A stretch of DNA of 64,000 bases from contig NC_086097.1 in the NCBI RefSeq assembly GCF_963921235.1, positions 4,092,001 to 4,156,000 of the forward strand, given 5' to 3'. Below are positions 1 through 64,000 of this stretch, in pieces (within the stretch, counting starts at the first letter, position 1; each line of letters starts with the position of its first letter). This stretch comes from Mobula hypostoma (taxonomy: Eukaryota). Under the pieces are notes generated by a model. That model worked only from the letters and a program-made list of their open reading frames with translations. It was not told the origin of the DNA and did no database searches. The translations under genes were made by a program, and so were the position numbers.

Positions 1-1020
1 TCCCTGTCTCTTCAGTTCCAAGTATGACATTTTTCTCACCCTCTTTATTTCCTCCTACTTTTTCATTGTGTGCTTCTGATAATAGTAGGATTTCTGCCAC
101 AAAACAACAGTTTCTGATGACATATGCCAGTGATAGTAAAACTGATTCTGAGTCTGATTTGTAGACGGAGATCTAAAATGTAAAATCTGAGCACTATTTA
201 CTATTAAAGAATAATATGTTTAAGGTATCACTGCAGACATAATATAGGCAACAGTTACTAGTAATGGGGCTTTTTTTAACCATTCAGGCACTGGAACAAT
301 GTTAGAAATTCTAATTTTATAAAATAGGTCATTTGCTGTATTAACCTTGCCTCCCATGCATATCTTTTTTCCATGAATGATCTTGTCCTCAGAAACAGCC
401 ATGAAAAGTAATAATAAACTACTTAAAAAATTATTGCTGGTGGATTACAGGGATCAGTGCTTCCTGATTATTATTTCACATATCTGACTCTCATATTAGT
501 GTTTAATGCAGTTGACTCATTTTTCCCTTGAGTTTTGATACTTAAGACTTTTGGTTGAATTCAAAGGGAGTATTGGAAGTGGAAAATATTTATAATATTG
601 TAACTGCTGTTATTTTACTGTGACTGACCATCATAGCAGAAAGTCCTTTGTTAATTATTGAACTTATTTAGAAGTCTAGCCTCTATGTTGATCATATTTA
701 AGACACAAAAGCTGAAAAGATACCACATCACTAAACCTTTTCTAAGACTTTTAAAAATGTCTATCATAGAAGGCATTTTTATTACATCACAGAGAGGATT
801 TCGGAATGTGGTATCTTTTCAGTTTTTGTACTTTATAGTTCACTGCAGTAGTTAGCTATTTTTTTCGCATGGGATTGAAGCCAAATGGCTTTAATCTACA
901 TGCAGATTAGCAGGTGCCAAATGCTATTTTAACCATGCACAGTGAATCTCAAATTTCCTATCAAATCAGGTTGTCCTGCATTAATTTTAATTTCAAAATT
1001 CAGATTTACTAGAAATCGTG

Positions 1021-1590
1021 TGAATTGAGTCAAGAACACCAGCACAGATTTGTTAAAGGCAAATCATATCTAACTAAATTATTTGATGAAAATATTTTGA
1101 TGAATTAGCAAGAGAGGATTGACAGGGGAAATGCAACTGATATGGTATACATGGACTTCCAAAAGACATTTGATGAGTTGTCATGTGGTAGGTGCGTCAT
1201 AATGATTGAATACAATGAATTCAAAAGGGGGTGCAGCAATATGAGTAGGAAATGGGGTAGGAACCATCAGGCTCCTGAACCAAAGGGGATAACTTCATAC
1301 AACTTCACTTGCCTCATCATTGAAATGTTCCCAGAACTAATGGACTCACTTTCAAGGACTCTTCATCTCATGTTCTTTATAGTTATTGGTTATTGATTTA
1401 TTATTATTATTATTTCTTTCTTTTTGTATTTGCACCCTTGTCAAATGCCCAGTCTGCGTGTTCTTTCATTGATTCGGTAATGGTTATATTTTATTATGAA
1501 TTTATTGAGTATGCCCACAAGAAAATGAGTCTCAGAGTTGTATATGGTGACATATATGTACTTTGATAATAAACTTACTTTGAACTTTGA
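1021..1590 (+). mobile_element. Ancient CR1 RT fragment followed by a LINE 3'-tail repeat ending ACTTTGAACTTTGA
   Basis: VYMDFQKTFD motif; the 1261-1590 tail recurs at ~23577-23950 (-) and ~57800-58088 (+). Confidence 0.65.
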
Positions 1591-1734
1591 AATTAGTCAT
1601 TTAACAGAAACATGTGCTTATAGTAGAGTAGAATTGCATACTAATTGTATAGTAGAATGCCACAGGGTCAGTTTTAGGACAACTACATTTCTTATGCATA
1701 CCAATAACTAGGACTGACATACAAAAGTTGTTCC

Positions 1735-1962
1735 TACAGATTGGGAGAATAGGCAAATAGATGGCAGAAAAGAAAGTATGGTTATGCACTTTGGTAGAAG
1801 GAATAAAGGCACACACTATTTTCTAATCTGGAAGAAAATTCAAAAATCAGAGTTGCAAAGAGACTTGGGAGTCTTTGTGCATGATTCCCTGAAGGTTAAC
1901 TTGCAGGATGGGTTGTGGTAAGGAAGGCAAATGCAATGTTAGCATTCATTTCGAGAGGGCTA
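1735..1962 (+). mobile_element. CR1 fragment (outer element; continues 9050-9610)
   Basis: ...MHFGRRNK...QRDLGV...AFISRG coding sequence, resuming TAAGGCATTGGTCAGACCACAC at 9051. Confidence 0.75.
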
Positions 1963-1965
1963 AAA

Positions 1966-2599
1966 ACCATAAGAATATGGAGCAGAAGTAGGCCATTTGG
2001 CCCATCGTGTCTTCTCCACCATTTCATCATGCCTGATCCGGTTTTCGTATAGCCCCAATCTCCTGTCTTCTCCAAGTATCCCTTCATACCCTGACCAATC
2101 AAGAATCTATTAATCTCTGCCTTAAATGTACAGTACTTAAAGACTTGGCCTCCACAGCTGCTTGAGGCAAAGAGTTCCACAGATTCACCACTCTCTAGCT
2201 AAAGAAATTCCTCCTCATCTCCCTTCAGAAAGGATGCCCCTCTATTCTGAGGTTGTGTCCTCTGGTCTTAGACTCTCCCTCCATAGGAAACATCCTCTCC
2301 ACATCCACTCTATCAAGGCCTTTCACTATTCAATAGGTTTCAATAAGGTTACCTCTCATTCTTCTGAATTTCAATGAATACAGACCCAGAGCCATCAAAT
2401 GCTCTTCATATGACAAGCTATTCAATCCTGGACATATTTTCGTGAACATCCTTTGAACACTCTCCAGTTTCAGCATATCCTTTCTATGATAAGGAGCCCA
2501 AAACTGTTCACAAGTGAAGCTTCACCAGTGCTTTATAAAGCCTCAACATTACATCCTTACATTTATATTTTAGCCCTCTTGAAATGAATGCTAATATTG
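1966..2599 (-). mobile_element. CR1 3' part (continues at 6915)
   Basis: CR1 3' end; breaks at GAAATGAATGCTAATATTG and resumes CATTTGCCTTCC at ~6916. Confidence 0.85.
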
Positions 2600-2600
2600 A

Positions 2601-5600
2601 CCATAAGACATAGGAGCAGAATTAGGCCATCTGGCCCATAGAGCCTGCTCCGCCATTCAATCACAGCCTACCATTTTTTTTTACCTCCTCCTCAACCTCA
2701 GTTCCCGGCCTTTTCCCTGTAACCTTTGATACCATGTCCAATCAAGAACCTATCAAGCTCTGCCTTAAGTATACCCAATGGCCTGGCCTGCACAGCTGCA
2801 CATGGCAACAAATTCCACAAATTCACCACCCTTTGGCAAAAGAAATTTCTCTGCATCTCTGTTTTGAAAGGGCACCCCTCTATCCTGAGGCTGAGACCTC
2901 TTGTCCTTGACTCGCCCACCATGGGAAACATCCTTCCCACATCTACTCTGTCTAGGCCTTTCAAAATTTGAAAAGTTTCAATGAGATCACCCCTCATCCT
3001 TCTGAATTTAGGCAAGTACAGACCCAGAGCCATCAAATGTTCCTTGTATGATCATCCTTTCATTCCTGGAATCATCCTTGTGAAGCTTCTCTGGACCCAC
3101 TCCAATGTCAGTACACTTTTTCGAAGATGAGGGGCCCAAAACTGTTCACAATACTCAAGTTGAGGCCTCACCAGTGCCTTATAAAGCCTCAGCATTACAT
3201 CCTTGCTCTTGTATTCTAGATCTCCTGAAATGAATGCTAACATTGTATTTGCCTTCCACACCACTGACTCAATCTGCAAATCAACCTTTAGGGTGTTCTG
3301 CACAAAGACTCCCAAGTCCCTTTGCATCTCAGATTATTGGATTTTCTCCCTGTTTAGAAAATAGTCTGCACATTTACTTCTACTACTACAGTGCATGACC
3401 ATGCATTTTCCAACATTGTATTTCAATTGCCACTTTCTTGCTCATTCTTCTAATCTGTCTAAGTCCTTCTGCATCTTACCTGTTTCCTCAGTACTACTTG
3501 CCCCTCCACCAATCTTTGTATCATCTGCAAACTTAGCAACAAGGCCATCTATTCCACCATCTATTCCATCATCTAAATCATTTATATACTGCATAAAAAG
3601 AAGTAGTTCCAATACTGACCCCTGCGGAACTCCACTAGTCACTGGCAGCCAACCAGAAAAGAATCCTTTTATTCCCACTTGCTGCTTCCTACAAATCAGA
3701 CAATGCTCTAACCGTGTTAGTAACTTTCCTGTAATACCGTGGGCTCTTAACTTGGTAAGCAGCCTCATGTGTGGCATCTTGTCAAAGGCCTTCTGAAAGT
3801 CCAAATACACAACATCCACTGCATCCCCTTTATCTATCCTACTTGTAATCCCCTCAAAGAATTCTAACAGGTTTGTTAGGCAAGATTTTCCCTTAAGGAA
3901 ACCATGCTGACTTTGTCCCATCTTGTCCTATGATACCAAATATTCCATAACCTCATCCTTAACAACTGAGTCCAACACCTTCCCAACAACTGAGGTCAGG
4001 CTAACTGGTCTATAATTTCCTTTCTGCTGCCTTCCTCCTTTCTTAAAGAGTGGAGTGACATTTGCAATTTTCCAGTCCTCTGGCACCATGCCAGAGTCCA
4101 ATAATTTTTGAAAGATCATTTCTAATGCCACCACAATCTCTACCGCCATCTCTTTCAGAACCCTAGGGTGCTTAAGGTAAAAGAACCATTAGAAACCAGT
4201 TCATCCGGTTCAGGTGACCTATGTACCTTTAGGTCTTTTTAGCTTTCTGAGCACCTTCTCCCTTGTAACAGTAACTGCACTCACTTCTCTTCTTTCACAC
4301 ACTACAACATCAGGCATACTTCTAGCATCTTCCACAGTGAAGATTGATGCAAAATGCCAGAGTCCAATGATTTTTGAAAGATCATTACTAATAATTCCAC
4401 AATCTCTACCGCTACCTCTTTCAGAACCCTAAGGTGCAGTTCATCTGGTCCAGATCACTTATGAGTAACTGCACTCACTTCTCTTTCCTCATACCCTTCA
4501 ACACCTGGCGCACTGCTGGTATCTTCCACAGTGAAGACTGATACAAAATACTCATTTAGTTCATCAGCCATCTCCTTGACGCCCGTTATTATTTCTCCTG
4601 CCTCATTTTCTAGCGGTCCTTTATTTACTCTCATTTCTCTTTTATTTTTAACATACTTGAAAAAACTTTTATTATCCACTTTGATATTATTTTCTAGCTT
4701 GTTTTCATATTTCATTGTTTCCTTTCTGATGATTTTTTGCTCTCTGTAGGTTTTTGAAAACTTCCCAATCCTCTATCTTCCCACTAATTTTTGCTTTGCT
4801 GTACACCCTTTCTTTTGCTTGTACAATAGCTTTGACTTCCCTTGTCACCATGGTTGTACTGTTTTACCATTTGAGTATTTCTTCATTTTTGGAATATACA
4901 TGTCCTGCACCTTCCTTATTTTTCCCAGAAAAGCACGTCGTTGCTGCTCTGCGGATATTCCTGCCAGCAGCTCCTTCCAATCTACTTTGGCCAACTCCTT
5001 TCTCATACCAATGTAATTTCCCTTACTCCACTGAAATACTGCTACATCAGACTTTACTTTGCCCCTATCAAATTTCAAGTTGAACTCAATCTCATTGTGA
5101 TCACTGGTTTCTAATGGTTCTTTTACCTTAAGCTCCCTAATCGCCCCCTGTTCATTACATGACACCCATTCCAGTATAGCTGATCCCCTAGTAGGCTCAA
5201 CAACAAACTGCTCTAAAAAGCTATCTCTTAGGCATTCAACAAACTCACTCTCTTGGGATCCATTACCAACCTGATTTTCCCGTTCAACCTGCATGTTAAA
5301 ATCTCCCTTGACTACCATAATGTTGCCCTTTTGACACGCCTTTTCTATTTCCTGTTGTAATCCGTGGTCCACCTCCCAGACACTGTTGGGAGGCCTGTAT
5401 ATAACTGCCATCAATGTCCTTTTACCCTTGCAGTTTCTTAACTCAAACCACAAGGATTCAACATCTTCTGATCCTATGTCACATCTTTCTACTGATTTGT
5501 TGCCATTTATTACCAGTATAGCTACACCACACCCTCTGCCTACCTTCCTATCCCTCCAATTTAACGTGTAACCTTGGACGTTCAGCTCCCAATTACAACC

Positions 5601-6912
5601 ATCCCTCAGCCACGATTCCGTGATGGCCACAACATCATACCTGGCAATCCTTAATAGTGCAATAAGATCATCTACCTTATTTCTTATGCTACACGTATTT
5701 AGATACAACACCTTGAGTACTGTATTTGCTATCCTTCCTGATTCTGCATCCCTAATGTTTTGATACTCAGCCTGTTGGCTGCAACCAAGCCCTATCACCT
5801 GCCTGCCCTTCTTGACAGTCTGACTGCATGCTATCTTTACTTTTTTACTATCCGTCCTATGTTGAGTCCCTTCCCACCCCCCACTATCAAATTAATTTAA
5901 CCCCCCCCCCAACAGCTCAAACAAACCAGCCCGTGAGAATATTGATCTCCCTCGGATTCAGGTGCAACCAGTCACTTTTGAACAGGTGATACCTCTCTCA
6001 GAAGAGATCCCAATGATCCCAAGAGAACCCGAAGCCCTGCCCCCTGCACCTGCTTCTCAGCCACACATTTATATGCCAAATCATCCTGTTTCTACCCTTA
6101 CTGGAGCATGGCACCGGCAACAATCCAGAAATTACTATCCAGGAGGTCCTGCTTCTCACCTTTGTACCTAGCTCTCTAATTTCTTTTTTCAGGACGTCAT
6201 TACTTTTCCATCCTATGTCATTGGTACCAATATGTACCAGGAGATCTGGCTGTTCCCCCTCCCTCTCCAAAATGTTGTGGATGTGATCTGAGACATCCCT
6301 GACCCTGGCACCTGGGAGGCAACATACCATCCGGGTGTCCTGTTCACGTCCACAGGATCTCCTGTCTGTTCCCCTCACTATTGAGTCCCCTATCACTACC
6401 ACTCCCTTCTTCTCTCTCTTTCCCTTCTGCACCACGGACCCATTCTCAGTGCCCGTAACCCGGTTGCCGTGGCATTCTCCCGGGAGGTCATCCCCCACAA
6501 AAGTATCCAAAGCGGTATACTTGTTTTTGAGGGGGACGTCCACAGGGGTGCTCTGCTGTAACTGCCTATTTCCATTTCTCCTGATGCTCACCCAGCCACT
6601 CTCCTCCTGCAACTTTGAGGTAACTACTTCCGTGTAACTTTGATCAATTATCTCCTCGCTCTCCCATACAAGCCAAAGGTTATCCGGTTGCTGCTCCAGA
6701 TCCCTAACATGGTCTTCAGGAAGCTGCAACCGGATGCACTCCAACATCCAGCACGATGAACACACCACAGCCATTTAAATGATACAGTAAGAGAGGAAAA
6801 AACGATAAAAAAAGAAACCTTAACAGACCCTTTACACAGAGCTGATGCCTCTTCAGAGCCAAAACCTGTTGCTTCTACTCTCGCCACTAGCCTACTCCCG
6901 ACAGTGGCTGCT
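2601..6912 (-). mobile_element. Near full-length CR1 LINE (ORF1 zinc finger + SGNH esterase; ORF2 APE + RT), inactivated
   Basis: ORF1 5998-6774 (CSSC, VIGDS, LPGA, HIGTND); APE 4845-5798 (ITESWL, IYRPP, GDFN, SDH); RT fragments QHGF, LDFQKAFD, GVPQGS, FADD; 3' tail near 2601. Confidence 0.93.
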
Positions 6913-6914
6913 CT

Positions 6915-9049
6915 GCATTTGCCTTCCTCACCACAGACTCAACCTGCAAATAACCTTTAGGGAATCCTGGACAAGGACTCCCTCATCCCTTTGCACCTCA
7001 AATTTTTGTATTTTCTCTCCATTTAGAAAACAGTCAACCCTTTCCTTTCTTCTACCAAAGTGCATGACCATAAACTTCTGACACTGTATTCCATCTGCCA
7101 TTTCTTTGCCCATTCTCCTAATCTGTCTGTCCTTCTATAGCCTCTCTTCTTCCTCAAAACTACCTGCCCCTCTACCTATCATTATGTTGTATGCAAACTT
7201 TGCAGCAAAGCCATCAATTCCATTATCTAAATCATTGACATATAACATAAAAGAATTGCTCCCAACATAGACCCTTGTGGAACACCACTAGTCACCAGCA
7301 GCCAGTCAAAAAAGGCTCTCTTTATTCCCACCCTTTGCCTCCTGCCAATCAGCCACTGCTTCATCCATGCTAGAATCTTTCCTATAATACCGTGGGCTTG
7401 TAGTTTGTTAAGCAGCCTCATGTGTAGCACCTTGTCAAAGGCCTTCTGAAAATCCAAGTACATAACGTGAACCGATTCGCCTTCGTCTATCCTGCTTGTT
7501 CCTTCTGCAAAGAATTCCAACAAATTTGTCAGGCAAGATATTCCCTTGAGGAAACCATGCTGACTATGGCCTATTTTATCATGTGCCTCCAAGTACCCTG
7601 AGCCCTTATCCTTAATAATCGACTCTTAACATCTTTCCAGATACTGAGGTCAGGCTAACTGGCCTATAGATTGTTTTCTTCTGCCTCTCTCCTTTCTTTT
7701 CAGTCTTTCCAGTCTTCTGGCACCATGCCAGAGTCTAATGATTTTATGAAAGATCATTACTAATGCCTCCACAATTTCTTCAGCCACCTTCTGCAGAGCA
7801 AAGGAGTGTACACAATCTGGTCCAAGTGACTTATCTACCTTCAGACCTTTCAGTTTCCCAAGAACCTTCTCCCAAGTAATGGTAACTTTACACACTTTAT
7901 GACACCTGACACCAGGAACTTTCACTATACTGCTAGTGCCTTCCACATTGAGGATGGATGCTTTCTTCTGCCTTTCTCCTTTCTTGAATAGTGGAGTGAC
8001 ATTTGCAATTTTCCAGTCTTTCGGAACCATTCCAGAATCTAGTGATTCTTGAAACATCATTACTCAGGCCTCCATGATCTCTTCAGCCTCCTCTTTCAGA
8101 ACTTTGGGGTGTCCACCATCTGATTCAGATGACTTATCTACCTTCAGACCTCTTAGTTTTCTAAGAACCTTCTCTGTGGCTATGTCAACTTCACATACAT
8201 CCTGCTCCCTGACACCTGGAACTTACCCCTTACCTGACCTCTGTGACTTTCCTCTGTTAGGTTATCCCCCTGACAGTATCCAAAGTGATACACCTGTTGT
8301 TGAGGGGGATGGCCCCCACGCGTACTCTGCACTGGCTCCTTAACCCCTTTCCCTTCCTGTCACCCATTTCTTGTGTTACATGCACCTTGCATGTAACTAA
8401 CTCTCTGTGTGTCCTATCTATTACCCCTTCAGCTTCCTGAATGATCCAGAGTTCATCCATTTCCAGCACCAACTCCTTAATATGGTTTGTTAGGAGCTGC
8501 AGCTGAATGTGCTTCTCGCAGCTGTAGTCATCAGGGACACTGGAGGTCTCCCTACCTTCCCACATCCTGCAAGAGGAGCACTTCGCTATCCGACCTGTCA
8601 TCCCTACTGTCCTAGCTGAGTGGATATAAAGAAGAGAAGGAAAAATCTTGAGCTTTTTTCCCCTTTGCTTTCTCTGAATGAAGCCTCTCTTCGCTGAAGC
8701 CTCGAAGAGCTAAAGCCTTAAGATCACCACTCTATGTCCACTCAGACGGCAGCTACTGCACTTGTCCCTGTCTTCCTTTAATTTGCTTTTACTAATCAAT
8801 CCCAAATGCCAATTGCTCGCTGGTCAAAGCTCTATTATGCTGCCACGACCTGCTCCTGCCTTTTATCCTCCAGCAGTGGACCTGGTTGAAGCCCCTCCTC
8901 TCCAAACTCCCGATGTCTGGATTGGCCATTGGTCAAAGTTCAATTACTCAGCCACAAACTGCTCCTGCCTTTTCTTCTTGGCAGTTGACCTAGTTGAAGT
9001 CCGCTCCTCTCCAAATTTCCGATGTCTGGATTGGCCGCTGAGCAAAGCT
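6915..9049 (-). mobile_element. CR1 5' part: RT, duplicated linker, large deletion, ORF1 N-terminus, 5' UTR
   Basis: RT ORFs 7227-7592 and 7650-8060; ORF1 N-terminus CSSCRMWE at 8257-8601. Confidence 0.85.
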
Positions 9050-9610
9050 CTAAGGCATTGGTCAGACCACACTTGGAACATTGTGAGCAGTTTTGGGCCC
9101 CTTACCTAAGAAAGGATGTGCTGGCTTTGGAGAGATTTAACAAGAATGATCCCGGGAATGAAAGGGTTAACATGTGAGGAGGCTTGATGGCTCTAGGTCT
9201 GTACTCAGTGGATTTTAGAAGAATGAGAGGGGATCTCATTGAAACCTATTGAATATTGAAAGGCCTAGATAGAGTGAATGTGGAGTGGATGTTTCCTATA
9301 GTGGGGGGAGTCTAAGACCAGAGGGCACAGTCCTAGAATAGAGGGACATGAATTTAAAACAGAGGTGAGGAAGAATTCCTTTTGCCTGAGGTTGATGAAT
9401 CAGTGGAATTCATTTTCACAGACGGCTGTTGTAAATTGGGTATATTTAAAGTGGAGGTTTGATAGGTTCTTCACTGTTCAGGGCATCAAAGGTTACAGGG
9501 AGAAGGCAGGAGAATGGGATTGAGAGGGATAATAAATCAGCCATGATGGAATGGTGGAGCAGATTCGATGGACCAAATGGCCTGATTCTGCTCCCATGTC
9601 TTATGTCTTA
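9050..9610 (+). mobile_element. CR1 3' end
   Basis: RT C-terminal region and TCTTATG-type tail. Confidence 0.85.
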
Positions 9611-9944
9611 TATGTAAATTTGACACACCTTGGAAGTATGCAGAGGATACTAACTGAGTGAATAGGCGGCGGAAGATATTTAATGCTGACACATAAGATG
9701 TTAAATTTTTGATACAAAGACTGAAATGAAGCAATATAAACCTGAATGCACAAATGTAGAAGAGTTGCAAGGACAGAAAGATTTGAGGTAGATACGCATC
9801 ATTCATTGAAAGTGGCAGGGCAGGTTAAGGAAGTTCTTATCTTTTATAAGAAAGGATATTGCAAGAGCAAATATCACAATTGATCTTTAATACAGTACTC
9901 TATCTACAACTAGAGTTTTGGATACAGTTTTAGGATCTACTTTT

Positions 9945-10645
9945 TGGAAAAGATGGAAATGGGGTGGGACAGGAGGAGAAGACGCAGCGCGCACGGCCTT
10001 TCCGATGAAATGATATCATATTTGTTAAATAGGGGCCATGCACAATTCTGATTTGATGGAGATAGACGTGAGAAGCATGGAGGAACACCTGGAGAAACTT
10101 CTGAAATGCCCGGTTCGCTGCCGCTGCTACTGTGCGATTGAGAATCTCCAGAGGGAAGGCCCCAAATCCTTGGCTTTTCCTGTTGCTGGCAGCCGGGGCT
10201 GGGGTCGAAGCACTCAGCAGAGATGGTGCTCTGTGCTCGGTGTCGGAGGCTCGAAGTTTTCGGACGACTCAGAGTCGGACTGTGGTCGGGTGCTTCCAGG
10301 ATGCTGCATTGGCAAGTTTGCGGCACTGGAAGCTCATGGCAGGAAGAGAGTTTTCTTCCTTCTCCCGTCTGCGTGAGATGATGGGACTTTCGAGAGACTT
10401 TGAACTTTTTTTTTACCATGCCCATGGCCTGTTCTTCATCAAGTTACGGTATTGCTTGCACTGTTGTAACTATAAGTTATAATTATGTGGTTTTTGTCAG
10501 TTTTTCAGTCTTGGTCTGTCTTGTGTTTCTGTGATATCACACCGGAGGAACATTGTATCATTTCTTAATGCATGCATTACTAAATGACAATAAAAGAGGA
10601 TTGAGTGTCCTCATAATGTAATATAATCTAATCTAATCTCATCTA
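9945..10645 (+). mobile_element. Non-autonomous ~0.7-kb retroelement with CpG-rich body and (TAATC)n tail
   Basis: Related copy on the minus strand at ~44866-45530; Rex1-type AATGACAATAAA end and tail. Confidence 0.7.
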
Positions 10646-10834
10646 AATGCTTTGGATTAATTGAAGAGATTGCAGATTTGTGGGTCTTTCTTTGTACATA
10701 GAATTGTGCAACTGAGGAAATCATCAGGAAATCTGACAGATGTACTTCAATCATAAAGGGTACAGTTAGAGTAAATGGTTAGAAATGGTTTCCATTAATA
10801 ATGAGGTCAAGAAATAAGTTTCACAGATGGAAAG

Positions 10835-11357
10835 TCTTTTTAGGCTTCTGTTGGTCAGGGTCGACCCTGGATGTTGCATCCTAGCTGTCTAGTGAAGTCA
10901 ATTCACAAGCCAGGGCAGTACGGTATGGAGAGCAAGCTGTTACCCATGCAGCAGGTTTCCCCTCTTCATGCAGTTGATGAATCCAAAGGAACAGCAGAGA
11001 CTGATATGGTTTGGCAACAGCAGCGTCACAGGAGTTGCTAGTCAGCATTGTAGGACTGCCTTAGGGACTCCAGCTTCAGATTTTTCCCTCGGGGTTACTC
11101 CTGAAGCCTTCCCCATGAGTGGGTACAGCTGCAAGGCAGCAGAGTTTTGAGATCAGAGTTTTCCTTCTTCTTGATGAGCTGCCAACCACGGCTGATGAGC
11201 CCCAACTGCCTGAAATGACTGGTTTTAGGGTTTCAGTGAAGGCCAGGATGTAGACTCGGTTGTCAGAGGCTATTTGAGGCACACATTATTGGGAATATTT
11301 ATAGGTAGCGGGATCTTATCCCCATTCCCACCCCCGGCTATAACAACCTTAATGAAC
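10835..11357 (-). mobile_element. Short interspersed element, possibly RTE-related
   Basis: Flanked by CACAGATGGAAAG / CACAGATGAAAAG (probable TSD) within a decayed CR1; its 3' part resembles the SINE tails at 35196-35507 and 38197-38506. Confidence 0.5.
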
Positions 11358-12104
11358 CACAGATGAAAAGAGTTTGGCAAAAAAATCTGAAAGGCACATG
11401 AGGACAAACTTTTGTTTTGTGCAAGGTGAGTTGAAGGTTTGGAATTGCTCTTTTATTAGTTATTTAATTTCTTTTATTCTTAGTTTTATGGACATAGGAA
11501 TCCATCTGTGTTCTAAACTGTCTGGAGTAATAGTACATGCATGTTCAGCTGCAGCATTCGAAAGAGATCTGCATAAGGGTCTGAAAGGGAAAAAGATTGC
11601 AAGGTTATGGAAGAGAGGACGTGTGAATGGGACTTAATTTTTCTCAGATAAAAGCAATAATATTTCAGCAGTCTGCATGGCTACTTTCTATGCTGTAACA
11701 GTTGTGGTTAGATGCTTAGACCACTTGGAATGTTTTTGTACCTATGAAAATGTTTATGGTCCACTTGAAACCTGTAACAATTATCTTACCTGCTTCCTAA
11801 GTTGAAATAGGTTCATTTCCCAATTAAGTAGGACACTCATGTCATCTGTTGCATCACCCATTGCTTCCTTGGGATTTTTGCATTCTACTAATTTTTCTTC
11901 AATTTCCCTGAGGAGACACCCAATTAAAATCATATTAAATCCTGCAAAGCATGCTTGACTTAAGCTCTTATATGTCCTAATTATTTTTCTTAGTTTTATG
12001 GACATAGTAATCCATTAAGGCAGAAACTCTCTGCAAAAAAGATTAGGGTAGCCTTCCTTCTCCCTTCAACACTATAGTATACAAGAAGACAACAAAAGTG
12101 GTAG

Positions 12105-12389
12105 TTCAAGCAACACACATCAAAGTTGCTGGTGAATGCAGCAGGCCAGGCAGCATCTCTAGAAAGAGGTACAGTCGACGTCTCGGGCCGAGACCCTGCA
12201 TCAGGACTAACTGAAAGAGCCAAATCTCTTACTAGCTCTTCTTTCAGTTGGTCCTGACGAAGGGTCTCGGCCCGAAACGTCGACTGTACCTCTTCCTAGA
12301 GATGTTGCCTGGCCTGCTGCGTTCACCAGCAACTTTTATGTGTGTTGCTTGAAATTCCAGCATCTGCAGATTTCCTCGTGTTTGCGTTT
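12105..12389. mobile_element. Inverted pair of Penelope terminal-repeat fragments
   Basis: ~12105-12225 is the reverse complement of part of ~12235-12389; same family as 28371-28800. Confidence 0.85.
12245..12286 (+). ncRNA. Minimal hammerhead ribozyme motif (best-preserved sense copy)
   Basis: GTC-CTGACGA(12254-12260)-AGGGTCTCGGCCC-GAAAC-GTC(12279-12281)-GAC. Confidence 0.7.
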
Positions 12390-12589
12390 TAAAAAATATG
12401 GTAATTCCATTGTTGTTTTGGTCCCCTTTGCCCCTGGAATAAGACTTTCTTCTCTGCAACTCATCTGCAATGCAGTTGGCATATAACAACTGCTCATTCC
12501 ACAATATGAACTTTGGCACCTGGAATGTTGTAGTTCTCAAGGACAATATCAAAAGTAATAGACCTGAACATGGCTCCGTTATCACAGGC

Positions 12590-13467
12590 ATAGATTCATA
12601 GTACTGCAGTGCAGAAGCTCTTTGATGCATCTAGTCTGTGCCAAACCATTAATCTATTACCATCAACATTCACATGGTCAATAGCCCTCCATACCTCTTC
12701 CATCCATATACTTATCTAAATTTCTCTTAAAGGTTGAAATTGACCCTGCATCAATCACTTGTGCTGCAACTCATTCTGCACTCTCACCACCCTCTGAGTG
12801 AAGAAGTTCCTACTCATGTTCCTCTTATACATTTCACCTTTCACCCTTATCCCATGACCTCTTGTTTTAGTCTCGCCAAACTTAGTGGAAAGAGCCTGCT
12901 TGTATTTACCTTTCCTACACCCCTCATAATTCTGTATAACTCTTTCAGATCTCCTCTCAATCCCCTATAATCTAGGGAATAAAATCCTAACCTATTCAGC
13001 CTTTCCCTATAACTCAGGTCCTCAAATCTTGGCAACATCCTTGTACATTTTTTACATTCCATTCTTTCAATCTTATTTACATCTTTTCTAGAGGTAGGTG
13101 ATCAAAACTACACACAGTACTCGAAATTAGGCCTCACCGATGTCTGATACAATTTCAACATAATATCCCAACTCCTGTACTCAGTGCACTGATTTATGAA
13201 GGCCAATGTGCCAAAAGCTTTTCTGATGACCTGTTATGCCATCTGTCTTTGCATATCCCTCTGTCTACCACACTCCTGGTGGCCTACTGCTCACTGTGTA
13301 AGTCTACCCTGGTTGGTCCTCCCAAAGTGCACCACCTCACTCTTGTCTGTATTAAATTCCATCTGCCATTTTTCAGCTAATTTTTCCAGCTGGTCTGCTG
13401 TAAGCTCTGATAATCTTCCTCACTGTCCAATACATCCCGAATCTTGGTGTCATCCTCAAATTTGCTG
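12590..13467 (-). mobile_element. CR1 3' fragment (older family)
   Basis: LSYRERLNRLGFYSL..RGLRGDL motif. Confidence 0.8.
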
Positions 13468-13634
13468 ATAGTTTCGGTAACTTGGCATCAGAGTTGCATT
13501 GAGATGACTCATCACTAGGATAGCAAGCTGTTTACTGTTTCCCTGAGCTGCACACTACATGCATTTTGAATTACATTTTATTAACTTATGTGCTGCATAT
13601 GATATATGTTTGTGGGTGCATCATGGTTTGGAGG

Positions 13635-13637
<3 letters not shown>

Positions 13638-13684
<47 letters not shown>

Positions 13685-13700
13685 TGTTTGTGTGTATGTA
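13638..13700 (+). repeat. (GT)n microsatellite
   Basis: Direct inspection. Confidence 0.95.
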
Positions 13701-13719
13701 TGGTCAGTCACATGAGCAT

Positions 13720-13935
13720 TACACACAATGTGCTGAAGGTGCCCAGCAGGTCAGGTAGCATCTATGGATAGGAATAAGCAGTTGTTGTTTTGTGCTGAGA
13801 CTCTTCATCAGGATCCTCTCCTCTCTTGGCCTGAAATGTCTTCTGTTTATTCTCATCCATAGATGCTGTCTGACCTGCTGAGCTCCTCCAGCATAATACG
13901 TTTATGACTCTGGACGTCCAGCATCTGCAGTACCT
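13720..13935. mobile_element. Old inverted pair of Penelope-type terminal repeats
   Basis: CAGCAGGTCAGGTAGCATCTATGGAT ... ATCCATAGATGCTGTCTGACCTGCTG inverted arms; diverged. Confidence 0.65.
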
Positions 13936-14475
13936 CTTATGTCTAAACTTGAACTTATATCAGGCAGATGATGTCCAGTTTAAGGGACAAGGCAGTCTAT
14001 ATACCTTCTGGAAGGGCAAACTGGAAGAGGAATGCAGTCTAACTGGATTGAGATTTGCTATTGAGAATAAGCCTGATTGGCATCCCAGCAATGTGTTTGC
14101 AGTAAGTCTTTGGGTGTAGTTTTGCTGATAGAAATTAGCTGCTCAGTTTTGAACAAGTTGTATTTCTCAGCATAAGTTTTGGCATGTTTTAGAATTCCTA
14201 TGAAATGTGAAAATGTTAAACTTAGAGCCCATTGTATCACAGGAAAGTTACTGGCATGGTTAGAGCATTGGCTGATTGGTAGGAGGCAGCGAGTGGGAAT
14301 AAAAGGATCCTTTTCTGGTTGGCTGCCAGTGACTGGTGGTGTTCCGCAGGGGTTGGTGTTGTGACTTAGATGTTGGAAGCCAAGTTTGCAGATGATATGA
14401 AGATTGGTGGAGGGGCAGGTAGTGCTGAGGAAACAAGTAGGCTGCAGAAGGACTTAGATTAGGAAAATGGGCAAG

Positions 14476-17400
14476 ATCCAGTTGCTGTGGTCCATGTGGG
14501 TCCCAACAATATAGGTAAAATGAGGAAAGAGATTCTGCTGAGGAAGTTTGAGCAGTTAGGGACTACATTAAAAAGGAGAACCAAAAAGGTGGTAATCTCT
14601 GGATTACTACTTTAGCCATGTGCAAATTGGTATTGGGTCAGGAAGCTTAGAGAGTTAAATGCGTGACTCAAGGATTGGTGTGGGAGAAGTGGGTTTGACT
14701 TCATGGGAAAATTAGCACCAGTATTGGGGAAGGGGGGAGCAGTACCAATGGGACGGGCTCCACCTGAACTGTGATGGGATCTGGATCCTACAAAATCACA
14801 TAATTAGGGCTGTGGACAAGGCTTTAAACTAAATAGTCGGGGGGTGATTTCAACAGATTGGAGAAATAAAGTAAAAAAGAAAAGTGTGGATAAAGATAAA
14901 GAAAAAGCAAAAGGTAAAAAAAGAGAAAAGTAAGAGTGGGGTGAAGAAAAGTTAAGTGCAAAAGAGTAAAAGCTTACAAGATTTTAAAAGCACAATGAGT
15001 GTAAATGCACTTTATTTGAATGCCTGTAGTATTCAAAACAAACTCAGTGAACTTGTGGGCACATATCAGTACAATGGGGTATGATTTAGTGGCCATTACA
15101 GAGATGTGGTTGCAGGGTGGGGAAGACTGGGAAGTAAATATCCAAGGATATCAGGTAATATGGAAGGATAGGCAGGACGGTAATGGAGGTTGGGTGGTGT
15201 TCTTAATTAAAGATGAAATCAGGGTGATGATGAGAGATGATATAGGATCTAAGGAGCAGAATATTGAATCCATCTGGGTAGAGATTAGGAATAGTAAAGG
15301 GAAAAAATCACTGTGGGAGTTGTTTGTAACATTACAGTGCCACAGGAAATAAACAAAGAAATATCTGAGGCACGTAAGAATGGAACAGCAGTTATCATGG
15401 GGGACTTTAACTTGCTCATAGCTTGAGAAAATCAAGTTGGTCGAGGTAGTCTTGAGGACTTCATAGAATACATCTGTCATCGCTCTCTCGGACATCATGT
15501 TACTGAACCTACAAGGGAATGTGCTACTTTAGATCTGGTCCTGTGCAACGAGACAGGTAAAATTAGTGATCTTGTAGTTAGGGATCCTCTTGGAAAGAGT
15601 GATCACAGTATGACTGAGTTTCTCATACAAATGAAAGGTGCAACAGTTTGATCTTAAACCAGTGAATTATGCCTAAACAATGGAGACTACAATGGGATGA
15701 GGGAGGATTTGGCTAGTGTAGACTGGGAACACAGACTATATGGTGGAATAGTTGTGGAACAGTGGAAGACTTTCAAAGAGATTTTTCACGGTGCTCAACA
15801 AAAGTTAAAAGCAGTTAAATGCTAGGACAGTGAGGGTGGGGAGAGCCAGCCTTGGATAACTAAGGAAATAAAAGAAGGCATCAAATTAAAAGTTGGTGTG
15901 TTGAAAGTCACCAAGAATAATGGGAAACTGGAAGATTGGGAAAACTTTAAAAAGCGACAAAGAGCCACTAAGCAAGCAATAAAGAAAGGGAAGCTAGATT
16001 ACAAAAATAAACCAGCACAAAATATAGAAACAGATAGTAAAAGTTTTTATAATTATATAAAGCGTAAAAGGGTGGCGAAAGTGAACATAGGTCCTTTGGA
16101 GGATGAGAAGGGATTGATATTAGGTAATGAGGAAATGGCAGAGACTTTGAATGACTTTTTTGTGTTGGTCTTCATGGTGGCAAACGTGTCTAACATGCCA
16201 AAGAGAGATGTTATGGTTGTGATGGGAGATGAGGGCCTCAAGACAATAGCTATCACTAAAGAGTAGTGCTGAGCAAACTTCTGGGCCTGAAGATAGACAA
16301 GTACCCTCATCATGATGGAATGCATCCCAGTGTACTGAATGAAATGGCAGCACTTACAGTAGAGGCTTTGGTGATAATTTACCAAAATCCTCTGGACTCT
16401 GGGCAGGTCCTAGCAGATTGGAAGACAGCGAATGTTATGCCACTGTTCAAAAAAGTAAGCTGGCAGAAGGCAGGCAACTATAAGTTAGTTAGTTTAACAT
16501 CTGTAGTTGGGAAAATGCTTGAAGCTAATTTAAAAAAGAAATAGTGAGGCATCTGGAAAGAAATGGATCCATCAGGTAGACACCTCATAGATTCAGCAAA
16601 GGCAGCTCCTGTTTGACAAACTTACTGGAGTTCTTTGAGGATATAAGAAACACAGTGGATAGAGGGGAACAGATGGACGTTATTTACTTGGATTTCTAGA
16701 AGGTGTTCGATAAGGCGCCACATAAAAAACTTATTCATAAGATAACGATGCATAGAGTTGGGGGGTGATGTATGAGCATGGATAGAGGATTGGTTAACTA
16801 ATAGAAAGCAGAGTTGGGATACATGGGTGTTTCTCTGGTTGGCAGACGGTGGTGAGCGGGGTGCTGCAGGGGTCGGTGCTGGGCCTGCAACTGTTCACGA
16901 TACATGTTAACGATCTGGAAGAGGGGACTGAGTGTAGTGTATCTAAATTTGCCGATGATACTAAATTGAGTGGAAAAGGAAATTGTGCAGAAGATATGGA
17001 GAGCTGGCATAGTGATAAAGATAGGTTCAGTGAGCGGGCAAGGGTCTGACAGATGGAGTACAATGTTGGTGAATGCGAGGTCACCCACTTTGGAAGGAAA
17101 AATGAAAGAGCAGATTACTTAAATGGTAAAATATTGCAGTATGCTGCTGGGCAGAGGGACTTGGGAGTGGTTGTGCATGAATCACACAAGGTTAGTTTGC
17201 AGGTGCAGCAGGCTATCAAGAAGGCAAATGGAATATTGTCCTTCATTGTGAGAGGGATTAAATTTAAGAGCAGGGCTGTTATGCTGCATCTGTAAATGGT
17301 ACTGGTGAGGCTGCACCTGGAGTACTGTGGGCAGTTCCGGTCTCCTTACTTGAGGAAAGATATACTGGTTTTGGAAGCAGTGCGGAGGAGGTTCCCCACA

Positions 17401-17878
17401 TTGGTTCCAAAGATGAGGGGGTTAGACTATGAAGAATGATTGAGTCTCTTGGGACTGTACTTGCTGGAATTCAGAAGAATGAGAGGAGATCTTATAGAAA
17501 CATATAAAATTACAAAAGGGACAGATAAGGTAGAGATAGGAAAGTTGTTTCTACTGGTAGGTGAGACTAGAACTAGAGGACATAGCCTCAAGATTTGGTG
17601 GTGTAGATTTAGGACAGGGATGAGGAGGAACTCCTTTTCCCAGAGAGTGTTGAATCTGTGGAATTCTCTGCCCAATGAAGCAGTGGAGGCTACCTCAGTA
17701 AATATATTTTAAGATAAGGTTAGATATATTTTTACATAGTAGGGGAATTAAGGGTTATGGGGAAATGGCAGGTACGTGGAGGTGGGTCCATGGCCAGATC
17801 AGCCCTGATCTTATTGAATGGTGGAGTAGGCTCTATGGGCCAGATGGCCTACTCCTGCTCCTATTTCTTATGTTCTTA
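14476..17878 (+). mobile_element. CR1 LINE from ORF1 C-terminus to 3' tail, degenerate
   Basis: VHVGPNNIG and DGLHLN esterase motifs, APE (AITEMWL), RT (KFADDTK), CTTATGTTCTTA tail. Confidence 0.9.
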
Positions 17879-17954
17879 AATACAATGTTGGAAAATGCAT
17901 GGTCATGCATTTGGTAGTAGAAATAAATGTGTGGTCTATTTTATAAATGAAGCG

Positions 17955-18152
17955 TGTACCGTATAGCCTACAGTATAATAAGGGACTACTTTATGTTTTA
18001 GTAACACGTCATTGAATGTGCTATTAGGCGCGTATTGATCTATAGGTGTGTGCCGAGTTCAGTTTCTGCCTGTAAAGAACCATGAACCTTAGTTCCCGTC
18101 TCCAGCATTTTTATTAATAGCATTATTGTGTAACCAGGCCACATACACAACA
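17955..18152 (+). repeat. 5' LTR (198 bp)
   Basis: TGTACCGTATAG...CATACACAACA. About 9 substitutions relative to 22188-22410 by manual alignment; lacks one 25-bp internal repeat unit. Confidence 0.95.
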
Positions 18153-18154
18153 AA

Positions 18155-18166
18155 TTGACGATGAGG
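18155..18166 (+). promoter_or_regulatory. Primer-binding site (degenerate)
   Basis: TTGACGATGAGG, 2 nt after the 5' LTR; two transitions from the TGGCGACGAGG PBS typical of Mag-like Gypsy elements. Confidence 0.7.
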
Positions 18167-18534
18167 GTAATGAACCTACATCGTATTGGAACGCCGTGTT
18201 TTAATTCATAATGACACTCGGAAGAAGAGCGCAAGGAACGAGCCAAGGAGTGGGAGAAGGAGGCAGAGCGAGGCCGCGAGTCTGAAAGGAAGCTGGAACA
18301 CAGCCAGGGTTGGGAACATCGGGAAACCAAGAGACACAGTCGGAGCCACAGCACATCCAGCTGAGACCACAGTCGGCGCTGACCCCCAGGGGCTGAAGGT
18401 CTGTCTGCCCCAGAAGGGAGATAAAAAGGAGTGACACACACATCTAGATGGAGTGTGCTCGTGGCGCTAGCAAAAAGGACATGTGAGTCAAAAAGAAAAC
18501 AAGGGGAGAACGGGGCTTAATTAACATAACAAAG

Positions 18535-18940
18535 ATGGCGATGATCGGAACCATTACAGCATTTGATAGTGGCATTGAAGACTGGGCAACTTACGTTGAC
18601 AGAGTGGAGTTATAGTGTGAGGCTAGCAGTGTTAATGATGGAAAGAAAGCCAGTGTCTCACTCAGTATTATGGGAGCAAAAACATAAACTGGCTGCTATG
18701 GAGCTTGTTAACCCCTGAAAAGCCAGTTGACAAAACATTCAAACAAATAGTAGACACTCTCCAACAGAGTTTAAACCCCAAACCACTGGTCATTGCTGAA
18801 AGATTTAAATTTCACAATTGGAATCAGAGCAAAAATGAAAACATTTCTGAATGTTGTGCTGAATTGTGCAAATTATCAGAATATTGTCAATTTGAAGCTG
18901 GTCTATCGGACGCATTGAGGGACAGGTTAGTGTGTGGCAT
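18535..18940 (+). pseudogene. Gypsy gag N-terminal part, disrupted
   Basis: MAMIGTITAFDSGIEDWATYVDRVEL* then ...PKPLVIAERFKFH...LRDRLVCGI, typical Mag-like gag motifs. Has an internal stop and frameshift. Confidence 0.85.
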
Positions 18941-19002
18941 TGTAACGGGGTCCTGAATTACCCCTATGAACTGTGCTTTTGAAAAGAGAGACATGTTGTT
19001 TT

Positions 19003-19039
<37 letters not shown>

Positions 19040-19100
19040 AAGACTAACTTTTGGACTGTCACTTTAAGGCACAAGAATAACTTTTGGATTTCTGCTGAGT

Positions 19101-19137
<37 letters not shown>

Positions 19138-19220
19138 AGAGGGAGCAAGAGAGAGAGAAGGAGAGGGAGCACCGAGCAGCTTGTAATTTGCTATGGTGAT
19201 CGAGGGCGGCGTTATTTGAT
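18941..19220 (+). mobile_element. Truncated LTR-like insertion from a second element, with (GA)n tracts
   Basis: Starts TGTAACGGGG exactly where gag similarity stops; contains (GA)n at ~19005-19036 and ~19082-19147; no matching CA end seen. Confidence 0.5.
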
Positions 19221-19649
19221 GCCCCACCTCCCCCTCGTACCCCATCCGTTATTTATTTATAAACACACATTCTTTTTCTCTCTCTCATTTTTCTCCTTGT
19301 CCCTCTCACTATACCCCTTGCCCATCCTCGGGGTTCCCCCCGCCTTTTCTTTCTCCCTAGGCCTCCTTTCCCATGATCCTCTCATATCCCTTTTGCCAAT
19401 CACCTGTCCAGCTCTTGGCTCCATCCCTCCCTCTCCTGTCTTCTCCCATCATTTCGGATCTCCCCCTCCCCCTCCCACTTTCAAATCTCTTACTAACTCT
19501 TCCGTCAGTTAGTCCTGACGAAGGGTCTTGGCTGAAACGTCGACTGCACCTCTTCCTATAGATGCTGCCTGGCCTGCTGCGTTCACCAGCAACTTTGATG
19601 TGTGTTGCTTGAAATTCCAGCATCTGCAGATTTCCTCGTATTTGCGTTT
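19221..19649 (+). mobile_element. Penelope-like element terminal repeat / 3' UTR with hammerhead motif
   Basis: Reverse-complement match to 28371-28800, beginning at the base after that element's stop codon. Confidence 0.9.
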
Positions 19650-19875
19650 TCTCACATACCTCTGAAACGAACTAAACTACTGCTAAAGGCTTACACAGGA
19701 CAGAAAGTGCATCCCAAAGGTAAAATTAAAGTGACAGTGACCTACGGAGACGAAACACAGCAGCTTAACCTCTATGTACTGAAAAACAGAGGACCACCGT
19801 TGCTGGGACGGGAATGGCTCAGGAAAATCCAGTTGGATTGGCACACCATCAAGGCACTAGATGTGTTAACAAAGG
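19650..19875 (+). pseudogene. Gypsy aspartyl protease C-terminal half
   Basis: [23 protein letters not shown]...[16 protein letters not shown], with the LLGRxWL retropepsin motif. The catalytic DTG half is missing upstream. Confidence 0.85.
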
Positions 19876-19895
19876 AGGGCAGCTTGGCAGGGAAG

Positions 19896-20553
19896 ATGTC
19901 CACAGCTCTTCTCTCACCCATTGTCGACTATTACAACGACGAGGAGGAGCTAGACATCATCGACAATGAGGATGAACGCAGTATCCGTGGCCGTGACTCA
20001 GATGAAGGTATAGAGGATGCAGGTGAGACAGATATTGCCAATAAGCAGGATGATGAAGACTACCTGGAAATAAAAGAGCAGATGTACCAGGAGAAATTGA
20101 CATCTCTCAAAATACAGCTACAGCAGTTACAGGAAGGCACTTTGCAGGAGTATCAGAAAAAGATGAAGAAACTAGATCAACAATACTGTATAAGAAAAGA
20201 ATATGAAATGCAGAGCTTTTTCTGCAACTGAAGACAGAACAAGTGGAAAGGAATTATATTAAACAGAAGAAAGCAGCAGTGAAGGAATTTGAAGATAAAA
20301 AGATTGAGTTAGAAGAAAAGAAAAAGATGATTGAGAATGAGAGGCTAATAATGGAAATCACAGGAGATTCTATGGAGGTAAAGTCAATAACAACTAGGAA
20401 ACTAAGGAGGAGACCTAATGACCCTGTTCCAATTACAGACAAAAGACAAAAACCTGCACCTGCGCAGTTAAATTACTTGTTCACAGATGAACAGATAATG
20501 GAAGACCTGCGAACTGTCAATAAGCTTAAATCTTCGAAAAGACCAACATCTTC
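19896..20553 (+). pseudogene. SUDS3: Processed SUDS3 (Sin3A-HDAC subunit SDS3) retrocopy, 5' part
   Basis: MSTALLSP...KEQMYQEKL...[24 protein letters not shown]...[19 protein letters not shown]...[13 protein letters not shown]...[24 protein letters not shown], matching recalled vertebrate SUDS3 with no introns. Has a ~5-bp insertion frameshift and TGA near 20185-20204, and an 8-codon deletion. Confidence 0.95.
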
Positions 20554-21504
20554 ATTCAAACAGAACAGCTTTCGCACAAGGTAAATCTGGAACCAATTGT
20601 TTCCTCCATTGAGAATTATTCACTTCATCCTTTGCAGGAAAGTTTCTTTTGCACGTACATATTTTGAATCCTCAGCCAATGTGTCTTGTTTTTCACAAAG
20701 AAGTTGGGAAACAGCATCAGAACAGAGGCGAATTCTGGCAACAAACTGTAAGGTTTATATTGTTGTATTTTCACACTTGTGCTGAATGTGCACCTGAAGG
20801 AATTCTCCCTCTTGAGCCAGACAGATAGCACTGCAGGTAATCCTTAATATCAGCAAAACTGTACTTTAACAGCAGCTTAAGAACAATGGAACGAACAACA
20901 GGATTTCGATCAACTGCTTCATCGAATGGTGAATGATTACTGATAAAGTACTGATCTTTCTGTGAGTTATTGGTTTGCCCTGACTTTTGAATAACTAGCA
21001 GAGACAGCAGATCACCAACCACTTCTTTGTTGGTGGCAAGTCATCTTTGAAGCAGACCATGGAAACCGAAGCTATGAAAAATGCGTCACACCTCTTGTGA
21101 AATATGACTAATTTTGCTGCAACTTCACTTATTTCTTCTGTTACTGCTGGTACATAATCATCATCTAGAGCAGTACGGCACAGTGGGCAGAGTTGTTGTC
21201 CTGATTCAAGCCACCGCTTTATACATTTTAAACAGTAAAAATGATCACATGGAAGCAGGATGGGATTGTTGAGTTCTCCTAAGCAAATTGTACATTCTTG
21301 CAGATCATACCTGAAGAACAGACATCCTGCACTATTTTTACAGTCCCTGAGGATCTGAACCACAGCCCGAAAGAGCCCTCAGGATCTCACATCAGAGTTA
21401 CTGTTCAAACTCTTTGCAAGTTGACCAGCGTAGAATACAACCTTGTTCTCCAATTTATCATGGATTTCTTTAACTCCCAAAATGATGTGTTCCACAGAAA
21501 GTGA
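20554..21504 (-). pseudogene. RNF213: Intronless RNF213 (mysterin) cDNA fragment spanning the RING domain
   Basis: LSVEHIILG...NSDVRS; CTICLGELNNPILLPCDHFYCLKC...CPLC (C3HC4 RING); VCFKDDLPP; SPFDEAVDRNPVVRSIVLKLLLKYSF; then, in another frame, LQFVARIRLC...[12 protein letters not shown]. All match recalled RNF213. Several stops and frameshifts. Confidence 0.9.
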
Positions 21505-21910
21505 CAGCATCTCCGTTTTCTCCTGAACATCTTCCCAGCACTCCTGTTGAAACACTAGCTCAAAGATATGAAGCACGAATAGAAGATGGAAAGTTATATT
21601 ATGATAAGAGATGGTATCATAAAGGTCAGGCTATCTATTTAAAATCTAAGGAGAATACAAAGATTGACTGTGTAATTAGCTCAGTTGGAACAAATGAGAT
21701 ATGGGTAAGGAAGACAAGTGATAGCACAAAGATGCGTGTATATCTAGGACAGCTGCACAGAGGAGTCTTCATTACACGGAGGCGATCTGCTGCCTAGAAC
21801 TCTTAGCAAGTTGGAGGCGCACATCTTCTTAACTCCCTATGCTCAGAGGTCAACTTTTCATGACTTTTATATGGAAATCTGTATTAAAACAAACAAGTTT
21901 ATTAACAGTC
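21505..21910 (+). pseudogene. SUDS3: Processed SUDS3 retrocopy, 3' part plus partial 3' UTR
   Basis: [13 protein letters not shown]...[18 protein letters not shown]...[20 protein letters not shown]...RRRSAA* (stop ends 21797), then ~110 nt of putative UTR with ATTAAA at 21883 and no poly(A). Confidence 0.93.
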
Positions 21911-21962
21911 ATTACCCAGAGAGGCCGAGAAGATCCCCCCCCCAAGAGACTTGAGTTATAAA
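21911..21962 (+). pseudogene. Extreme C-terminus of Gypsy integrase
   Basis: YPERPRRSPP(K)RLEL*, resembling the RYPxRxRxPPxRL ending of Gypsy pol; slippage in a C-run. Confidence 0.6.
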
Positions 21963-21991
21963 TGGGTCTTAGACCAAATGTAAAAAAAAGA

Positions 21992-22077
21992 CTTGTTATA
22001 ATTTGATATTATTACATAACTTTGTTATAATTTGGTATTATTACGCTACTTTGTTATAATTTGATATTATTAAGCTA
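21992..22077 (+). repeat. Three ~29-bp tandem repeats in the retrotransposon 3' untranslated region
   Basis: Unit CTTTGTTATAATTTG(A/G)TATTATTA...A seen three times. Confidence 0.85.
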
Positions 22078-22174
22078 TTAAGTAAACAAACAGTAGGCGT
22101 TTGTATGTTAAGGGTAAACATATTTGTTTAGCATAGTGCCCCAATAAAAAAAACAGTTGATACACCATTAAAAT

Positions 22175-22187
22175 AAAAGGGGAGGAG
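22175..22187 (+). promoter_or_regulatory. Polypurine tract
   Basis: AAAAGGGGAGGAG directly abutting the 3' LTR. Confidence 0.9.
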
Positions 22188-22410
22188 TGTACCGTATAGC
22201 CTACAGTATAATAAGGGACTACTTTATGTTTTAGTAACACGTCGTTGAATGCGCTATTAGGCGCATATTGAGCATGCGCTATTAGGCGCGTATTGATCTG
22301 TAGGTGTGTGCCGAGTTCAGTTTCTGCCAGTAAAGAACCATGAACCTTAGCTGCCGTCTCCAGCGTTTTTATTATTAGCATTGTTGTGTAACCAGGCCAC
22401 ATACACAACA
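22188..22410 (+). repeat. 3' LTR (223 bp)
   Basis: Direct copy of the 5' LTR with an extra 25-bp unit GCGCTATTAGGCGCATATTGAGCAT. Confidence 0.95.
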
Positions 22411-23576
22411 AAGAGAAAATCCAAAAATCTGAGATGCAAAGGGACTTGGGAGTCCTTGTGCAGAACACCCTAAAAGTTGATTTGCGGGTTGAGTCAATGG
22501 TGAGGAAGGTAAATACAATGTTAGTATTCATTCCAAGAGATCTGGAATACAAGAGCAAGGATGTGATGCTGAGGCTTTATAAGGCACTGGTGAGGCCTCA
22601 CCTTGAGTATTGTGAACAGTTTTGGGCTCCTCATCTGAGAAAAGATATGCTGGCATTGGAAAGGGTTCAGAGGAGGTTCACAAGGATGGTTCCAGGAATG
22701 AAAGGGTTATTATACGAGGAATGTTTGTTAGCTCTAGATCTGTACTCACTGGAATTTAGAAGGATGGGGTGGGGTGGGAGGACCTCACTGAAACCTTTCA
22801 AATGTTGAAAGGCCTAGGCCCTAGATAGTGTAGATGTGGAAAGGATGTTTCCCATGGTAGGGGAGTCCAGGACAAGAGGACACAGCCTCAAGATAGAGGA
22901 GAATCCATTTAGAACAGAGATGTAAAGAAGTTTCTTTTGCCAGAAGGTGGTGAATATGTGGAATTTATTATCAAGGGCACCTGTGGAGGCCAGGTTGTTG
23001 GGTGTATTTACAGAAGAGCTTGATAGGTTCTTCATTGGACACATCATCAAAGGTTACAGGGAGAAGTCCGGGGAGTGAGGCTGTGGAGGGGAGAAAAGAA
23101 TCAGCCAGGTCTGGATGGCTGAGCAGACTCAATGAGCTAATTGGTCTAATTCTGCTGCTCTGTCTTATGCTCTTATCCTTTATTGATCCCAAAGGAAATT
23201 ACAGGGTCACAGTAGCATTGTGCACAGATAAACAAATATTCAAATATTAGAAGAGAAGTAAGAAAGAATAAAAAAACAAATTACCTCAAATAGTCTAACA
23301 GGAGGGTGTCATCACTTCCCCGGCTATAGGTTGACTCATTACAGAGCCTAATGGATGAGGGTAAGAATGACCTTGTATTGCACTCTTTGGAACAGCGCAG
23401 TTGTCTTAGTCTGTTACTAAAAAGTGCTCCTCTGATCAGCCCAGGTGTTATGCAGAGAATGTGAATCATTGTCCGGAATTGACACTTGTGAAATCAAAAA
23501 AACATGATCCTCACAGTGCTGGCAGAGCAGACTTGATGGGCCAAATGGCTTAATTTTGCTCCTAAGTTTTATAGTC

Positions 23577-24750
23577 TTATATACAACTCTGATTTATTTT
23601 CTTGTGGGCATTCACAGTAAATAGAAGAAACACAATAGAATCAATGAAAGACTGCACCCAACAGGATGGGCAACAACCAATGTGCAAACAATAACAACAA
23701 ACTATGCAAATACAAAAAGGAAGAGAAGAAAAAAAAGAAGTAATAATAATAATAATTAAATAAGCAATAGTTATCAAGAACATGAGATGAAGAGTCCTTG
23801 CAGGTGAGTCCATAGGTTGTGGGCACAATTCAGTGATGGGGTGAGAGAATTTGAGAGAAGTTATCCCCTCTGGTTCAAGATCCTGATGGTTGAAGGTTAA
23901 TAACTGTTCCTGAACCTGTGGCATAGGTCCCAAGGCTCCTGTACCACCTTCCTTCTTCCTTCTTCATAATGGCACTTACAGTATGTGCTGGATCTAGCAC
24001 AGATCCTTGGAAATAATGACACTGAGGAATTTAAAGTTTCTGGCCCTCTCTACCTCTGATCCTCCAATGAGGACTGGGTCACGGACCTCCAGTTTCCTTC
24101 CCCTGATGTCAATAATCATCTCTTTGGTCTTTCTGATATTGAGTGAAGGTTGTTGCTGTGGATCCATCCAGCTAGATTTTCAATCTTCCTCCTGCAGACG
24201 ATTGGTTACCACTTTTGATTTGGCCCATGACAGTTGACAAACTTAATATTGGCATTGGAGCTGTGCTTAGCCTCACAGTCATAAGCATAAAGTGGATAGA
24301 GCAGCATGCTAAGCACATAACCTTGTGGTGTACTTGTGCTGAGGGAATCTGTGGAGGAGATATTGTTACCGATCTTAACTGGCTGGAGTCTGCGGGTGTG
24401 GAAAATGAGGATCCAGTTGCACAAGAAAGTATTGAGACCTAGGACTAAACCTATTGATTAGCTTTGAGGGGTGATAATTTTGAATACTAAGCTACAGTCA
24501 ATGAAGAGCATCTTGATGTATGCATCTTCGCTCTCCAGATGTTCCATGGTTGAATGAAGTCATATAGTCATAGTCATACTTTATTGATCCCGGGGGAAAT
24601 TGGTTAAAGAGCCAATGAAGTAGCATCTGCATTTTACCTGTTGTGACTGTAGCCAAAATGGACTGGATCCAAATCGCCTCTCAGACAGGAGTTTCATCAC
24701 CAAACTCTCAAAACACTGCATCACTGCGGATGTATGTGCTACTGAACAAT
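23577..24750 (-). mobile_element. Degenerate Rex1/Babar-type LINE fragment(s)
   Basis: CNWIL.F..R.Q.VKIG...[11 protein letters not shown]; a small (TATGAC)n tail insert at ~24560-24606. Confidence 0.7.
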
Positions 24751-24769
24751 AGGTGTCACACTTGAGGCT

Positions 24770-26730
24770 GCGAAACAAGATAAGAGCACATGGTATTACA
24801 GAAAAATACTAGCATGGACAGAAGATTTGCTGATTGGTTGATTGGCAGAAGGCAAAGAATTGGAATAAAGGGGACCTTTTCTGGTTGGCTAGTAGTGTTC
24901 TTTGGGGGTAGGTGTTGCGTCCACTAATTTTCACATTATATTTTAATGATATGGATGATGGAATTGATGGGTTTGTGGCCAGGTTTGCAGATGATACAAA
25001 GACAGGTGAAGAGGCAGGTAAATTTGAGGAAGGGCTTGAACATATCAGAAGAATGAGTTAAAGAGGTAATAGATGGAATTCAGTCTAGGCAAGTGTATGG
25101 TCATGCAGTTTAGTAGAAGGATAAAGACATAGACTATTTTCTAAATGGGGGAGAAAACTGAAAATTCAGAGCTGCAAAGGGACTTGGGAGTCCTGGTGCA
25201 GGATTTCCTAAAGGTTAACTTGTAGGGTGAATCAGTAGGAAGGAAGGCATATGCAATGTTAGCATTTGTTCTGAGAGGACAAGAATATAAAAGCAAGGAT
25301 GCAATGCTGAGGCTTTATAAGGCTTTGGCCAGACTGTATTTTGGATATTTTGAGCAGTTTTAGACCTCGCATCGAAGAAAAATGTGCTGGCATTGGAGAA
25401 AGTGTAGACGATTGTCAAAGATTGCAGAGAAACATTGATAGGATGCAGAAGTGGGCTGAGAAGTGGCAGATGGAGTTCAACCCGGAGAAGTGTGAGTTGG
25501 TACACTTTGGAAGGACAAACTCCAAGGCAGAGTACAAAGTAAATGGCAGGATACTTGGTAGTGTGGAGGAGCAGAGGGATCTGGGGGTACACGTCCACAG
25601 ATCCCTGAAAGTTGCCTCACAGGTGGATAGGGTAGTTAAGAAAGCTTATGGTGTGTTAGCTTTCATAAGTTGAGGGATAGAGTTTAAGAGTTGCGATGTA
25701 ATGACGCAGCTCTATAAAACTCTGGTTAGGCCACACTTGGAGTACTATGTCCAGTTCTGGTCGCCTCACTATAGAAAGGATGTGGAAGCATTGGAAAGGG
25801 TACAGAGAAGATTTACCAGGATGCTGCCTGGTTTCGAGAATATGCATTATGATCAGAGATTAAGGGAGCTAGGGCTTTACTCTTTGGAGAGAAGGAGGGT
25901 GAGAGGAGACATGATAGAGGTGTACAAGATAATAAGAGGAATAGGTAGAGTGGATAGCCAGCGCCTCTTCCCCAGGGCACCACTGCTCAATACAAGAGGA
26001 CATGGCTTTAAGGTGAGGGATGGGAAGTTCAAGGGGGATATTAGTGGACGGTTTTTTACTCAGAGAGCGGTTGGTGCGTGGAATGCACTGCCTGAGTCAG
26101 TGGTGGAGGCAGATACACTAGTGAAGTTTAAGAGACTACTGGACAGGTATATCGTGAAATTTAAGTTGGGGGCTTATATGGGAGGCAGGGTTTAAGGGTC
26201 GGCACAACATTGTGGGCCGAAGGGCCTGTACTGTGTTGTACTATTCCATGTTCTATGTTCTATGTTCTATGATCCAAAGGATATTCACAAGAGTGACCCC
26301 GAGAATTAAAGGATTAATGCGTGAGGAGCTTTTGATGGCTCTGGTTCTGTATTGACTGGAGTTTAGATGAAGTGGGGGGGGGAGACCTTATTGAAACCTA
26401 TCAAATATTGAAAGGCTTAGGTAGAGTGGATTTGGAGAGAATATTTCCTACAGTGGAAGAGTCTAGGAACAGAGAAATAGCCTCAGAATTGATGTGCATC
26501 CCTTTAGAACAGAGATGAGGAGAGATTTCTTTCGCAAGAGAGTGGTTAATTACACGTGATTAACCAGAAATGAATTCATTGCCATCGACAGCTGTAGAGG
26601 CCAAATCATTGGGTGTATTTAAAGTGGGCATTGATAGGTTCTTGGTTAGTCAGGGCATCAAAGGTCATGGGGAGAAGGCAGGAAAATGGGGTTGAGAGAG
26701 ATAATGAATCAGCCTTGATCAAATCGCGGA
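24770..26730 (+). mobile_element. CR1 3' part containing a younger CR1 3' fragment (~25400-26270)
   Basis: Inner ORFs 25341-25673 and 25701-26195 with (TTCTATG)n tail; the outer element resumes at ~26271. Confidence 0.85.
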
Positions 26731-28370
26731 GCTTTATAAACATAGAGCAACATAACATAAGATATAATAAGGTGGAATAGGCAGAATGAAATGGCATCCT
26801 TGCAAGTGGAAGGGAGGGGCAATTATTGTTAAATTAGCTCTGGAAATCTGTGGGATTACAGTGGAAGTTTGTGGATACTCTATCCCTGAGTTGAATACAC
26901 AGTGAACCAGAAAGGGAAAAGAAGGATCTGAAATGGAACACAGAAAGGTGAGTGCAGGGTGGAAGTTTGTTAGTTCGGCATGAAGCAGCACCAATGCACT
27001 TTGATGTACTGGGAGGACAAATTTCTGTGAAGCTTGTTATGACAGGAACAAAGACTGTTTTGTGTTTTACCCTCTTTTCATGGTAGAGATCACAAATGAC
27101 TTTTTAGAAGTGTTTGGAAGAATAAAATGAAGAATTGAAAATAATCGGTAGTAATATAAAAATGCTGGAGAAATTAATGTCACAGAAAACTAAGAAATCC
27201 CTAGTGCCTGCTGAGCTGCATCTCAGAATACTATGAGAGGTACTGTAGCTATGGAAATAAAGGATACCTCCAACATTTTATAGTAATGGAGCAGTCTTTG
27301 AAGGTTGGTGGCAAATGATTTGAAAAGGAGCGAAGGGGAAAAGTAGGAACTGCAGAATTCAACCCTTACATTAATGAGAGGAAAATGCTTAGAGTCCATT
27401 CTAAAGGAAGGGATTATAGGATATTTAGAAAATATAATTGCGATTACATAAAGTGGACATAACTTTATGAAAGAGAAATCATAGTTGATAAATGGAAATA
27501 TTGAAGATGTAACTGGTGGTATAGATAAGGGAGAACCAGTATGCTTGGATTTTCAGATGTCCTTTATATACTAAATGATCCCTGGCCCAGGCAGTTGTCC
27601 CCACAAGCTTCAAGATCGTCACCATCACACCAGTGCCGAAGCATTCCACTGCCACGGGCCTGAATGACTTCCATCCAGTTGTACTCACCCCCATCGTTGC
27701 AAAGTGCTTTGAGAGAATGGTTCTATCACATCTGAAATTCTGACTGCCCACTACCCTGGACCCCCATCAATTTGCCTATTGCACCAACAGGTCAACAGAG
27801 GAAGCCATCTCCACGGCACTTCACTCTGCCCTGATCCACCTGGACAGCCCCAACTCTTACGTCAGAATGCTGTTCATTGACTTTAGTTCGGCATTCAATA
27901 CTGTGATCCCCTCCAAGCTGATTGCCAAACTTCGCCAGCTTGGTATCAGTTCATCCCTCTGCAATTGGACCTTGGACTTTCTGACTAACAGACCCCAATC
28001 AGTTACATTAGACAACCTCTCCTCCTCCACTCTCACCCTGAACACCGGCGTGCCTCAAGGCTGTGTGCTGAGCCCTCTTCTGTACTCCCTTTGCACCTAT
28101 GACTGCGTTCCTGTACATGGTTCTAACTCCATAATCAAGTTCGCAGATGACACCACGGTGGTTGGCCTGATCAACGGGGATGATGAGACGGCCTACAGGG
28201 ACGAGGTCCAGCACCTGGCCACGTGGTGTGCTGACAACAACCTGGCCCTTAACGCCCAGAAGACCAAGGAGATCGTTGTGGACTTCAGGCATGCTAGGAG
28301 CCACACTCATGTCTCCATCTACATCAACTGAGCTGTAGTGGAGCATGTATCAAGCTTCAAATTCCTTGGT

Positions 28371-31300
28371 AAACAACAGGAATTCTGCAGATGCTGGAAA
28401 TTCAAGCAACATACATCAAAGTTGCTGGTGAACGCAGCAGGCCAAGCAGCATCTATAGGAAGAGGCGCAGTCGACGTTTCAGGCCGAGACCCTTCGTCAG
28501 GACTAACTGAAGGAAGAGTGAGTAAGGGATTTGAAAGCTGGAGGGGGAGGGGGAGATGCAAAATGATAGGAGAAGACAGGAGGGGGAGGGATAGAGCCGA
28601 GAGCTGGACAGGTGATAGGCAAAAGGGGATACGAGAGGATCATGGGACAGGAGGCCTAGGGAGAAAGACGGGGGGGGGGGGTTGACCCAGAGGATGGGCA
28701 AGAGGTATATTCAGAGGGACAGAGGGAGAAAAAGGAGAGTGAGAGAAAGAATGTGTGCATAAAAATGAGTAACAGCTGGGGTACGAGGGGGAGGTGGGGC
28801 CTAGCGGAAGTTAGAGAAGTCAATGTTCATGCCATCAGGTTGGAGGCTACCCAGACGGAATATAAGGTGTTGTTCCTCCAACCTGAGTGTGGCCTCATCT
28901 TTACAGTAGAGGAGGCCGTGGATAGACATGTCAGAATGGGAATGGGATGTGGAATTAAAATGTGTGGCCACTGGGAGATCCTGCTTTCTCTGGCGGACAG
29001 AGCGTAGATGTTCAGCAAAGCGGTCTCCCAGTCTGCGTCGGGTCTCACCAATATATAAAAGGCCACATCGGGAGCACCGGACGCAGTATATCACCCCAGT
29101 CGACTCACAGGTGAAGTGATGCCTCACCTGGAAGGACTGTTTGGGGCCCTGAATGGTGGTGAGGGAGGAAGTGTAAGGGCATGTGTAGCACTTGTTCCGC
29201 TTACACGGATAAGTGCCAGGAGGGAGATCAGTGGGGAGGGATGGGGGGGACGAATGGACAAGGGAGTTGTGTAGGGAGCGATCCCTGCGGAATGCAGAGA
29301 GAGGGGGGGAGGGAAAGATGTGCTTAGTGGTGGGATCCCGTTGGAGGTGGCGGAAGTTACGGAGAATAATATGTTGGACCCGGAGGCTGGTGGGGTGGTA
29401 GGTGAGGACCAGGGGAACCCTATTCCTAGTGGGGTGGTGGGAGGATGGAGTGAGAGCAGATGTACGTGAAATGGAGGAGATGCGTTTAAGAGCAGAGTTG
29501 ATAGTGGAGGAAGGGAAGCCCCTTTCTTTAAAAAATGAAGACATCTCCCTCGTCCTAGAATGAAAAGCCTCATCCTGAGAGCAGATGCGGCGGAGACGGA
29601 GGAATTGCGAGAAGGGGATGGCGTTTTTGCAAGAGACAGGGTGAGAAGAGGAATAGTCCAGATAGCTGTGAGAGTCAGTAGGCTTATAGTAGATATCAGT
29701 GGATAAGCTGTCTCCAGAGACAGAGACAGAAAGATCTAGAAAGGGGAGGGAGGTGTCGGAAATAGACCAGGTAAACTTGAGGGCAGGGTGAAAGTTGGAG
29801 GCAAAGTTAATAAAGTCAACGAGTTCTGCATGCGTGCAGGAAGCAGCGCCAATGCAGTCGTCGATATAGCGAAGGAAAAGTGGGGGACAGATACCAGAAT
29901 AGGCACGGAACATAGATTGTTCCACAAACCCAACAAAAAGGCAGGCATAGCTAGGACCCATACGGGTGCCCATAGCTACACCTTTAGTTTGGAGGAAATG
30001 GGAGGAGCAAAAGGAGAAATTATTAAGAGTAAGGACTAATTCCACTAGACGGAGCAGAGTGGTGGTAGAGGGGAACTGATTAGGTCTGGAATCCAAAAAG
30101 AAGCGTAGAGCTTTGAGACCTTCCTGATGGGGGATGGAAGTATATAAGGACTGGATATCCATGGTGAAAATAAAGCGGTGGGGGCCAGGGAACTTAAAAT
30201 CATCGAAAAGTTTAAGAGCGTGAGAAGTGTCACGAACATAGGTCGGAAGGGATTGAACAAGGGGTGATAAAACAGTGTCGAGGTATGCAGAAACGAGTTT
30301 GGTGGGCAGGAGCAAGCTGAGACAATAGGTCGGCCAGGACAGGCAGGTTTGTGGATCTTGGGTAGGAGGTAGAAACGGGAAGTGCGGGGTGTGGGAACTA
30401 TAAGGTTGGTAGCAGTGGATGGGAGATCCCCTGAGCGGATAAAGTCATTGATAGTGTGGGAGACAATGGCCTGGTGCTCCTTAGTGGGGTCACGATCGAG
30501 GGGTAAATAAGAGGAGGTATCCGCGAGTTGTCGCTGTGCCTCGGCAAGGTAGAGGTCAGTACGCCAGACTACAACAGCACCCCCTTTATCAGCGGGTTTA
30601 ATAATAATGTTAGGATTAGTGCGGAGGGAGTGGAGAGCAGAGCGTTCCGAAGGAGTGAGGTTGGAATGGGAACAAGGTGCGGTGAAGTCGAGACGGTTGA
30701 TGTCCCGTCGGCAGTTAGCAATAAAGAGATCCAGAGCAGGCAGAAGACCAGAGCGGGGTGTCCATGAAGAAGAGGAGGGTTGAAGATGGGAGAAGGGGTC
30801 ATCGGTGGGGGTGGAAGAGTCCTTGCCGAAGAAGTAGGCTCGGAGACGGAGACGGCGGAAGAAAAGTTCCACATCGTGGCGAACACGGAACTCGCTGAGG
30901 TGTGGGCGAAGGGGGACAAAGGTGAGGCCCTTACTGAGGACAGAGCGTTCTGCCTCCGACAGTTGAAGGTCGGAGGGGATGGTAAAGACCCGGCACGGAT
31001 GAGAGCTGGGATCAGAGGGGGGAGGGGGGAGGCTGGGGGTGTCAATGGAGAGGGGAGGGTTGGGGTGAGAGGAAGATGGAGCCTCTGAGGACCCAGGAGT
31101 TGACGGTGGGATCTGAGGAAGATGGGGCTGCGGAGTGGTGGTGGGGGAAGGGGAGACGGGAGTCACAACAGCAGCACATAAAGACCCGGCCTGGAGTTCA
31201 AGGCTGGAGTCGCAGTTGGTGGTTGTGCAATCACTTCGAATGTGTCCATGGTCGTTGCTGGAGTCCGGGTTTTGAATATGTCCTGAGGTGTTGGAGCCGC

Positions 31301-31371
31301 CGAGATCAATGGCAGGCGCCGCAATTGAAAGTTCATGCCTGCTAGCGTCGGGGCCGGCAGGCTCTGGACAC
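28371..31371 (-). mobile_element. Penelope-like element (RT + GIY-YIG endonuclease), 5'-truncated, one frameshift
   Basis: ORFs 30045-31166 and 28801-30315: KPADKG, GVAMG, RYIDD, VIYC..C..C...YIGET.R.L..RF.EH. 13-bp TSD CAAATTCCTTGGT at 28358-28370 and 31372-31384. Confidence 0.95.
28468..28509 (-). ncRNA. Minimal hammerhead ribozyme motif in the Penelope terminal repeat
   Basis: Minus strand reads AGTC-CTGACGA-AGGGTCTCGGCCT-GAAAC-GTC-GACT: CUGANGA/GAAA core, stem II, palindromic stem III, GUC site, stem I AGTC/GACT. Confidence 0.7.
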
Positions 31372-33087
31372 CAAATTCCTTGGTGTCCACATTTCCGAGG
31401 ATCTCACCTGGTCCCCGAACTCCTCCATCCTGATCAAAAAGGCGCAACAGCGCCTTTATTTCCTGCGGAGCATCAAGAAAGCTCACCTCTGTCCTAGGAT
31501 ACTGATGGACTTTTACCGCTGTACCATTGAAAGCATGCTCACCAACTGCATCTCAATGTGGTATGGCAATTGTCCTGTATCAGATTGCAAAGCACTCCAG
31601 CGTGTGGTGAAAACTGCCCAGCGGATTATTGGCACCCAATTGCCCACCATTGTGAACATCTACCATAAACGCTGCCTGGGCAGGGCGAAAAGCATTATCA
31701 AGGATGCATCTCACCCTAACCATGGACTTTTTACTCTCCTCCCATCCGGTAGGCGCTGCAGGAGCCTCTGCTCCCGCATCAGCAGGCTCAAGATGAGCTT
31801 CTTCCCTGAGGCTGTGACCCTCCTGAACCTCACATCACAGCACTAAGCAGTATTGCACCCATATTGTACTGTCTCAGTACTTTTATATTTGTGTGCTGTA
31901 GCACTTACTTTTTATTTGCAGTTATTCTGTAAATAACACTATTCTTTGCACTTCTGGTTAGATGCTAACTTCACTTCATTAGCTTTGTTTCTGTATTCAG
32001 CACAATGACAATAAAGTTGAATCTAATCTAATCTAATAGGAGCTCAGGGTACCAAGCTAAAACTCCTGAGATCGGGGCTAGTATGCTGACATGAACTGTT
32101 ACAAAGTAGAAATAAATAGATGTTTTTCTGGATAGTAGACAGTGACCATCGAGAGTGCCTGATCGGCTGCATCACCGCCTGTTACGGGAATTGCAAGGCA
32201 TCTGACTGCAAGTTCCTATAAAGGATTGGGATAATTGCTGAAGGAATCATTGGAGTCCCTCTTTCAACCATCAGAGATATTTATCAGGAGCACTGTGTAT
32301 GCAGGGCCTTGGCATTGTTGATTCCTCCCATCCATAAAACAATTTATTTGACCCCCTGTCATCAGGCAGGAGGTACCGTAGCATTGGGACAAGAACTGTT
32401 AGGATGGGAAACAGCTTCTTCATTTAGGCTGCCAGACTATTGAACTCCCTGCCACCAGTTATCACATATGAGGCACCAGTAGTATTATACTGTTTACTTT
32501 TTAACTTGTGTTGTAAATTCACCTTATTATTTGTTAATCTATTTGTGGTAATATCTTCTTTATGGGTTGTGTGTGAGTTATATTTACTGTGTTGTGCACC
32601 TTGGTCTGAAGGAACATTGTTTCATTTGGTAGTACAGTTGAAAGACAATAAACGTGAGCTTGCATACTACAGGGATCGTAGCTACTCATAATAAAGATAA
32701 ACAATTTGGTTACTGTGGTGTTTGCTGATGACACAGAATGAGGGAAGTTTGTGAGAATGATGTAAACAGGCTTCAAGGTAATTCAAACTCTTTGAATGAA
32801 TGGGTAAATATTTGGCAGATGTAGTGTGGTGTAAAGTTATCCGTATGGACAGCAAAACCTAAGGTAATGTACTATTTAAATTCTGAAAGCTTTGGAAATG
32901 CTGCTGTACAAAGGAACTTGTACCCATTCACTGAAAGCAAATGTGCACGCAGTTCGGAAGGGAATGGTGAGAGTACATCTTGAATAATATGTACCTTTTT
33001 TGTCTTCCTACCAAACAATTCAAATCAAGATCATTTAATGTAATTTCCTGTCGAAATGTCATGTCATTTCAAACTAATCCCTTGAAC

Positions 33088-33575
33088 ATGAAGTCTAACA
33101 GGAGGCGGATCAAATGGCCTGCAGCTATCATGACTTCACTGTGGAAGCAGTTTGATGAAGATGTTAACCAAATTCTGGAGGCAAAGGCAAAGGGAAGGGT
33201 TGATAGGAAGCTGCAAGCCATGACAACAATTATTGTTGGTATCGCAGCTGCCCAGTGGAGGTTGGTTGTAGGGGATTCATAGCCCGTTCTTTAGTTAGAG
33301 CCTTCAGCAATTTGGGCATTGAGGGAGAGAGGAAGAGGAGAGCCATCCGCAGTACCACCGAAACGGCAGAGAGGGCCTCAAGATGGCTGTGGCTCAAAAG
33401 AGGGGAGCCATGGAGTCATAAGTAGCCAGCCATCTGGACACAAGCTGGGGTCTGATCAGCCCCGGCTGGGTCACCTGGAGGAGGTTGTATGATGTTGAAA
33501 GACCCGAAACACCCAATGATTCGAGGAAGAACATCACTGAAGATGTGTCCAGAGGCATCAATAGATGTATGTACA
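33088..33575 (+). mobile_element. Internally deleted HERO-like (R2/NeSL group, restriction-like endonuclease) retrotransposon
   Basis: RRIKWPAA...W.QFDEDV..ILE joined at ~33250 to PVEVGCRGF...LGIEGERKRRAI...AERASRWLWLKR plus 3' UTR. Confidence 0.7.
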
Positions 33576-34944
33576 CAGTCTGTATACAAGTGTAAAGGAG
33601 AACAAAATAATTGTTACTCCAGATCTAATGCAGCACAATAAATTCACAAAAGATAAAAATGCATTAATAGTAAATACATAAGATAGCTTAAATACCTAGA
33701 ATAATTGAGGACCTCCAGCACCCAGGGCATGCCCTTTTCTCACTGTTACCATCAGGTAGGAGATACAGAAGCCTGAAGACACACACTCAGTGATTCAGCA
33801 ACAGCTTTTTCCCCTCTGCCATCCCATTCCTAAATGGACATTGAACCCGTGAACACTACCTCAGTTTTTAAAATATATATTATTTCTGTTTTTTTTGCAC
33901 GATTTTTAATCTATACAATATATGTATACTGTAGTTTATTTATATAATATTATTTTCTTCTTCTATATTATGTATTGCATTGAACTGCTGCTGCTACGTT
34001 AACAAATTTCACGACACATGCCGGTGATAGTAAACCTGATTCTGATTCTAATTGTATGTCCATACAATTCGATGCTAGGCTGTACATAAGGTAACTGATG
34101 GGAAATAATAAAGTTGTGGTGGAGTTAGTGGGTGGAGGTGTTGATCAGCCTTACTGCTTGGGAAAAGTAACTATACTATTTTTGAGTCCGGTGATCTTGG
34201 TATGGATGTTATACAACCTCCTCCCTGATGGCAGTGAGAAAAACAGTCCATGAGGACAGTGGGTGGGATCCTTCATGATGTTACATAGAAACGTAGAAAA
34301 CCTACAGTACAATACAGGCCCTTCGGCCCACAAAGCTGTGCCTACCTTAGAACTACTCAGGCTTTACCCATAGCTCTCTATTTATCTAAGCTCCGTGTAG
34401 CCATCCAGGAGTCTTTTAAAAGACCCCATCGTTTCTGCCTCCACCATCGCCGCCGGTAGCCCATTCCACACACTCATCACTCTCTGCGTAAAAAACTTGC
34501 CCCTGAAATCTCCTCTCTACCTACTTCCAAGCACCTTAAAACTATACCTTCTTGTGCTAGCCATTTCAGCCCTAGGGAAAAGCTTCTGATTACCCACACA
34601 ATCAATGCCTCTCATTATCTTGTATAACTATCAGGTCACCTCTCATTCTCGGTCGCTCCAAGGAGAAAAGGCCAAGTTCACTCAACCTGTTCTCATAAGG
34701 TATGCTCCCCAATCCAGGCAACATCCTTGTAAATCTCCTCTGCACCCTTTCTATGGTTTCCACGTCCTTCCTGTAGTGAGGCGACCAGAATTGAGCACAG
34801 TACTCAAGTGGGGTCTGAACAGGGTCCTATATAGCTGCAACATTACCTCTCGGCTTGTAAACTCAATCCCACGATGATGAAGGCCAATGCACCATATGCC
34901 TTCTTAACCACAGAGTCAACCTGCACAGCAGCTTTTAGTGTCCA

Positions 34945-35065
34945 CAGCACAAAATAATCTGCAGATAATCAGTCCTGACGAAGGGTTCCAGCCCGAAACA
35001 TCAACCGATCCTTTTCCACGGATGCTGCCCGACCTGCTGAGTTCCTCCAGCATGTTGTGAGTGTA
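34945..35065 (+). mobile_element. Short Penelope terminal-repeat fragment of a second family
   Basis: AGTCCTGACGAAGGGTTCCAGCCCGAAAC..., flanked by duplicated (C/T)AGCTTTTAGTGTCC inside a CR1. Confidence 0.7.
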
Positions 35066-35195
35066 GCTTTTAGTGTCCTATGGACTCGAACCCCAAGATC
35101 CATCTACGGCTCTACCTTCATCAATGTGTTTAGTCACATCCTCAAAAAATTCAATCAGACCTTTGACAAAGCCATGCTGACTACTCCGAATCATA

Positions 35196-35507
35196 TTATA
35201 AATAGGCATCCATTAGTCTCGTGAGACCATGGATTTGCGCCTTGGAAGGTTTCCAGGGCGCAGGCCTGGGCAAGGTTGTATGGAAGACTGGCAATTGCCC
35301 ATGCTGCAAGTCTCCCCTCTCCACACCACCGATGTTGTCCAAGGGATGGGCACTAGGGCCAATACAGCTCGGCACCAGTGCCATCGCAGAGCAATGTGTG
35401 GTTAAGTGCCTTGCTCAAGGACACAACACGCTGCCTCAGCTGAAGCTCGAACTAGTGACCTTCAGTTCACTAGATCGACGCCTTAACTACTGGACCATGC
35501 GCCATCA
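35196..35507 (-). mobile_element. tRNA-derived SINE (CORE-like central domain)
   Basis: Reverse-complement copy of 38197-38506. Confidence 0.85.
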
Positions 35508-35689
35508 GTAATTATATCTCTCCAAATGTTCATAAATCCTGCCCCTCAGGAACTTCTCCATCAACTTACCCAACACTGAAGTAAGACTCACTGGCCTATA
35601 ATTTCTTGGGCTATCCCTACTCCCTTTCTTGAATAAGGGAACAACATCAGCAACCCTCCAATCCTTTGGAACCTCTCCCGGCCTCATTG

Positions 35690-37360
35690 ATGATGTTACT
35701 GGACATTTTCTGGCATCTTCCTGTATATTTGTCCTTGATGGTGGGTAGGGTGGTGCCATTGATTCTTTGGGCAGTTTTTACCACCATTCGTAGAGCTCCT
35801 GTCCACCACAGTGCAGTGACGCAGCTTGTGAGGATTCTCTCTGTTGGACATCTATAGAATGACGTGCGGATGGATGGTTGAAGTCCAGCTCTTTTCAGCC
35901 TCCTCAAAAAGTTAAGACATTGATGAGCTTTCTTGATTGTGTAGGATGTGTTCCAGGACCATGAGAGATTGTGTGTTCTATGCACTCCCAGGAGTTTGAA
36001 ACTGCCCACAAATGCTGCTGATGTAAAGGAGGTTATGAGTGGTGCGAGTTCTCTGATGTCAATAACCATCTTCTTTATCTTGTTTACATTAAGGAAGAGG
36101 TTATTTTCCTGGCACCCAGCCTCGAACTCTTCCATCCCCTCTCAGTAGGCCATCTCATCGTTGTTTGGTGATAAGATGATAAGACTATAAGACATAGGAG
36201 CAGAATTAGGCCAACTGGCCCATCGAGTCGGCTCCATCATTCAATCATGGCTGATCTTTTTTTCTATCTCCTCCTTTACCCCAGTTCCCGGCCTTCTCCC
36301 CATAACCTTTGATGCCATGTCCAATCAAGAACCTATCAATCTCTGCCTTAAATGTACCCAACGACCTGGCCTCCACAGCTGCATGTGGCAACAAATTCAA
36401 CAAATTCACCAAATTCACCACCCTTTGGCTAAAAAATTTTTTCCACATCTCTGTTTTGAAAGGGTGCCCCTCTATTCTGAGGCTGTGCCCTCTTGTCCTA
36501 GATTCTCCCACCATGGGAAACATCCTTTCCACATCTACTCTGTCTAGGCCTTTCAACATTCAAAAGGTTTTAATGAGATCACCCCCTCATCCTTCTGAAT
36601 TCCAGTGAGCACAGACCCAGAGCCATCAAATGTTCCTTGTATGATAATCCTTCCATTCTTGGAATCATCCTTGCAAACCTCCTCTGAACTCTCTCCAGGG
36701 CCCCACTACTGTTGTGTCATCGGCAACGACGATGAGATTGCTCAGGTGTTAGGCCATGCAGTCATGTGTCAGCAGAGTGTACTACAGCAGTGGGCTCAGC
36801 ACACAGCGCTGGGGGACACCTGTGTTGGGATGATGGAGGGGGAGGAGCGGTTGTGTACCCTGACCATCTGAGGTTTGTTGTTAAGAAGTCCACCATCCAG
36901 TTGCATAATGGTGTATTTAGACTGAGGAATAGGAGTCTGTATACTAAGGTCTGTTCTGTGACACAATAGTTTTGAATGTTGAACTGAAATCCAGAAGCAG
37001 AACTCTGACATAGGTGTCCTTGTTTTCTAGGTGTGTCAGGGCCAGGTGCATGACAAATGCAATGGCATCTGTCGTAGAATGGTTCTGTCAGTAAACATAC
37101 TGGTGAGTGTCCAGCATGACAGGAATGGATTTTTAATATGTGCCATTATCAGCTGTTCAAAGTGCTTCATGATGATTGGCATCAGTGCCACTGGGCAGTA
37201 ATCATATAGTTGTGAAGGTGTAGAGTTATTTGGTACAGGGTTGATGGTGGTTGATTTGAAGCATGTGGGGACAGCAGCCTGGATGAGTGAAGCATTGTAG
37301 TTGTCAGTGAGCTGGTGTGCACACTCCCTGAGTACTCAGCTTGAGATGTTGTCTGCCTGT
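35690..37360 (-). mobile_element. Degenerate Rex1-type LINE with a nested CR1 3' end (~36180-36697)
   Basis: LNVNKIKKMVID, FLRRLKRAGL; CR1 ORF at 36245-36559. Confidence 0.75.
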
Positions 37361-38006
37361 TCATAATGAATTGTGGAATAGTCTCAAAAGGTTCATAGCA
37401 TCTACTCTTGATTTATTTTATTTTTTTCTGAAGAAATGTAGAAAATAGTGAAATGGATGAAACCAGAAACAAGAGCTGTCAATTTAAAATATTCCCTAAT
37501 AAATCTAATTATAATTTAGAGGAAACTTCTTTGCCCATTCTGGTTAAAAAGAAAAAATCATGACAAGAGAGAGGATAGGGCAATAGCATAAATGTTTTAA
37601 TGGGTGAGTGAGTAAATCGAAGCTGTTGATGGGTATAGAGGTGGCAAGGTGGGAGGAGGTCCAAAGCCAATATGGCATTGCAGATGGGATAGCCAGTTTC
37701 TATACTAAGTGCTTCTGCCACACCAGACAAAAAGATGATGGAGCAGTTAATCTCAGTATTTTTTATGTGCATTACATTTCATGACAAGGTATCTGACTGC
37801 TTGTTCCCTATGAATTGTAAGGCATCTGACTACATCCTCACAAAGGATTGCAAGGATTGTTCAGGGAATCATCCGGGTCTCTCTTCTATCCATCAAAGAT
37901 ATTTATCAGGAGTGCTGCACATGCAGAACCCTTAGCTTTGCCAATGTTCCCTCCCATCTGTCCAACAATCTCTTTGAACCCCTCCCATCAGGCAGGAATT
38001 GCTGTG

Positions 38007-38570
38007 GCATGGTAGTGCAGTGGTTAGCACAACACCTTACAGTACAGACGACCCGGATTCAACTCCCACTGCTGCCTGTAAGGAGTTTGTATGTTCTCCC
38101 CGTGGAATCTGTGGGTTTCCTCTGGGTGCACCAGTTTTCTCTCACGGACCAAAGATGTACCAGTTAGTATGAAAATTAGTCATTATAAATTGCCCTAGTG
38201 TTGACATGTGGCCAAGTGGTTAAAGTATCGGTCTGGTGATCTGAAGGTCGCTAGTTCGAGCCTTGGCTGAGGCAGCATGTTATGTCCTTGAGCAAGGCAC
38301 TTAACCACACATTGCTCTGCGATGACACTGATGCCAAGCTGTATGGGTCCTAATGCCCTTCCCTTGGACAACATCAGTGGCGTGGAGAGGGGAGACTTGC
38401 AGCATGGGCAACTGCCGGTCTTCCATACAACCTTGCCCAGGCCTGCGCCCTGGAAACCTTCCAAGGCGCAAATCCATGGTCTCACGAGTCTATCAGATGC
38501 CTATAAATAAATTGTCCTGTGATTGGGCTAGGTTAAATTGGGGAACTGGTGAGTGGTGCAGCTCGAATGG
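38007..38570 (+). mobile_element. V-SINE (HE1-like) split by a nested SINE
   Basis: tRNA-like head TGGTAGTGCAGTGG...GGATTCAACTCC, and V-domain GGAGTTTGTATGTTCTCCCCGTG...GGGTTTCCTCTGGGTGC. Confidence 0.85.
38197..38506 (+). mobile_element. tRNA-derived SINE (CORE-like), with 12-bp TSD
   Basis: A box TGGCCAAGTGG, B box AGTTCGAGCC, then GTCCTTGAGCAAGGCACTTAACC; TSD ATAAATTG(C/T)CCT at 38185-38196 and 38507-38518. Confidence 0.85.
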
Positions 38571-38574
38571 GTGT

Positions 38575-41500
38575 TGTGTAATAACCCAGATCTTATTAGG
38601 GAGCTTAACATAAAGGAATCCTTAGGAGGTAGTGGTCATAATATGATTGAATTCATACTGCAAGTTGAAAGGGAAAAACATACCTCACATGTATCAGTAT
38701 CACAATGGAATAAGGGATTTACAGAGGCTTGAGAGAGGAGCTCGCTGAGGCGGACTGGAAGAGGATACCGGTGGTGATGAAAGCAGAGCAGAGATGGCTG
38801 AAGTTTCTGGGAATTGTTCACAAGGTGCAAGATAGATAGGTTCCACAGAGCAAGAAGTTCTCATATGGCAGGGGTAGGTAACCGTGACAACTATGGCAGA
38901 TAAAGGAAGTTTAAGACAGCATGAAAGCCAAGGAAAGGACCTATAAGGTAGCAAAAGTGAGTGGGAAGTTAGATGATTGGGAAGCTTTTAAAATCTAACA
39001 CAAGGCAACTAAAAAAGCCAAAAGAAAGGAAGACATAGAACATAGAATAGTACAGCACAGAACAGGCCCTTCGGCCCACAATGTTGTGCCGACCCTCAAA
39101 CCCTCCCTCCCATATAAGCCCCCACCTTAAATTCCTCCATATTCCTGTCTAGTAGTCTCTTAAACTTCACTAGTGTATCTGCCTCCACCACTGGCTCAGG
39201 CAGTGCATTCCACGCACGGACCACTCTCTGAGTAAAAAACCTTCCTCTAATATCCCCCTTGAACTTCCCACCCCTTACCTTAAAGCCATGTTCTCTTGTA
39301 TTGAGCAGTGGTGCCCAGGGGAAGAGGCGCTAGCTATCCACTCTATCTATTCCTCTTATTATCTTGTACACCTCTATCATGTCTCCTCTCATCCTCCTTC
39401 TCTCCAAAGAGTAAAGCCCTAGCTCCCTTAATTTCTGATCATAATGCATACTTTCTAAACCAGGCAGCATCCTAGTAAATCTCCTCTGTACCCTTTCCAA
39501 TGCTTCCACATCCTTTCTATAGTGAGGTGACCAGAACTGGACACAGTACTCCAAGTGTGGCCTAACCAGAGTTTTATAGAGCTGCATCATTACATCGCGA
39601 CTCTTAAACGCTATCCCTCGACTTATGAAAGCTAACACCCCATAAGCTTTCTTAACTACCCTATCCACCTGTGAGGCAACTTTCAGGGATCTGTGGACAT
39701 GTACCCTGAGATCCCTCTGCTCCTCCACACTACCAAATATCCTGCCATTTACTTTGTACTCTGCCTTGGAGTTTGTCCTTCCAAAGTGTACCACCTCACA
39801 CTCCTCCGGGTTGAACTCCATCTGCCACTTCTCAGCCCACTCCTGCATCCCATCAATGTCTCTCTGCAATCTTTGACAATCCTCTACACTATCTACAACA
39901 CCACCAACCTTTGTGTCGTCTGCAAACTTGCCAACCCACCCTTCTACCCCAACACCCAGATCGTTAATAAAAATCACGAAAAGTAGAGGTCCCAGAATAG
40001 ATCCTTTTGGGACACCACTAGTCACAATCCTCCAATCTGAATGTACTCCCTCCACCACCACCCTCTGCCTTCTGCAGGCAAGCCAATTCTGAATCCACCA
40101 GGCCAAACTTCCCTGGATCCCATGCCTTCTAACTTTCTGAATAAGCCTACCGTGTGGAACGATGAAATATGAAGGCAGACTAATATAAAGCTTGATACCA
40201 AAAATTGTTTTCAGTTATATAAAAAGTAAGAAGGGAGATGAGAGTCGATGTTGGACTACAGGAAAATAATGCTGGTGAGGTAGGTATATGGGACAAAGAG
40301 ATGTCAGATGAACTTAATGAGTACTCTGCATCTGTCTTCACTGTGGAAGACACTAGCAGTGTGCCAGAGGTCTGTGAGTGTCAGGGAGCAGGAGTGAGTG
40401 TCATTGCTATTACAAAGGAAAAAGTGCTAGGCAAAGTCAAAGGTCTTAAAGTGGATAAATCACCTGGACCAGATGGACTACATCCCAGAGTCCTGAGAGA
40501 GGTTGTTGAAGCGATAATGGACGCATTGGTCATGATCTTTGAAGAATCATTTGATTCTGGTATGGTCCTGGAGGACTGAAAGATTGCAAATGCCACTCCA
40601 CTGTTTAAGAAGGGAGGAAGGCAAAAGAAAGGGAATTATATGCCAGTTAGCCTAACCTAATTGGTTGGGAAAGTGTTGGAGTTTATTATTAAGGATGTGG
40701 TTTCAAAGTACTTGGAGACTAAAGATGAAATAAATCAAAGTCAGCATGTTTTCTGTCAAGGGAAATCTTGCCTGACAAAGCTGTTAGAGTTCTTCAAGGA
40801 AGTAACAAGTGGGATGAATAAAGGAGAGGCAGTGGATGTCATTTACTTGGATTCTCAGAAAGCATTTGATAAAGTGCCACACATGAGGCTACTTAACAAG
40901 ATAAAATCCTATGACGTTACCGGAAAGATACTGGCATGGATAGTGGAATGGCTGACAGGCAGGAGGCAGCGAGTGGGAATAAAATGGGCCTTTTCTGCTT
41001 GGCTGCCAGTGACTAGTGGTGTTCCTCAGGGGTCAGTATTGGAACCACTACTTTTCACATTGTTTGTCAATGATGTAGATAATGGAATTGATGGCTTTGT
41101 GCAAAGTTTGGAGATGATATGACGATAGGTGGAGGTATAGATAGTGCTGAGGAAGCAACGTGATTGCAGCAAGACACAGACAAGTTGGAAGAATCGGCAA
41201 AAAGTAGTCTTTGGAGTACTGCAAGTCTGTGTCTTTGCTATTGCCTTGCTCACGCTTGAGTGCTCGGTGGCGGGTGCCGATGCTTTTTTATTCTCGGTAG
41301 GGATTGTTGCTCACATGCGGGAGGGAAGGAAGCTGGGGGGACTTTGGGGTTCTAAAGTTTAACTGTCATTCGTTTTTTGGAGACACTCCTCTGTTTTGAC
41401 GGATAGTTGCGAAGAAAAAGCATTTCAGGGTGTATATTGTATACATTTCTCTGACATTAAATGTAGCTTTGAAACCTTTGAAAATGTGGCAGATGGAATA

Positions 41501-41975
41501 TAGTGTCGGGAAATGTATGATAATGCATTTTGGTTAAAGGAACAGTTGTGCGGAGAATTGGGAGAATATTCAAACATCACAGGTGCAGAGGGGCTTAGGA
41601 ATCCTCATGCAAGACTCCCAGAAGATTAATTTACAGGTGAGTCTGTGGTAAAGAAGGCAAATGCAATGCTGGCATTTATTTCAAGGGGAATAGAGTATAA
41701 AAGCAAGGAGATAATTCTGAGGCACAAGTCAGGCCACACTTGGAGTATTGTCAACAGTTTTGAGCCTCATATCTCAGAAAGGATGTGCCGTCATTGGAGA
41801 GAATCCAGATTGGATGATCCAGAGAGGATGATTCTGGGAATGAACAGGTGAACATATGAGGAACGTTTGGAAACTTTAGGCCTGTACTCACTGGAATTTA
41901 GAAGAATGCAGGGGGATCTCATTGAAACCTACCAAATGTTGGAAGGACTAGATAGGCTGTGTGTGGAGAGGATAG
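38575..41975 (+). mobile_element. CR1 ORF2 fragment interrupted by 39033-40160 and ~41205-41482
   Basis: ORFs 40238-40579 and 40661-41122 ([22 protein letters not shown]). Confidence 0.85.
39033..40160 (-). mobile_element. Young 5'-truncated CR1
   Basis: 258-aa RT C-terminal ORF 39330-40106; same subfamily as ~25400-26270. Confidence 0.9.
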
Positions 41976-43212
41976 AAATACAGTTGTATCACTGTGAGTA
42001 ATGCTTCAAGGTCTGGCTATGATCATTACTGAAAACAAACTGGCGCCAACAGAATCGCACTCAGAGTATGTGAGGTCAGGTCTCAGAACTGTCTGTGGTG
42101 TGTCAGAACCTAAGCATTGCCTGCGGTCCTTTCCAGTGCCTTGTGGAATCGTGTCCATACTCAAAAATCAAGTCAAGTGTCAGTGTCGGTCTTGGATTGA
42201 GACATGAATCCACAAACTTGCATGAGAGTTCTATAAACTGAGCCATTTCAGAATTAGAATCAGAATCAGGTTTATTATCACCAGCATGTGACATGAAATT
42301 TGTTAACTTAGCAGCAGCAGTATAATGCAATATATGACAATATAGAAAGAAAAAGTAAGTAAATCAATTACTTTAAGTATATATGTATATTGAATAGAAT
42401 AAAATATTGCAAAATCAAAAAAGTGAGGCAGTGTTCAATATCCAGTTAAAAATCATATGGCAGAGGGGAAGAAGCTGTTCCTGAATCGCTGAGTGCGTGC
42501 TTTCGGGCTTCTGTACCTCCTTTCTGATGGTAACAATGAGGAGAAGGCATGCCCTGGGTGATGGGTGCCCTTAATACTGGATGTTGCCTTTCTGAGGCAC
42601 CACTCCTTGAAGATTTATTTTATATGTACCAAATTTCATGCCTTAATGTATTCACTTCTTGGCAAATACTATAGAAACAAAGCTACTGGAAGAGCAGGAT
42701 AACTTGTATACCAAACTCTCAATTTCCTTGGTTAGGCAAGCACGTCACTTGCCAGTTTGCTGTTTGCTTATATTGGATGCTGTATATTCACCATTGTTCT
42801 TATCACACCATGGGTAAGGACACTTCACCTCATGTTCTTGATATGTATTACTTATTTATCTGTGATCATTATTTCATCTGTGTTTTTCTTTTTGGATACG
42901 CACTGTTTGGATGAAAAAAAACCGTTAAGACATATAAGCAGAATTAGGCCATCTGGCCATTCCTTTCTGTTAAAAGAATACTTACTCTGAAATAAACAAG
43001 CCTTAAGTAGCAAACAAATTAACATTGATGCATAAATTTTAAGCTTATATCAGCATTTAGAATTGGATGTGTAGATATTTGGAGATAAATATTTGGCCAT
43101 TGTAAGTTGGCACTATAGTGTTTTCAGCAAATAGCCATTGTGCATTTGAGTCTAAATAGCACGGGAAAAACCACCTTTTGTGACCTCTGGGTTTTCAACA
43201 ATTATGGCTAAT

Positions 43213-43730
43213 AACTACTACTACGTCGACTCAGGCCTAGGGGGCCGACATCGGGCACAATGACGGACTCTCCACTTCTCCTTCTCCCTCATCAGTGTGT
43301 TCAGTTCATCTACATCAGCCGCGCCGCTGTCTTCTAGGAGCGTGTAGACCATAGTCTTGGGAGGGTGCCCAGGGTTCATCCTCCCATGCATGGGCTCCCT
43401 TATGATGACTAGGCTGGCAGGTAGCTGGTGGTGGCGTAGACAGTGCCCCGCTAGTTGCAGTCTTCTCGCCTTGATTTTAGTGGTGAGAATCGGTAGGTAA
43501 TCATAGAGCTCGACATTCATCATGTGCTGTTGTCAACACAAGTCAAGAGCCATCCGGAGCATTCGTGTATAGCAACCATCTAGAGACTTTCGCATAGTCT
43601 TGGTGTGTGTCCACGTCTCACATCCGTACGTGAGAATGACTGCTATGAAGATCCTCTTTTTAAGCCCTCTGGTCAGGTTCGTCTTCCAGATTTCCTTCAT
43701 GTTGTTCATAGCCCTCCACGCCAGGGCTAA
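43213..43730 (-). mobile_element. RTE-clade LINE 3' fragment
   Basis: LTYGCETWT...LDGCYTRMLR, RRLQLAGHC.RH; (TAG)n tail. Confidence 0.85.
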
Positions 43731-44865
43731 CAAAGTATGTCTCAAATGTAGAGGCTCAACAAACAGCATATTGATAACAAACACCAAAGGACAATTTATC
43801 ATATTGTATTAGTGGGGTGAAACATTAGCTTGGATACCTAGGTGAACTCTCCTACTGTTTTTTGAAATTGTGCTTTAGATTCCTTTCTTGCATCTGAGAT
43901 TATAACTGATATCTGGAACGCATACTTGGTGAGATCTATAAGCAGTGATTGTACTGATTTTTTTCAATACAGTGTATGTAATATCAACACTAGGATCTCA
44001 AGTTCAAGTTTAAGTTTATTGTCATCTGACTGCACACGTATACAATCAATTGAAACAATGTTCCTCCAGATCTCGGTGCACACACTAAGTGTATATCACA
44101 CACAGCACATCAATCAAAAAATACTTGAAAGAAGTTAATAAAATATAATTCAAAATGCATATTGTGCTCAGCACAGGTAAACAGTTAGCAGTAAACAGCA
44201 CAGTAAATAGCTCGCAGTCCTAGTGTTGAGACCTTAGTAGTGGTAGGCTATTCATTAGTCTTACAGCCTGAGGGAAGAAGCTGTTACCCAGTCTGGCAGC
44301 CCTAATTCTGATGCTCATGTATCTCTTTCCTGATGGTTGTTGATCAAAGAGATTGAGGGATAAATGGTAAGGATCCTCAACAATGCTTCGGACCCTTCAT
44401 ATCCAACGCTCCTACTAAATGTCCCAAATAGGGAGGAGGGAGACCCTGGTGGTTCTCTCAGCAGATCTTACTATCCTATCAGAAACTACTGAATCTGATG
44501 TTTTCAAATGGTCTTTAGCTTAACTGAGCAATGATTCCAATTATACAACAATATAAATATATTTGCCTGGTATACATAAAACCTTTTGAATAAGCCTGAC
44601 AATTTATGCATCTTATGATTTGCTGGTTTATTTGTGGTAATTTTGCTTTTGTGTTGTATTGGAGTTAAGCAGTATGTACTGTGATGTGCACCTTTGTCTG
44701 GAGGAACGTTGTTTCATTTGGCTTATGATCAGAATCAGAATCAGAATCAGGTTTATTATCACCGGCATGTGATGTGAAATTTGTTAACTTAGCAGCAGCA
44801 GTTCAATGCAATACATAATATAGAAAAAAAATAAATAAAATAAAAATTATACTAATAAATAATTA

Positions 44866-45530
44866 ACACTTAGTCCTCTTTTATTGTCACTTAGAAATGC
44901 ATACATGCATTAAGAAATTATTCAATGTTTCTCCAGAGTGATATCACAGAAAACAAGACAGACCAAAGACTAACACTGATAAAACCACATAATTATACCA
45001 TATAGCTACAGCAGTGCAAAGCAATACCATGATTTGATGAAGAACAGTCCATAGGCACAGTAAAAAGATAAGTCTCAAAGCCCCCGAGTTGATCGACTCC
45101 CGAGTCCCCGATAGCAGGCGGCAAAAGGGAGAAACTCCCTGCCATAAACCTCCAGGCACCGTCAACTTGCCGATACCTTGGAAGCAGCTGACCACAGCCA
45201 ACCCTGAATCCATCCGTCCGAAAACTCCGAGCTTCCGAGCAGCCTCTCCGATACGGCCTCCCGAGCGCCATCCTCTGCCGAGCGCCTTCGACCTCTCCCC
45301 GGCTGCTGAAACACGCAAAGCCGATGATTTCGAGGCCTTCAGCTCCAGAGATTCCGGTTACCACACAGTAGCAGAGGTAGCAAAGCAGACATTTCAGAAG
45401 TTTTCCAGATGTTCCGCTATGCACTCACGTCTGTCTCCATCAAATCAGAATTGTGCACGGTCCCCTACTTGACAGATAACAGATATTCATCACTGGAGAG
45501 GCCGTGCACGCTGTCATTGCATCGCCATCA
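44866..45530 (-). mobile_element. Non-autonomous element related to 9945-10645
   Basis: Shared 3' block (TGATATCAC...ATGCAT...GACAATAAA..GAGGA) and CpG-rich body. Confidence 0.7.
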
Positions 45531-47047
45531 ATTACAGTATACATATATTGAATAGATTAAAAAATGTGCAAAAACAGAAATACTGTATATTAAAAAAAGT
45601 GAGGTAGTATCCAAGGGTTCAATGTCCACTTAGGAATTGGATGGCAGAAAGGAAGAAGCTGTTCCTGAATCACTGAGTGTGTGCCTTCAGGCTTCTGTAC
45701 CTCCTGCCTGATGGTAACAATGGGAAAAGGCCATGCCCTGGGTGCTGGAGGTCCTTAATAATGGACGCTGCTTTCTGAGACACCGCTTCCTGACACTGTC
45801 CTGGGTACTTTGTAGGCTAGTACCCAAGATGGAGCTGACTAGATTTACAACCCTCTGCAGCTTCTTTTGGTCCTGTGCAGTAGCCCCGCGCCCCCCATAC
45901 TAGACAGTGATGTGGCCTGTCAGAATGCTCTCCATCACACATCTATAGAAGTTTTTGAGTGTATTTGTTGACATGCCAAATCTCTTCAAACTCCTAATGA
46001 AGTGTAGTGCTGTCTTGCCTTCTTTATAACTACATCGATAGGTTGGGACCAGGTTAGATCCTCAGAGATCTTGACACCCAGGAACTTGAAACCGCTCACT
46101 CTCTCCACTTCTGATCCCTCTATGAGGATTGGTATGTGTTCCTTTGTCCACAATCAGCTCTTTCGTCTTACTGACGTTGAGTTCCAGGTTGTTGCTGTGG
46201 CACCACTCCAGTAGTGGGCGTATCTCACTCCTGTACACCCTCTCATCGCCACCTGAGATTCTACCAACAATGGTTGTATTGTCAGCAAATTTATAGATGG
46301 TATTTGAGCTATGCTGAGCCAAACAGTTATGTGTATACGGAGAGTAGAGCAGCGGGCTAAACACACATCCCTGAGGTGTGCCAGTATTGATCGTCAGCAA
46401 GGAGGAGATGTTATCACCAATCCGCACAGATTGTGATGTTCTGGTTAGAAAGTCAAGGATCCAATTGCAGAGGGAGCTACAGAGACCCAGGTTCTGCAAC
46501 TTCTTAATCAGGATTGTGGGGATGATGGTATTAAATGCTGAGCTATAGTCGATGAACAGCATGCTGACATAGGTGTTTGTGTTGTCCAGGTGGTCTAAAG
46601 CCGTGTGGAGAGCCATTGAGATTGCATCTGCTCTTGAAGTATTGTGGCAATAGACAAATTGCAATGGGTCCAGGTCGTTACTGAGGTAGGAGTTCAGTCT
46701 AGTCATGACCAACATCTCAAAGTATTTCATCACTGTCGATGTGAGTGCTACCAGGCTATCATCGTCAAGGCAGCTCACATCATTTTTCTTAGGAACTAGT
46801 ATAATTGTTGCCTTTATGAAGCAAGTGGGAACTTACGCCCGTAGCAGTGAGAGGTTGAAAATATCCTTGAATACTCCCTCTAGTTGGTTTGCACAGGTTT
46901 TCAGAGCCTTACCAAGTACTCCATCAGGACCTTCTGCCTTGTGAGGGTTCACTCTTTTTAAAGACAGCCTAACATCAACCTCTGAGACAGAGATCACAGG
47001 GTCATCAGGTGCATCAGGGATCTTCACAGCTGTAGTTGTGTTCTCAG

Positions 47048-48458
47048 AAGAATCAGAATCCGAATCCTTTATTATCGCCAAGTATGTGGACACATACAGG
47101 GAATTTGATGCCGGTTTCCCTGAGCTCTCGCTGTACAGAATCAAAAAGCAAATAAAACAATAGTGCAAATAATCGTGAACTATATACAATGAGGTATACC
47201 TGTGTATGTACAGGTGGACTTGGTTTATAATAGACTAAAATTCAAGTGTTCATAAGACTGATGGCATACGGAAAGAAACTGTTCTTGTACCTATTTGTCC
47301 TGGCATACAGTGATCTAAAGCACCTACCAGAAGGAAGGAGTTGGGACAGGTGATGTCCAGGGTGTGATGGATCTACAATGATGCTGCTTGCTCGCTTCCT
47401 GGCTCTAGATGCATGTAAGTCCTGGATTGAGGGCAGCTTCACACCAATAATCCTTTCCACAGCCCTGGTGGTTCTTTGGAGTCTTTTCTTGTCTTGTTTG
47501 GTAGCTGATCCAAACCAGACAGTGATGGACGAACAGAGAACAGACTGAATTCTTCCTGAATAGAATTGAATCAGCAGCTCCTGAGGGAGGTTGTACTTCC
47601 TGAGTTGACATAGGAAATACAAACTCTGCTGAGCCGTTTTGATAAGAGTGTCCGCGTTGGGTGTCCACTTCAGGTCCTGGGAGATTGTGACACCCAGAAA
47701 CCTGAAGGTCTCCACAGCAGACATAATACTGTTGAGTATAGTGAGTAGGGGGAGTACTGGGGGGCTCCTCCTGAAGTCCACTATCATCTCCACAGTCTTG
47801 AGCGTATTTAGCTCCAGATTGTTCTGACCACACCAGAGGGCCAGCCGTTCCACCACCCATCTGTATGCAGACTCATCACCGTCTCGGATAAGGCCAATAA
47901 CAGTTGTGTCATCTGCAAACTTCAGGAGTTTAACAGATGGATCCTATGAGGTGCAGTCATTAGTGTAAATGGAGAAGAGCAGTGGGGAGAGCACACATCC
48001 CTGGGGGGCACCGGTACTGATTGTCCGGGTGCTAGAAATGATGCTCCCCAGCCTCACTTGCTGCACCCTGTCAGTCAGGAAGCTTGTGATCCACTGACAG
48101 ATGGTGGGGGAGACAGTGAGCTGGGTGAGTTTGGAGTGGAGGATTTCTGGGACGATGGTGTTGAACGCTGAGCTGAAGTCAACAAACAGGACCCTCGCAG
48201 AAGTTCCTGGCTTGTCGAGGTGTTGTAGTATGTAATGCAGTCCCATGTTGACTGCATCATCCACTGACCTATTTGCCCGATAAGCAAACTGCAGGGGGTC
48301 CAGCAGCGGGCCTGTGATGTCCTTCAGGTGAGCCAACACTAGTCTCTCAAAGGACTTCATGACCACAGATGTCAAGGCAACAGGCCTGTAGTTATTTAGT
48401 CCCTTGATAGTGGGTTTCTTAGGAACTGGAATGATAATGGAGCGCTTGAAGCAATGAG
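47048..48458 (-). mobile_element. 5'-truncated Rex1/Babar LINE (second family)
   Basis: ORFs 47944-48519 and 47242-47856: [35 protein letters not shown]. Confidence 0.9.
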
Positions 48459-48811
48459 GGATTTTCAAAGAGGGCATGGAAGGCTTTGAGTTCATCTGGT
48501 AGTGAAGCATCGCTGTCATTCATGCTATTGGGTTTGGCTTTGTAGGAAGTAATGCCTTGCAAACCCTTCCAGAGTTGCCGTGCATCTAATGTCGCCTCTA
48601 ACTCGTTCAGAATTGTCTCTTTGTCCTTGAAATAGCCCTCTGCAAATCATACCTGGTTTTCTGGTACAGGCCTGGGTCGCCAGACTTGAATGCCACAGAT
48701 CTGGCCTTCAGCAGACAACATACCTCCTGGTTCATCCACAGCTTTTGGTTTGGGAATGTGCAGTAAGTCTTTGTCGGCACACACTCATCTACCCAGGTTT
48801 TACAAGCGCCG

Positions 48812-51800
48812 GTTGTGCATGCAGCCTGTTACCGTTGCTCCATACTTTCTTACTTTTAAACTTCTTAACTTAGTTATTTGTCGTATTTTTTTCTCACGCT
48901 AACACGTCAAAACTGCACCCTCTCTAACGTGCTGGTGGAGAGAGTTTTACTTGTTTTTTTAGCGCTGGAAATAGTTACGTTTGGGCACGTCTCGTTAGCG
49001 TGGCAGCAGGATGGCCGCACTGTTTACTCCAGGGACCAGCTGATTGCGCTCATGCCCGCCGGTTCAGCGAACAGAGCAGCGGACATCCCGGCTGAAATCT
49101 GGAGGAAAACACACAGAGGATGCAGAGGGGGATCAAAAAGGCATGGGAAGAGGACCAGGTCGAGACAACAGAGGCTTATGGAGAAGAGAAGTTATAAACC
49201 GTGTCTCCCCTCTCTCATCATGGGAAATGTGAGGTCGCTGGGGAATAAAATGGACGAACTGATGGTGCTTGTCAGGACTCAGAGAACATTTTGGGGGAGC
49301 AATGTCATGTGCTTTACTGAGACGTGGCTGCACGAGGACATACCCAATCAAAGCGTTTCCATAGAGGGCTTCCAGACCGTTCGAGCTGACCGGAATTGCA
49401 CTGAGAGCGGTAAGCGCAAAGGAGGGGGGCTTGCGGTTCTGAAACAACAGATGGTGCAATCCTGGGCATATTACGATCAAGGAACGTGTTTGTAGCCCGG
49501 ATATTGAACTTTTTGCTGTTGGACTCCGGCCATATTATTTGCCAAGGGAAATCTCGCATGCAATTGTGGTTGTTGTGTACATTCCTCCCTCTGCCAACCC
49601 GATGTCGATGTGTAACATCATTTGCACCATCATAGCCAGATTACAAACCCAGCACCCGTGTGCCCTCATGACCATCTCGGGTGACTTCAACCAGGTTACC
49701 ATGGCTAGAACACTGCCTAACTTCACGCAGTATGTGAGCTGTACAACCAGAGGGGAGAGGGCTCTAGATTTGATGTACGCTAACGTTAAGGATGCATACA
49801 GCTCCTCTCGCCTCCCCCCATTGGAAAGGTCAGATCACAACCTGGTGCATCTAAAACCCTGCTACGTGCCTCTGGTGAAGAGTAAACCTGCAACCTCGAG
49901 GACAGTGAGAAAATGGTTGGAGGAGGCTTATGAGGTGCTTCAGGGTTGTTTTGAGGTGACAGACTGGCAGGCACTCTGTGAGCCACATGGAGAGGATATT
50001 GATGGGCTCACAGAGTGCATCACTGATTACATCAACTTCTGTGTGGACTGCAATGTTCCGACAAGAACTGTCCTTTGTTATTCAAATAACAAGCCATGGG
50101 TGACAAAGGACATTAAGGACATCCTGAACGCTAAAAAGAGGGCGTTTAGAGATGGAAATAGGAAGGAGCTGAGGGCAATACAGAGGGACCTGAAAGCCAG
50201 GATCAGGGAGGCTAAAGACAGGTACAGGAGGAAGCTTGAGTGGAAACTCCAGCAGAACAACATGAGAGAGGTCTGGAGGGGGATGAGGACCATCACTGGG
50301 TTCCGGCAAACTAGCAACAGAGGAGCTGAAGGCAGTGTGGACAGGGCCAATGAACTTAACCTGTTCTTTAACAGATTTGACATTGTGGCCCCTGCCCATC
50401 CCCCACATGATTCATCTGCTGTCGGCCCCCAACCAACACATATTCCACTCTCCCCTCCTACCCCTCCTCACAGTGCCCCACCCTGCTCTTATGACTATAC
50501 CCCTTCCCCACACGAAACCACCATGGTGGGCTTCACAGCTGAACAAGTGAGAAGACAGCTGAAACGTCTCAACCCAAGCAAGGCTGCGGGGCCGGCTGGT
50601 GTCAGTACCAAGGTGCTCAAAGCCTGTGCCCCTCAGCTATGTGGAGTACTTTGCCATGTATTCAACCTGAGCCTGAGGCTCCGGAGAGTTCCTGTACTGT
50701 GGAAGACGTCCTGCCTCGTCCCTGTGCCGAAGACGCAGCGTCCCAGCGGCCTCAATGACTACAGACTGGTGGCATTGACCTCCCACATCATGAAGACCCT
50801 GGAGAGACTTGTTCTGGAGCTGCTCCGGCCTATGGTCAGGCCACACTTAGATCCCCTCCAGTTCGCCTACCAGCCCCGACTAGAATTTGAGGATGCCATC
50901 GTCTACCTGCTGAACCGTATCTACGCCCACCTGGACAAGCCAGCGAGCACTGTGAGAGTCATGCTTTTTGACTTCTCCAGCGCGTTCAACACCATCCGCC
51001 CTGCTGTGCTGGGGGAGAAGCTGACAGCGATGCAGGTGGACGCTTCCCTGGTGTCATGGATTCTTGATTACCTGACTGGCAGACCACAGTACGTGTGCTT
51101 GCAACACTGTGTGTCCGACAGATTGATCAGCAGCACTGGGGCTCCACAGGGGACTGTCTTGTCTCCCTTTCTCTTCACCATTTACACCTCAGACTTCAAC
51201 AACTGCACAGAGTCTTCAGAAGTTTTCGGATGACTCTGCCATAGTTGGATGTATCAGCAAGGGAGATGAGGCTGAGTACCTGGCTACGGTAGGAAACTTT
51301 GTCACATGGTGTGAGCAGAATTGTCTGCAGCTTAATGTGAAAAAGACTAAGGAGCTGGTGGTAGACCTGAGGAGAGCTAAGGTACCGGTGACCCCTCTTT
51401 CCATCCAGGGGGTCAGTGTGGACATGGTGGAGGATTACAAATACCTGGGGATACTAATTGACAATAAACTGGACTGGTCAAAGAACACTGGGCTGTCTAC
51501 AAGAAGGGTCAGAGCCGTCTCTATTTCCTGAGGAGACTGAGGTCCTTTAACATCTGCCAGACGATGCTGAGGATGTTCTACGAGTCTGTAATGGTCACTG
51601 CTATCTTGTTTGCTGTTGTGTGCTGGGGCAGCAGGCTGAGGGTAGCAGACACCAACAGAATCAACAAACTCATTCGTAAGACCAGTGATGTTGTGGGGAT
51701 GGAACTGGACTCTCTCACGGTGGTGTCTGAAAAGAGGATGCTGTCCAAGTTGCATGCCATCTTGGACAATGTCTCCCATCCACTACATAATGTACTGGTT

Positions 51801-52083
51801 GGGCACAGGAGTACATTCAGCCAGAGACTCATTCCACCGAGATGCAACACAGAGCGTCATAGGAAGTCATTCCTGCCTGTGGCCATCAAACTTTACAACT
51901 CCTCCCTTGGAGGGTCAGACACCCTGAGCCAATAGGCTGGTCCTGGACTTAGTTCATAATTTACTGGCATAATTTACATATGACTGTTTAACTATTTATG
52001 GTTTTATTACTATTTATTATTTATGGTGCAACTGTAATGAAAACCAATTTCCCCCGGGATCAATAAGGTATGACTATGACTAT
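48812..52083 (+). mobile_element. Near full-length Rex1/Babar LINE (APE + RT), few frameshifts
   Basis: [40 protein letters not shown]; (TATGAC)n tail at ~52070-52083. Confidence 0.92.
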
Positions 52084-52584
52084 TTAATGAAGTCAGTAAT
52101 GACTGCAGCATATTTACGCAGGTTTGAAGATGAATTCCTGAATACAGTCCAGTCCACTGATTCAAAGCAGTCCTGTAGGCGCTCCTGTGCTTCCCTTGTC
52201 CATACCTTCTTGGTCCTCACTACTGGTGTTGCAGTCTTCAGTCTCTGCCTATACTCAGGGAGTAGAAGTGCTGCCAGGTGATCAGACTTCCCGAAGTGAG
52301 GGCGTGGAATGGTACCGTAGGCATTCTTGATGGTGATGTAGCAATGGTCCAGTGTGTTGTTTCCTCTGGTATTGCAAGTGATCTGTTGATAGGGTCCACA
52401 AGTGAATTGTGTACAGCTGAATGACAATGAACTTCAACTTGAATTTGCTAGCAAATAAAAAGATAATTTGTACCTCTGCTCACTTGACACATTTTCCATT
52501 TTATCAGTTTGTTTTGGCTATGAACTGTGCTTTTAATGGAATGTTACTTCCCGTGAACTGATGAAGCTCTCTTTATCATTCTCA

Positions 52585-54340
52585 ATCGCCCAGTGGTACT
52601 TACATCCACAGTGATGAAGTGTTTTGAGAGGTTGGGATTGAAGCATATCAGCTTCTGTCTGAACAGTGACTTGGATCCACTCCAATTTGCCTACTGAAGT
52701 AACAGATCTACAGTAGATGCCATCTTGTTGGCTCTTTACTCAACCCTGGAACATCTGGACAGCTAAGATGCAGATATCAGTATGCTCTTTATCGATTACA
52801 CTTAAACACTTAACACCATTATCCCCTCAAAACTAATCAGTGAACTCCAAGCCCTGGGTCTCAATACACCTTTGTGCAATCGGATCCTGGATTTCCTCAC
52901 TCCAGATTGGCAAAAACATCTCCTCCACAATCTCCATCAGCACAGGAGCACCACAGGGATGTGTACTTAGCACCCTGCTCTACTCGCTTTACACCTGTGG
53001 CTATGTGGCTAAGTACAGCTCCAACACCATATACAAGTTTGCTGATGATATCACTGTTATGGTGTGATGAATCAGCTGAGTGGTGTAATAACAACAACCT
53101 CTCACTCAATGTCAACAAGACTAAGGAAATGATTATAGACTTCAGGAAAAGTAAATTAGAGGTCCATAAGCCAGTAATCACCAGAGAATCAGAGGTGGAT
53201 AGGGTAAGTAACTTTAAATTCCTGGGTGTCACTATCTCAGAGGATCTGTCCTGAACCTGTCATATAACTTTTATTGTGAAGAAAGCACGACAGTGCCTCT
53301 GTTTCCTCATGAGTCTGCGGAGATTAGGCATGTTAATGAAACCCTTGGCAAACTTCTATAGATGTGTGGTGGAAAGTTACTGCTCTATAAATTTGCTAAG
53401 TATGCCCACAGAAAATGAATCTCAGTGTTGTATGTAGTGACATGTGTGTACACTGATTATAAATTTTGCTTTGAACTTTGAACTTCATGGTTTTGGGCAT
53501 CTCACCTTAGAATTTGACATTTCTGTCCGGTATATTCTCAATCTGTAACTTTGAAGTGAAATTAGGAATGAATGGAAACTCTTCTGCTGTTTTCTACTTG
53601 TAGGTGGTTGGCTTTGGCACTACTGGAGAAGTAGGAGAAGGTTGACTTTATCATGTTTATCCTTTCTGCTACCTTGCAGTCGATTTTCACAAGTTGATTG
53701 TTTTACAGCTGCAGCTTCTTTCTGCTTTGCACTTAAGAAGAAAGAAGCAGATAATTTAGACTTTCAAAAGTCATTTCATACAAGGTACAACAGCGCCTGT
53801 TTCACCTCAGATGGTTGAAGAAGTTTGGTGTGGGCGCTCAAATCCTAAGAACTTTCTACAGGGACACAATTGAGAGCATCCTGACTGGCTGCATCACTGC
53901 CTGGTCTGGGAACTGTACCTCTCTCAATCGCAGGACTCTGCAGGGAGTGGTGCAGACAACCCAGCGCATCTGTAGATGTGAACTTCCCACTATTCAGGAC
54001 TTTTACAAAGACAGGTGTGTAAAAGGGGCCCGAAGGATCACTGGGGACCCGAGTCACCCAACCACAGACTGTTCCAGCTGATACCATCCAGGAAACGGTA
54101 CCGCAGCATAAAAGCCAGGACCAACAGGCTCCAGGACAGCTTCTTCCACCAGGCCATCAGACTGCTTAGTTCATGCTGACACAACTGTACTTCTATGTTA
54201 TATTGACTATCCTGTTGTACATACTAATTATTATAAATTACCATAAATTGCACATTACACATTTAGACGGAGACATAACGTAAAGATTTTTTACTCCTCG
54301 TGTATAGGAAGGATGTAAGTAGTAAAGTCAATTCAATTCC
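52585..54340 (+). mobile_element. Rex1-type fragments (~52585-53485 and ~53785-54340)
   Basis: [32 protein letters not shown]; simple-repeat tails. Confidence 0.75.
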
Positions 54341-57190
54341 ATAGATTCACCACCTTCTAGCCAAGCTGTCTAGCTGTTAATGGTATTGCTATGAGACACC
54401 TGGGACCAAATGCCAGTTTGAACAAATGTGTAAACAGCATTCCTGACAAAAAGAGATGTGTCCTTTGCTTCGCTTTTCTCCTTCTCCCGTGGAGGGTCAG
54501 ACATCCTGAGCCAATAGACTGGTCCTGCACTTACTTTCCATCTGGCATAGTTTGCATTTTGTTGTTTGATTGTTGGGGTTTTTGTATTGCTATATTTACG
54601 CTCTATTCTTGGTTGGTGCGGCTGTAACAAAACCAAATTTCCCTCGGGATTAATAAAGTATATCTATCTATCTATCTATTCTGTCCTTGGATTCAAATTG
54701 TACAGTTATTTCAGTCTAAATCCATGAGCCCTAGTCACTACAGCTACATTAACGATTGTTTTTAATGTTTATAATTACTTCTTTAATCTGTTATTCAAGC
54801 TTGAGTTCGTTTAATTGTCATTTAACCATACATGGATGTCCATAGATACAGCCAAACAAAACAGTGTTAGTCTGGGGGCCAAGGTGCGAAAGTTTTACAC
54901 AGCATGAAACATATATAGCATATATAATTACATTAGAAGTAAACATATAGTCACAAAAAAATAATAACATGGCCCAAGTCCCTGAACGTCATGTTCTGTA
55001 AATTGATGGGGCGTGGGATGTTTGACAGCAAGAACAAGCCCAAGGCAGTCCGATCATCACGCACTAGTGCAGCCAGAGCCGAATACGAACCAGCTTGTCT
55101 TCCACTGAGCGAACAATGGAGAGCATCACTGATGGGAGAAGCCAGCCCCATCCCAGCTTGGATGCTTGCCTCGCCATACTGCGTCTGGCATCACCTATCA
55201 CCTGCCCTGGGTGGCTGCAACAGGCGCCCTCCTACACCAGGGCCTGGTCTGTGCTACAATAGTTTGAATGCTCCTACTACTTGCCAAATTAGAATATTGC
55301 TATGAAGTTATTTTTCTGCTAAGCCAACAGGAGCATTGAAGTTTATTGTTTGAACATAGTACAAAATGAACACACAGCATTCTAGTCAGAATACCCTCTT
55401 GAACTTATTCCATTTGTCTCAATCTAAATGCTGCACATCACCTTATACGTGAATAATTGCATTACCATTGATTAATGTTTTTATTGTGCAGAGTTTCTGT
55501 GATTATAGAATTACTTTAGTACATCAACCAAGTTAATAGCAATTAAAACACGTTACATTTTACAATATGAGATGACACTTACATAGGTTCATATGCTACG
55601 TGCAGAAGTTCCATGTTCTCAGGGATGGCAAGCATGCTGTTATGCATAAAGTAATTTGAGACACAGAAAGTCCTGATTGAAAATAACCCCTTCTATTGTT
55701 GACATGTACAGTGTAAATAAAGCAGATTATTATCATAAGCTCCTGACTCTCTTTGATTGACAGACAAATAATAACTTGCATTCTTATGGCAGATTTTAAC
55801 AGAGAAACATTATCAATCAGATTGTGTCAACAAATCCCCTAAGGAGATGTGTGTGTGAACATTACTCCTGTTTCTGTTTCTTGTGTGGGCACTTTGGTCT
55901 CATTCCTGCCGTGCCCAGTTAATGCCTGTGTATGTCGAGGGAAATTAGTAAAAGCAAAAACAGAAAACTTTTCCATTGTGTCTCCTGATTGATGAACAAA
56001 TCATAACAATTGGTTATGTGGTAACTACATAGAAGTCTGTTGCTGTATTTCACATGGCATTTCAAAAACTAAGGATTCATCTGTTAGCAATCAATATCAT
56101 TTTGCATGAAATTATAATTTGATTTTAATGCTAAATCACATTCTTTTGGGAAATGAAGCTGTGCAAGTGATTGAAGCGTCAGTGAGAGAGCACTTTTGGA
56201 CTAGTGACCATAATTCATACTTTTAAAATAGTAATGAAAAAATACTCCACCAGATCAAGTTTTAAGTTTAATTGTCATTCAGCCATACACATGAATACAG
56301 CCAAACAAGACATTGTTCCTGAGGGGCCAAGGTGCAAAACACAGTTCTATCAGTCACACACAGTACAAGGTGGCTGTAAAACATACAGCCATAAAAATAA
56401 TAATTAATATAGCCTGAGTCCCTGATGTCATGGCCTGTAGATTAATAGTGCATGGAATGATTGTCCTGGAGCCAAGTTTCTGCAAGATCAAGCATGTATA
56501 GTAGTTCTTCATCGCGCATTGTGTAGCTGTAGATGATCATAATCCGACTTGTTTTCCTCTGAACAAACAATGGAGGGCAGTACTGAATGGAGGGGCCAAC
56601 CTTTAACCCAGCCGCACTGCACCGCCTCTGATGTCTCCTCCCCTGTGGGGGGTGGGGCTGCCACAGATAACCTTGCAGCATGAGGGCCTGTTCCACTCTA
56701 CAACTGAGGCCAGGCAGCTCCCCCGCCATCGGCCCGCTAACGAGCCAATGGACTTACAGTATTCTACATTGCCACACATTGAAGTTCTAAATTGGGGGAA
56801 GGCTGGTTTTGATGCTATTAGACTATCAGGAGATAAAAAAGCAAGTTAGAGGTTTTTAAAAGTGAGATAGGGCAAGTACAGGGTTAACATGTTTGTGTTA
56901 AAGTTAAAGGCAAGGTTGACAGAATTAGGGAACCCTTACTGATGAGAGGTATTAAGGCTCTGATCAGGAAAAGGAAGGAGCCATATGTCAAGTGGATCCT
57001 ACTGGGAAGAAGTAAATCCCTTGAGGAAGGGAGTATACCATTAGGGAGTGCAAGTAAGAAGTATTAGGGGAAGTAAGGGGCCAGGAGATATCCTTGACAG
57101 ATTAGTTTTACGGAGAATGTTATGTAAGTCTATTGGTATATATAAGAGCAAAAGAGTAACTAGTGAGAAAATAGGTCCCCTTAAAGATTA

Positions 57191-57402
57191 CATCAAAGTT
57201 GCTGGTGAATGCAGCAGGCCAGGCAGCATCTCTAGGAAGAGGTGCAGTTGACGTTTCAGGCCGACGAAGTCCTGACGAAGGGTCTTGGCCTGAAACGTCG
57301 ACTGCACCTCTTCCTAGAGATGCTGCCTGGCCTGCTGCATTCACCAGCAACTTTGATGTGTGTTGCTTGAATTTCCAGCATCTGCAGAATTCCTGTTATT
57401 TG
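57191..57402. mobile_element. Inverted pair of Penelope terminal repeats with 14-bp TSD
   Basis: TSD CCCCTTAAAGATTA at 57177-57190 and 57403-57416; sense hammerhead motif at 57268-57304; inserted in a decayed CR1. Confidence 0.9.
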
Positions 57403-58193
57403 CCCCTTAAAGATTAGCTGTCATTTATGTGTGAGGCTACAGTAGATGTGTAAGGTTTTAAATTAATACTTCTCGTTTTTACTTAGGATGGAAAAGATCA
57501 TGGTAGCTAAGTGATTGAGATAAAATGCAATAAAGGTTAACCAGAGTGATTCCTACGATGGGGGAATTATTCAGATTGGAAAAAATTAAGCAGGCAGTCT
57601 GTGAACGAGAGGGTATGGCAGGGTAGATCTTTCCCCCACCCCCTGCAATTACTGTGTCTAGAACAAGTGGTTAAAATGAAGAGGTGCTCTTTCAAGAGTG
57701 AATTTCATAACCCAGAGCATAGGGCATCTTTGGAATGATCTAGTCACAAGGACTGGGGTAAATTCAAGACTGTGATTAATAGATTTTTGCATATTAGAAT
57801 TACTGTTCCCACAACCTTTAGACTCACTTTTAAGGAATCTTCATCTCATATTCTCAATATTTATTGTTTATTTATTTATTATTATTATTGTTGTTATTTT
57901 TATTATTCTCTTTTGTACGTGCAGTTTGTTGTCATTTGCATATTGGTTGTTTATCTGTCCCGTTGGGTGCAGTCTTTCATTGATTCTATCGTTTCCTGGA
58001 TTTACTGAGTATGCCCAGCGGAAAATGAATTTCAGGGTTTTATATGGTGTCAGATATGTACTTTGATAATTAATTTACTTTGAACTTTGTGTATAGAAAA
58101 GTGATGCTGAAGAATATTTCCTCTCATTTTTTATTTTCTGCTGTCTGTCTCATTCTGTTTGAAGGAGTAAGTTTAATTGTTTTTTTTTTGCAG

Positions 58194-58296
58194 TTCCGGT
58201 CAAGACGTTCAGCGAACCAGTGTGGTTGTTAATCTACCAAAGCTGATGCGACAGAATACTTCTGAGACTATTCGAAGAGTGGTGCCAAAAATTAGA
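58194..58296 (+). CDS. PPP4R4: Internal coding exon of protein phosphatase 4 regulatory subunit 4 (probably exon 3)
   Basis: Preceded by poly-T tract and TGCAG acceptor (AG 58192-58193), followed by GTAAGT donor. After one leftover base it reads SGQDVQRTSVVVNLPKLMRQNTSETIRRVVPKIR, matching recalled human PPP4R4 AGQDVQGTSVIANLPFLMRQNPTETLRRVLPKVR. Too short for the ORF track. Confidence 0.93.
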
Positions 58297-58664
58297 GTAA
58301 GTTGCACTAGTAACAGAGTGACAAGTTTTGGACAATTGAAAATATTATATCAGTAAATGGCATCATACTAATTTCAATTACCTTGCAAGGCCATGGTAGC
58401 AATATTCAAATGTCTGGTCCCACCACTATCCTGTATCAGAAAAGATTATGCTACATACTGTAGTATTAACATTGTAAATATTACAATTTCCAGGAGGTCA
58501 AAGAATTCTGTGGGCTGACATAGAGTATTTAATGACAGAATGGAAAAACACAAATTGCTTTTCGATACATTTGCCTTTGAAAAGTTCATCTGCTTTATTC
58601 TCTGAATTGTTTTGTTTTTAGTGTCCAGACTAACCTCTCTCAGTCATCACCCCTTTATTCCTGC

Positions 58665-59094
58665 AAACAACAGGAATTCTGCAGATGCTGGAAATTCAAG
58701 CAACACACATCAAAGTTGCTGGTGAATGCAGCAGGCCAGGCAGCATCTATAGGAAGAGGTACAGTCGACGTTTCGGGCCGAGACCCTTCGTCAGGACTAA
58801 TTGAAGGAAGAGTTAGTAAGAGATTAGAAAGTGGGAGGGGGAGGGGGAGATCCAAAATGATAGGAGAAGACAGGAGGGAGAGGGAATCACCTGTCCAGCT
58901 CTTGGCTCCATCCCTCCCCCTCCTGTCTTCTCCCATCATTTTGGATCTCCCCCTCCTCCTCCCACTTTCAAATCTCTTACTAGCTCTTCCTTCGGTTAGT
59001 CCTGATGAAGGGTCTCGGCCCGAAACATCGACTGTACCTCTTCCTAGAGATGCTGCCTGCCCTGCTGCGTTCACCAGCAACTTTGATGTGTGTT
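58665..59094. mobile_element. Inverted pair of Penelope terminal repeats with 16-bp TSD
   Basis: TSD ACCCCTTTA(T/A)TCCTGC at 58649-58664 and 59095-59110; inverted arms of about 180 bp. Confidence 0.9.
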
Positions 59095-60349
59095 ACCCCT
59101 TTAATCCTGCTGTGTTTTCAATATGAAAAATTTTACCTCACTTTACTCAGAGAATGTAGTGTTCTCTTGTACCTTGCAGTCACAATCGATGCTTGCGATA
59201 TTAGTGTGGGTGCTATTTGTGAGGTGCTGTAATATAACCATTTGTTACTCAATGTGTTCACTGCAGATGTGAGAGCTATACATAAAATCATAGCCAGTAC
59301 TTGTTATTATCCTGTGGCAATGATTAATTGCCCCATATTTATGAGAATTTCAGAAATCAACAGTATGTTTGGAATGCATACTATTTTAAAGTATGTTTAC
59401 CGTAATGGATCAGAAAGTTTGTCAGTCAAGCTGCCTTCAGAGTCTTCTCCTTTGTGAGATCAAGAGCATATATTTTCTATAAATGTGACTGTTCAAATTG
59501 TTATAAGATCATAAGACATAGGAGCAGCATTAGGCCATTCAGCCCATTGAGTCTGTTCTGCAATTCCATCATGGCTGATTTATTATCCCTCTTAACTCCA
59601 TCCTCCTATCTTCTCCCCAGTGACTTTATTGTCCTGGCTAATCAACCTCCACTTTAAATAGACCCAATGACTTGGCTTCCATAGCCATCTGTAGCAATGA
59701 ATTCTAAAGATGCACCACCCTTTGCCTAAAGACATTCCTCCTCAATCTCTGTTCTAAATGGATATGGCCTCAAAATGTGACTGATCGTGTTGTTAAAACT
59801 GATCTTTTGTTTATATAATCCACTATATTTGTTTAAAAAATCATCCATTAGGCATATTATTATAAATTTGATTGACACTAGTTACATTTATACATGAGCA
59901 ATTGCTTGGATTACATACTGCATCAAGTATTTATCAGGCATATTGCTAAGTGATTTAAATAATTCATTAATTCAGTTTACTAAACTAGTGCTTTCACTTT
60001 GAAAGTGGTAATTAATTAATTAATTAATTAATCCCATTCCGTTACTCTTTCTCTATCTCTTCTCAACATTTTCTTTTTGAATAAATATCCAGTTTCAGGC
60101 ATATTACTGTTAATATCTAAAAGTTTCGGGATGGTTTCTTTCTAGTCGTATCAGTTTCATAAGTAGATAGCTTTAAGTGCAAAGTACAGACAAGCAAATT
60201 CCTTTATTTCTAACCGAATATTTGAGGAAATGAATAATAATAACTTGACATTTTGAAATTGCATGAATCATATGGTAATTTCCAAAAATCAAATAAAAAC
60301 CTGCAAGTACTGTAAATCTAAAATAAGAACAGAAAATTCTGGAAAAAAA

Positions 60350-60515
60350 GAGAAAATCTGCAGATGTTGGAAATCAAAGCAACACACACAAAATGCTGGA
60401 ACAACTCAGCAGGTCAAGCAACATCTATGGAAATGCTGGAAAGGCTCAGCAGATAGAGCAAAACTGTGGAGAGAGAGATGGTTAATTTTGCATGTCCAGG
60501 AACTCTTCATCAAAT
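60350..60515 (-). mobile_element. Degenerate Penelope-type terminal repeat
   Basis: TCTGCAGATGTTGGAAATC...AACTCAGCAGGTCAAGCAACATCTATGG. Confidence 0.55.
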
Positions 60516-60559
60516 GTAGGAAAGGGAGAAGACAATTAGTTTTATTGTCTGTCTATCTA

Positions 60560-61088
60560 GCTACCAAATCTGATGCGGATGTTGGTGACCATGGTTTTCC
60601 ATATAGATCTATCCCTGGTTTTTTGGATGACTTCCATTTCCTCAATGTGTAGCCACCTGACTAGGCTTTTGATGTACATAAGCCGAGGTCTTCCTCAAGG
60701 TTTGCTCCCCTCAATCTTTCCAGAGAGTATGAGTTTTTCTAGTTCATCTTTCCGTATGATGTGTCCTAGGAATCTGAGTTGTCTTTCTCTTGTTGTTGGT
60801 ATGAGTGATCTAACTGCTTGGGCTCTTCTGAGAACTTCTTCATTTGATGTGTGTGTGGTCCATGATATTTTTAACATTCTCCTGTAGAACCATAATTCAG
60901 TTGCTTCTAGTCTCTTTTCCATTGCTGGGGAAATGGTCCAGCATTCACTTCCATAAGTCAGGATAGAATAAATGTAGCACTGCAGTATTCTGTTTTTAGT
61001 GTACATGCTCATCTTTCTGTCTGTTAATATGGTCTTCATTTTTTGGAAAGCTTCATTTGCTATTGCTCTTCTGTATTTGATATCTGTG
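60560..61088 (-). mobile_element. RTE-clade LINE 3' fragment
   Basis: LTYGSECWT, RRMLKISWT, RQLRFLGHI.RK, GKIEG. Confidence 0.9.
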
Positions 61089-61089
61089 T

Positions 61090-63415
61090 CGCACCTGCCA
61101 TCACTTATAACCATATAACAATTACAGCACGGAAACAGGCCATCTCGGCCCTTCTACTCCATGCCGAATGCTTACTCTCACCTAGTCCCACCGACCTGCA
61201 CTCAGCCCATAACCCTCCATTCCTTTCCTGTCCATATAGCTATCCAATTTAACTTTAAATGACAACATCGAACCTGCCTCAACCACTTCTGCTGGAAGCT
61301 CGTTCCACACAGCTACCACCCTCTGAGTAAAGAAGTCCCCCCTCATGTCACCCCTAAACTTTTGCCCTTTAACTCTCAACTCATGTCCTCTTGTTTGAAT
61401 CTCCCCCACTCTCAATGGAAAAAGCCTATCCATGTCAACTCTACCTATCCCCCTCATAATTTTAAATACCTCTATCAAGTCCCCCCCAACCTTCTACAAT
61501 CCAAAGAATAAAGACCCAACTTGTTCAACCTTTCTCTGTAGCTTAGGTGATGAAACCCAAGTAACATTCTAGTAAATCTTCTCTGTACTCTCTCTATTTT
61601 GCTGACATCTTTCCAGTAGTTTGGTGACCAGATCTGTACATAATACTCCAAATTTGGCCTTACCAATGCCTTGTACGATTTCAACATTACATCCCAACAC
61701 CTATACTCAATGCTCTGATTTATAAAGGCCAGCAAACAAAAGTTTTCTTCACCACCCTATCCACATGAGATTCCACCTTCAGGGAACTATGCACCATTAT
61801 TCCTAGATCCCTCTCTTCTACTGCATTCTTCAGTGCCCTACTATTTACCATGTATGTCCTATTTTGATTAGTCCTACCAAGATGTAGCACCTCACATTTA
61901 TCGGCATTAAACTCCATCTGTCATCTTTCAGCCCACTCTTCTAATTGGCCTAAATCTCTCTGCAAGCTTTGAAAACCTACTTCATTATCCATAACTCCAC
62001 CTATCTCAGTATCATCTGCATACTTACTAATCCAATTTACCACCCCATCATCCAGATCATTAATGTATATGACAAACAACATTGGACCCGGTACAGATCC
62101 CTGAGGTACACCACTAGTCCCCGGCCTCCAATCTGACAAACAGTTATTCACCACTACTCTCTGGCGTCTCCCATCCAGCCACTGCTGAATCCATTTTACT
62201 ACTTCAATATTAATACCAAACGATTGATCCTCCCTAACTAACCTTCCATGTGGAACCTTGTCAAAGGCCTTACTGAAGTCCATATAGACAACATCTATCG
62301 CTTTACCCTTGTCAACTTTCCTAGTAACCTCTTCAAAAAATTCAATAACATTTGTCAAACATGACCTTCCACGCACAAATCCATGTTGACTGTTCCTAAT
62401 CAGGCCCTGTCTATCCAGATGATTATGTATACCATCTCTAAGAATACTTTCCATCAATTTACCCACCACTGACGTCAAACTCACAGGCCGATAATTGCTA
62501 CGTTTACTCTTAGAACTCTTTTTAAACAATGGAACCACATGAGCAATACGCCAATTCTCTGGCACCATCCCCGTATCTGATGACATTTGAAATATTTCTG
62601 TCAGAGCCCCTGCTATTTCCACACCAACTTCCCTGAAGGTCCTAGGGAATATCCTGTCAGGACCCGGAGACTTATCCACTTTTATATTCCTTAAGAGCGC
62701 CAGTACTTCCTCTTCTTTAATCATCATAGATTCCATAACTTCCCTACCTGTTTCCCTTACCTTACATAATTCAATATCCTTCTCCTTAGTGAATACTGAA
62801 GAAAATAAATTGTTCAGAATCTGCCCCATCTCTTTTGGCTCCACACATAGCTGTCCACTCTGATTCTCTAAGGGACCAATTTTATCCCTCACTATTCTTT
62901 TGCTATTAATATAACGGTAGAAACCCTTGGGATTTATTTTCACCTTACTTGCCAAAACAACCTCATATCTTCTTTTAGCTTTTCTAATTTCTTTCTTAAG
63001 ATTCTTTTTACATTCTTTATATTCCTCGGACACCTCATTTACCCCAAACTGCCTATATTTATTGTAGATATCTCTCTTTTTCCGAACCAAGTTTCCAATA
63101 TCCCTTGAAAACCATGGCTCTCTCAAACTTTTAACCTTTCCTTTCAACCTAACAGGAACATAATGATTCTGTACTCTCAAAATTTCACCTTTAAATGACC
63201 TCCATTTCTCTATTACAGCCTTCCCATAAAACAAATTGTCCCAATCCACTCCTTCTAAATCCTTTCACAGCTCCTTAAAGTTAGCCTTTCTCCAATCAAA
63301 AATCTCAACCCTCAGTCCAGACCTATCCTTTTCCATAATTATATTGAAACTAATGGTATGTGATCACTGGACCTAAAGTGCTCCCCAACACATACCTCCG
63401 TCACCTGACCTATCT
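61090..63415 (-). mobile_element. CR1 ORF2 (APE end to 3' tail)
   Basis: 442-aa ORF 61921-63249 with RT motifs plus downstream fragments. Confidence 0.92.
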
Positions 63416-64000
63416 CATAGAAACATAGAAACATAGAAAATAGGTGCAGGAGTAGGCCATTCGGCCCTTCGAGCCTGCACCGCCATTTATTATGATCATG
63501 GCTGATCATCCAACTCAGAACCCCGCCCCAGCCTTCCCTCCATACCCCCTGACCCCTGTAGCCACAAGGGCCATATCTAACTCCCTCTTAAACATAGCCA
63601 ATGAACTGGCCTCAACAGTTTGCTGTGGCAGAGAATTCCACAGATTCACCACTCTCTGTGTGAAGAAGTTTTTCCTAATCTCGGTCCTAAAAGGCTTCCC
63701 CTCTATCCTCAAACTGTGACCCCTCGTTCTGGACTTCCCCAACATCGGGAACAATCTTCCTGCATCTAGCCTGTCCAATCCCTTTAGGATCTTATACGTT
63801 TCAATCAGATCCCCCCTCAATCTTCTAAATTCCAACGAGTACAAGCCCAGTTCATCCAGTCTTTCTTCATATGAAAGTCCTGCCATCCCAGGAATCAATC
63901 TAGTGAACCTTCTTTGTACTCCCTCTATGGCAAAGATGTCTTTCCTCAGATTAGGGGACCAAAACTGCACACAATACTCCAGGTGTGGTCTCACCAAGGC
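63416..64000 (-). mobile_element. Young CR1 3' end, running out of the window
   Basis: Open ORF 63515-63997; (CATAGAAA)n tail at 63416-63438. Confidence 0.92.

Follow-up and report, generated by a model that had tools for sequence, protein, structure and literature searches.

Results

Within the window, that is the whole 64-kb stretch of DNA that was analysed, an LTR element of 4,466 bp was identified at 17950-22415, inserted into a LINE and bordered by a 5-bp target duplication (AAGCG at 17950-17954 and AAGAG at 22411-22415, matching at 4 of 5 positions). All features described here lie on the plus strand unless stated otherwise. The 5' LTR (17955-18152, 198 bp) and the 3' LTR (22188-22410, 223 bp) are direct repeats of each other, both starting with TGT and ending with ACA. 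Comparison of the pair revealed 9 differences in 198 bp (6 transitions, 3 transversions), corresponding to a divergence of ~4.5%, and furthermore a 25-bp tandem duplication private to the 3' copy (22249-22296). The insertion target is a CR1-like LINE, and because the flanks are contiguous in all three of the site-spanning LINE paralogs within the window, the insertion must be real and not due to chance. The two LTRs and the target duplication that a first-pass annotation of this DNA had reported were thus confirmed by the LTR alignment, the AAGCG/AAGAG pair and the paralog flanks. The same holds for the polypurine tract AAAATAAAAGGGGAGGAG, which adjoins the 3' LTR at 22170-22187 at the end of the element 3'UTR (21962-22187), downstream of three 29-bp tandem repeats (21993-22077). 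The leader (18153-18534) contains a charged open reading frame (18215-18364), and none of the leader reading frames gave a Pfam match. Reading of the sequence directly 3' of the 5' LTR unveiled no TGG-type primer-binding site, and no tRNA gene for comparison was found in the 64-kb window. The earlier claims of a primer-binding site and of an element that kept all of its cis signals accordingly find no support here: TGG is missing from the expected position, and half of the gag-protease region is replaced by repeats.

Searches with tblastn, for which K02A2.6-like and Gypsy polyproteins served as the gag reference set, identified the N-terminal ~138 residues of gag at 18535-18944 (55-69% identity, E down to 1e-39), with a frameshift near 18684. 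Both gag and protease could be mapped on Ty3/Gypsy polyproteins with E values of 1e-11 to 1e-39. They are separated by a 702-bp repeat block without assigned strand (18945-19646), consisting of (AG)n microsatellites and a SINE-like repeat of ~430 bp (19221-19650), further copies of which occur in the window at 28378-28800, 58663-59094, 12099-12390 and 57190-57403. Judged by polyprotein coordinates, this block stands where one expects the C-terminus of gag, the CCHC knuckle and the half of the protease that is catalytic, replacing ~550 nt or ~180 residues. The C-terminal half of the protease follows (19647-19865, residues ~322-396), its homology ending with DWHTIKAL (19859) or with V (19865). 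It is 83% identical to P0165, the gag-protease of a close relative, which diverges past IKAL. Gag and protease, as annotated before, are therefore both present but broken by the block of ~700 bp, leaving the N-terminal part of the one and the C-terminal half of the other.

Homology to the polyproteins stops at residue ~392-399 (19859-19871) and resumes at 21913-21958 for the last 14-16 residues only. The latter belong to the last 16 codons of the integrase and the stop (21913-21961), reading YPERPRR and, after a frameshift in a run of nine C (21935-21943), PPKRLEL*. This tail, noted previously with a length of ~50 nt, matches the conserved polyprotein C-terminus RRYPER.R.PPKRLEL*; it was compared with the end of P0028, RRYPERTRAPPKRLEL*, and similar ends are found in most of the 31 polyproteins inspected. 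P0028 is the closest full-length relative and carries protease (290-378), reverse transcriptase (505-645), RNase H (708-839) and integrase (951-1149). From the protease end to the final 16 integrase codons, ~912 pol residues are absent, corroborating the view that cDNA has taken the place of pol and was not added to it. As queries for the pol core 120 gag-containing proteins were used, 36 of them longer than 1000 aa. At E<=1e-5 only gag and protease regions were obtained, and neither reverse transcriptase nor RNase H nor an integrase core was detected in the whole 64 kb, in agreement with the first reading of the locus.

The space of pol is occupied by host-derived sequence. Following a junction zone (19866-19895), in which TTAACA (19866-19871) precedes a short SUDS3 5'UTR, the first part of a SUDS3 cDNA (19896-20554) starts at the initiator Met, in frame with the protease, and extends past KRP by 9 nt into the following exon. 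The (K)EGSLAGK ahead of the ATG matches EGGLAGKM, a read-through upstream sequence in the Chiloscyllium SDS3 model P0132. Part 1 matches PDB 4zqa_A (E 4.6e-18) and is 84-90% identical to ray SDS3. Three lesions damage it: an insertion of 5 nt near 20187 that shifts the frame, a stop codon at 20204-20206, and the loss of 24 nt (ELKENLIA). Part 2 (21507-21797; PDB 7sxi_A, E 4.8e-41) runs from ASP(S/F)SPEH to the stop TAG. According to the gene models P0121, P0122 and P0124 its start would be the first base of a SUDS3 exon. It is followed by a presumed 3'UTR stub of ~105 nt (21798-21907), the first 9 nt of which recur where the read-through of P0244 ends (AALNS vs AA*NS*) and which ends with TTAACA (21902-21907). 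The cargo is uninterrupted across at least 6 positions at which exon skips or retained-intron insertions occur in the parental models from other species. As had been noted, no poly(A) is present: no A-run was seen on reading the 3' end of the cargo. The description of an intronless SUDS3 from ATG to stop plus UTR holds for the missing introns and for both ends, but the coding sequence is split by RNF213 and carries the frameshift, the stop and the 24-nt deletion. With these lesions there is no sign of selection on the SUDS3 cargo. The stated lack of a target duplication around SUDS3 has to be qualified, as TTAACA recurs at both cargo borders and is the sole candidate; a shared 6-mer was found by chance in 1289 of 20000 random window pairs (6.4%).

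The two SUDS3 parts are separated by a fragment of RNF213 cDNA on the minus strand (20566-21510), i.e. antisense to the element, comprising ~327 residues including the RING (21378-20995). Its 945 nt are colinear, contain no intron-sized gaps and are interrupted by internal frameshifts and stops. Matches were obtained to RNF213 chains in the PDB (E 6.9e-32 and 4.3e-16) and to Pfam RING families, and full-length RNF213 representatives cover 21510-20566 in tblastn. The outer thirds (21379-21510 upstream, 20566-20770 downstream) match fish-type RNF213 representatives and not the PDB chains. In the models P0121, P0122 and P0124 the insertion point corresponds exactly to a former SUDS3 exon junction, and the insert is flanked by a duplication of 9 nt (three codons), read as ASP...ASP in P0446 and as TSS...ASP in the window. 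An 11-nt filler without strand (20555-20565) lies at the SUDS3/RNF213 junction; it matches none of the residues after YLIRK[LIV] in 5 RNF213 representatives and encodes, together with the next 10 nt (20555-20575), the heptapeptide FKQNSFR. Thus, the notion that pol was replaced by SUDS3 and RNF213 holds in that both are host-derived and intronless, but RNF213 is nested antisense within SUDS3 and is no parallel replacement of pol.

The locus has relatives elsewhere. In three species of the rays Mobula and Hypanus, at least 10 genes annotated as "SDS3-like" and located on different chromosomes share with the window an 8-residue deletion and two substitutions. The deletion is present in the window and in 9/9 SDS3-like models covering the site, and absent from the 4/4 elasmobranch parental models covering it and from 3/3 bony-fish SDS3. 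The exchange of P for T in PITDKR is found in all 7 sequences that cover it (window and six models), that of S for G in YHKGQ in all 6 (window and five models). In the tree 10 retrocopy rows lie on one side of a branch with support of 95/92 and a star-like shape. Furthermore, the M. birostris model XP_072100482.1 (P0446) shares the SUDS3/RNF213 junction: it reads KRPASPFKQNSFR followed by ASPSSPEH, and its annotated "intron" corresponds to 20576-21506 of the window. Among the 446 proteins compared FKQNSFR occurs in P0446 alone, which fits a composite SUDS3/RNF213 cargo that may have been copied as a unit. The N-terminal extensions of two other models of the family, P0244 and P0127, were compared with the protease tail, and 473 and 890 of 1000 shuffles, respectively, scored as high; these extensions therefore give no positive evidence of the same protease junction in other copies. 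The suggestion of a family rather than a single copy is nevertheless in line with the shared derived characters, and mobilisation in trans, as initially proposed, fits the dispersed ray relatives that carry them and the one common SUDS3/RNF213 junction.

Discussion

The element is probably a dead, non-autonomous Ty3/Gypsy-type LTR retrotransposon that was made by LTR-mediated retroposition. Its anatomy, the replacement of pol, the missing poly(A), the real insertion and the characters shared within the family are directly visible, and from these we infer a series of template switches, their order and a dispersal of the other copies in the form of LTR elements. Reverse transcriptase, starting at the 3' end of an autonomous element's RNA, would have left this template once the final 16 integrase codons were copied and continued on a spliced SUDS3 mRNA, entering it ~105 nt beyond the stop codon. 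It would have followed this mRNA to ~25-30 nt upstream of the ATG before returning to the element RNA just past the protease. These two switches, of which microhomology at the junctions would be the hallmark, would have put ~1.1 kb of host cDNA, in frame with the protease, where ~2.7 kb of pol had been. Antisense RNF213 (945 nt) may have entered in the same or an early round of reverse transcription: the enzyme would have stopped exactly at the SUDS3 exon-exon junction, copied first-strand cDNA of RNF213, attached 11 nt and resumed on SUDS3 9 nt downstream, by which these 9 nt would be duplicated. The 24-nt deletion between two Glu-Leu (EL) codon pairs resembles a slippage product of the same kind. 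With both LTRs and the polypurine tract the composite would then have been copied again, and the copy in the window is flanked by its own 5-bp target duplication in the LINE and has an LTR pair of its own. The antisense orientation of RNF213 requires an unusual template, either cDNA or copying during plus-strand synthesis, which counts against this reading. Also on the negative side are the lack of a canonical primer-binding site, the shuffle result for the P0244 and P0127 extensions, and the outer thirds of RNF213 that match fish-type representatives only.

For the RNF213 step alone, a separate insertion at the DNA level into a genomic master SUDS3 element, in place of a founding template switch, has to be considered as a real though not a favored possibility; it is compatible with the explanation given for SUDS3. 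Such an insert could have entered by target-primed reverse transcription or as a cDNA fragment captured in double-strand-break repair, for which the flanking 9-nt duplication, the antisense orientation and the 11-nt filler at the RNF213-sense 3' end would speak. The 9-nt duplication equally fits a DNA-level insertion, and to this extent counts against the template switch. A genomic cDNA copy, however, offers no reason why the insert should start precisely where a former SUDS3 exon does, a coincidence expected by chance in a few per cent of cases (rough estimate from 11 junctions in ~1 kb). Moreover, the insert has no poly(A) or recognisable LINE tail, and the 5-nt repeats at its borders, expected by chance in 44%, are not significant alone.

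It is unlikely that the SDS3-like retrocopy was spread by other machinery, e.g. CR1-type LINEs, and landed in an LTR element already lacking pol, so that TTAACA would be a 6-bp target duplication and the LTR element a bystander and not the vehicle. This explanation stays alive because TTAACA is found at both cargo borders. CR1/L2-type LINEs fill the window and, according to the available part of the source, dominate batoid genomes (10.64898/2026.10.27.761883); retrocopies of non-mammals are ascribed to CR1/Tx1 in the accessible text of a 2026 preprint, and flanks with LTR parts have been shown for no other family copy. Chance, however, yields a common 6-mer in 6.4% of comparable pairs, and TTAACA on the left may already belong to the 5'UTR of SUDS3 (Leu-Thr-Lys-Glu-Gly vs the Chiloscyllium read-through). 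The cargo furthermore lacks a poly(A) or LINE tail at its 3' end, is sense-oriented and in frame with the protease, and a retrocopy would need to strike the exact deletion junction between protease and integrase tail. Very improbable is a rearrangement after integration, be it ectopic recombination, gene conversion or end-joining of an ordinary Gypsy copy with an SDS3-like pseudogene close by, or an assembly chimera. Repeats and microsatellites abound here, and the repeat block in the gap between gag and protease shows that some DNA-level rearrangement did occur in this copy. Against such an origin of the cargo, no other SUDS3, RNF213 or Gypsy sequence is present in the 64 kb, both cargo borders are in coding frame and sense orientation, and the LTRs, polypurine tract and target duplication are mutually coherent. 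That the SUDS3/RNF213 junction recurs in another species, assembled independently, speaks against an artefact of assembly in this part.

Retroviruses and LTR elements are known to capture cellular mRNAs via template switching of reverse transcriptase, as in v-onc transduction. In the acutely transforming retroviruses (reportedly treated by Goodrich and Duesberg in 1990) a cellular mRNA likewise replaces part of the viral genes and the product is replication-defective and helper-dependent. In contrast to these, the element presented here has no env and no infectious cycle, its cargo is without sign of selection (stop, frameshift, split coding sequence), and v-onc capture usually begins from a read-through transcript at the integration site. 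LTR elements with captured gene fragments are also said to have been described by Elrouby and Bureau (maize Bs1) and by Wang et al. in 2006 (rice). Similarly to our case they are non-autonomous, carry several host-gene pieces instead of pol and are present as multiple copies; unlike in these plants, the host is a vertebrate and the coding sequence is nearly complete and in frame with the protease. With LINE-mediated processed pseudogenes the locus shares an intronless copy of a spliced mRNA at a new position, but there is no poly(A), both UTRs are truncated, SUDS3 is sense-embedded between parts of one LTR element, and the sole candidate target duplication is a 6-mer with a chance expectation of 6.4%.

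LTR-mediated retroposition itself is a published mechanism. In the text available, Tan et al. 2016 (Genome Res 26:1663; PMC5131818) describe LTR-mediated animal retrocopies such as Drosophila CG17604_r and CG4799_CG11924_r and mouse 'Super', in which internal ORFs are replaced, several genes can be joined in one chimera and switch sites lie close to exon junctions. Copies at several sites that share diagnostic differences from the parent are read there as a sign of re-mobilisation in non-autonomous form. As in those retrocopies, separate parts of a single LTR element enclose an intronless host cDNA; both LTRs are present, ORFs are partly replaced and poly(A) is missing. More than one parental gene is joined, with presumed switch sites near exon-exon junctions, and dispersed copies share diagnostic differences from the parent. 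The present host, in contrast, is a cartilaginous fish, a group outside the sampling given in that text, the second cargo lies antisense within the first, and the family, with at least 10 annotated relatives in three species, appears larger and, with LTRs ~4.5% diverged, also older; no passage on cargo in opposite orientation was found in the available portion of PMC5131818. For the rays themselves, copying mediated by LTR elements may explain many of their SUDS3 copies.

LTRs and insertion site

The element at 17950-22415 is bounded by a 5' LTR of 198 bp (17955-18152) and a 3' LTR of 223 bp (22188-22410), direct repeats of the form TGT...ACA, which show nine differences in 198 bp (six transitions and three transversions; K2P about 0.046). 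A 25-bp tandem duplication (22249-22296) is private to the 3' LTR. The LTRs are bracketed by a 5-bp target duplication (AAGCG / AAGAG), and a polypurine tract, AAAATAAAAGGGGAGGAG, directly adjoins the 3' LTR on its 5' side (22170-22187). The surrounding host DNA is a CR1-like LINE, and because the two flanks are directly adjacent in all three LINE paralogs of the window that span the site, the insertion is real and carries a 5-bp target duplication. The LTR pair, target duplication and polypurine tract listed in the first-pass annotation were all recovered, the target duplication together with its empty-site state. A search for a TGG-type primer-binding site behind the 5' LTR gave AATTGACGATGAGGG... 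from 18153 onwards, in which no TGG is present.

With respect to the host DNA, two CR1-like copies are arranged head to tail (17100-17880 and 17881-23180); the first ends at 17880 (...cttatgttcttaa), and the second, 5'-truncated one hosts the LTR insertion. More CR1-like copies are located at 3175-3423, 6914-7090, 25077-25721 and 39570-39743.

Vertebrate neutral rates are 0.5-1e-9 per site per year; together with the LTR divergence they suggest that the element was inserted some tens of millions of years ago. Within the wide error of nine substitutions, this age is comparable in order of magnitude to the spread of the ray copies described below.

Retroelement coding remnants

A 105-residue ORF (18639-18956) yielded 202 protein matches at E<=1e-3, many of them 1,300-residue polyproteins with the source names 'K02A2.6-like' or 'Gypsy retrotransposon integrase-like'. 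By tblastn of the matched polyproteins, gag residues 1 to about 138 were placed at 18535-18944, where the frame shifts once, and 19647-19865 was found to correspond to protease residues about 322-396. The gag and protease claimed initially are therefore represented by the gag N-terminus and the C-terminal half of the protease, whereas about 180 residues between them are absent, among them the catalytic half of the protease and the CCHC knuckle. Their place is taken by a 702-bp block in which (AG)n microsatellite is combined with a SINE-like repeat some 430 bp long. An apparent protease match at 19608-19646 was dropped, since it falls in the SINE tail common to other repeat copies.

The SINE-like repeat (19221-19650) is common in the window (28378-28800, 58663-59094, 12099-12390 and 57190-57403), and two inverted pairs of it are found around 58885 and 12218; tblastn revealed the same repeat exonised in the Hemitrygon akajei SDS3 model P0241 (residues ~37-83). 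The (AG)n tract and the TC-rich stretch behind it (19099-19311) form a long hairpin, on which plant microRNA families score 24-30 bits versus gathering scores of 64-85, a chance effect of composition. Over 17800-22500 Rfam gave sub-threshold matches only, located on this GA/TC hairpin and on the leader and far below the gathering scores. The leader itself contains a 49-codon open frame rich in Glu, Arg and Lys (18215-18364, EEERKERAKEWEKEAERGRESERK...) with no Pfam match, which could be a native leader or a further captured fragment.

At the 3' side, 21913-21961 encodes YPERPRR and, after a frameshift in a C9 run, PPKRLEL and a stop codon. This fits the conserved extreme C-terminus of the matched polyproteins, RRYPER.R.PPKRLEL plus stop, as expected for the proposed integrase tail. 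Three 29-bp tandem repeats are found in the 3'UTR of the element (21993-22077). When 120 gag-containing proteins were compared with the whole 64 kb at E<=1e-5, no matches beyond the gag and protease regions were obtained; consequently, cores of RT, RNase H and integrase are lacking, in line with the first reading, and about 912 polyprotein residues are missing between the protease end and the integrase tail. In the closest full-length relative, the database protein P0028, the order is protease, RT, RNase H, integrase, which in combination with the RT_RNaseH_2 and Integrase_H2C2 domains is, judged by domain content, the Ty3/Gypsy pattern. The element itself has no RT to be placed in a tree, and its probable Ty3/Gypsy affiliation is derived via P0028 and the named relatives. 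A Pfam analysis of 12 ORFs left the gag and protease pieces unmatched; RING alone was clear, and Sds3 remained just below the cut-off (24.4 vs 25.4 bits).

SUDS3 cDNA in place of pol

The protease frame runs directly into SUDS3 from 19896. The two SUDS3 pieces (19896-20554 and 21507-21797) match solved SDS3 fragments (E 4.6e-18 and 4.8e-41) and are 84-91% identical to SDS3 of Mobula, Pristis and Hemitrygon. The ATG is preceded by a 5'UTR of about 25-30 nt, whose (K)EGSLAGK recurs ahead of the start in a Chiloscyllium model, and about 105 nt without an A-run extend past the stop codon. The copy is uninterrupted across at least six sites of exon skips or retained-intron insertions in the parental models of other species. 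Being continuous across these inferred exon junctions, it represents a cDNA, which bears out both the intronless state proposed earlier and the replacement of pol, the cDNA standing between protease and integrase tail where the about 912 residues are gone. The reported absence of a poly(A) was reproduced as well: the cargo ends ...AAGTTTATTAACA, directly followed by the integrase codons.

The SUDS3 copy is dead: near 20187, 5 nt are inserted and shift the frame, and the copy further contains a stop codon and has lost 24 nt (ELKENLIA), a deletion that sits between two Glu-Leu (EL) pairs of the protein. A single open frame of 210 codons (19599-20231) extends from the protease remnant through the SUDS3 5'UTR into SUDS3, of which it takes in the first 97 codons; the odds of an accidental in-frame fusion are one in three.

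Antisense RNF213 fragment

After ...KRP and 9 nt the SUDS3 coding sequence is split by an 11-nt filler and a 945-nt stretch of RNF213 (20566-21510, minus strand), colinear with about 327 residues including the RING. The first-pass annotation had SUDS3 and RNF213 jointly replacing pol; this has to be revised, as RNF213 lies antisense within the SUDS3 coding sequence. The piece is matched by RNF213 chains of the PDB (E 6.9e-32 and 4.3e-16) and by Pfam RING families, and full-length fish-type RNF213 representatives carry the match to both ends of the piece. PDB searches with its outer thirds gave no RNF213 match, these thirds being placed only by the fish-type representatives. The piece exhibits frameshifts of its own and no intron-sized gaps. 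A retained SUDS3 intron was also considered and ruled out by the colinearity with RNF213 and the opposite strand.

SUDS3 restarts at 21507 with ASPFSPEH, the first codon of an exon in the parental SDS3 gene models P0121, P0122 and P0124, which puts the start of the RNF213 insert at a former exon-exon junction. Both sides of the insert show the first three codons of this exon. A 5-mer repeated at the borders of the RNF213 piece lacks significance, its chance expectation being 44%.

Related copies in rays

Protein searches revealed at least ten RefSeq 'SDS3-like' models on different chromosomes: five loci in Mobula hypostoma (XP_062911214.1, XP_062914480.1, XP_062911948.1, XP_062913587.1 and XP_062910978.1), three in M. 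birostris (XP_072100482.1/XP_072100483.1, XP_072094239.1 and XP_072098599.1) and two in Hypanus sabinus (XP_059800869.1 and XP_059812296.1). The 8-residue deletion of the window copy is common to all nine models covering the site; likewise, a P-to-T change in PITDKR (6/6 covering models) and an S-to-G change in YHKGQ (5/5) are shared with the window. All three characters are absent from the four elasmobranch parental models covering the sites and from three of three bony-fish SDS3. In a maximum-likelihood tree, calculated without P0121, P0122 and P0130 (short or duplicate isoforms), the ten retrocopy rows fall on one side of a branch (95/92) in a star-like arrangement, and the end branch of the window copy (0.098) is typical of them.

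The M. birostris protein XP_072100482.1 (isoform X1; P0446) reads KRPASPFKQNSFR and then ASPSSPEH. In the window, FKQNSFR is encoded by the filler and the first 10 nt of antisense RNF213. From FKQNSFR, XP_072100482.1 continues at the position corresponding to 21507 and thus passes over the RNF213 fragment, here 931 nt and antisense, as an 'intron'. From this shared SUDS3/RNF213 junction it follows that the composite cargo was copied as a unit, a result which repeated retroposition of the parental SUDS3 mRNA cannot give.

Database protein P0125 carries the out-of-frame peptide of the window copy and hence probably the same stop mutation; it may be the orthologue of this copy or a re-copied dead paralogue. 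Protease similarity in the N-terminal extensions of P0244 and P0127, two further models of the family, was no better than in shuffles; the P0244 extension is a LINE RT tail. Such RefSeq models of Mobula are stitched from repeats, with a LINE start in P0244, RNF213 as intron in P0446 and the out-of-frame peptide in P0125, and these three 'genes' are probably pseudogenes. Neither the chimeric ORF itself nor any protease-SUDS3 fusion protein was among the matches of two protein searches.

Among 24 listed sequencing runs, 20 contain part of the stretch (best share 0.41), none of these being an RNA run. In a metagenome collection, an exact LTR 23-mer gave 0 matches and the chimeric ORF four loci (L001-L004; 48-73% identity) covering parts of the ORF only, three of them within its SUDS3 part and none spanning both parts; no relative of the element was found in these two scans.

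Discussion

LTR-mediated retroposition is an established process. To our knowledge, few well-preserved vertebrate cases combine both LTRs and a target duplication with a traceable family, and a literature search for LTR-mediated retrocopies in cartilaginous fishes found none. The kind is known; what is new is a well-preserved member in cartilaginous fishes.

Tan et al. 2016 (PMC5131818) described how the RT leaves the element RNA for a host mRNA and later returns to it, whereby part of the element's ORFs is replaced by host cDNA; chimeras of two or more genes were already described there, as were multi-site copies with common differences from the parent, read as non-autonomous re-mobilisation. 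According to their criteria, the cargo should lack the L1 hallmarks, namely poly(A), target duplication and endonuclease site, and mRNA and element should show microsimilarity where the template is switched. In the present case, an intronless cDNA lies between parts of one LTR element across a gap of more than 20 bp, and the 3' poly(A) tail of a LINE-mediated processed pseudogene, which also has its own flanking target duplication, was not found. LTR-mediated retroposition is the best explanation for the element as far as its sequence can tell. A less likely alternative is that a SUDS3 retrocopy landed in an already pol-less LTR element, with TTAACA, present at both cargo borders, as its target duplication. 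Among 20000 random comparable window pairs, 1289 (6.4%) had a 6-mer in common, and the TTAACA may also be chance or microhomology.

In LTR-mediated retroposition, the RT would have switched from the integrase tail to the SUDS3 3'UTR, stalled at the SUDS3 exon junction, copied RNF213 first-strand cDNA, re-entered SUDS3 9 nt downstream and finally switched from the SUDS3 5'UTR to the protease end. By this favoured route, RNF213 would be antisense because first-strand cDNA was copied. That the RNF213 step was instead a DNA-level insertion into a master copy is a weighty alternative, though the less probable one. Tentatively, and with some reservation, we propose that the chimeric Gypsy-SUDS3-RNF213(antisense) unit, derived from a single multi-switch capture and trans-mobilised many times, is the vehicle which multiplied SUDS3 in batoids. 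It appears highly improbable that LTR-driven transcripts of the many copies supply antisense RNA against the RNF213 RING region.

The start of the RNF213 insert at an exon-exon junction and the 9-nt re-copy would add a vertebrate case to the observation that the RT changes templates near exon junctions. Furthermore, many of the genes which RefSeq names 'SDS3-like' in Mobula and Hypanus are copies of a single disabled composite and should be flagged as annotation artefacts. A bioRxiv preprint (10.64898/2026.06.26.734816) ranks SUDS3 in the top five of retrocopied genes in cartilaginous fishes and relates retrocopy lists to LINE machinery, germline expression and selective retention; 'template switch' and 'chimeric' are absent from its accessible text, and the accessible part of a 2026 genome preprint on manta and devil rays makes no mention of SDS3. 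As far as these texts go, the locus therefore offers a cheaply testable alternative, namely SUDS3 as passenger, and the other odd top retrocopied genes MIPOL1, SDF2L1, SLU7 and ZNF276 merit the same check. If a non-autonomous Gypsy family carried the SUDS3 copies as passengers, the reading by expression bias plus selection would be wrong for SUDS3, and its rank would reflect transposon hitch-hiking, not germline expression and selective retention.

Follow-up and report, generated by a model that had tools for sequence, protein, structure and literature searches.

The DNA examined here, hereafter the window, comprises 64,000 nucleotides from Mobula hypostoma (NC_086097.1:4092001-4156000) and carries, at 17950–22415, a Ty3/Gypsy LTR element whose interior holds cDNA pieces of two host genes, SUDS3 and RNF213. 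A first-pass annotation of this DNA had listed a TSD, LTRs, PBS, gag, protease, SUDS3, an integrase tail and a PPT, and every listed feature was found within a few bases of the position assigned to it. An autonomous relative from the same genome (L053) served as reference for several of the following assignments.

17950–17954, no strand: 5' TSD AAGCG, a 4/5 match to AAGAG at 22411–22415
17955–18152, plus strand: 5' LTR, 198 nt, TG..CA, from alignment to the 3' LTR
18156–18166, plus strand: PBS, decayed (two transitions); family form TGGCGACGAGG
18535–18940, plus strand: gag, N-terminal ~135 codons with in-frame stops, from homology to gag of family copies and L053
18941–19645, no strand: unrelated repeat DNA (GA microsatellites and a dispersed SINE-like repeat), recognised from repeat copies elsewhere in the window
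19646–19883, plus strand: protease C-terminal tail, matching L053 at 92.9% identity as far as 19883
19884–20553, plus strand: SUDS3 cDNA part 1, with 12 nt of 5'UTR, ATG at 19896 and a frameshifted CDS, from PDB SDS3 matches via L016
20554–21503, minus strand: RNF213 cDNA fragment (RING region), 950 nt, from PDB RNF213 matches and transcript contigs
21504–21797, plus strand: SUDS3 cDNA part 2, ending with the stop at 21795–21797, from PDB SDS3 matches and the ray SDS3 alignment
21798–21910, plus strand: SUDS3 3'UTR, shortened, 113 nt, without poly(A), from copies aligned with L053
21911–21961, plus strand: pol tail (integrase C-terminal), the last 51 nt (16 codons and stop), aligning to L053 4574–4625
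21962–22187, plus strand: element 3' untranslated region with the PPT at its end, common to L053 and all family copies
22175–22187, plus strand: PPT AAAAGGGGAGGAG, adjoining the 3' LTR
22188–22410, plus strand: 3' LTR, 223 nt, TG..CA, from alignment to the 5' LTR
22411–22415, no strand: 3' TSD AAGAG, with 4/5 identity to the 5' TSD

The two LTRs differ by 9 mismatches over 200 aligned positions and by one 25-nt indel, a tandem duplication present only in the 3' LTR. The PBS begins 3 nt past the 5' LTR, and its family form is the 11-nt complement of the 3' end of tRNA-Ser(GCT) plus CCA. Genes for this tRNA occur in the M. hypostoma genome (12 pattern matches compared to none in the control, confirmed by ARAGORN).

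In translations of gag-PR from family copies, a D-T-G-S-A protease motif and a pair of CCHC-type knuckles were recognised by eye. These translations are 59–64% identical to 1,311-aa Gypsy polyproteins carrying RVT_1, RNase H and rve domains; a Pfam search of the family gag-PR returned no significant domain. The order Gag, protease, RT-RNaseH-integrase was found for the family. The window copy has no RT, RNase H or integrase core, in agreement with the first-pass annotation, and its remaining frames are interrupted by stops and frameshifts. By-eye comparison likens its pol tail to the C-terminus of a Gypsy polyprotein (P0002). The window copy is additionally devoid of ~551 bp that include the gag zinc knuckles and the protease active site, a loss missed in the first reading; the repeat DNA lies in their place, and other family copies hold ~530–553 bp of gag and protease at this site. 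The element is very probably a decayed copy of a high-copy, pol-less Ty3/Gypsy family carrying host cDNA.

The replaced pol segment and the cargo

The autonomous relative is 4,862 bp long, is flanked by a perfect TSD (CTGGT), and has a pol that is colinear with a 1,311-aa Gypsy polyprotein over residues 2–1311. It is itself broken by 7 stops. No env was seen in L053, its internal ~4.3 kb being filled by gag-pol, and its LTRs are 84–87% identical to those in the window. Matches to the window cover 17955–18940 (87%), 19646–19883 (93%), 21906–21961, and 22027–22410, so that the protease tail is the last 5' part common to both. Where the window holds the cargo, L053 holds 2,687 bp of pol (RT-RNaseH-integrase). 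As the two sequences run together as far as 19883 and rejoin at 21906, the cargo stands in place of these 2,687 bp rather than being added to them, which bears out the earlier proposal.

The identity of SUDS3 was established by a PDB sequence search, in which the intact copy L016 used as query matched SDS3 with an E value of 1e-37, and by alignment with ray SDS3 proteins. The first-pass annotation had described an intronless SUDS3 from ATG to stop with UTR sequence, and without poly(A) or TSD; neither of the latter was found around the cargo in the window copy or in the junction alignments, and start codon, stop codon and UTR were located as listed above. The cargo appears to be intronless judging from its colinearity with SDS3 proteins and with spliced-looking transcript contigs, from annotated ray SDS3 isoforms that imply exon borders within the captured stretch, and from one transcript-like contig that departs from the alignment into intron-like sequence at ~21615. 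The gag-protease frame continues directly into the SUDS3 ATG, and this fusion was present in all seven copies read. One 24-nt stretch of SUDS3 is missing from 24 of 24 copies and is present in the parental mRNA contigs and in true ray SDS3 proteins. Both traits mark a common founder. The parental SUDS3 and RNF213 genes were searched for in the assembly, and neither was located.

The RNF213 piece matches residues 4009–4128 and 4125–4195 of RNF213 in PDB (E values of 7e-32 and 8e-16), and RNF213 transcript contigs of 12.1 and 3.8 kb extend past both of its ends. Its genome-wide count is 156 candidate loci. The first-pass annotation had placed captured SUDS3 and RNF213 mRNAs in the position of pol; the capture of both stands, whereas it had overlooked that RNF213 lies antisense to the element and breaks the SUDS3 reading frame instead of standing beside SUDS3. 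On either side of the insert stand the same 10 nt of SUDS3 sequence, which read CAGCATCTCC in family copies. Plain minus-strand copy-choice on mRNA does not predict an antisense piece, which needs either a transcript of the antisense strand or template switching in the course of plus-strand synthesis, both putative.

Microhomologies were read from the copies together with transcript-like contigs of the parental mRNAs. These contigs stem from runs that are only guessed to be RNA: runs of 74–166 million letters gave 16–35 kb contigs and were therefore judged to be transcriptomes. At the 5' junction, the autonomous element matches the window up to 19883 and the SUDS3 transcript contigs match only from 19877, upstream of which they contain GC-rich non-element sequence; the overlap is GGGCAGC (7 nt, 19877–19883, plus strand). 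The family has two alternative 3' junctions, F1 and F2. At F1 the overlap is 5 nt, CAGAC in family copies, equal to the last 5 nt of the SUDS3 3'UTR piece, and the SUDS3 transcript contigs continue in UTR where the element changes to pol. The RNF213 insert shows TCC (3 nt) on its left and CAGC (4 nt) on its right. The comparison with parental mRNA suggested earlier thus yielded 7, 5, 3, and 4 nt of microhomology at the 5', F1 3', RNF213 left, and RNF213 right junctions.

Two other routes to this structure were weighed against these junctions. In the first, a LINE-made processed pseudogene of SUDS3 would have inserted into a Gypsy copy, pol would have been deleted later, and the composite would then have spread. 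LINE fragments are abundant around the element, and the available text of a recent preprint, in which vertebrate retrocopies are generally ascribed to non-LTR elements (bioRxiv 10.64898/2026.06.26.734816), also counts for this origin. However, the SUDS3 part lacks a poly(A) and flanking TSDs, its 3'UTR is shortened, both cargo ends adjoin element sequence with microhomology, and pol was replaced, not interrupted. Moreover, copies that spread with paired LTRs and 5-bp TSDs are inserted by an LTR-element integrase, leaving a LINE origin highly improbable.

In the second, classical retroviral-type capture, an element would have integrated in SUDS3 or upstream of it, a read-through or deletion-fusion transcript would have linked its 5' sequences to SUDS3 in DNA or RNA, and only the 3' junction would have arisen by template switching to a normal genome packaged alongside. 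Such capture is the textbook route to gag-onc fusions, and the in-frame Gag-PR-SUDS3 fusion resembles their products. In contrast, the 5' junction lies within the SUDS3 5'UTR, 19 nt before the ATG, at the 7-nt microhomology and with no intron or upstream genomic sequence, and read-through sequence was seen in none of the eight copies aligned there. A model with two template switches, as outlined in the excerpts of Tan et al. (2016, PMC5131818), predicts the observed 5' junction exactly. We therefore regard classical capture as unlikely, albeit less so than a LINE origin.

Copies of the family in the genome

Copy numbers given here are first-look candidate counts, not curated annotations. For the SUDS3 cargo, ~340–430 candidate loci were obtained, and all 150 that were scored matched. 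Specifically, the SUDS3 5' part gave 419 candidates (40/40 scored at 91–100%), the N-terminal peptide 432 and the C-terminal peptide 344 (150/150 scored matches each). The LTR query gave 1,506 genome candidates (40/40 scored matches at 92–100% identity), and DNA of the L053 RT region gave 1,343 (40/40 at 91–100%).

Ten cargo-bearing copies had both LTR ends located. Their TSDs agreed at 5/5 positions in six and at 4/5 in three, and were unreadable in one; the six perfect 5-bp TSDs all differ in sequence. Common junctions combined with differing TSDs indicate independent integrations. The many loci with the same junctions answer the earlier question of an amplified family in the affirmative, and the element is not single-copy. 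LTR pairs within the family differ by 4.5–10%, and the copies decay neutrally. Placed in a tree, 24 copies radiate as a star: none of the 21 inner branches has good support, and the terminal branches have a median length of 0.042. RNF213 presence or absence and the F1 or F2 junction occur in all four combinations (13, 3, 2, and 7 of 31 loci), and recombination is therefore deduced from the occurrence of both RNF213 states with either 3' junction.

Large, repeat-rich genomes can in principle show collapsed or duplicated repeats, and segmental or tandem DNA duplication or an assembly artefact might accordingly have produced the copies; nothing specific points to this. The copies lie on many contigs with different flanks and carry different perfect TSDs, the tree is star-shaped, and contigs from several independent public runs contain copies too. 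Duplication or artefact is thus the least probable of all the origins considered, with a likelihood close to nil. Most "SUDS3 retrocopies" in the M. hypostoma genome derive from one capture.

Origin, known counterparts and possible function

We are highly confident that capture by template switching, followed by amplification of the family in trans, is the best explanation. During the copying of an autonomous Gypsy element's genomic RNA, the element's RT would have changed templates. At the 5-nt (or a nearby) microhomology close to the pol end, it would have moved to a co-packaged SUDS3 mRNA, copied this from inside the 3'UTR as far as a point 19 nt before the ATG, and returned to the element RNA at the 7-nt microhomology just past the protease. 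The founder would have lost RT, RNase H, and integrase while keeping LTRs, PBS, PPT, leader, gag, and protease. Subsequently, an abundant and similarly diverged autonomous family may have supplied RT and integrase in trans, so that the chimera retrotransposed hundreds of times. During this burst, a further template switch would have placed the 950-nt antisense RNF213 piece in SUDS3, bounded by microhomologies of 3 and 4 nt and with 10 nt copied twice, and other switches would have given rise to the alternative 3' junctions F1 and F2 as well as to recombinants and deletion derivatives.

The notion of a non-autonomous, gene-transducing LTR element that arose by template switching and kept its cis signals is supported by the replacement of pol, the microhomologies, and the shared junctions. 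Its suggested mobilisation in trans is likewise supported, by many copies at independent sites and an autonomous family in the same genome. With matching LTRs and cis signals, that family is a candidate helper, and the enzymes were presumably supplied by L053-type elements.

Acute transforming retroviruses are replication-defective, with pol (and env) replaced by intronless host cDNA, often as a Gag fusion, and depend on a helper. The element resembles them in the replacement of pol by host cDNA and in the Gag fusion, a resemblance of mechanism only: unlike them, it is an intracellular Gypsy retrotransposon inherited through the germ line, with no env seen in L053 and no sign of cell transformation by the cargo.

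The mechanism, LTR-mediated retroposition by template switching and then trans-mobilisation, is already known; unusual features are the scale, the fusion of Gag-PR in frame with SUDS3, and the occurrence in a vertebrate. The mechanism and hallmarks of LTR-mediated retroposition chimeras are described in Tan et al. (2016, Genome Res, PMC5131818), on excerpts of which the following comparison is based. As in those chimeras, a retrocopy lies between two discontinuous halves of one LTR retrotransposon with part of the ORF replaced, microsimilarity marks the switch points (median 6 bp there; 7, 5, 3, and 4 here), and no poly(A) or TSD surrounds the retrocopy. More than one parental gene, non-autonomous behaviour, and secondary retroposition likewise occur there. 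Replaced pol, microsimilarity at the 5', F1, and RNF213 junctions, and absence of L1-type hallmarks place the present element among such chimeras. However, those chimeras are single- or few-copy, the vertebrate cases being 5 in zebrafish and 4 in chicken, whereas one capture gave rise to hundreds of copies in a cartilaginous fish. A whole CDS in frame with Gag-PR and an antisense second cargo further set the element apart; cargo orientation is not discussed in the excerpts (PMC5131818).

Among other counterparts, known here from excerpts of the papers cited, maize Bs1 (Jin and Bennetzen, 1994; Elrouby and Bureau, 2001, 2010, via PMC5131818 and PMC13317346) is also a non-autonomous LTR element, its interior made up of cDNA pieces from several host genes, but it is a plant element with 1–5 copies and only partial gene fragments. 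ETn/MusD and MaLR/MERVL (PMC5131818) are similarly pol-less and trans-mobilised, reach high copy numbers, and have LTRs and cis signals in common with an autonomous family; their interiors, in contrast, are not recognisable host cDNAs, while the element described here encodes Gag and protease. In HERV-K/FAM8A1 (Jamain et al., 2001, via PMC5131818), an LTR element of a vertebrate likewise took up a host cDNA and shows microsimilarity where the two are fused, although this is a single untranscribed copy. No published description of the present element was found.

A further reading, in which the cargo is active rather than passive and the retrotransposon captured host genes as a counter-defence, is unlikely. 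By serving as a decoy or dominant-negative subunit within the SIN3-HDAC corepressor, the Gag-protease-SDS3 fusion might lift transcriptional silencing of the family, and the antisense RNF213 piece might weaken an E3 ligase induced by interferon. More modestly, one or more of the 311-aa SDS3-like copies with still-open frames, annotated as genes in two Mobula species, may have become a functional paralogue. If the stronger version were true, the SDS3 decoy and the dampening of RNF213 would amount to an element countering the defence of its host.

Cargo in place of pol

The gag-protease region of the family is a single frame of ~390 codons with 59–64% identity to full Gypsy polyproteins of ~1,311 amino acids, and these matched polyproteins have reverse transcriptase (RT), RNase H and integrase domains. 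A genome search with the Gypsy polyprotein P0002 returned, as top match, a sequence colinear across residues 2–1311. This autonomous relative, L053, is an element of 4,862 bp with both LTRs and a perfect target site duplication (TSD), CTGGT. It aligns with the window from the 5' LTR through gag (87%), in the protease tail to 19883 (93%) and again from 21906 to the 3' LTR. At the position of the cargo in the window, L053 has 2,687 bp of pol. The first-pass annotation had proposed that the cargo stands in for several kb of pol and that the SUDS3 part has no poly(A), and both statements were borne out. The element at 17950–22415 is complete, though decayed, and comprises the following parts.

Features of the LTR element (window coordinates)
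Flanking both ends: TSD pentamers AAGCG and AAGAG, agreeing at 4 of 5 positions
17955–18152: 5' LTR with TG..CA ends
3 bases past the 5' LTR: primer binding site (PBS), reading TGGCGACGAGG in better-kept family copies
18535: start of gag
18941–19645: GA microsatellite and dispersed SINE-like repeat, in place of part of gag-protease
19646: protease tail resumes
19884–20553: SUDS3 part 1, with 12 nt of 5'UTR, ATG at 19896 and coding sequence
20554–21503, opposite strand: 950 nt of the RNF213 RING region, splitting SUDS3
21504 to the stop at 21795–21797: SUDS3 part 2, then 113 nt of 3'UTR ending without poly(A)
21911–21961: end of pol (last 16 codons and stop), then the element's 3' untranslated region
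Adjoining the 3' LTR: polypurine tract AAAAGGGGAGGAG
22188–22410: 3' LTR with TG..CA ends

Between the two LTRs there are 9 mismatches over 200 aligned positions and one 25-nt tandem indel. The PBS is an 11-nt complement of a tRNA 3' end including CCA. It was assigned to tRNA-Ser(GCT), because a pattern derived from it matched 12 tRNA genes in the genome (control pattern: 0) and ARAGORN called the fetched gene as tRNA-Ser(GCT); inside the window, ARAGORN found no tRNA gene. At the position of 18941–19645, other family copies have ~530–553 bp encoding the gag zinc knuckles and the protease active site. The SINE-like repeat also occurs elsewhere in the window (12099–12390, 28378–28800, 57190–57403 and 58663–59094; ~200–420 bp, 89–95% identity between copies), at times in inverted pairs, as at 58663–59094. 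Two fragments of a LINE reverse transcriptase C-terminal region (16798–17900 and 22436–23200, 71% mutual identity) flank the element, the downstream one starting ~25 bp past the 3' LTR.

Pfam yielded only a sub-threshold Sds3 match and generic RING matches for the broken open reading frames of the window, and no significant domain for the family gag-protease. The identities of cargo and gag-protease were therefore taken from PDB and protein-database searches. An intact 311-residue copy (locus L038, the same as L016) matched solved SDS3 chains with an E-value of 1e-37, and alignment with ray SDS3 proteins gave the same identity. The RNF213 piece matched residues 4009–4128 and 4125–4195 of solved RNF213; a 44-residue frame from its far end had no PDB match. 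As the protease frame enters the SUDS3 ATG without a stop in 7/7 copies read, the founder encoded a Gag-PR-SDS3 fusion. By chance alone, such an in-frame join has a probability of one in three.

Junctions with host transcripts

Contigs of four public runs were compared with window 19640–22190. The runs were only guessed to be RNA and were taken as transcriptomes on the basis of their assembly (74–166 million letters yielding contigs of 16–35 kb). Three of the runs, each from a different organism, contain a SUDS3 contig whose match to the window starts only at 19877, with GC-rich non-element sequence upstream; this contig omits 20544–21504. It also contains 24 nt (8 residues) of SUDS3 which all 24 family copies compared lack and which true ray SDS3 proteins have; the gap is bordered by a 6-nt direct repeat. 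With these runs taken as RNA, the contig represents the parental mRNA.

Since L053 matches to 19883 and the SUDS3 contigs from 19877, the 5' junction has a microhomology of 7 nt, GGGCAGC. Two alternative 3' junctions were found. F1, the form in the window, has CAGAC common to the SUDS3 3'UTR and pol, whereas F2 carries ~213 nt of additional SUDS3 3'UTR and enters pol 18 nt further on. The microhomology expected at the junctions with the parental mRNA was thus present at the 5' side and at F1.

The insert is covered in antisense by RNF213 contigs of 12.1 and 3.8 kb that continue past both of its ends, and its borders show microhomologies of 3 nt (TCC) and 4 nt (CAGC). Ten nucleotides of SUDS3 (CAGCATCTCC) are present at each side of the insert. 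Such a flanking repeat could stem from insertion at a staggered cut; an exit from the SUDS3 template followed by an imprecise return fits better. The RNF213 transcript has 125 nt that are missing from the element at ~20819, a gap of the size of a skipped exon, although exon skipping is unproven. It also has one extra base, whose absence in the insert-bearing copies read disrupts the RNF213 frame past the RING.

The features as a whole agree with template switching that depends on microsimilarity and is carried out by the reverse transcriptase of an LTR element; non-autonomous behaviour would then have followed. Tan et al. (2016) describe such template switching in flies, mosquito, zebrafish, chicken and mammals (PMC5131818), and the same process is known from maize Bs1 (PMC5131818, PMC13317346). 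The antisense RNF213 insert is the sole feature not directly predicted by the scheme of Tan et al. (2016). An antisense transcript may have served as template, or the switch onto an mRNA may have occurred during plus-strand synthesis. The original reading, in which a host mRNA replaced the pol of a Gypsy element via template switching, is confirmed in its anatomy, and as to the mechanism it is supported and extended.

Amplification, variants and age

Genome-wide searches returned many related sequences; the candidate figures are uncurated first-look counts.

Genome-wide candidates and scored matches by query
SUDS3 5' part (DNA): 419 candidates; 40/40 scored match (91–100% identity, essentially full length)
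SDS3 N-terminal 62 amino acids: 432 candidates; 150/150 scored match
SDS3 C-terminal 60 amino acids: 344 candidates; 150/150 scored match
RNF213 piece (DNA): 156 candidates; 40 scored, 41 matches
LTR (DNA): 1,506 candidates; 40/40 scored match
RT region of L053 (DNA): 1,343 candidates; 40/40 scored match (91–100%)

That cargo-bearing copies outnumber RT-bearing copies was rejected, with ~430 against ~1,343 first-look candidates. Twenty copies with long flanks were fetched from among the matches listed. Both LTR ends were located in 10 cargo-bearing copies, the window included. Perfect 5-bp TSDs flank six of these (ACAGG, CTCCT, GATAG, GACAA, CTCTC and TAGTC), three have TSDs matching at 4/5 positions, and one, with a truncated 5' LTR, is unreadable. 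As the internal junctions are common to the copies and the TSDs differ, the copies show that one chimera integrated repeatedly. The same junctions at several loci with different TSDs, which the first-pass annotation had named as the mark of an amplified family, were hence found. A seemingly common 3' flank of L041 and L050 proved to be a 9-nt chance match only.

The copies differ in the presence of the RNF213 insert and in the 3' junction. Thirty-one loci were classed; as 20 long copies had been picked from the top of two match lists, the proportions of the forms are no census.

Forms among the 31 loci classed
RNF213, F1 junction: 13
RNF213, F2 junction: 3
No RNF213, F1 junction: 2
No RNF213, F2 junction: 7
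Leader-to-RNF213 deletion derivative with CAAA microhomology (L022, 1440–1560): 1
Too incomplete for classing: 5

For all four combinations to exist, recombination must have occurred at least once or an identical event must have happened repeatedly; the natural explanation is copy-choice between family RNAs packaged together. In L046 (1536–1846), a 311-nt piece across the RNF213/SUDS3 border is re-inserted where the leader should be. The rearranged L046 and L022 are both further products of template switching.

Maximum-likelihood analysis of 24 copies over 901 columns gave a star tree, with 0/21 inner branches well supported and a median terminal branch of 0.042. LTR pairs diverge by 4.5–10% in nine copies and by 9% in L053. 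Based on the star tree and the LTR divergence, amplification looks like one old burst involving all forms, alongside the RT-bearing copies, whose identity spread is about equal (91–93%). Pairwise dN/dS of SUDS3 was 0.55 in the true frame and 0.49 and 0.79 in the wrong frames. Because the true-frame value resembles the wrong-frame values, there is no sign of constraint on the decaying SUDS3 copies.

The 25-nt tandem duplication (18025–18050 versus 22258–22283) differs between the LTRs of the window element and of at least five other full copies (L040, L041, L048, L049 and L052), the longer LTR being either the 5' or the 3' one. Since the two LTRs of an element are expected to be the same when it integrates, this repeat slips often, in reverse transcription or later.

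Host records and implications

Searches for the parental SUDS3 locus led back to the family. The best non-self match of a 3'UTR DNA query was another element copy, the best match of the N-terminal 62 residues (98%) was an element copy, and the C-terminal 60 residues found element copies only among the 150 scored of 344 candidates. An annotated SDS3 isoform was used to guess a degenerate exon-intron pattern, which had no match in the genome. DNA-like public runs of five organisms contain between one quarter and one third of the sampled words of the stretch, and the runs listed as containing it included no RNA run.

The closest named proteins are devil ray SDS3. The 8 residues missing from the element copies are also absent from several 311-residue 'SDS3-like' predictions of Mobula birostris and M. 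hypostoma; annotation pipelines have called element copies 'SDS3-like' genes. L038 has a fully open 311-residue SDS3 frame (1500–2432 on contig C59), and open frames around the N-terminal match reach 573 residues (150 scored of 432 candidates). The surviving open SDS3 frames are about what neutral decay leaves by chance.

Full-text literature on SUDS3 with retrotransposon and LTR contained no description of the element, and titles and opening abstract lines of work on Mobula transposable elements or genome assembly held nothing on the topic. A 2026 preprint places SUDS3 among the top retrocopy parents in cartilaginous fishes, together with MIPOL1, SDF2L1, SLU7 and ZNF276, and links the number of retrocopies to non-LTR elements (10.64898/2026.06.26.734816); its text makes no mention of Mobula or template switching.

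The element is an unusually prolific case of a known mechanism. In it, a plain Gypsy retrotransposon has naturally transduced genes in the manner of a retrovirus in a vertebrate, and the record from the founder capture to hundreds of copies is preserved in unusual depth. Later switches, recombinants and a second capture, in antisense, are recorded in these copies, which makes the family usable for studying the in vivo frequency and sites of template switches made by LTR-element reverse transcriptases. The SUDS3 copies in the Mobula hypostoma genome go back to a single LTR-element capture and not to hundreds of retropositions that occurred independently. Counting each copy as an independent event would inflate retrocopy censuses and selection tests, and the retrocopies of MIPOL1, SDF2L1, SLU7 and ZNF276 might likewise be cargo amplified by transposable elements instead of products of repeated independent retroposition.

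Follow-up and report, generated by a model that had tools for sequence, protein, structure and literature searches.

A non-autonomous Ty3/gypsy LTR element family of a devil ray carries a spliced SUDS3 sequence joined in frame to gag-protease

In acutely transforming retroviruses, pol (and env) is replaced by a spliced host cDNA in frame with gag (gag-onc), with junctions that come from recombination at short homologies; these viruses depend on a helper, are infectious and somatic, are selected for cell transformation and are known as rare isolates. Some plant LTR elements, maize Bs1 among them, contain transduced host gene sequence and encode a gag-host chimera, Bs1 itself being low-copy and made of fragments of several genes. 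MusD/ETn is a pair of an autonomous and a non-autonomous LTR element. MERVL/MaLR is another such pair, mentioned in Tan et al. 2016 (PMC5131818), parts of which describe LTR-mediated retrocopies (spliced host mRNA within discontinuous parts of an LTR element). In these parts, the retrocopies are described as 3'-truncated and lacking poly(A), with microsimilarity over a short stretch at the fusion point, the frame relative to the parent is often kept, and such loci are suggested to be re-copied as non-autonomous elements; non-autonomous LTR elements are also said to often outnumber their partners (Tan et al. 2016, PMC5131818, citing Maksakova 2006).

Here we describe a family of LTR elements that carries SUDS3. 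Our literature searches (SUDS3 with retrotransposons or elasmobranch TEs, and LTR gene capture, partly by titles and abstract openings) returned no SUDS3-carrying transposon. The element resembles the LTR-mediated retrocopies, as portrayed in the sections of the study referred to above, in its spliced cargo, microsimilarity, 3' truncation and lack of poly(A). It differs from the retrocopies of those sections in that its family has at least about 200 junction copies, as many as its autonomous parent, and in that its cargo is a complete ORF in frame with Gag-PR, in one polyprotein frame. We note that a near-pristine, full-length ORF in frame together with a copy number at the level of the parent goes beyond most LTR-mediated retrocopies. 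With the gag-onc retroviruses it shares the replacement of pol by a spliced host cDNA in frame with gag, a junction at a short homology and a probable need for helper enzymes in its replication; unlike them, it is an env-less endogenous gypsy element of the germline, with a co-repressor as cargo and no sign of selection. As in MERVL/MaLR and MusD/ETn, LTRs and leader are common to the two partners, the polymerase is lost, mobilisation would be in trans, and the non-autonomous partner is at least as abundant; the partners in those pairs hold non-coding or unrelated filler, whereas the SUDS3 element holds a host gene in frame with gag-protease. Unlike in Bs1, a whole vertebrate ORF has been amplified hundreds of times.

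The element in the window and its cargo

The window is the whole stretch analyzed, 64,000 nt of Mobula hypostoma contig NC_086097.1 (4,092,001 to 4,156,000, forward strand), and positions below refer to it. Positions 17955-22410 are one decayed copy of a non-autonomous LTR element with the order LTR-gag-PR-(SUDS3 mRNA)-PPT-LTR. The initial annotation had called its protease retroviral, a label that has to be dropped: we are dealing with a Ty3/gypsy retrotransposon rather than with a retrovirus. Its parts are as follows.

17950..17954 (+): 5' target-site duplication AAGCG; 4/5 positions match AAGAG at 22411-22415
17955..18152 (+): 5' LTR, TG...CA; direct repeats D2 and D3, 94% identity to the 3' LTR over gap-free aligned parts
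18535..18940 (+): N-terminal part of gag, ATG at 18535, truncated here; homology to other copies stops at 18940
18941..19645 (no strand): unrelated filler, (GA)n microsatellites and a SINE-like repeat; other copies have 553 bp here
19646..19877 (+): C-terminal part of the protease and first residues of the PR-RT linker; P0122 alignment and DNA homology to L061
19878..19884 (+): 7-nt microhomology GGGCAGC, putative crossover between element RNA and SUDS3 mRNA; L061 diverges after it, parental exon 1 matches onward
19885..19896 (+): SUDS3 5'UTR, 12 nt specific to parental gene and element; comparison with L061 and parental exon 1
19897..20551 (+): first part of the SUDS3 CDS, Met1 to ..KRP.S, spliced; frameshift near 20195-20210, parent has introns at the exon borders
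20552..21504 (-): antisense RNF213-like fragment including a RING finger, inside the SUDS3 cargo ("type A"); RING and RNF213 matches
21505..21797 (+): last part of the SUDS3 CDS, to the stop codon; ORF list and cargo/parent comparison
21798..21926 (+): start of the SUDS3 3'UTR, ~110 nt, no poly(A); longer copies have ~228 bp more, ~340 nt in all
21927..22186 (+): 3' terminal region native to the element, with the polypurine tract aaaaggggaggag at its end, directly 5' of the 3' LTR; found in autonomous copies too
22187..22410 (+): 3' LTR with a 25-bp internal duplication; direct-repeat and terminus comparison
22411..22415 (+): 3' target-site duplication AAGAG; pairs with AAGCG at 17950..17954

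The LTR ends are TGTACC...ACAACA. No RT, RNase H or integrase was found between the LTRs of the SUDS3 element in the ORF list and the copy comparison, and we therefore class it as a non-autonomous derivative. Gag, taken from copy L011, is 60-66% identical to K02A2.6-like gypsy polyproteins. The filler at 18941-19645 stands for ~553 bp that encode the gag C-terminus with two CCHC knuckles and the protease N-terminus with the catalytic site (DTGS); other copies encode CYHCGNMSHDPDDC, CRNCGKQGH and MELDTGSA in one frame, and the window copy is without these parts. Pfam zf-CCHC on a family copy reached only E 0.0096 (under the cut-off), and gag-asp_proteas covers residues 294-384 of the homologue P0122. 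As the initial annotation had recognized, the copy in the window is broken: by the filler, by the frameshift near 20195-20210 and by a 953-bp insert that splits SUDS3. LINE fragments are plentiful around the element.

Identity between the SUDS3 part of the element and true SDS3 proteins is 84-93%. With Pfam Sds3 (PF08598), the window ORF alone, which is short, scores 24.4 bits (cut-off 25.4), a cargo-type annotated protein (P0006) 39.1 bits and a true SDS3 (P0009) 63.2 bits. The parental gene was located by a pattern for the eight residues missing from the cargo, all 125 matches of the protein search being retrocopies; around 8.40 and 8.44 Mb of G000:C78, it has exons bordered by ag/gt, whereas the cargo is contiguous. 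Cargo and parental gene differ by three substitutions and one 8-residue deletion (KENLIAEL), which is in frame and falls within the coiled coil solved as 4zqa (P0009 residues 80-163). The mean divergence of individual copies from the parental exons is 3.7%, and just one difference in 229 nt is common to the whole family. Simple copies hold all three solved regions (the coiled coil 4zqa, the Sin3-interaction segment 2n2h and the C-terminal domain 7sxi), and in the window copy the RNF213 insert lies between the 2n2h and 7sxi regions.

The insert (20552-21504, minus strand) matches RING families (E 1e-11) and RNF213 chains (E 7e-32, human residues 4009-4128). Among the 39 other copies that we compared, five have an antisense RNF213 insert inside SUDS3 as in the window (type A) and six have the insert and no SUDS3 C-terminus (type A'). 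Both types include members with perfect target duplications: subfamilies with an interrupted or C-terminally deleted SUDS3 still transposed. A short flanking repeat had prompted us to consider a hAT insertion, for which no terminal inverted repeats were seen. According to the type A' copies, this repeat is ~25 nt of SUDS3, so that the insert would fit a second template switch rather than a hAT element.

The protease/SUDS3 junction

ORF 19599..20231 (+, 210 aa) runs from the protease tail into SUDS3 with no stop in between, in exact agreement with the single frame described in the initial annotation. Over its protease tail, it is 68% identical (E 3e-34) to residues 325-399 of P0122, a 1311-aa Gag-PR-RT-RH-IN gypsy polyprotein which, by Pfam, keeps the order PR-RT-RNase H-integrase. 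Pfam places the protease domain of this protein at 294-384 and the start of its RT match at 509, which puts the join in the PR-RT linker, ~18 residues beyond the end of the protease domain. The autonomous relative L061 has the same LTR and a gag-PR DNA that is 89.5% identical to that of the SUDS3 element, and it runs on into RT, RNase H and integrase exactly where SUDS3 begins, which bears out the earlier placement of SUDS3 at the start of RT. The two elements also have in common the 260-bp stretch that precedes the 3' LTR, and when this 3' region was used as a query, 4 of the 40 scored matches lay downstream of linker sites of the autonomous type, at a distance of 2.72-2.78 kb. SUDS3 takes the place of RT, RNase H and integrase.

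At the join, the autonomous element reads AAAGGAGGGCAGC followed by AAGGCT, the SUDS3 element reads AAAGGAGGGCAGC followed by TCGGCGGGGAAGATG, and parental SUDS3 exon 1 reads GAGGGGGCGGGCAGCTCGGCGGGGAAGATG. GGGCAGC (7 nt) is common to the PR-RT linker of the element and the 5'UTR of parental SUDS3, and microhomology of this kind at a join would be the signature of template switching by reverse transcriptase. The SUDS3 leader had been put at ~20 nt; its extent holds, but only 12 nt (19885-19896) are specific to SUDS3 and the other 7 nt (19878-19884) are common to the element, so the captured SUDS3 begins just 12-19 nt upstream of its ATG. RNA-type contigs from other organisms have their breaks at the junction too: those of the parental type start at L045:2229, and one contig of the autonomous type stops at 2235.

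On the 3' side, parental mRNA contigs part from L045 after position 3308, with the letters there also present in longer copies, and the crossover is placed to within ~20 nt. The borders of the cargo have neither poly(A) nor target duplication, and the 3'UTR is truncated without an A run. The cargo is flanked by discontinuous parts of one element (L061-like to 19884, autonomous-type from 21927).

We consider it highly probable that the family arose when SUDS3 mRNA was captured through a template switch, and that it spread in trans with SUDS3 as a passenger. The donor would have been an autonomous single-ORF Gag-PR-RT-RH-IN element undergoing reverse transcription, with the enzyme changing template at GGGCAGC from the PR-RT linker to the 5'UTR of a spliced SUDS3 mRNA packaged alongside it, copying the whole SUDS3 CDS and ~340 nt of 3'UTR, and returning to the element just upstream of the polypurine tract. 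The product is an LTR-gag-PR-SUDS3-PPT-LTR element of 3.3-3.9 kb, with one frame of ~709 codons and without RT, RNase H and integrase. Because LTRs, leader, gag and protease were kept, enzymes acting in trans could copy and integrate it; those of the autonomous relative may have done so until its copy number drew level with that of the relative.

Copy number, independent insertions and the ancestral frame

The 32-nt junction has 204 matches in the genome at up to 3 mismatches (none for the reversed control), and the matching linker site of the autonomous relative has 202. The possibility of a single copy, raised with the initial annotation, is thereby set aside. The junction query gave 760 first-look candidates, and all 39 other places that were scored are 91-93% identical across the junction. 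A protein search of the genome with SDS3 gave 125 matches (1705 first-look candidates), all intronless and of at least 77 residues; most of them span the whole protein, and in 4 of the 125 no stop interrupts residues 2-326 or a longer span. The 39 other copies and the window form the 40-copy set used below, a biased sample since they are the best candidates of the junction search (760 candidates), chosen as most like the window copy. A 5-bp target duplication was found in 18 of the 19 copies with both termini (14 match at 5/5 positions and 4 at 4/5), and these duplications differ between copies. The junction is not a chance event of a single locus, and the copies integrated separately.

None of the 40 copies has an intact Gag-PR-SUDS3 frame today, and all examined copies of the family are now dead. 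Stops that recur in at least 4 properly aligned copies all sit at CGA/CAA codons of other copies; all recurrent stops thus go back to CpG decay, and the progenitor had one open Gag-PR-SUDS3 frame, as the initial annotation had supposed. One copy holds a single frame across all 709 codons with just 4 stops, and at least 30 of the 40 copies read through the junction region in frame and without a stop (26 by script, 4 more by eye). The frame was kept through at least two amplification waves (S43R is split 29:9). Most likely, the in-frame fusion is what one event yields by chance one time in three, and selection did not hold it. Among 120 longer Gag-PR relatives listed, we found no annotated fused Gag-PR-SDS3 protein, i.e., none with an Sds3 domain.

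Selection, transcripts and the role of SUDS3

Purifying selection on SUDS3 was not detectable among the 19 copies compared: pairwise dN/dS is 0.58, and out-of-frame controls give 0.53 and 0.76. These are 19 of the 40 aligned sequences, after leaving out 6 of type A (with the window), 6 of type A' and 9 that are rearranged or poorly aligned in gag. We also compared non-CpG variants present in at least 4 copies with singletons in 30 of the 40 copies (leaving out L009, L013, L014, L021 and 6 type A' copies). For SUDS3, N:S is 6:1 for the shared variants versus 315:110 for singletons (P 0.68), and for gag-PR it is 21:14 versus 448:139 (P 0.04). These tests are weak because almost all divergence between copies arose after insertion, and a cargo useful in a short burst would look the same in them. 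On balance, the evidence favours SUDS3 as a passenger.

The fusion may instead have been functional: the polyprotein, or an SDS3 set free from it by the element's protease (at a putative PR/RT cleavage site, as the initial annotation had proposed), would have lacked the eight residues, disturbed or redirected Sin3/HDAC silencing and so aided the spread; we regard this as unlikely. An SDS3 with a deletion in its coiled coil, within a Gag-protease polyprotein, would on this account have acted against silencing or steered particles to Sin3-bound chromatin, which we hold to be just as doubtful, and the decoy role proposed in the initial annotation is speculation. If true, a functional fusion would explain how an element without a polymerase drew level with its autonomous parent. 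It is in keeping with an ancestral frame that had no stop between the gag ATG and the end of SUDS3 and was preserved through the amplification waves, with the capture of the whole CDS from so close to its ATG, with the 204 versus 202 motif matches, and with the small number of family-wide changes, one of which is the in-frame deletion in the 4zqa coiled coil. However, the dN/dS of the cargo lies within the out-of-frame controls, the N:S of its shared variants is 6:1 versus 315:110 for singletons, subfamilies with an RNF213-broken SUDS3 went on transposing, an in-frame join results from one event in three, and cargo-free non-autonomous LTR elements often outnumber their partners according to passages of Tan et al. 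2016 (PMC5131818).

Cargo-type contigs, whose RNA origin is a guess and which carry no information on starts, ends, strand or level, occur in all four runs compared; none of the data sets listed is recorded as RNA. For two devil-ray species, public annotation includes "SDS3-like" proteins with lengths of 311-344 aa (P0001, P0003, P0004 and P0006), all of which are without the same 8 residues and have the substitutions of the cargo. The P0004 model begins in the element leader, takes in the protease tail and resembles an annotated transposon copy; a leader joined to the SUDS3 start, as this model suggests, was found in none of the 15 joints shown (29 more exist). Such "SDS3-like" models of ray genomes probably represent copies of the SUDS3 element. 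That some copies were domesticated as host "SDS3-like" paralogues, with the family as a source of new SDS3 genes, strikes us as very improbable: the deletion and substitutions that the annotated proteins share with the cargo, the 4 of 125 matches that are stop-free over residues 2-326 or more and the contigs in 4/4 runs would fit it, but by a rough estimate a few stop-free frames of 311 codons among hundreds of 4%-decayed copies are about what chance would give, and P0004, with its leader and protease tail, looks like a transposon annotation. A LINE-made SUDS3 processed pseudogene that fell into one gypsy copy and was then segmentally duplicated is, although LINE fragments abound near the element, already contradicted by cargo borders without poly(A) tail or target duplication, by the 7-nt microhomology with the element at the 5' border, by a cargo that replaces RT-RH-IN exactly and is not added to it, and by copies that each have their own 5-bp duplication outside the LTRs.

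With capture by template switching and SUDS3 as a passenger as the preferred reading, the family indicates that LTR-mediated gene capture, known in animals mainly from young single-copy loci, can give rise to a whole transposon family, which here numbers at least about 200 copies and carries an entire host ORF in frame with gag-protease. The 5' side of the capture is unusually well resolved, with the parent, the autonomous donor and the product in one genome and a 7-nt crossover. Since the cargo is a chromatin co-repressor, the family also raises the question of whether transposons ever carry anti-silencing genes.

Architecture of the window copy and integration of the family

The window copy of the SUDS3 element is laid out as follows (positions in the window).

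Features of the window copy
17955-18152 and 22187-22410: direct repeats (LTRs), 94% identical without gaps
outside both direct repeats: 5-bp flanks AAGCG/AAGAG
18535: ATG, gag start
18941-19645: unrelated repeats between the gag start and the protease tail
19599..20231, plus strand: PR-SUDS3 open frame (ORF list of the window)
20207..20584: SUDS3 continuation after a frameshift (ORF list)
20552-21504, minus strand: RNF213-like insert, 953 bp, encoding a RING finger
21486..21797: last portion of SUDS3 (ORF list)
260 bp preceding the 3' LTR: 3' terminal sequence of the element
adjoining the second direct repeat on its 5' side: polypurine tract

The repeats, the polypurine tract and the 5-bp flanks together delimit a 4.46-kb LTR element. 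The initial annotation had described a protease fused in frame to SUDS3, and the frame at 19599..20231 indeed reads as written there. The protease tail aligns to residues 325-399 of P0122 (68% identity, E 3e-34), a 1311-aa 'K02A2.6-like' gypsy polyprotein, and the positions of the Pfam domains on P0122 (protease 294-384, RT from 509, RNase H 712-843, integrase 955-1138) place the join in the PR-RT linker. The SUDS3 portion shares 84-93% identity with true SDS3 proteins, and the ORF list contains no RT, RNase H or integrase between the LTRs of this copy.

We note that two (GA)n microsatellites and a SINE-like repeat stand in place of the element's middle at 18941-19645; the part at 19438-19650 is also found near five more copies (L023, L029, L033, L037 and L040), which marks it as a common interspersed repeat in this genome. 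A 25-bp internal LTR duplication (GCGCTATTAGGCGC.TATTGA, window 22257-22281) is carried by some LTRs and missing from others, and the two LTRs of one copy sometimes differ in it. LINE reverse-transcriptase ORF fragments are abundant on both sides of the element (15020-17712, 22392-23080 and 25311-26195), its two flanks being different parts of such LINEs.

Searching the animal's own 3.48-Gb genome with the DNA of window 19650-20600 gave 760 first-look candidates, and all 39 other scored places were 91-93% identical across the junction, with the flanking parts of the element repeated up to identical limits (17954 and 22411). The 32-nt junction (at most 3 mismatches) had 204 genome matches, as compared to 0 for the reversed control and 202 for the linker motif of the autonomous element. 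A protein search with P0009 (true SDS3) gave 1705 first-look candidates and 125 matches, all of them long intronless stretches (at least 77 residues), the majority covering the whole protein.

The 39 places were fetched and, with the window copy, make up our set of 40 copies. In this sample, which is biased because the 39 were chosen as those most similar to the window copy, 26 are simple (20551 is joined straight to 21505 or slightly later, giving a contiguous spliced SUDS3), five are of the window's kind with the RNF213 insert (type A), six contain a longer stretch of RNF213 and lack the SUDS3 C-terminus (type A'), and two have different sequence at the 20551/21505 point. Among 19 elements with both LTR ends found (18 fetched and the window copy), 18 have a 5-bp target duplication, each distinct (14 perfect and 4 with one mismatch, including one type A and one type A' copy). 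The whole LTR-gag-PR-SUDS3-LTR unit thus integrated many times via integrase, and segmental duplication is ruled out as the source of the copies.

The RNF213-like fragment is a second captured gene within the cargo, lying antisense and comprising the RING finger and the downstream region (E 7e-32 against PDB RNF213 chains). In type A' copies the RNF213 reading frame is longer and unbroken (L028, about 2890-3700 in element orientation), and the SUDS3 C-terminus is lost. SUDS3 sequence of about 25 nt seems to be repeated at the borders of the insert, as a template switch would produce. P0009, annotated in one ray species, has extra residues GIDCVFLI (224-231) between ..SPKRP and ASPSSPEH, a few residues from the entry point of the RNF213 fragment in the cargo; a splice site may have been called wrongly in that gene model.

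Ancestral reading frame and selection

Comparing the 40 copies one by one, without a consensus, we found one in which a single frame runs through 709 codons with 4 stops, covering gag, two CCHC knuckles, the DTGS protease, the linker and SUDS3 to its stop. None of the 40 is intact on that frame, the least damaged having two stops. Stops recur in at least 4 copies at 11 codon positions (the remaining stops are each in 1-3 copies); at eight of these, other copies have CGA or CAA, two products of CpG decay, and the other three come from type A' copies, in which SUDS3 is missing at that point and the alignment is wrong. At least 30 of the 40 copies keep the 64 codons around the join in frame and free of stops (26 by script and four more read as in frame from its output). 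This stop pattern and the in-frame junctions show that the progenitor had one open Gag-PR-SUDS3 frame. That part of the earlier interpretation, with SUDS3 replacing RT, is supported; the proposed release of SUDS3 at a cleavage site and its role as an anti-silencing decoy are without support so far, and some evidence goes against them.

As compared to true SDS3, 9 of 307 aligned positions differ in at least half of the copies, six of which are decayed arginine codons. The remaining majority substitutions are S43R, P187T and S271G, plus an 8-residue deletion inside the solved coiled-coil region (4zqa, residues 80-163): true SDS3 proteins read KKIEL-KENLIAEL-EEKKK, and the eight middle residues are absent from fully read cargo-type sequences.

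Pairwise dN/dS among 19 simple copies was 0.58 for SUDS3 (0.64 with CpG columns masked) and 0.47 for gag-PR, and out-of-frame controls on the same columns gave 0.53 and 0.76 for SUDS3 (masked, 0.59 and 0.97) and 0.65 and 0.73 for gag-PR. For non-CpG variants in at least 4 of 30 copies, N:S was 6:1 in SUDS3 and 21:14 in gag-PR, as compared to 315:110 and 448:139 for singletons (P = 0.68 and 0.04, respectively). There is a weak trace of constraint on gag-PR. Constraint on SUDS3 was seen neither in dN/dS (19 simple copies) nor in the shared-vs-singleton N:S (30 copies), tests of low power because nearly all change came after insertion. Independently of these statistics, copies of types A and A', with SUDS3 interrupted or truncated, still inserted, so a whole SUDS3 was not required for spread.

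In the 40-copy alignment, gag-PR has many non-CpG variants at intermediate frequency (e.g. 17:15, 17:16; N:S near 1.5), and SUDS3 has few, at low frequency. This suggests recombination of the cargo onto divergent gag-PR backbones from the autonomous lineage, or an exchange with them.

Age and spread among species

Average divergence of the copies from two exons of the parental SUDS3 gene (229 of 253 exon letters were placed in the 40-copy alignment) is 3.7%, and one of the differences is family-wide. In the CpG-rich exon 1 the copies diverge by 10.2%; five differences are common to the whole family, and all five are synonymous. The two LTRs of a copy have 75-94% identity when gaps are counted. 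The pattern is close to a star, i.e. capture followed by a burst and then decay, and two linked sites, S43R and a synonymous one, split the copies 29:9, which shows at least two waves.

Element words were found in sequencing runs of at least eight organisms, contigs bridging PR and SUDS3 (at least 31 letters on each side) in 2 of 4 runs examined, and the annotation of two devil-ray species includes 'SDS3-like' proteins of cargo type; the family is therefore common to related species. The public annotations of those two species include P0001, P0003, P0004 and P0006, which lack the same eight residues and have substitutions as in the cargo, and P0004 begins in the element's leader and includes the protease tail (ALDVSAKEGSLVGK). 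All four look like gene models built on SUDS3-element copies.

Origin of the cargo

A pattern for the eight residues has a single genome match (G000:C78:8400158-8400190), at a locus with two SUDS3 exons and introns; exon 1 is located 39.5 kb upstream of them. In this parental gene the 24 nt lie mid-exon between GAGTT repeats, so the gap in the cargo is a deletion, and a splice variant is ruled out. We note that the parental intron after the exon ending ..RRKPAP starts not with GT but with ATATCCTTT, the consensus of U12-type AT-AC introns.

L061, the autonomous relative, shares the LTR (88%); its gag-PR DNA is 89.5% identical and leads on into RT, RNase H and integrase.

Sequences at the join (slash, point of divergence)
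autonomous element: ..AAAGGAGGGCAGC / AAGGCTACATCT..
SUDS3 element: ..AAAGGAGGGCAGC / TCGGCGGGGAAGATG..
parental exon 1: ..GAGGGGGCGGGCAGCTCGGCGGGGAAGATG..

The crossover lies inside 7 nt, GGGCAGC, common to both templates (window 19878-19884), and the SUDS3-specific leader is 12 nt only. In other organisms, parental-type contigs start matching at position 2229 of another copy, L045 (2 of 4 runs examined), and an autonomous-type contig stops matching at 2235 and continues with RT-linker letters. Of 40 scored matches to the 260 bp before the 3' LTR, four are found 2.72-2.78 kb downstream from linker sites of autonomous elements, which is the RT-RH-IN length. Judged from these matches, the 260 bp are part of the autonomous element, so the cargo ends after about 110 nt of 3'UTR in the window copy and about 340 nt in longer copies; no poly(A) tail was found at its 3' end in either.

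Tan et al. (2016, PMC5131818) attribute this structure to the reverse transcriptase of LTR retrotransposons switching templates at microsimilarities. Such an enzyme probably switched template at microsimilarity here, joining the element to SUDS3. No description of a SUDS3-carrying element turned up in full-text literature searches. LTR-mediated gene captures are a known class, to which the SUDS3 element adds a new and very abundant member.

Follow-up and report, generated by a model that had tools for sequence, protein, structure and literature searches.

An antisense fragment of RNF213 cDNA within SUDS3-carrying LTR retrotransposons of Mobula hypostoma

Processed pseudogenes of the LINE type, which arise by target-primed reverse transcription, consist of spliced cDNA with a flanking duplication of roughly 7-20 nt and a 5' truncation with microhomology, priming taking place on poly(A) at a T-rich nick site. 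Target-primed and break-repair insertions typically show microhomology at either end as well. Capture of host mRNA by LTR elements is already known as well. In LTR-mediated retroposition as described by Tan et al. 2016 (PMC5131818), the fusion points display microsimilarity with a median of 6 bp, and several genes can combine in one chimera; an element that is interrupted but otherwise continuous is taken as a sign of insertion into a pre-existing copy. The maize element Bs1, cited in the same article, is an LTR element that carries parts of three cellular genes. Template switches in retroviruses produce deletions, insertions and duplications, and a model of plus-strand recombination exists (PMC3187697).

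The locus described here lies in a 64,000-nt stretch of DNA from Mobula hypostoma (NC_086097.1, 4,092,001-4,156,000; hereafter the window, to which all coordinates refer) and is a decayed copy of a non-autonomous LTR retrotransposon with SUDS3 cDNA in place of pol. The parts of the element follow the order LTR, gag, protease remnant, cargo, polypurine tract, LTR, with neither reverse transcriptase nor integrase among its content; the absence of pol together with the presence of the SUDS3 cargo appears to fit a replacement of element sequence. The 5' LTR (17955-18152, plus strand, 198 nt, TG..CA) and the 3' LTR (22188-22410, plus strand, 223 nt) form a direct repeat with 94% identity, the latter containing a 25-nt tandem duplication that is absent from the former. 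The target-site duplication reads AAGCG before the 5' LTR (17950-17954) and AAGAG after the 3' LTR (22411-22415), a match in 4 of the 5 positions. The polypurine tract, AAAAGGGGAGGAG (22175-22187, plus strand), directly precedes the 3' LTR in the window as it does in two other copies, L029 and L030. The gag-like remnant (18540-18940, plus strand) is kept in other copies; in L029, this region yields matches below the Pfam threshold (Retrotrans_gag, 0.075; zf-CCHC, 0.036). The following stretch (18941-19645), composed of (GA)n runs and a SINE-like repeat, is specific to this copy (other copies do not align to it) and replaces about 550 nt that elsewhere encode the gag zinc knuckles and the start of the protease. 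Positions 19480-19650 recur at other loci outside the element, and the summed contig depth there is extreme. The protease-like remnant (19646-19876, plus strand), with which the retroelement coding sequence ends ahead of the cargo, is conserved across copies; it gave sub-threshold matches and no significant family in Pfam, and upstream in L029 a DTGS motif was found by eye.

The SUDS3 cDNA is split in two. The first part (19877-20543, plus strand) comprises about 20 nt of the 5' UTR and the coding sequence up to ..KRP, and the second part (21505-21908, plus strand) resumes with ASP.. and runs to the stop codon at 21795-21797 and through about 110 nt of the 3' UTR, without poly(A). A search of the PDB identifies SDS3 in both parts (chains 4zqa, 2n2h and 7sxi; 4.6e-18 with 4zqa for the first part and 4.8e-41 with 7sxi for the second), whereas in Pfam the Sds3 family falls just under the cut-off (24.4 vs 25.4 bits) and no other family is matched. 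SUDS3 contigs that resemble mRNA start to match the window at 19877 and match it to 21899-21908, after which they diverge. The parental SUDS3 gene was not located in genome searches, which were swamped by element copies; insert-less copies and the mRNA-like contigs served as the reference in its place. The proposal that SUDS3 continues across the insert with no sequence lost is borne out by these references. At least 200 genomic matches to the uninterrupted SUDS3 motif were found, compared to 0 for the reversed control, and spliced contigs link 20543 directly to 21505 in 3 of 4 sequencing runs (presumed RNA). Among the pieces listed from the same 4 runs, there were no contigs bridging the SUDS3/RNF213 junctions in the form present in the window.

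The sequence that separates the two parts is a spliced cDNA fragment of RNF213, which encodes an interferon-linked E3 ligase, antisense to the element (20553-21507, minus strand, 955 nt). DNA alignment to the RNF213-like gene of the same genome (contig C68) covers parts of 8 consecutive exons, denoted A to H, with 90.4-97.8% identity per exon; from left to right in the window, the order is H to A, with exon H at the left end and exon A at the right end. All 7 exon junctions correspond to GT..AG introns of the C68 gene that have been removed precisely, and no intron sequence is present within 20553-21507. At its 3' end, the fragment stops with the final base of an exon that is internal to the mRNA; there is no run of A, and poly(A) is absent from this end both in the window and in the long-form copies discussed below. 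A frame of 127 aa (20995-21378, minus strand) matches RNF213 chains in the PDB (E = 6.9e-32), among them 9jta_C, an RNF213 chain of 67 residues (4.6e-20), as well as RING families in Pfam (zf-C3HC4_3 with 1.3e-11, residues 27-71), which places the C3HC4 RING finger at 21166-21300 (minus strand). A second frame (20771-21040, minus strand) also identifies RNF213 in the PDB (E = 4.3e-16). For the third (21379-21630, minus strand), the PDB search was empty at E <= 0.01, and this frame aligns to a skate RNF213-like protein (P0001) inside a 162-aa stretch with 69% identity; for the RNF213 frames in general, identity to the skate protein is 64-69%. The preliminary description had recognized an intron-less, minus-strand fragment of the RNF213 RING region without poly(A), and this assignment holds in every part: the fragment extends beyond a single exon, contains no intron sequence, and its best matches are RNF213. 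The notion that it is an assembly chimera, or not RNF213 at all, is hardly credible and is contradicted by the occurrence of the same junctions on dozens of contigs, the PDB and Pfam matches, and the exon-by-exon correspondence.

The insert-bearing SUDS3 cDNA, first described as a retrocopy, does not stand alone: it belongs to a subfamily of at least 83 copies, which itself lies within a family that includes at least 200 copies lacking the insert. A genome-wide search with 35-mers, allowing up to 3 mismatches, detected 34 short left junctions and 49 long left junctions (hence the figure of at least 83) and 33 right junctions, with 0 matches for all reversed controls; the uninterrupted motif was counted under a stricter mismatch limit. 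The first DNA search produced 41 matches with 89-100% identity, including the copy in the window itself, and 156 first-look candidates, and the same architecture and junctions were seen at 19 of the 19 other loci of that search. Copies without the insert, which had been proposed as the place to look, show the same element with uninterrupted SUDS3 at 10 of 10 loci examined and additionally at L052. Acquisition of the RNF213 piece was a single event in an element that already spread with SUDS3 on board, and the resulting double chimera went on to transpose as one unit. The subfamily with the insert was mobilized as an LTR element, as shown by the 5-bp target duplications around insert-bearing copies (4 of 5 positions in the window and 5 of 5 in L030, where the duplication is perfect, ATCTC/ATCTC). 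A tree of the left flank (900 nt, 27 rows, after 9 loci with alignments shorter than 600 nt were dropped) is star-like, with end branches of about 0.045, and draws no line between insert-bearing and insert-less copies, speaking neither for nor against a single clade of the former, so that it is the shared junctions that argue for the single origin. The SUDS3-carrying family fills about 0.04% of the genome and has no LTR or gag DNA in common with an RBM25-carrying element.

The edges of the insert in the window are two 10-mers, CAACATCTTC on the left (20544-20553, plus strand) and CAGCATCTCC on the right (21505-21514, plus strand), which had been interpreted either as microhomology to RNF213 or as a decayed target-site duplication. 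The first interpretation fails since both 10-mers belong to SUDS3 only. The second is right in that the duplication is real: among the 34 short-junction copies listed, 20 have precisely CAGCATCTCC as their left 10-mer. It requires amendment in that the 10-mers do not mark the primary junction. The right 10-mer opens the right copy of a duplicated SUDS3 target and shares its initial 3 nt, CAG, with the end of RNF213, and the left one is the decayed left copy, which directly adjoins the scar of a 79-nt deletion. Other copies read CAGCATCTCC followed immediately by ATTCAAAC at the left junction, and the long-form copies retain there 12 nt more of the duplication and 67 nt more of RNF213 than the window does. 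In these older copies, 22 nt of SUDS3 are duplicated on either side of an insert of about 1,153 nt; 12 nt of the duplication are unambiguous, and 7 + 3 nt are shared with RNF213. The true microhomology resides in this ancestral arrangement, with 7 nt, CTCCTGA, common to SUDS3 and the end of RNF213 exon H (the last base of which is reached) on the left, and 3 nt, CAG, common to SUDS3 and RNF213 on the right. The base that follows CTCCTGA is G in 95 of the 100 insert-less SUDS3 matches listed and A in RNF213; in the 49 long junctions, it is A in nearly all and G in one.

Comparison of the copies indicates that the junction in the window is secondary, a 79-nt microhomology deletion having left the 10-mers as a remnant of the 22-nt duplication. 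The 124-nt gap inside the RNF213 fragment is secondary as well: breakpoint alignment places its scar across the exon F/G junction at 20817-20820 (minus strand), with CTGG microhomology, and copies L045 and L047-L050 retain the F/G sequence in full and correctly spliced. The originally noted size of about 950 bp is correct for the copy in the window (955 nt), but it is a derived state of a founder insert of about 1,153 nt. Three short-repeat deletions trimmed the insert in this family, namely 79 nt on the left (TCCAT repeat), 124 nt in exons F/G (CTGG repeat) and about 740 nt on the right, the first two of which are present in the window. The F/G deletion is common to forms B and C of the insert and the right deletion to forms A and B, both of which are devoid of the RING half, and the breakpoints are identical. 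Given several microhomology deletions and their reticulate sharing among the forms, replication of the family is prone to template switching. A founder-type copy, with the long left junction, intact F/G and the full right side, was not encountered among the 49 family copies examined besides that of the window; three loci that combine a right junction with no listed left junction (L041-L043), where it was sought, contain two other rearrangements and one nested insertion. Three weak protein matches that could have signified an extension of RNF213 past exon H are better read as long-form junctions, and one of them coincides with a match of the long-junction pattern at C9:15978012.

The founder shows microhomology together with a duplication that resembles that of a target site, and so the two mechanisms originally offered, a microhomology-guided template switch and an insertion with target-site duplication, both have their signature in it and are not cleanly separable. 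We consider it moderately probable that reverse transcriptase switched to RNF213 mRNA during plus-strand synthesis and came back 22 nt upstream. Under this scenario, reverse transcription of the element would be in progress inside a virus-like particle, where the end of the plus-strand DNA, ...CTCCTGA in SUDS3, would anneal to the complementary UCAGGAG with which an RNF213 exon ends in a co-packaged spliced mRNA. About 1.15 kb of the RNF213 mRNA would then be copied, from exon H back into exon A, and the return to the minus-strand DNA of the element would take place via the 3-nt CAG match 22 nt upstream of the exit point, so that 22 nt of SUDS3 would be duplicated. In later replication cycles, the short-repeat deletions trimmed the insert, and recombination shuffled them. 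The antisense orientation of RNF213 follows from the nature of the insert, about 1 kb of cDNA from the first strand made on the transcript of the host's RNF213-like gene, inside sense SUDS3. The H-to-A polarity, which matches the direction in which a DNA strand with its primer at the left junction would copy the mRNA, speaks for this explanation, as do the microhomologies at the two ancestral junctions, CTCCTGA (left) and CAG (right), and the switch-prone replication of the family. Furthermore, a switch inside the particle would by construction put the insert into the cDNA that transposes, whereas cDNA inserted at random into the genome would seldom hit an active source copy of a family that occupies so small a part of it. 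The explanation is weakened by the lack of any element loss and by the 22-nt duplication, which together resemble a target-site duplication, and by the right-junction match of 3 nt, which is weak on its own. In addition, plus-strand switching onto mRNA is unusual, the capture described in the literature consulted being minus-strand and resulting in the sense orientation; plus-strand capture of a host mRNA is our inference and does not appear in the available text of PMC3187697.

The main competing account of the same junctions is insertion at the DNA level, which we regard as possible but rather unlikely. Here, the SUDS3 sequence of an integrated element would be nicked, or broken with staggered ends, leaving a 3' end, ...CTCCTGA, from which RNF213 mRNA would be reverse-transcribed, whether by an enzyme of the LINE type supplied in trans or in the course of break repair; the copy that was hit would later become the source of the subfamily, and the 22-nt duplication would be a true target-site duplication. 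An element that is interrupted yet otherwise continuous, with a flanking duplication in the 15-22-nt range, is compatible with such an event, and Tan et al. (PMC5131818) use this kind of interruption to recognize sequence that was inserted into an element already in place. The H-to-A polarity suits target-primed synthesis equally well, and LINE fragments are abundant around the element in the window. However, poly(A) is missing from the fragment, whose 3' end lies within the mRNA; no T-rich sequence marks the break site, ...CTCCTGA/G, the primer end being ...TCTTCTCCTGA and the template site an internal exon end; and the family contains many other rearrangements of the reverse-transcription type. 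The insertion would also have had to strike a family of such limited genomic share and, within it, the very copy that gave rise to at least 83 progeny. The duplication itself is the same structure under either explanation, given that a template switch that returns upstream also generates 22 repeated nucleotides.

A route through the minus strand, in one or the other of two forms, is improbable. RNF213 mRNA might have been reverse-transcribed first within the particle, with the minus strand of the element switching to that cDNA and back; alternatively, a free piece of cDNA might have been assimilated into discontinuous plus-strand DNA, in agreement with the strand-displacement-assimilation model outlined in PMC3187697. 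The junctions and microhomologies used would be identical, and no sequence feature sets this route apart from the plus-strand switch, but it demands an extra step, independent priming on RNF213 mRNA.

The RNF213-bearing elements share several features with the chimeras of Tan et al. (PMC5131818) as far as these are described in the available text: a piece of host mRNA is flanked on both sides by one element with two LTRs, the fusion points show microsimilarity (7 and 3 nt here, compared to their median of 6 bp), the mRNA is partial and without poly(A), more than one parental gene contributes to a chimera, and the product is a non-autonomous element that multiplies further. They differ in that the host piece in those chimeras replaces element sequence without duplication, whereas RNF213 is an insertion with a 22-nt duplication, and in that RNF213 lies inside a previously captured gene, in antisense, in at least 83 copies; antisense capture was not found in the available text of Tan et al. 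2016 (PMC5131818), and the accessible part of PMC3726574 contains no mention of the orientation of captured genes. Similarly to maize Bs1, which is a plant element (PMC5131818), this is a non-autonomous LTR element with serial cargo from multiple genes that continued to transpose. Retroviral template-switch products, as presented in the parts of PMC3187697 at hand, include short-repeat deletions, insertions, duplications and recombinants of co-packaged genomes, along with the plus-strand recombination model, and the forms observed here agree with each of them, the difference being that the retroviral products involve viral templates and the present ones a host mRNA. With LINE-type pseudogenes, the RNF213 piece shares spliced cDNA, a flanking duplication in the 15-22-nt range and truncation on the 5' side with microhomology; unlike them, it lacks poly(A), has its 3' end at an internal exon end, lies at a site that is not T-rich, and occupies as its target the interior of an LTR element that was later amplified. 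Among the papers listed by a literature search on RNF213 with retrotransposons and pseudogenes, none concerned RNF213 fragments in mobile elements.

What the family adds is an unusually complete fossil series that consists of the SUDS3-only progenitor (at least 200 matches), the doubly chimeric derivative, the ancestral junctions, the deletions and the recombinants. The second capture departs from the described pattern, being antisense and inserted with a 22-nt duplication instead of replacing element sequence, and this points to plus-strand template switching or target-primed insertion into a source copy, both of which are poorly documented in nature. Taken by itself, the RNF213 capture is an unusual, probably functionless by-product of sloppy reverse transcription. 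Most likely, the insert today has no function and is a passenger that would be carried as antisense RNA by any LTR-driven transcript; if so, its value is modest, that of a clean worked example of reverse-transcriptase errors.

Nevertheless, the family also offers a concrete case in which to test whether a gene of innate immunity can be disseminated in antisense by a mobile element across the genome of a vertebrate. The cargo might have been kept and spread because putative antisense or small RNA lowers RNF213 expression, which would be compatible with any capture mechanism; the loci, at least 83, would then be a putative LTR-driven source of antisense RNA, piRNA or siRNA against RNF213, acting as counter-defence or as a co-opted host regulator. 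We deem both the selective explanation and this role very improbable. They draw on the number of dispersed copies that hold about 1 kb of RNF213 antisense with about 93% identity downstream of an LTR, and on germline piRNAs from retrotransposons and pseudogenes, which according to PMC4352877 regulate mRNAs. Moreover, 3 of 4 runs (presumed RNA) yield contigs in which RNF213 antisense is joined to the SUDS3 3' UTR (21063 to 21831), and these runs also contain contigs of spliced SUDS3 and RNF213 mRNA. By contrast, insert-less copies are more numerous than insert-bearing ones even under the stricter mismatch limit, much of the insert was lost repeatedly while the spread continued, as in forms A and B, and, as judged from the end branches of the tree, decay of the copies keeps step with that of their flanks.

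The minus strand between the two 10-mers, which lie where the preliminary description had placed them (CAACATCTTC at window 20544-20553, CAGCATCTCC at 21505-21514), encodes an RNF213-type protein in three shifted frames. A Protein Data Bank search started with the frame 20995-21378(-) identifies RNF213 chains with an E-value of 6.9e-32 over 120 residues that include the RING, and the same frame matches RING-finger Pfam families at about 1e-11; the frame 20771-21040(-) likewise matches RNF213 (4.3e-16). The third frame, 21379-21630(-), had no match in the Protein Data Bank search and falls within a 162-residue stretch that aligns with 69% identity to a skate RNF213-like protein, P0001, the only one of 29 candidates to pass (E-value 4.2e-50). 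In the 3.48-Gb genome, the part of P0001 just beyond the fragment led to the parental gene, which is RNF213-like and lies on contig C68 at about 48.83 Mb. Aligned with 30 kb of this gene, the fragment resolves into eight separate blocks (exons A to H, with H at the left end) of 90.4-97.8% identity that cover window 20553-21507, and all seven gaps between the blocks are genomic introns with GT..AG ends; thus, the fragment derives from a spliced mRNA. One of its ends lies inside exon A, and there is no poly(A). The earlier description of an intron-less antisense RNF213 RING cDNA is borne out: the single exon, the intron sequence or the best matches outside RNF213 that had been named beforehand as grounds for rejecting it are not what the fragment presents. 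A second, weaker and more distant RNF213-like locus is present on the same contig (G000:C68:41296520-41303872, about 41.30 Mb; 43-57% identity to the skate protein).

The element that carries the fragment has a 5' LTR (17955-18152) and a 3' LTR (22188-22410, preceded by a polypurine tract) that are 94% alike, and is bounded by a 5-bp target duplication (AAGCG/AAGAG). Its interior contains gag-like and protease-like remnants followed by SUDS3 cDNA at the position of pol; the SUDS3 flanks of the insert match solved SDS3 fragments (4zqa, 4.6e-18; 2n2h, 7e-08; 7sxi, 4.8e-41). At window 20304, SUDS3 mRNA-like contigs of three sequencing runs contain 24 extra bases, matched by 8 additional residues in the sequence of the mouse SDS3 structure; the SUDS3 of the element therefore lacks 8 codons, which were probably either deleted or spliced out of the captured mRNA. 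The 3' LTR contains a 25-nt tandem duplication (gcgctattaggcgc.tattga, window 22250-22300) that is missing from the 5' LTR. Window 18941-19645 is made up of (GA)n runs and a SINE-like repeat; the corresponding region of other copies is gag zinc-knuckle and protease sequence of about 550 nt. The SINE-like part (~19480-19650) is also present outside the element in several loci, and the contig depth summed over it in the sequencing runs is enormous. Coding fragments of the C-terminus of a LINE-type reverse transcriptase are found on both sides of the element (17150-17880 and 22413-23180) and appear to represent two different copies rather than one interrupted copy.

A genome DNA search with the fragment (156 first-look candidates, 40 scored) yields at least 41 matches including the window's own copy, the others being 89-94% identical, and all 19 other loci fetched have the layout protease, SUDS3, antisense RNF213, SUDS3, LTR. 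The left junction occurs in a short form, that of the window, and a long form: six of the seven partial-query matches in this search (L024-L029) have the longer junction or variants of it, and the seventh, L030, has the short one. Genome-wide 35-mer matches with up to three mismatches number 34 for the short left junction, 49 for the long one and 33 for the right junction (reversed controls all 0). With at least 83 insert-bearing copies in a dispersed family, the event is not confined to a single locus. The insert-bearing copy L030 is flanked by a perfect 5-bp target duplication, indicating that the doubly chimeric element moved as an LTR element. The proposed search for copies without the insert was also productive: a 35-place motif for the uninterrupted SUDS3 site, with up to two mismatches, has at least 200 matches genome-wide (reversed control 0), in all ten insert-less loci fetched the element is the same and window 20551/20555 continues directly into 21505, and a copy 1.08 Mb from the window is another insert-less family member. 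The RNF213 piece therefore joined an element whose multiplication with SUDS3 had already begun.

In the long junction, SUDS3 sequence ...GACCAGCATCTCC(A/G)TCTTCTCCTGA is followed by ACAATTTCCTTGGG..., the terminal 74 nt of exon H in antisense orientation, to the final base before the GT donor. Given that the short form could not acquire sequence of the parental gene, the long form is the older one. It has 22 nt of SUDS3 (CAGCATCTCC-NTCTT-CTCCTGA) on either side of the insert, the final 7 nt of which are common to RNF213 and SUDS3 (8 if the template was spliced to the next exon). The base after these 7 nt marks the end of SUDS3: 95 of the 100 insert-less matches listed have G, and RNF213 has A, as do nearly all of the 49 long junctions (one has G); at the right junction, the overlap is CAG only. 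The left junction of the window arose from the long junction through the loss of 79 nt between two TCCAT repeats; of these 79 nt, 12 belonged to the duplication and 67 to RNF213. Of the 34 short-junction copies listed, 20 retain exactly CAGCATCTCC as the left 10-mer, and that of the window has two later transitions. The 10-mer pair is thus real, pure SUDS3 and the remnant of a duplication; the ancestral junctions speak for neither of the two earlier explanations over the other, as they show both a duplication that resembles a target-site duplication, originally of 22 nt rather than 10 bp, and microhomology (7 nt and CAG), which the 10-mers do not have.

The fragment also has an internal gap of 124 nt that takes in the junction of exons F and G and has CTGG at each break point. 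Both exons are complete and correctly spliced in five long-form copies (L045, L047-L050), so that the gap is secondary and the founder insert would have been about 1,153 nt (955 + 74 + 124). Three forms can be distinguished. Form A (5 loci) has the long left junction, intact F/G and a right deletion from 21193 to 21937; form B (7 loci, two with further changes) shares the long junction and the right deletion and has F/G deleted; form C, that of the window, combines the short junction, the F/G deletion and a full right side, and is found in 19 of the 20 loci L002-L020 and L030, L002 having lost the junction. Rearrangements of individual copies include the joining of window 18476 to 20558 in L002, a deletion of its own at the left junction in L025, and an LTR end joined to window 21257 in L041 and L043. 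None of the long left junctions among the genome-wide 35-mer matches coincides with a right junction, so that a copy of the founder type is absent from this set. The F/G deletion has the same breakpoints in B and C, as has the right deletion in A and B; the simplest explanation for this crosswise sharing is recombination between co-packaged RNAs. In a maximum-likelihood tree computed from 900 nt of left flank (27 rows, after exclusion of 9 loci with short alignments), the copies form a star with end branches of about 0.045 and only one well supported fork; insert-bearing and insert-less copies do not separate in it and seem to have spread in one burst.

A correctly spliced sense mRNA is represented in the plus strand of the element by its first-strand cDNA, and the left-to-right order from exon H to exon A implies that priming took place at the left junction and that the plus strand copied the mRNA. 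We favor, with restrained confidence, a plus-strand template switch onto RNF213 mRNA co-packaged in the virus-like particle. Nascent plus-strand DNA with the 3' end CTCCTGA would have paired with UCAGGAG of this mRNA, copied about 1.15 kb of it, and rejoined the minus-strand DNA at CAG, 22 nt upstream of the first switch. The microhomology at both junctions, a family history that includes switch-type deletions and recombination, and the agreement with LTR-mediated retroposition (PMC5131818) and retroviral template switching (PMC3187697) in the published descriptions drawn on here all support such a switch, as does the rarity of a productive source copy as a target for random genomic insertion (the family makes up about 0.04% of the genome). 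It is weakened by the pattern in the relevant parts of Tan et al. (PMC5131818), where captured sequence replaces element sequence without duplication, and an interrupted but continuous element is a sign of insertion into a pre-existing copy. Accordingly, the main rival is target-primed or break-repair insertion into a genomic element copy, in which case the 22 nt would be a genuine target duplication; this rival would leave the same sequence as the template switch, and we consider it rather unlikely. A variant route, with minus-strand synthesis switching onto RNF213 cDNA, appears quite improbable. In the ancestral form (window 20553), the RNF213 piece starts exactly at the last base of exon H, with the GT donor next in the gene (L024, L026, L027, L029 and L049, around locus 205-285 or 3920-4000). 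Only about 1 in 20 random breaks would be expected to lie this close to an exon end (within 8 nt), so that the template may have been an RNA with its 3' end at the end of exon H, e.g., a splicing intermediate.

We read the RNF213 piece as a passenger because its copies and their flanks decay alike, the spread continued despite the loss of large parts of the insert, and insert-less copies outnumber insert-bearing ones. Transcripts driven from the LTR would carry RNF213 antisense. In four sequencing runs aligned to the window, the RNA nature of which is a guess, spliced SUDS3 contigs join 20543 to 21505 (three of the four runs), and RNF213 mRNA-like contigs include the 125 nt missing from the window. 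Low-depth contigs that join RNF213 antisense (21063) to the SUDS3 3' UTR (21831), again in three of four runs, hint at the existence, and possibly the transcription, of related chimeric copies in several organisms.

The closest known kind of event, as far as it is described in the parts of PMC5131818 considered here, is LTR-mediated retroposition, with multi-gene chimeras that still transpose, and the SUDS3 cargo fits this description. The RNF213 capture departs from it in three ways, being antisense, an insertion with duplication rather than a replacement, and located inside an earlier cargo; the basic kind is already known. An RBM25-carrying LTR element (L051, G000:C1:5773500-5777600) has no LTR or gag DNA in common with the SUDS3 family; hence, at least two unrelated LTR families of this genome captured host mRNAs.
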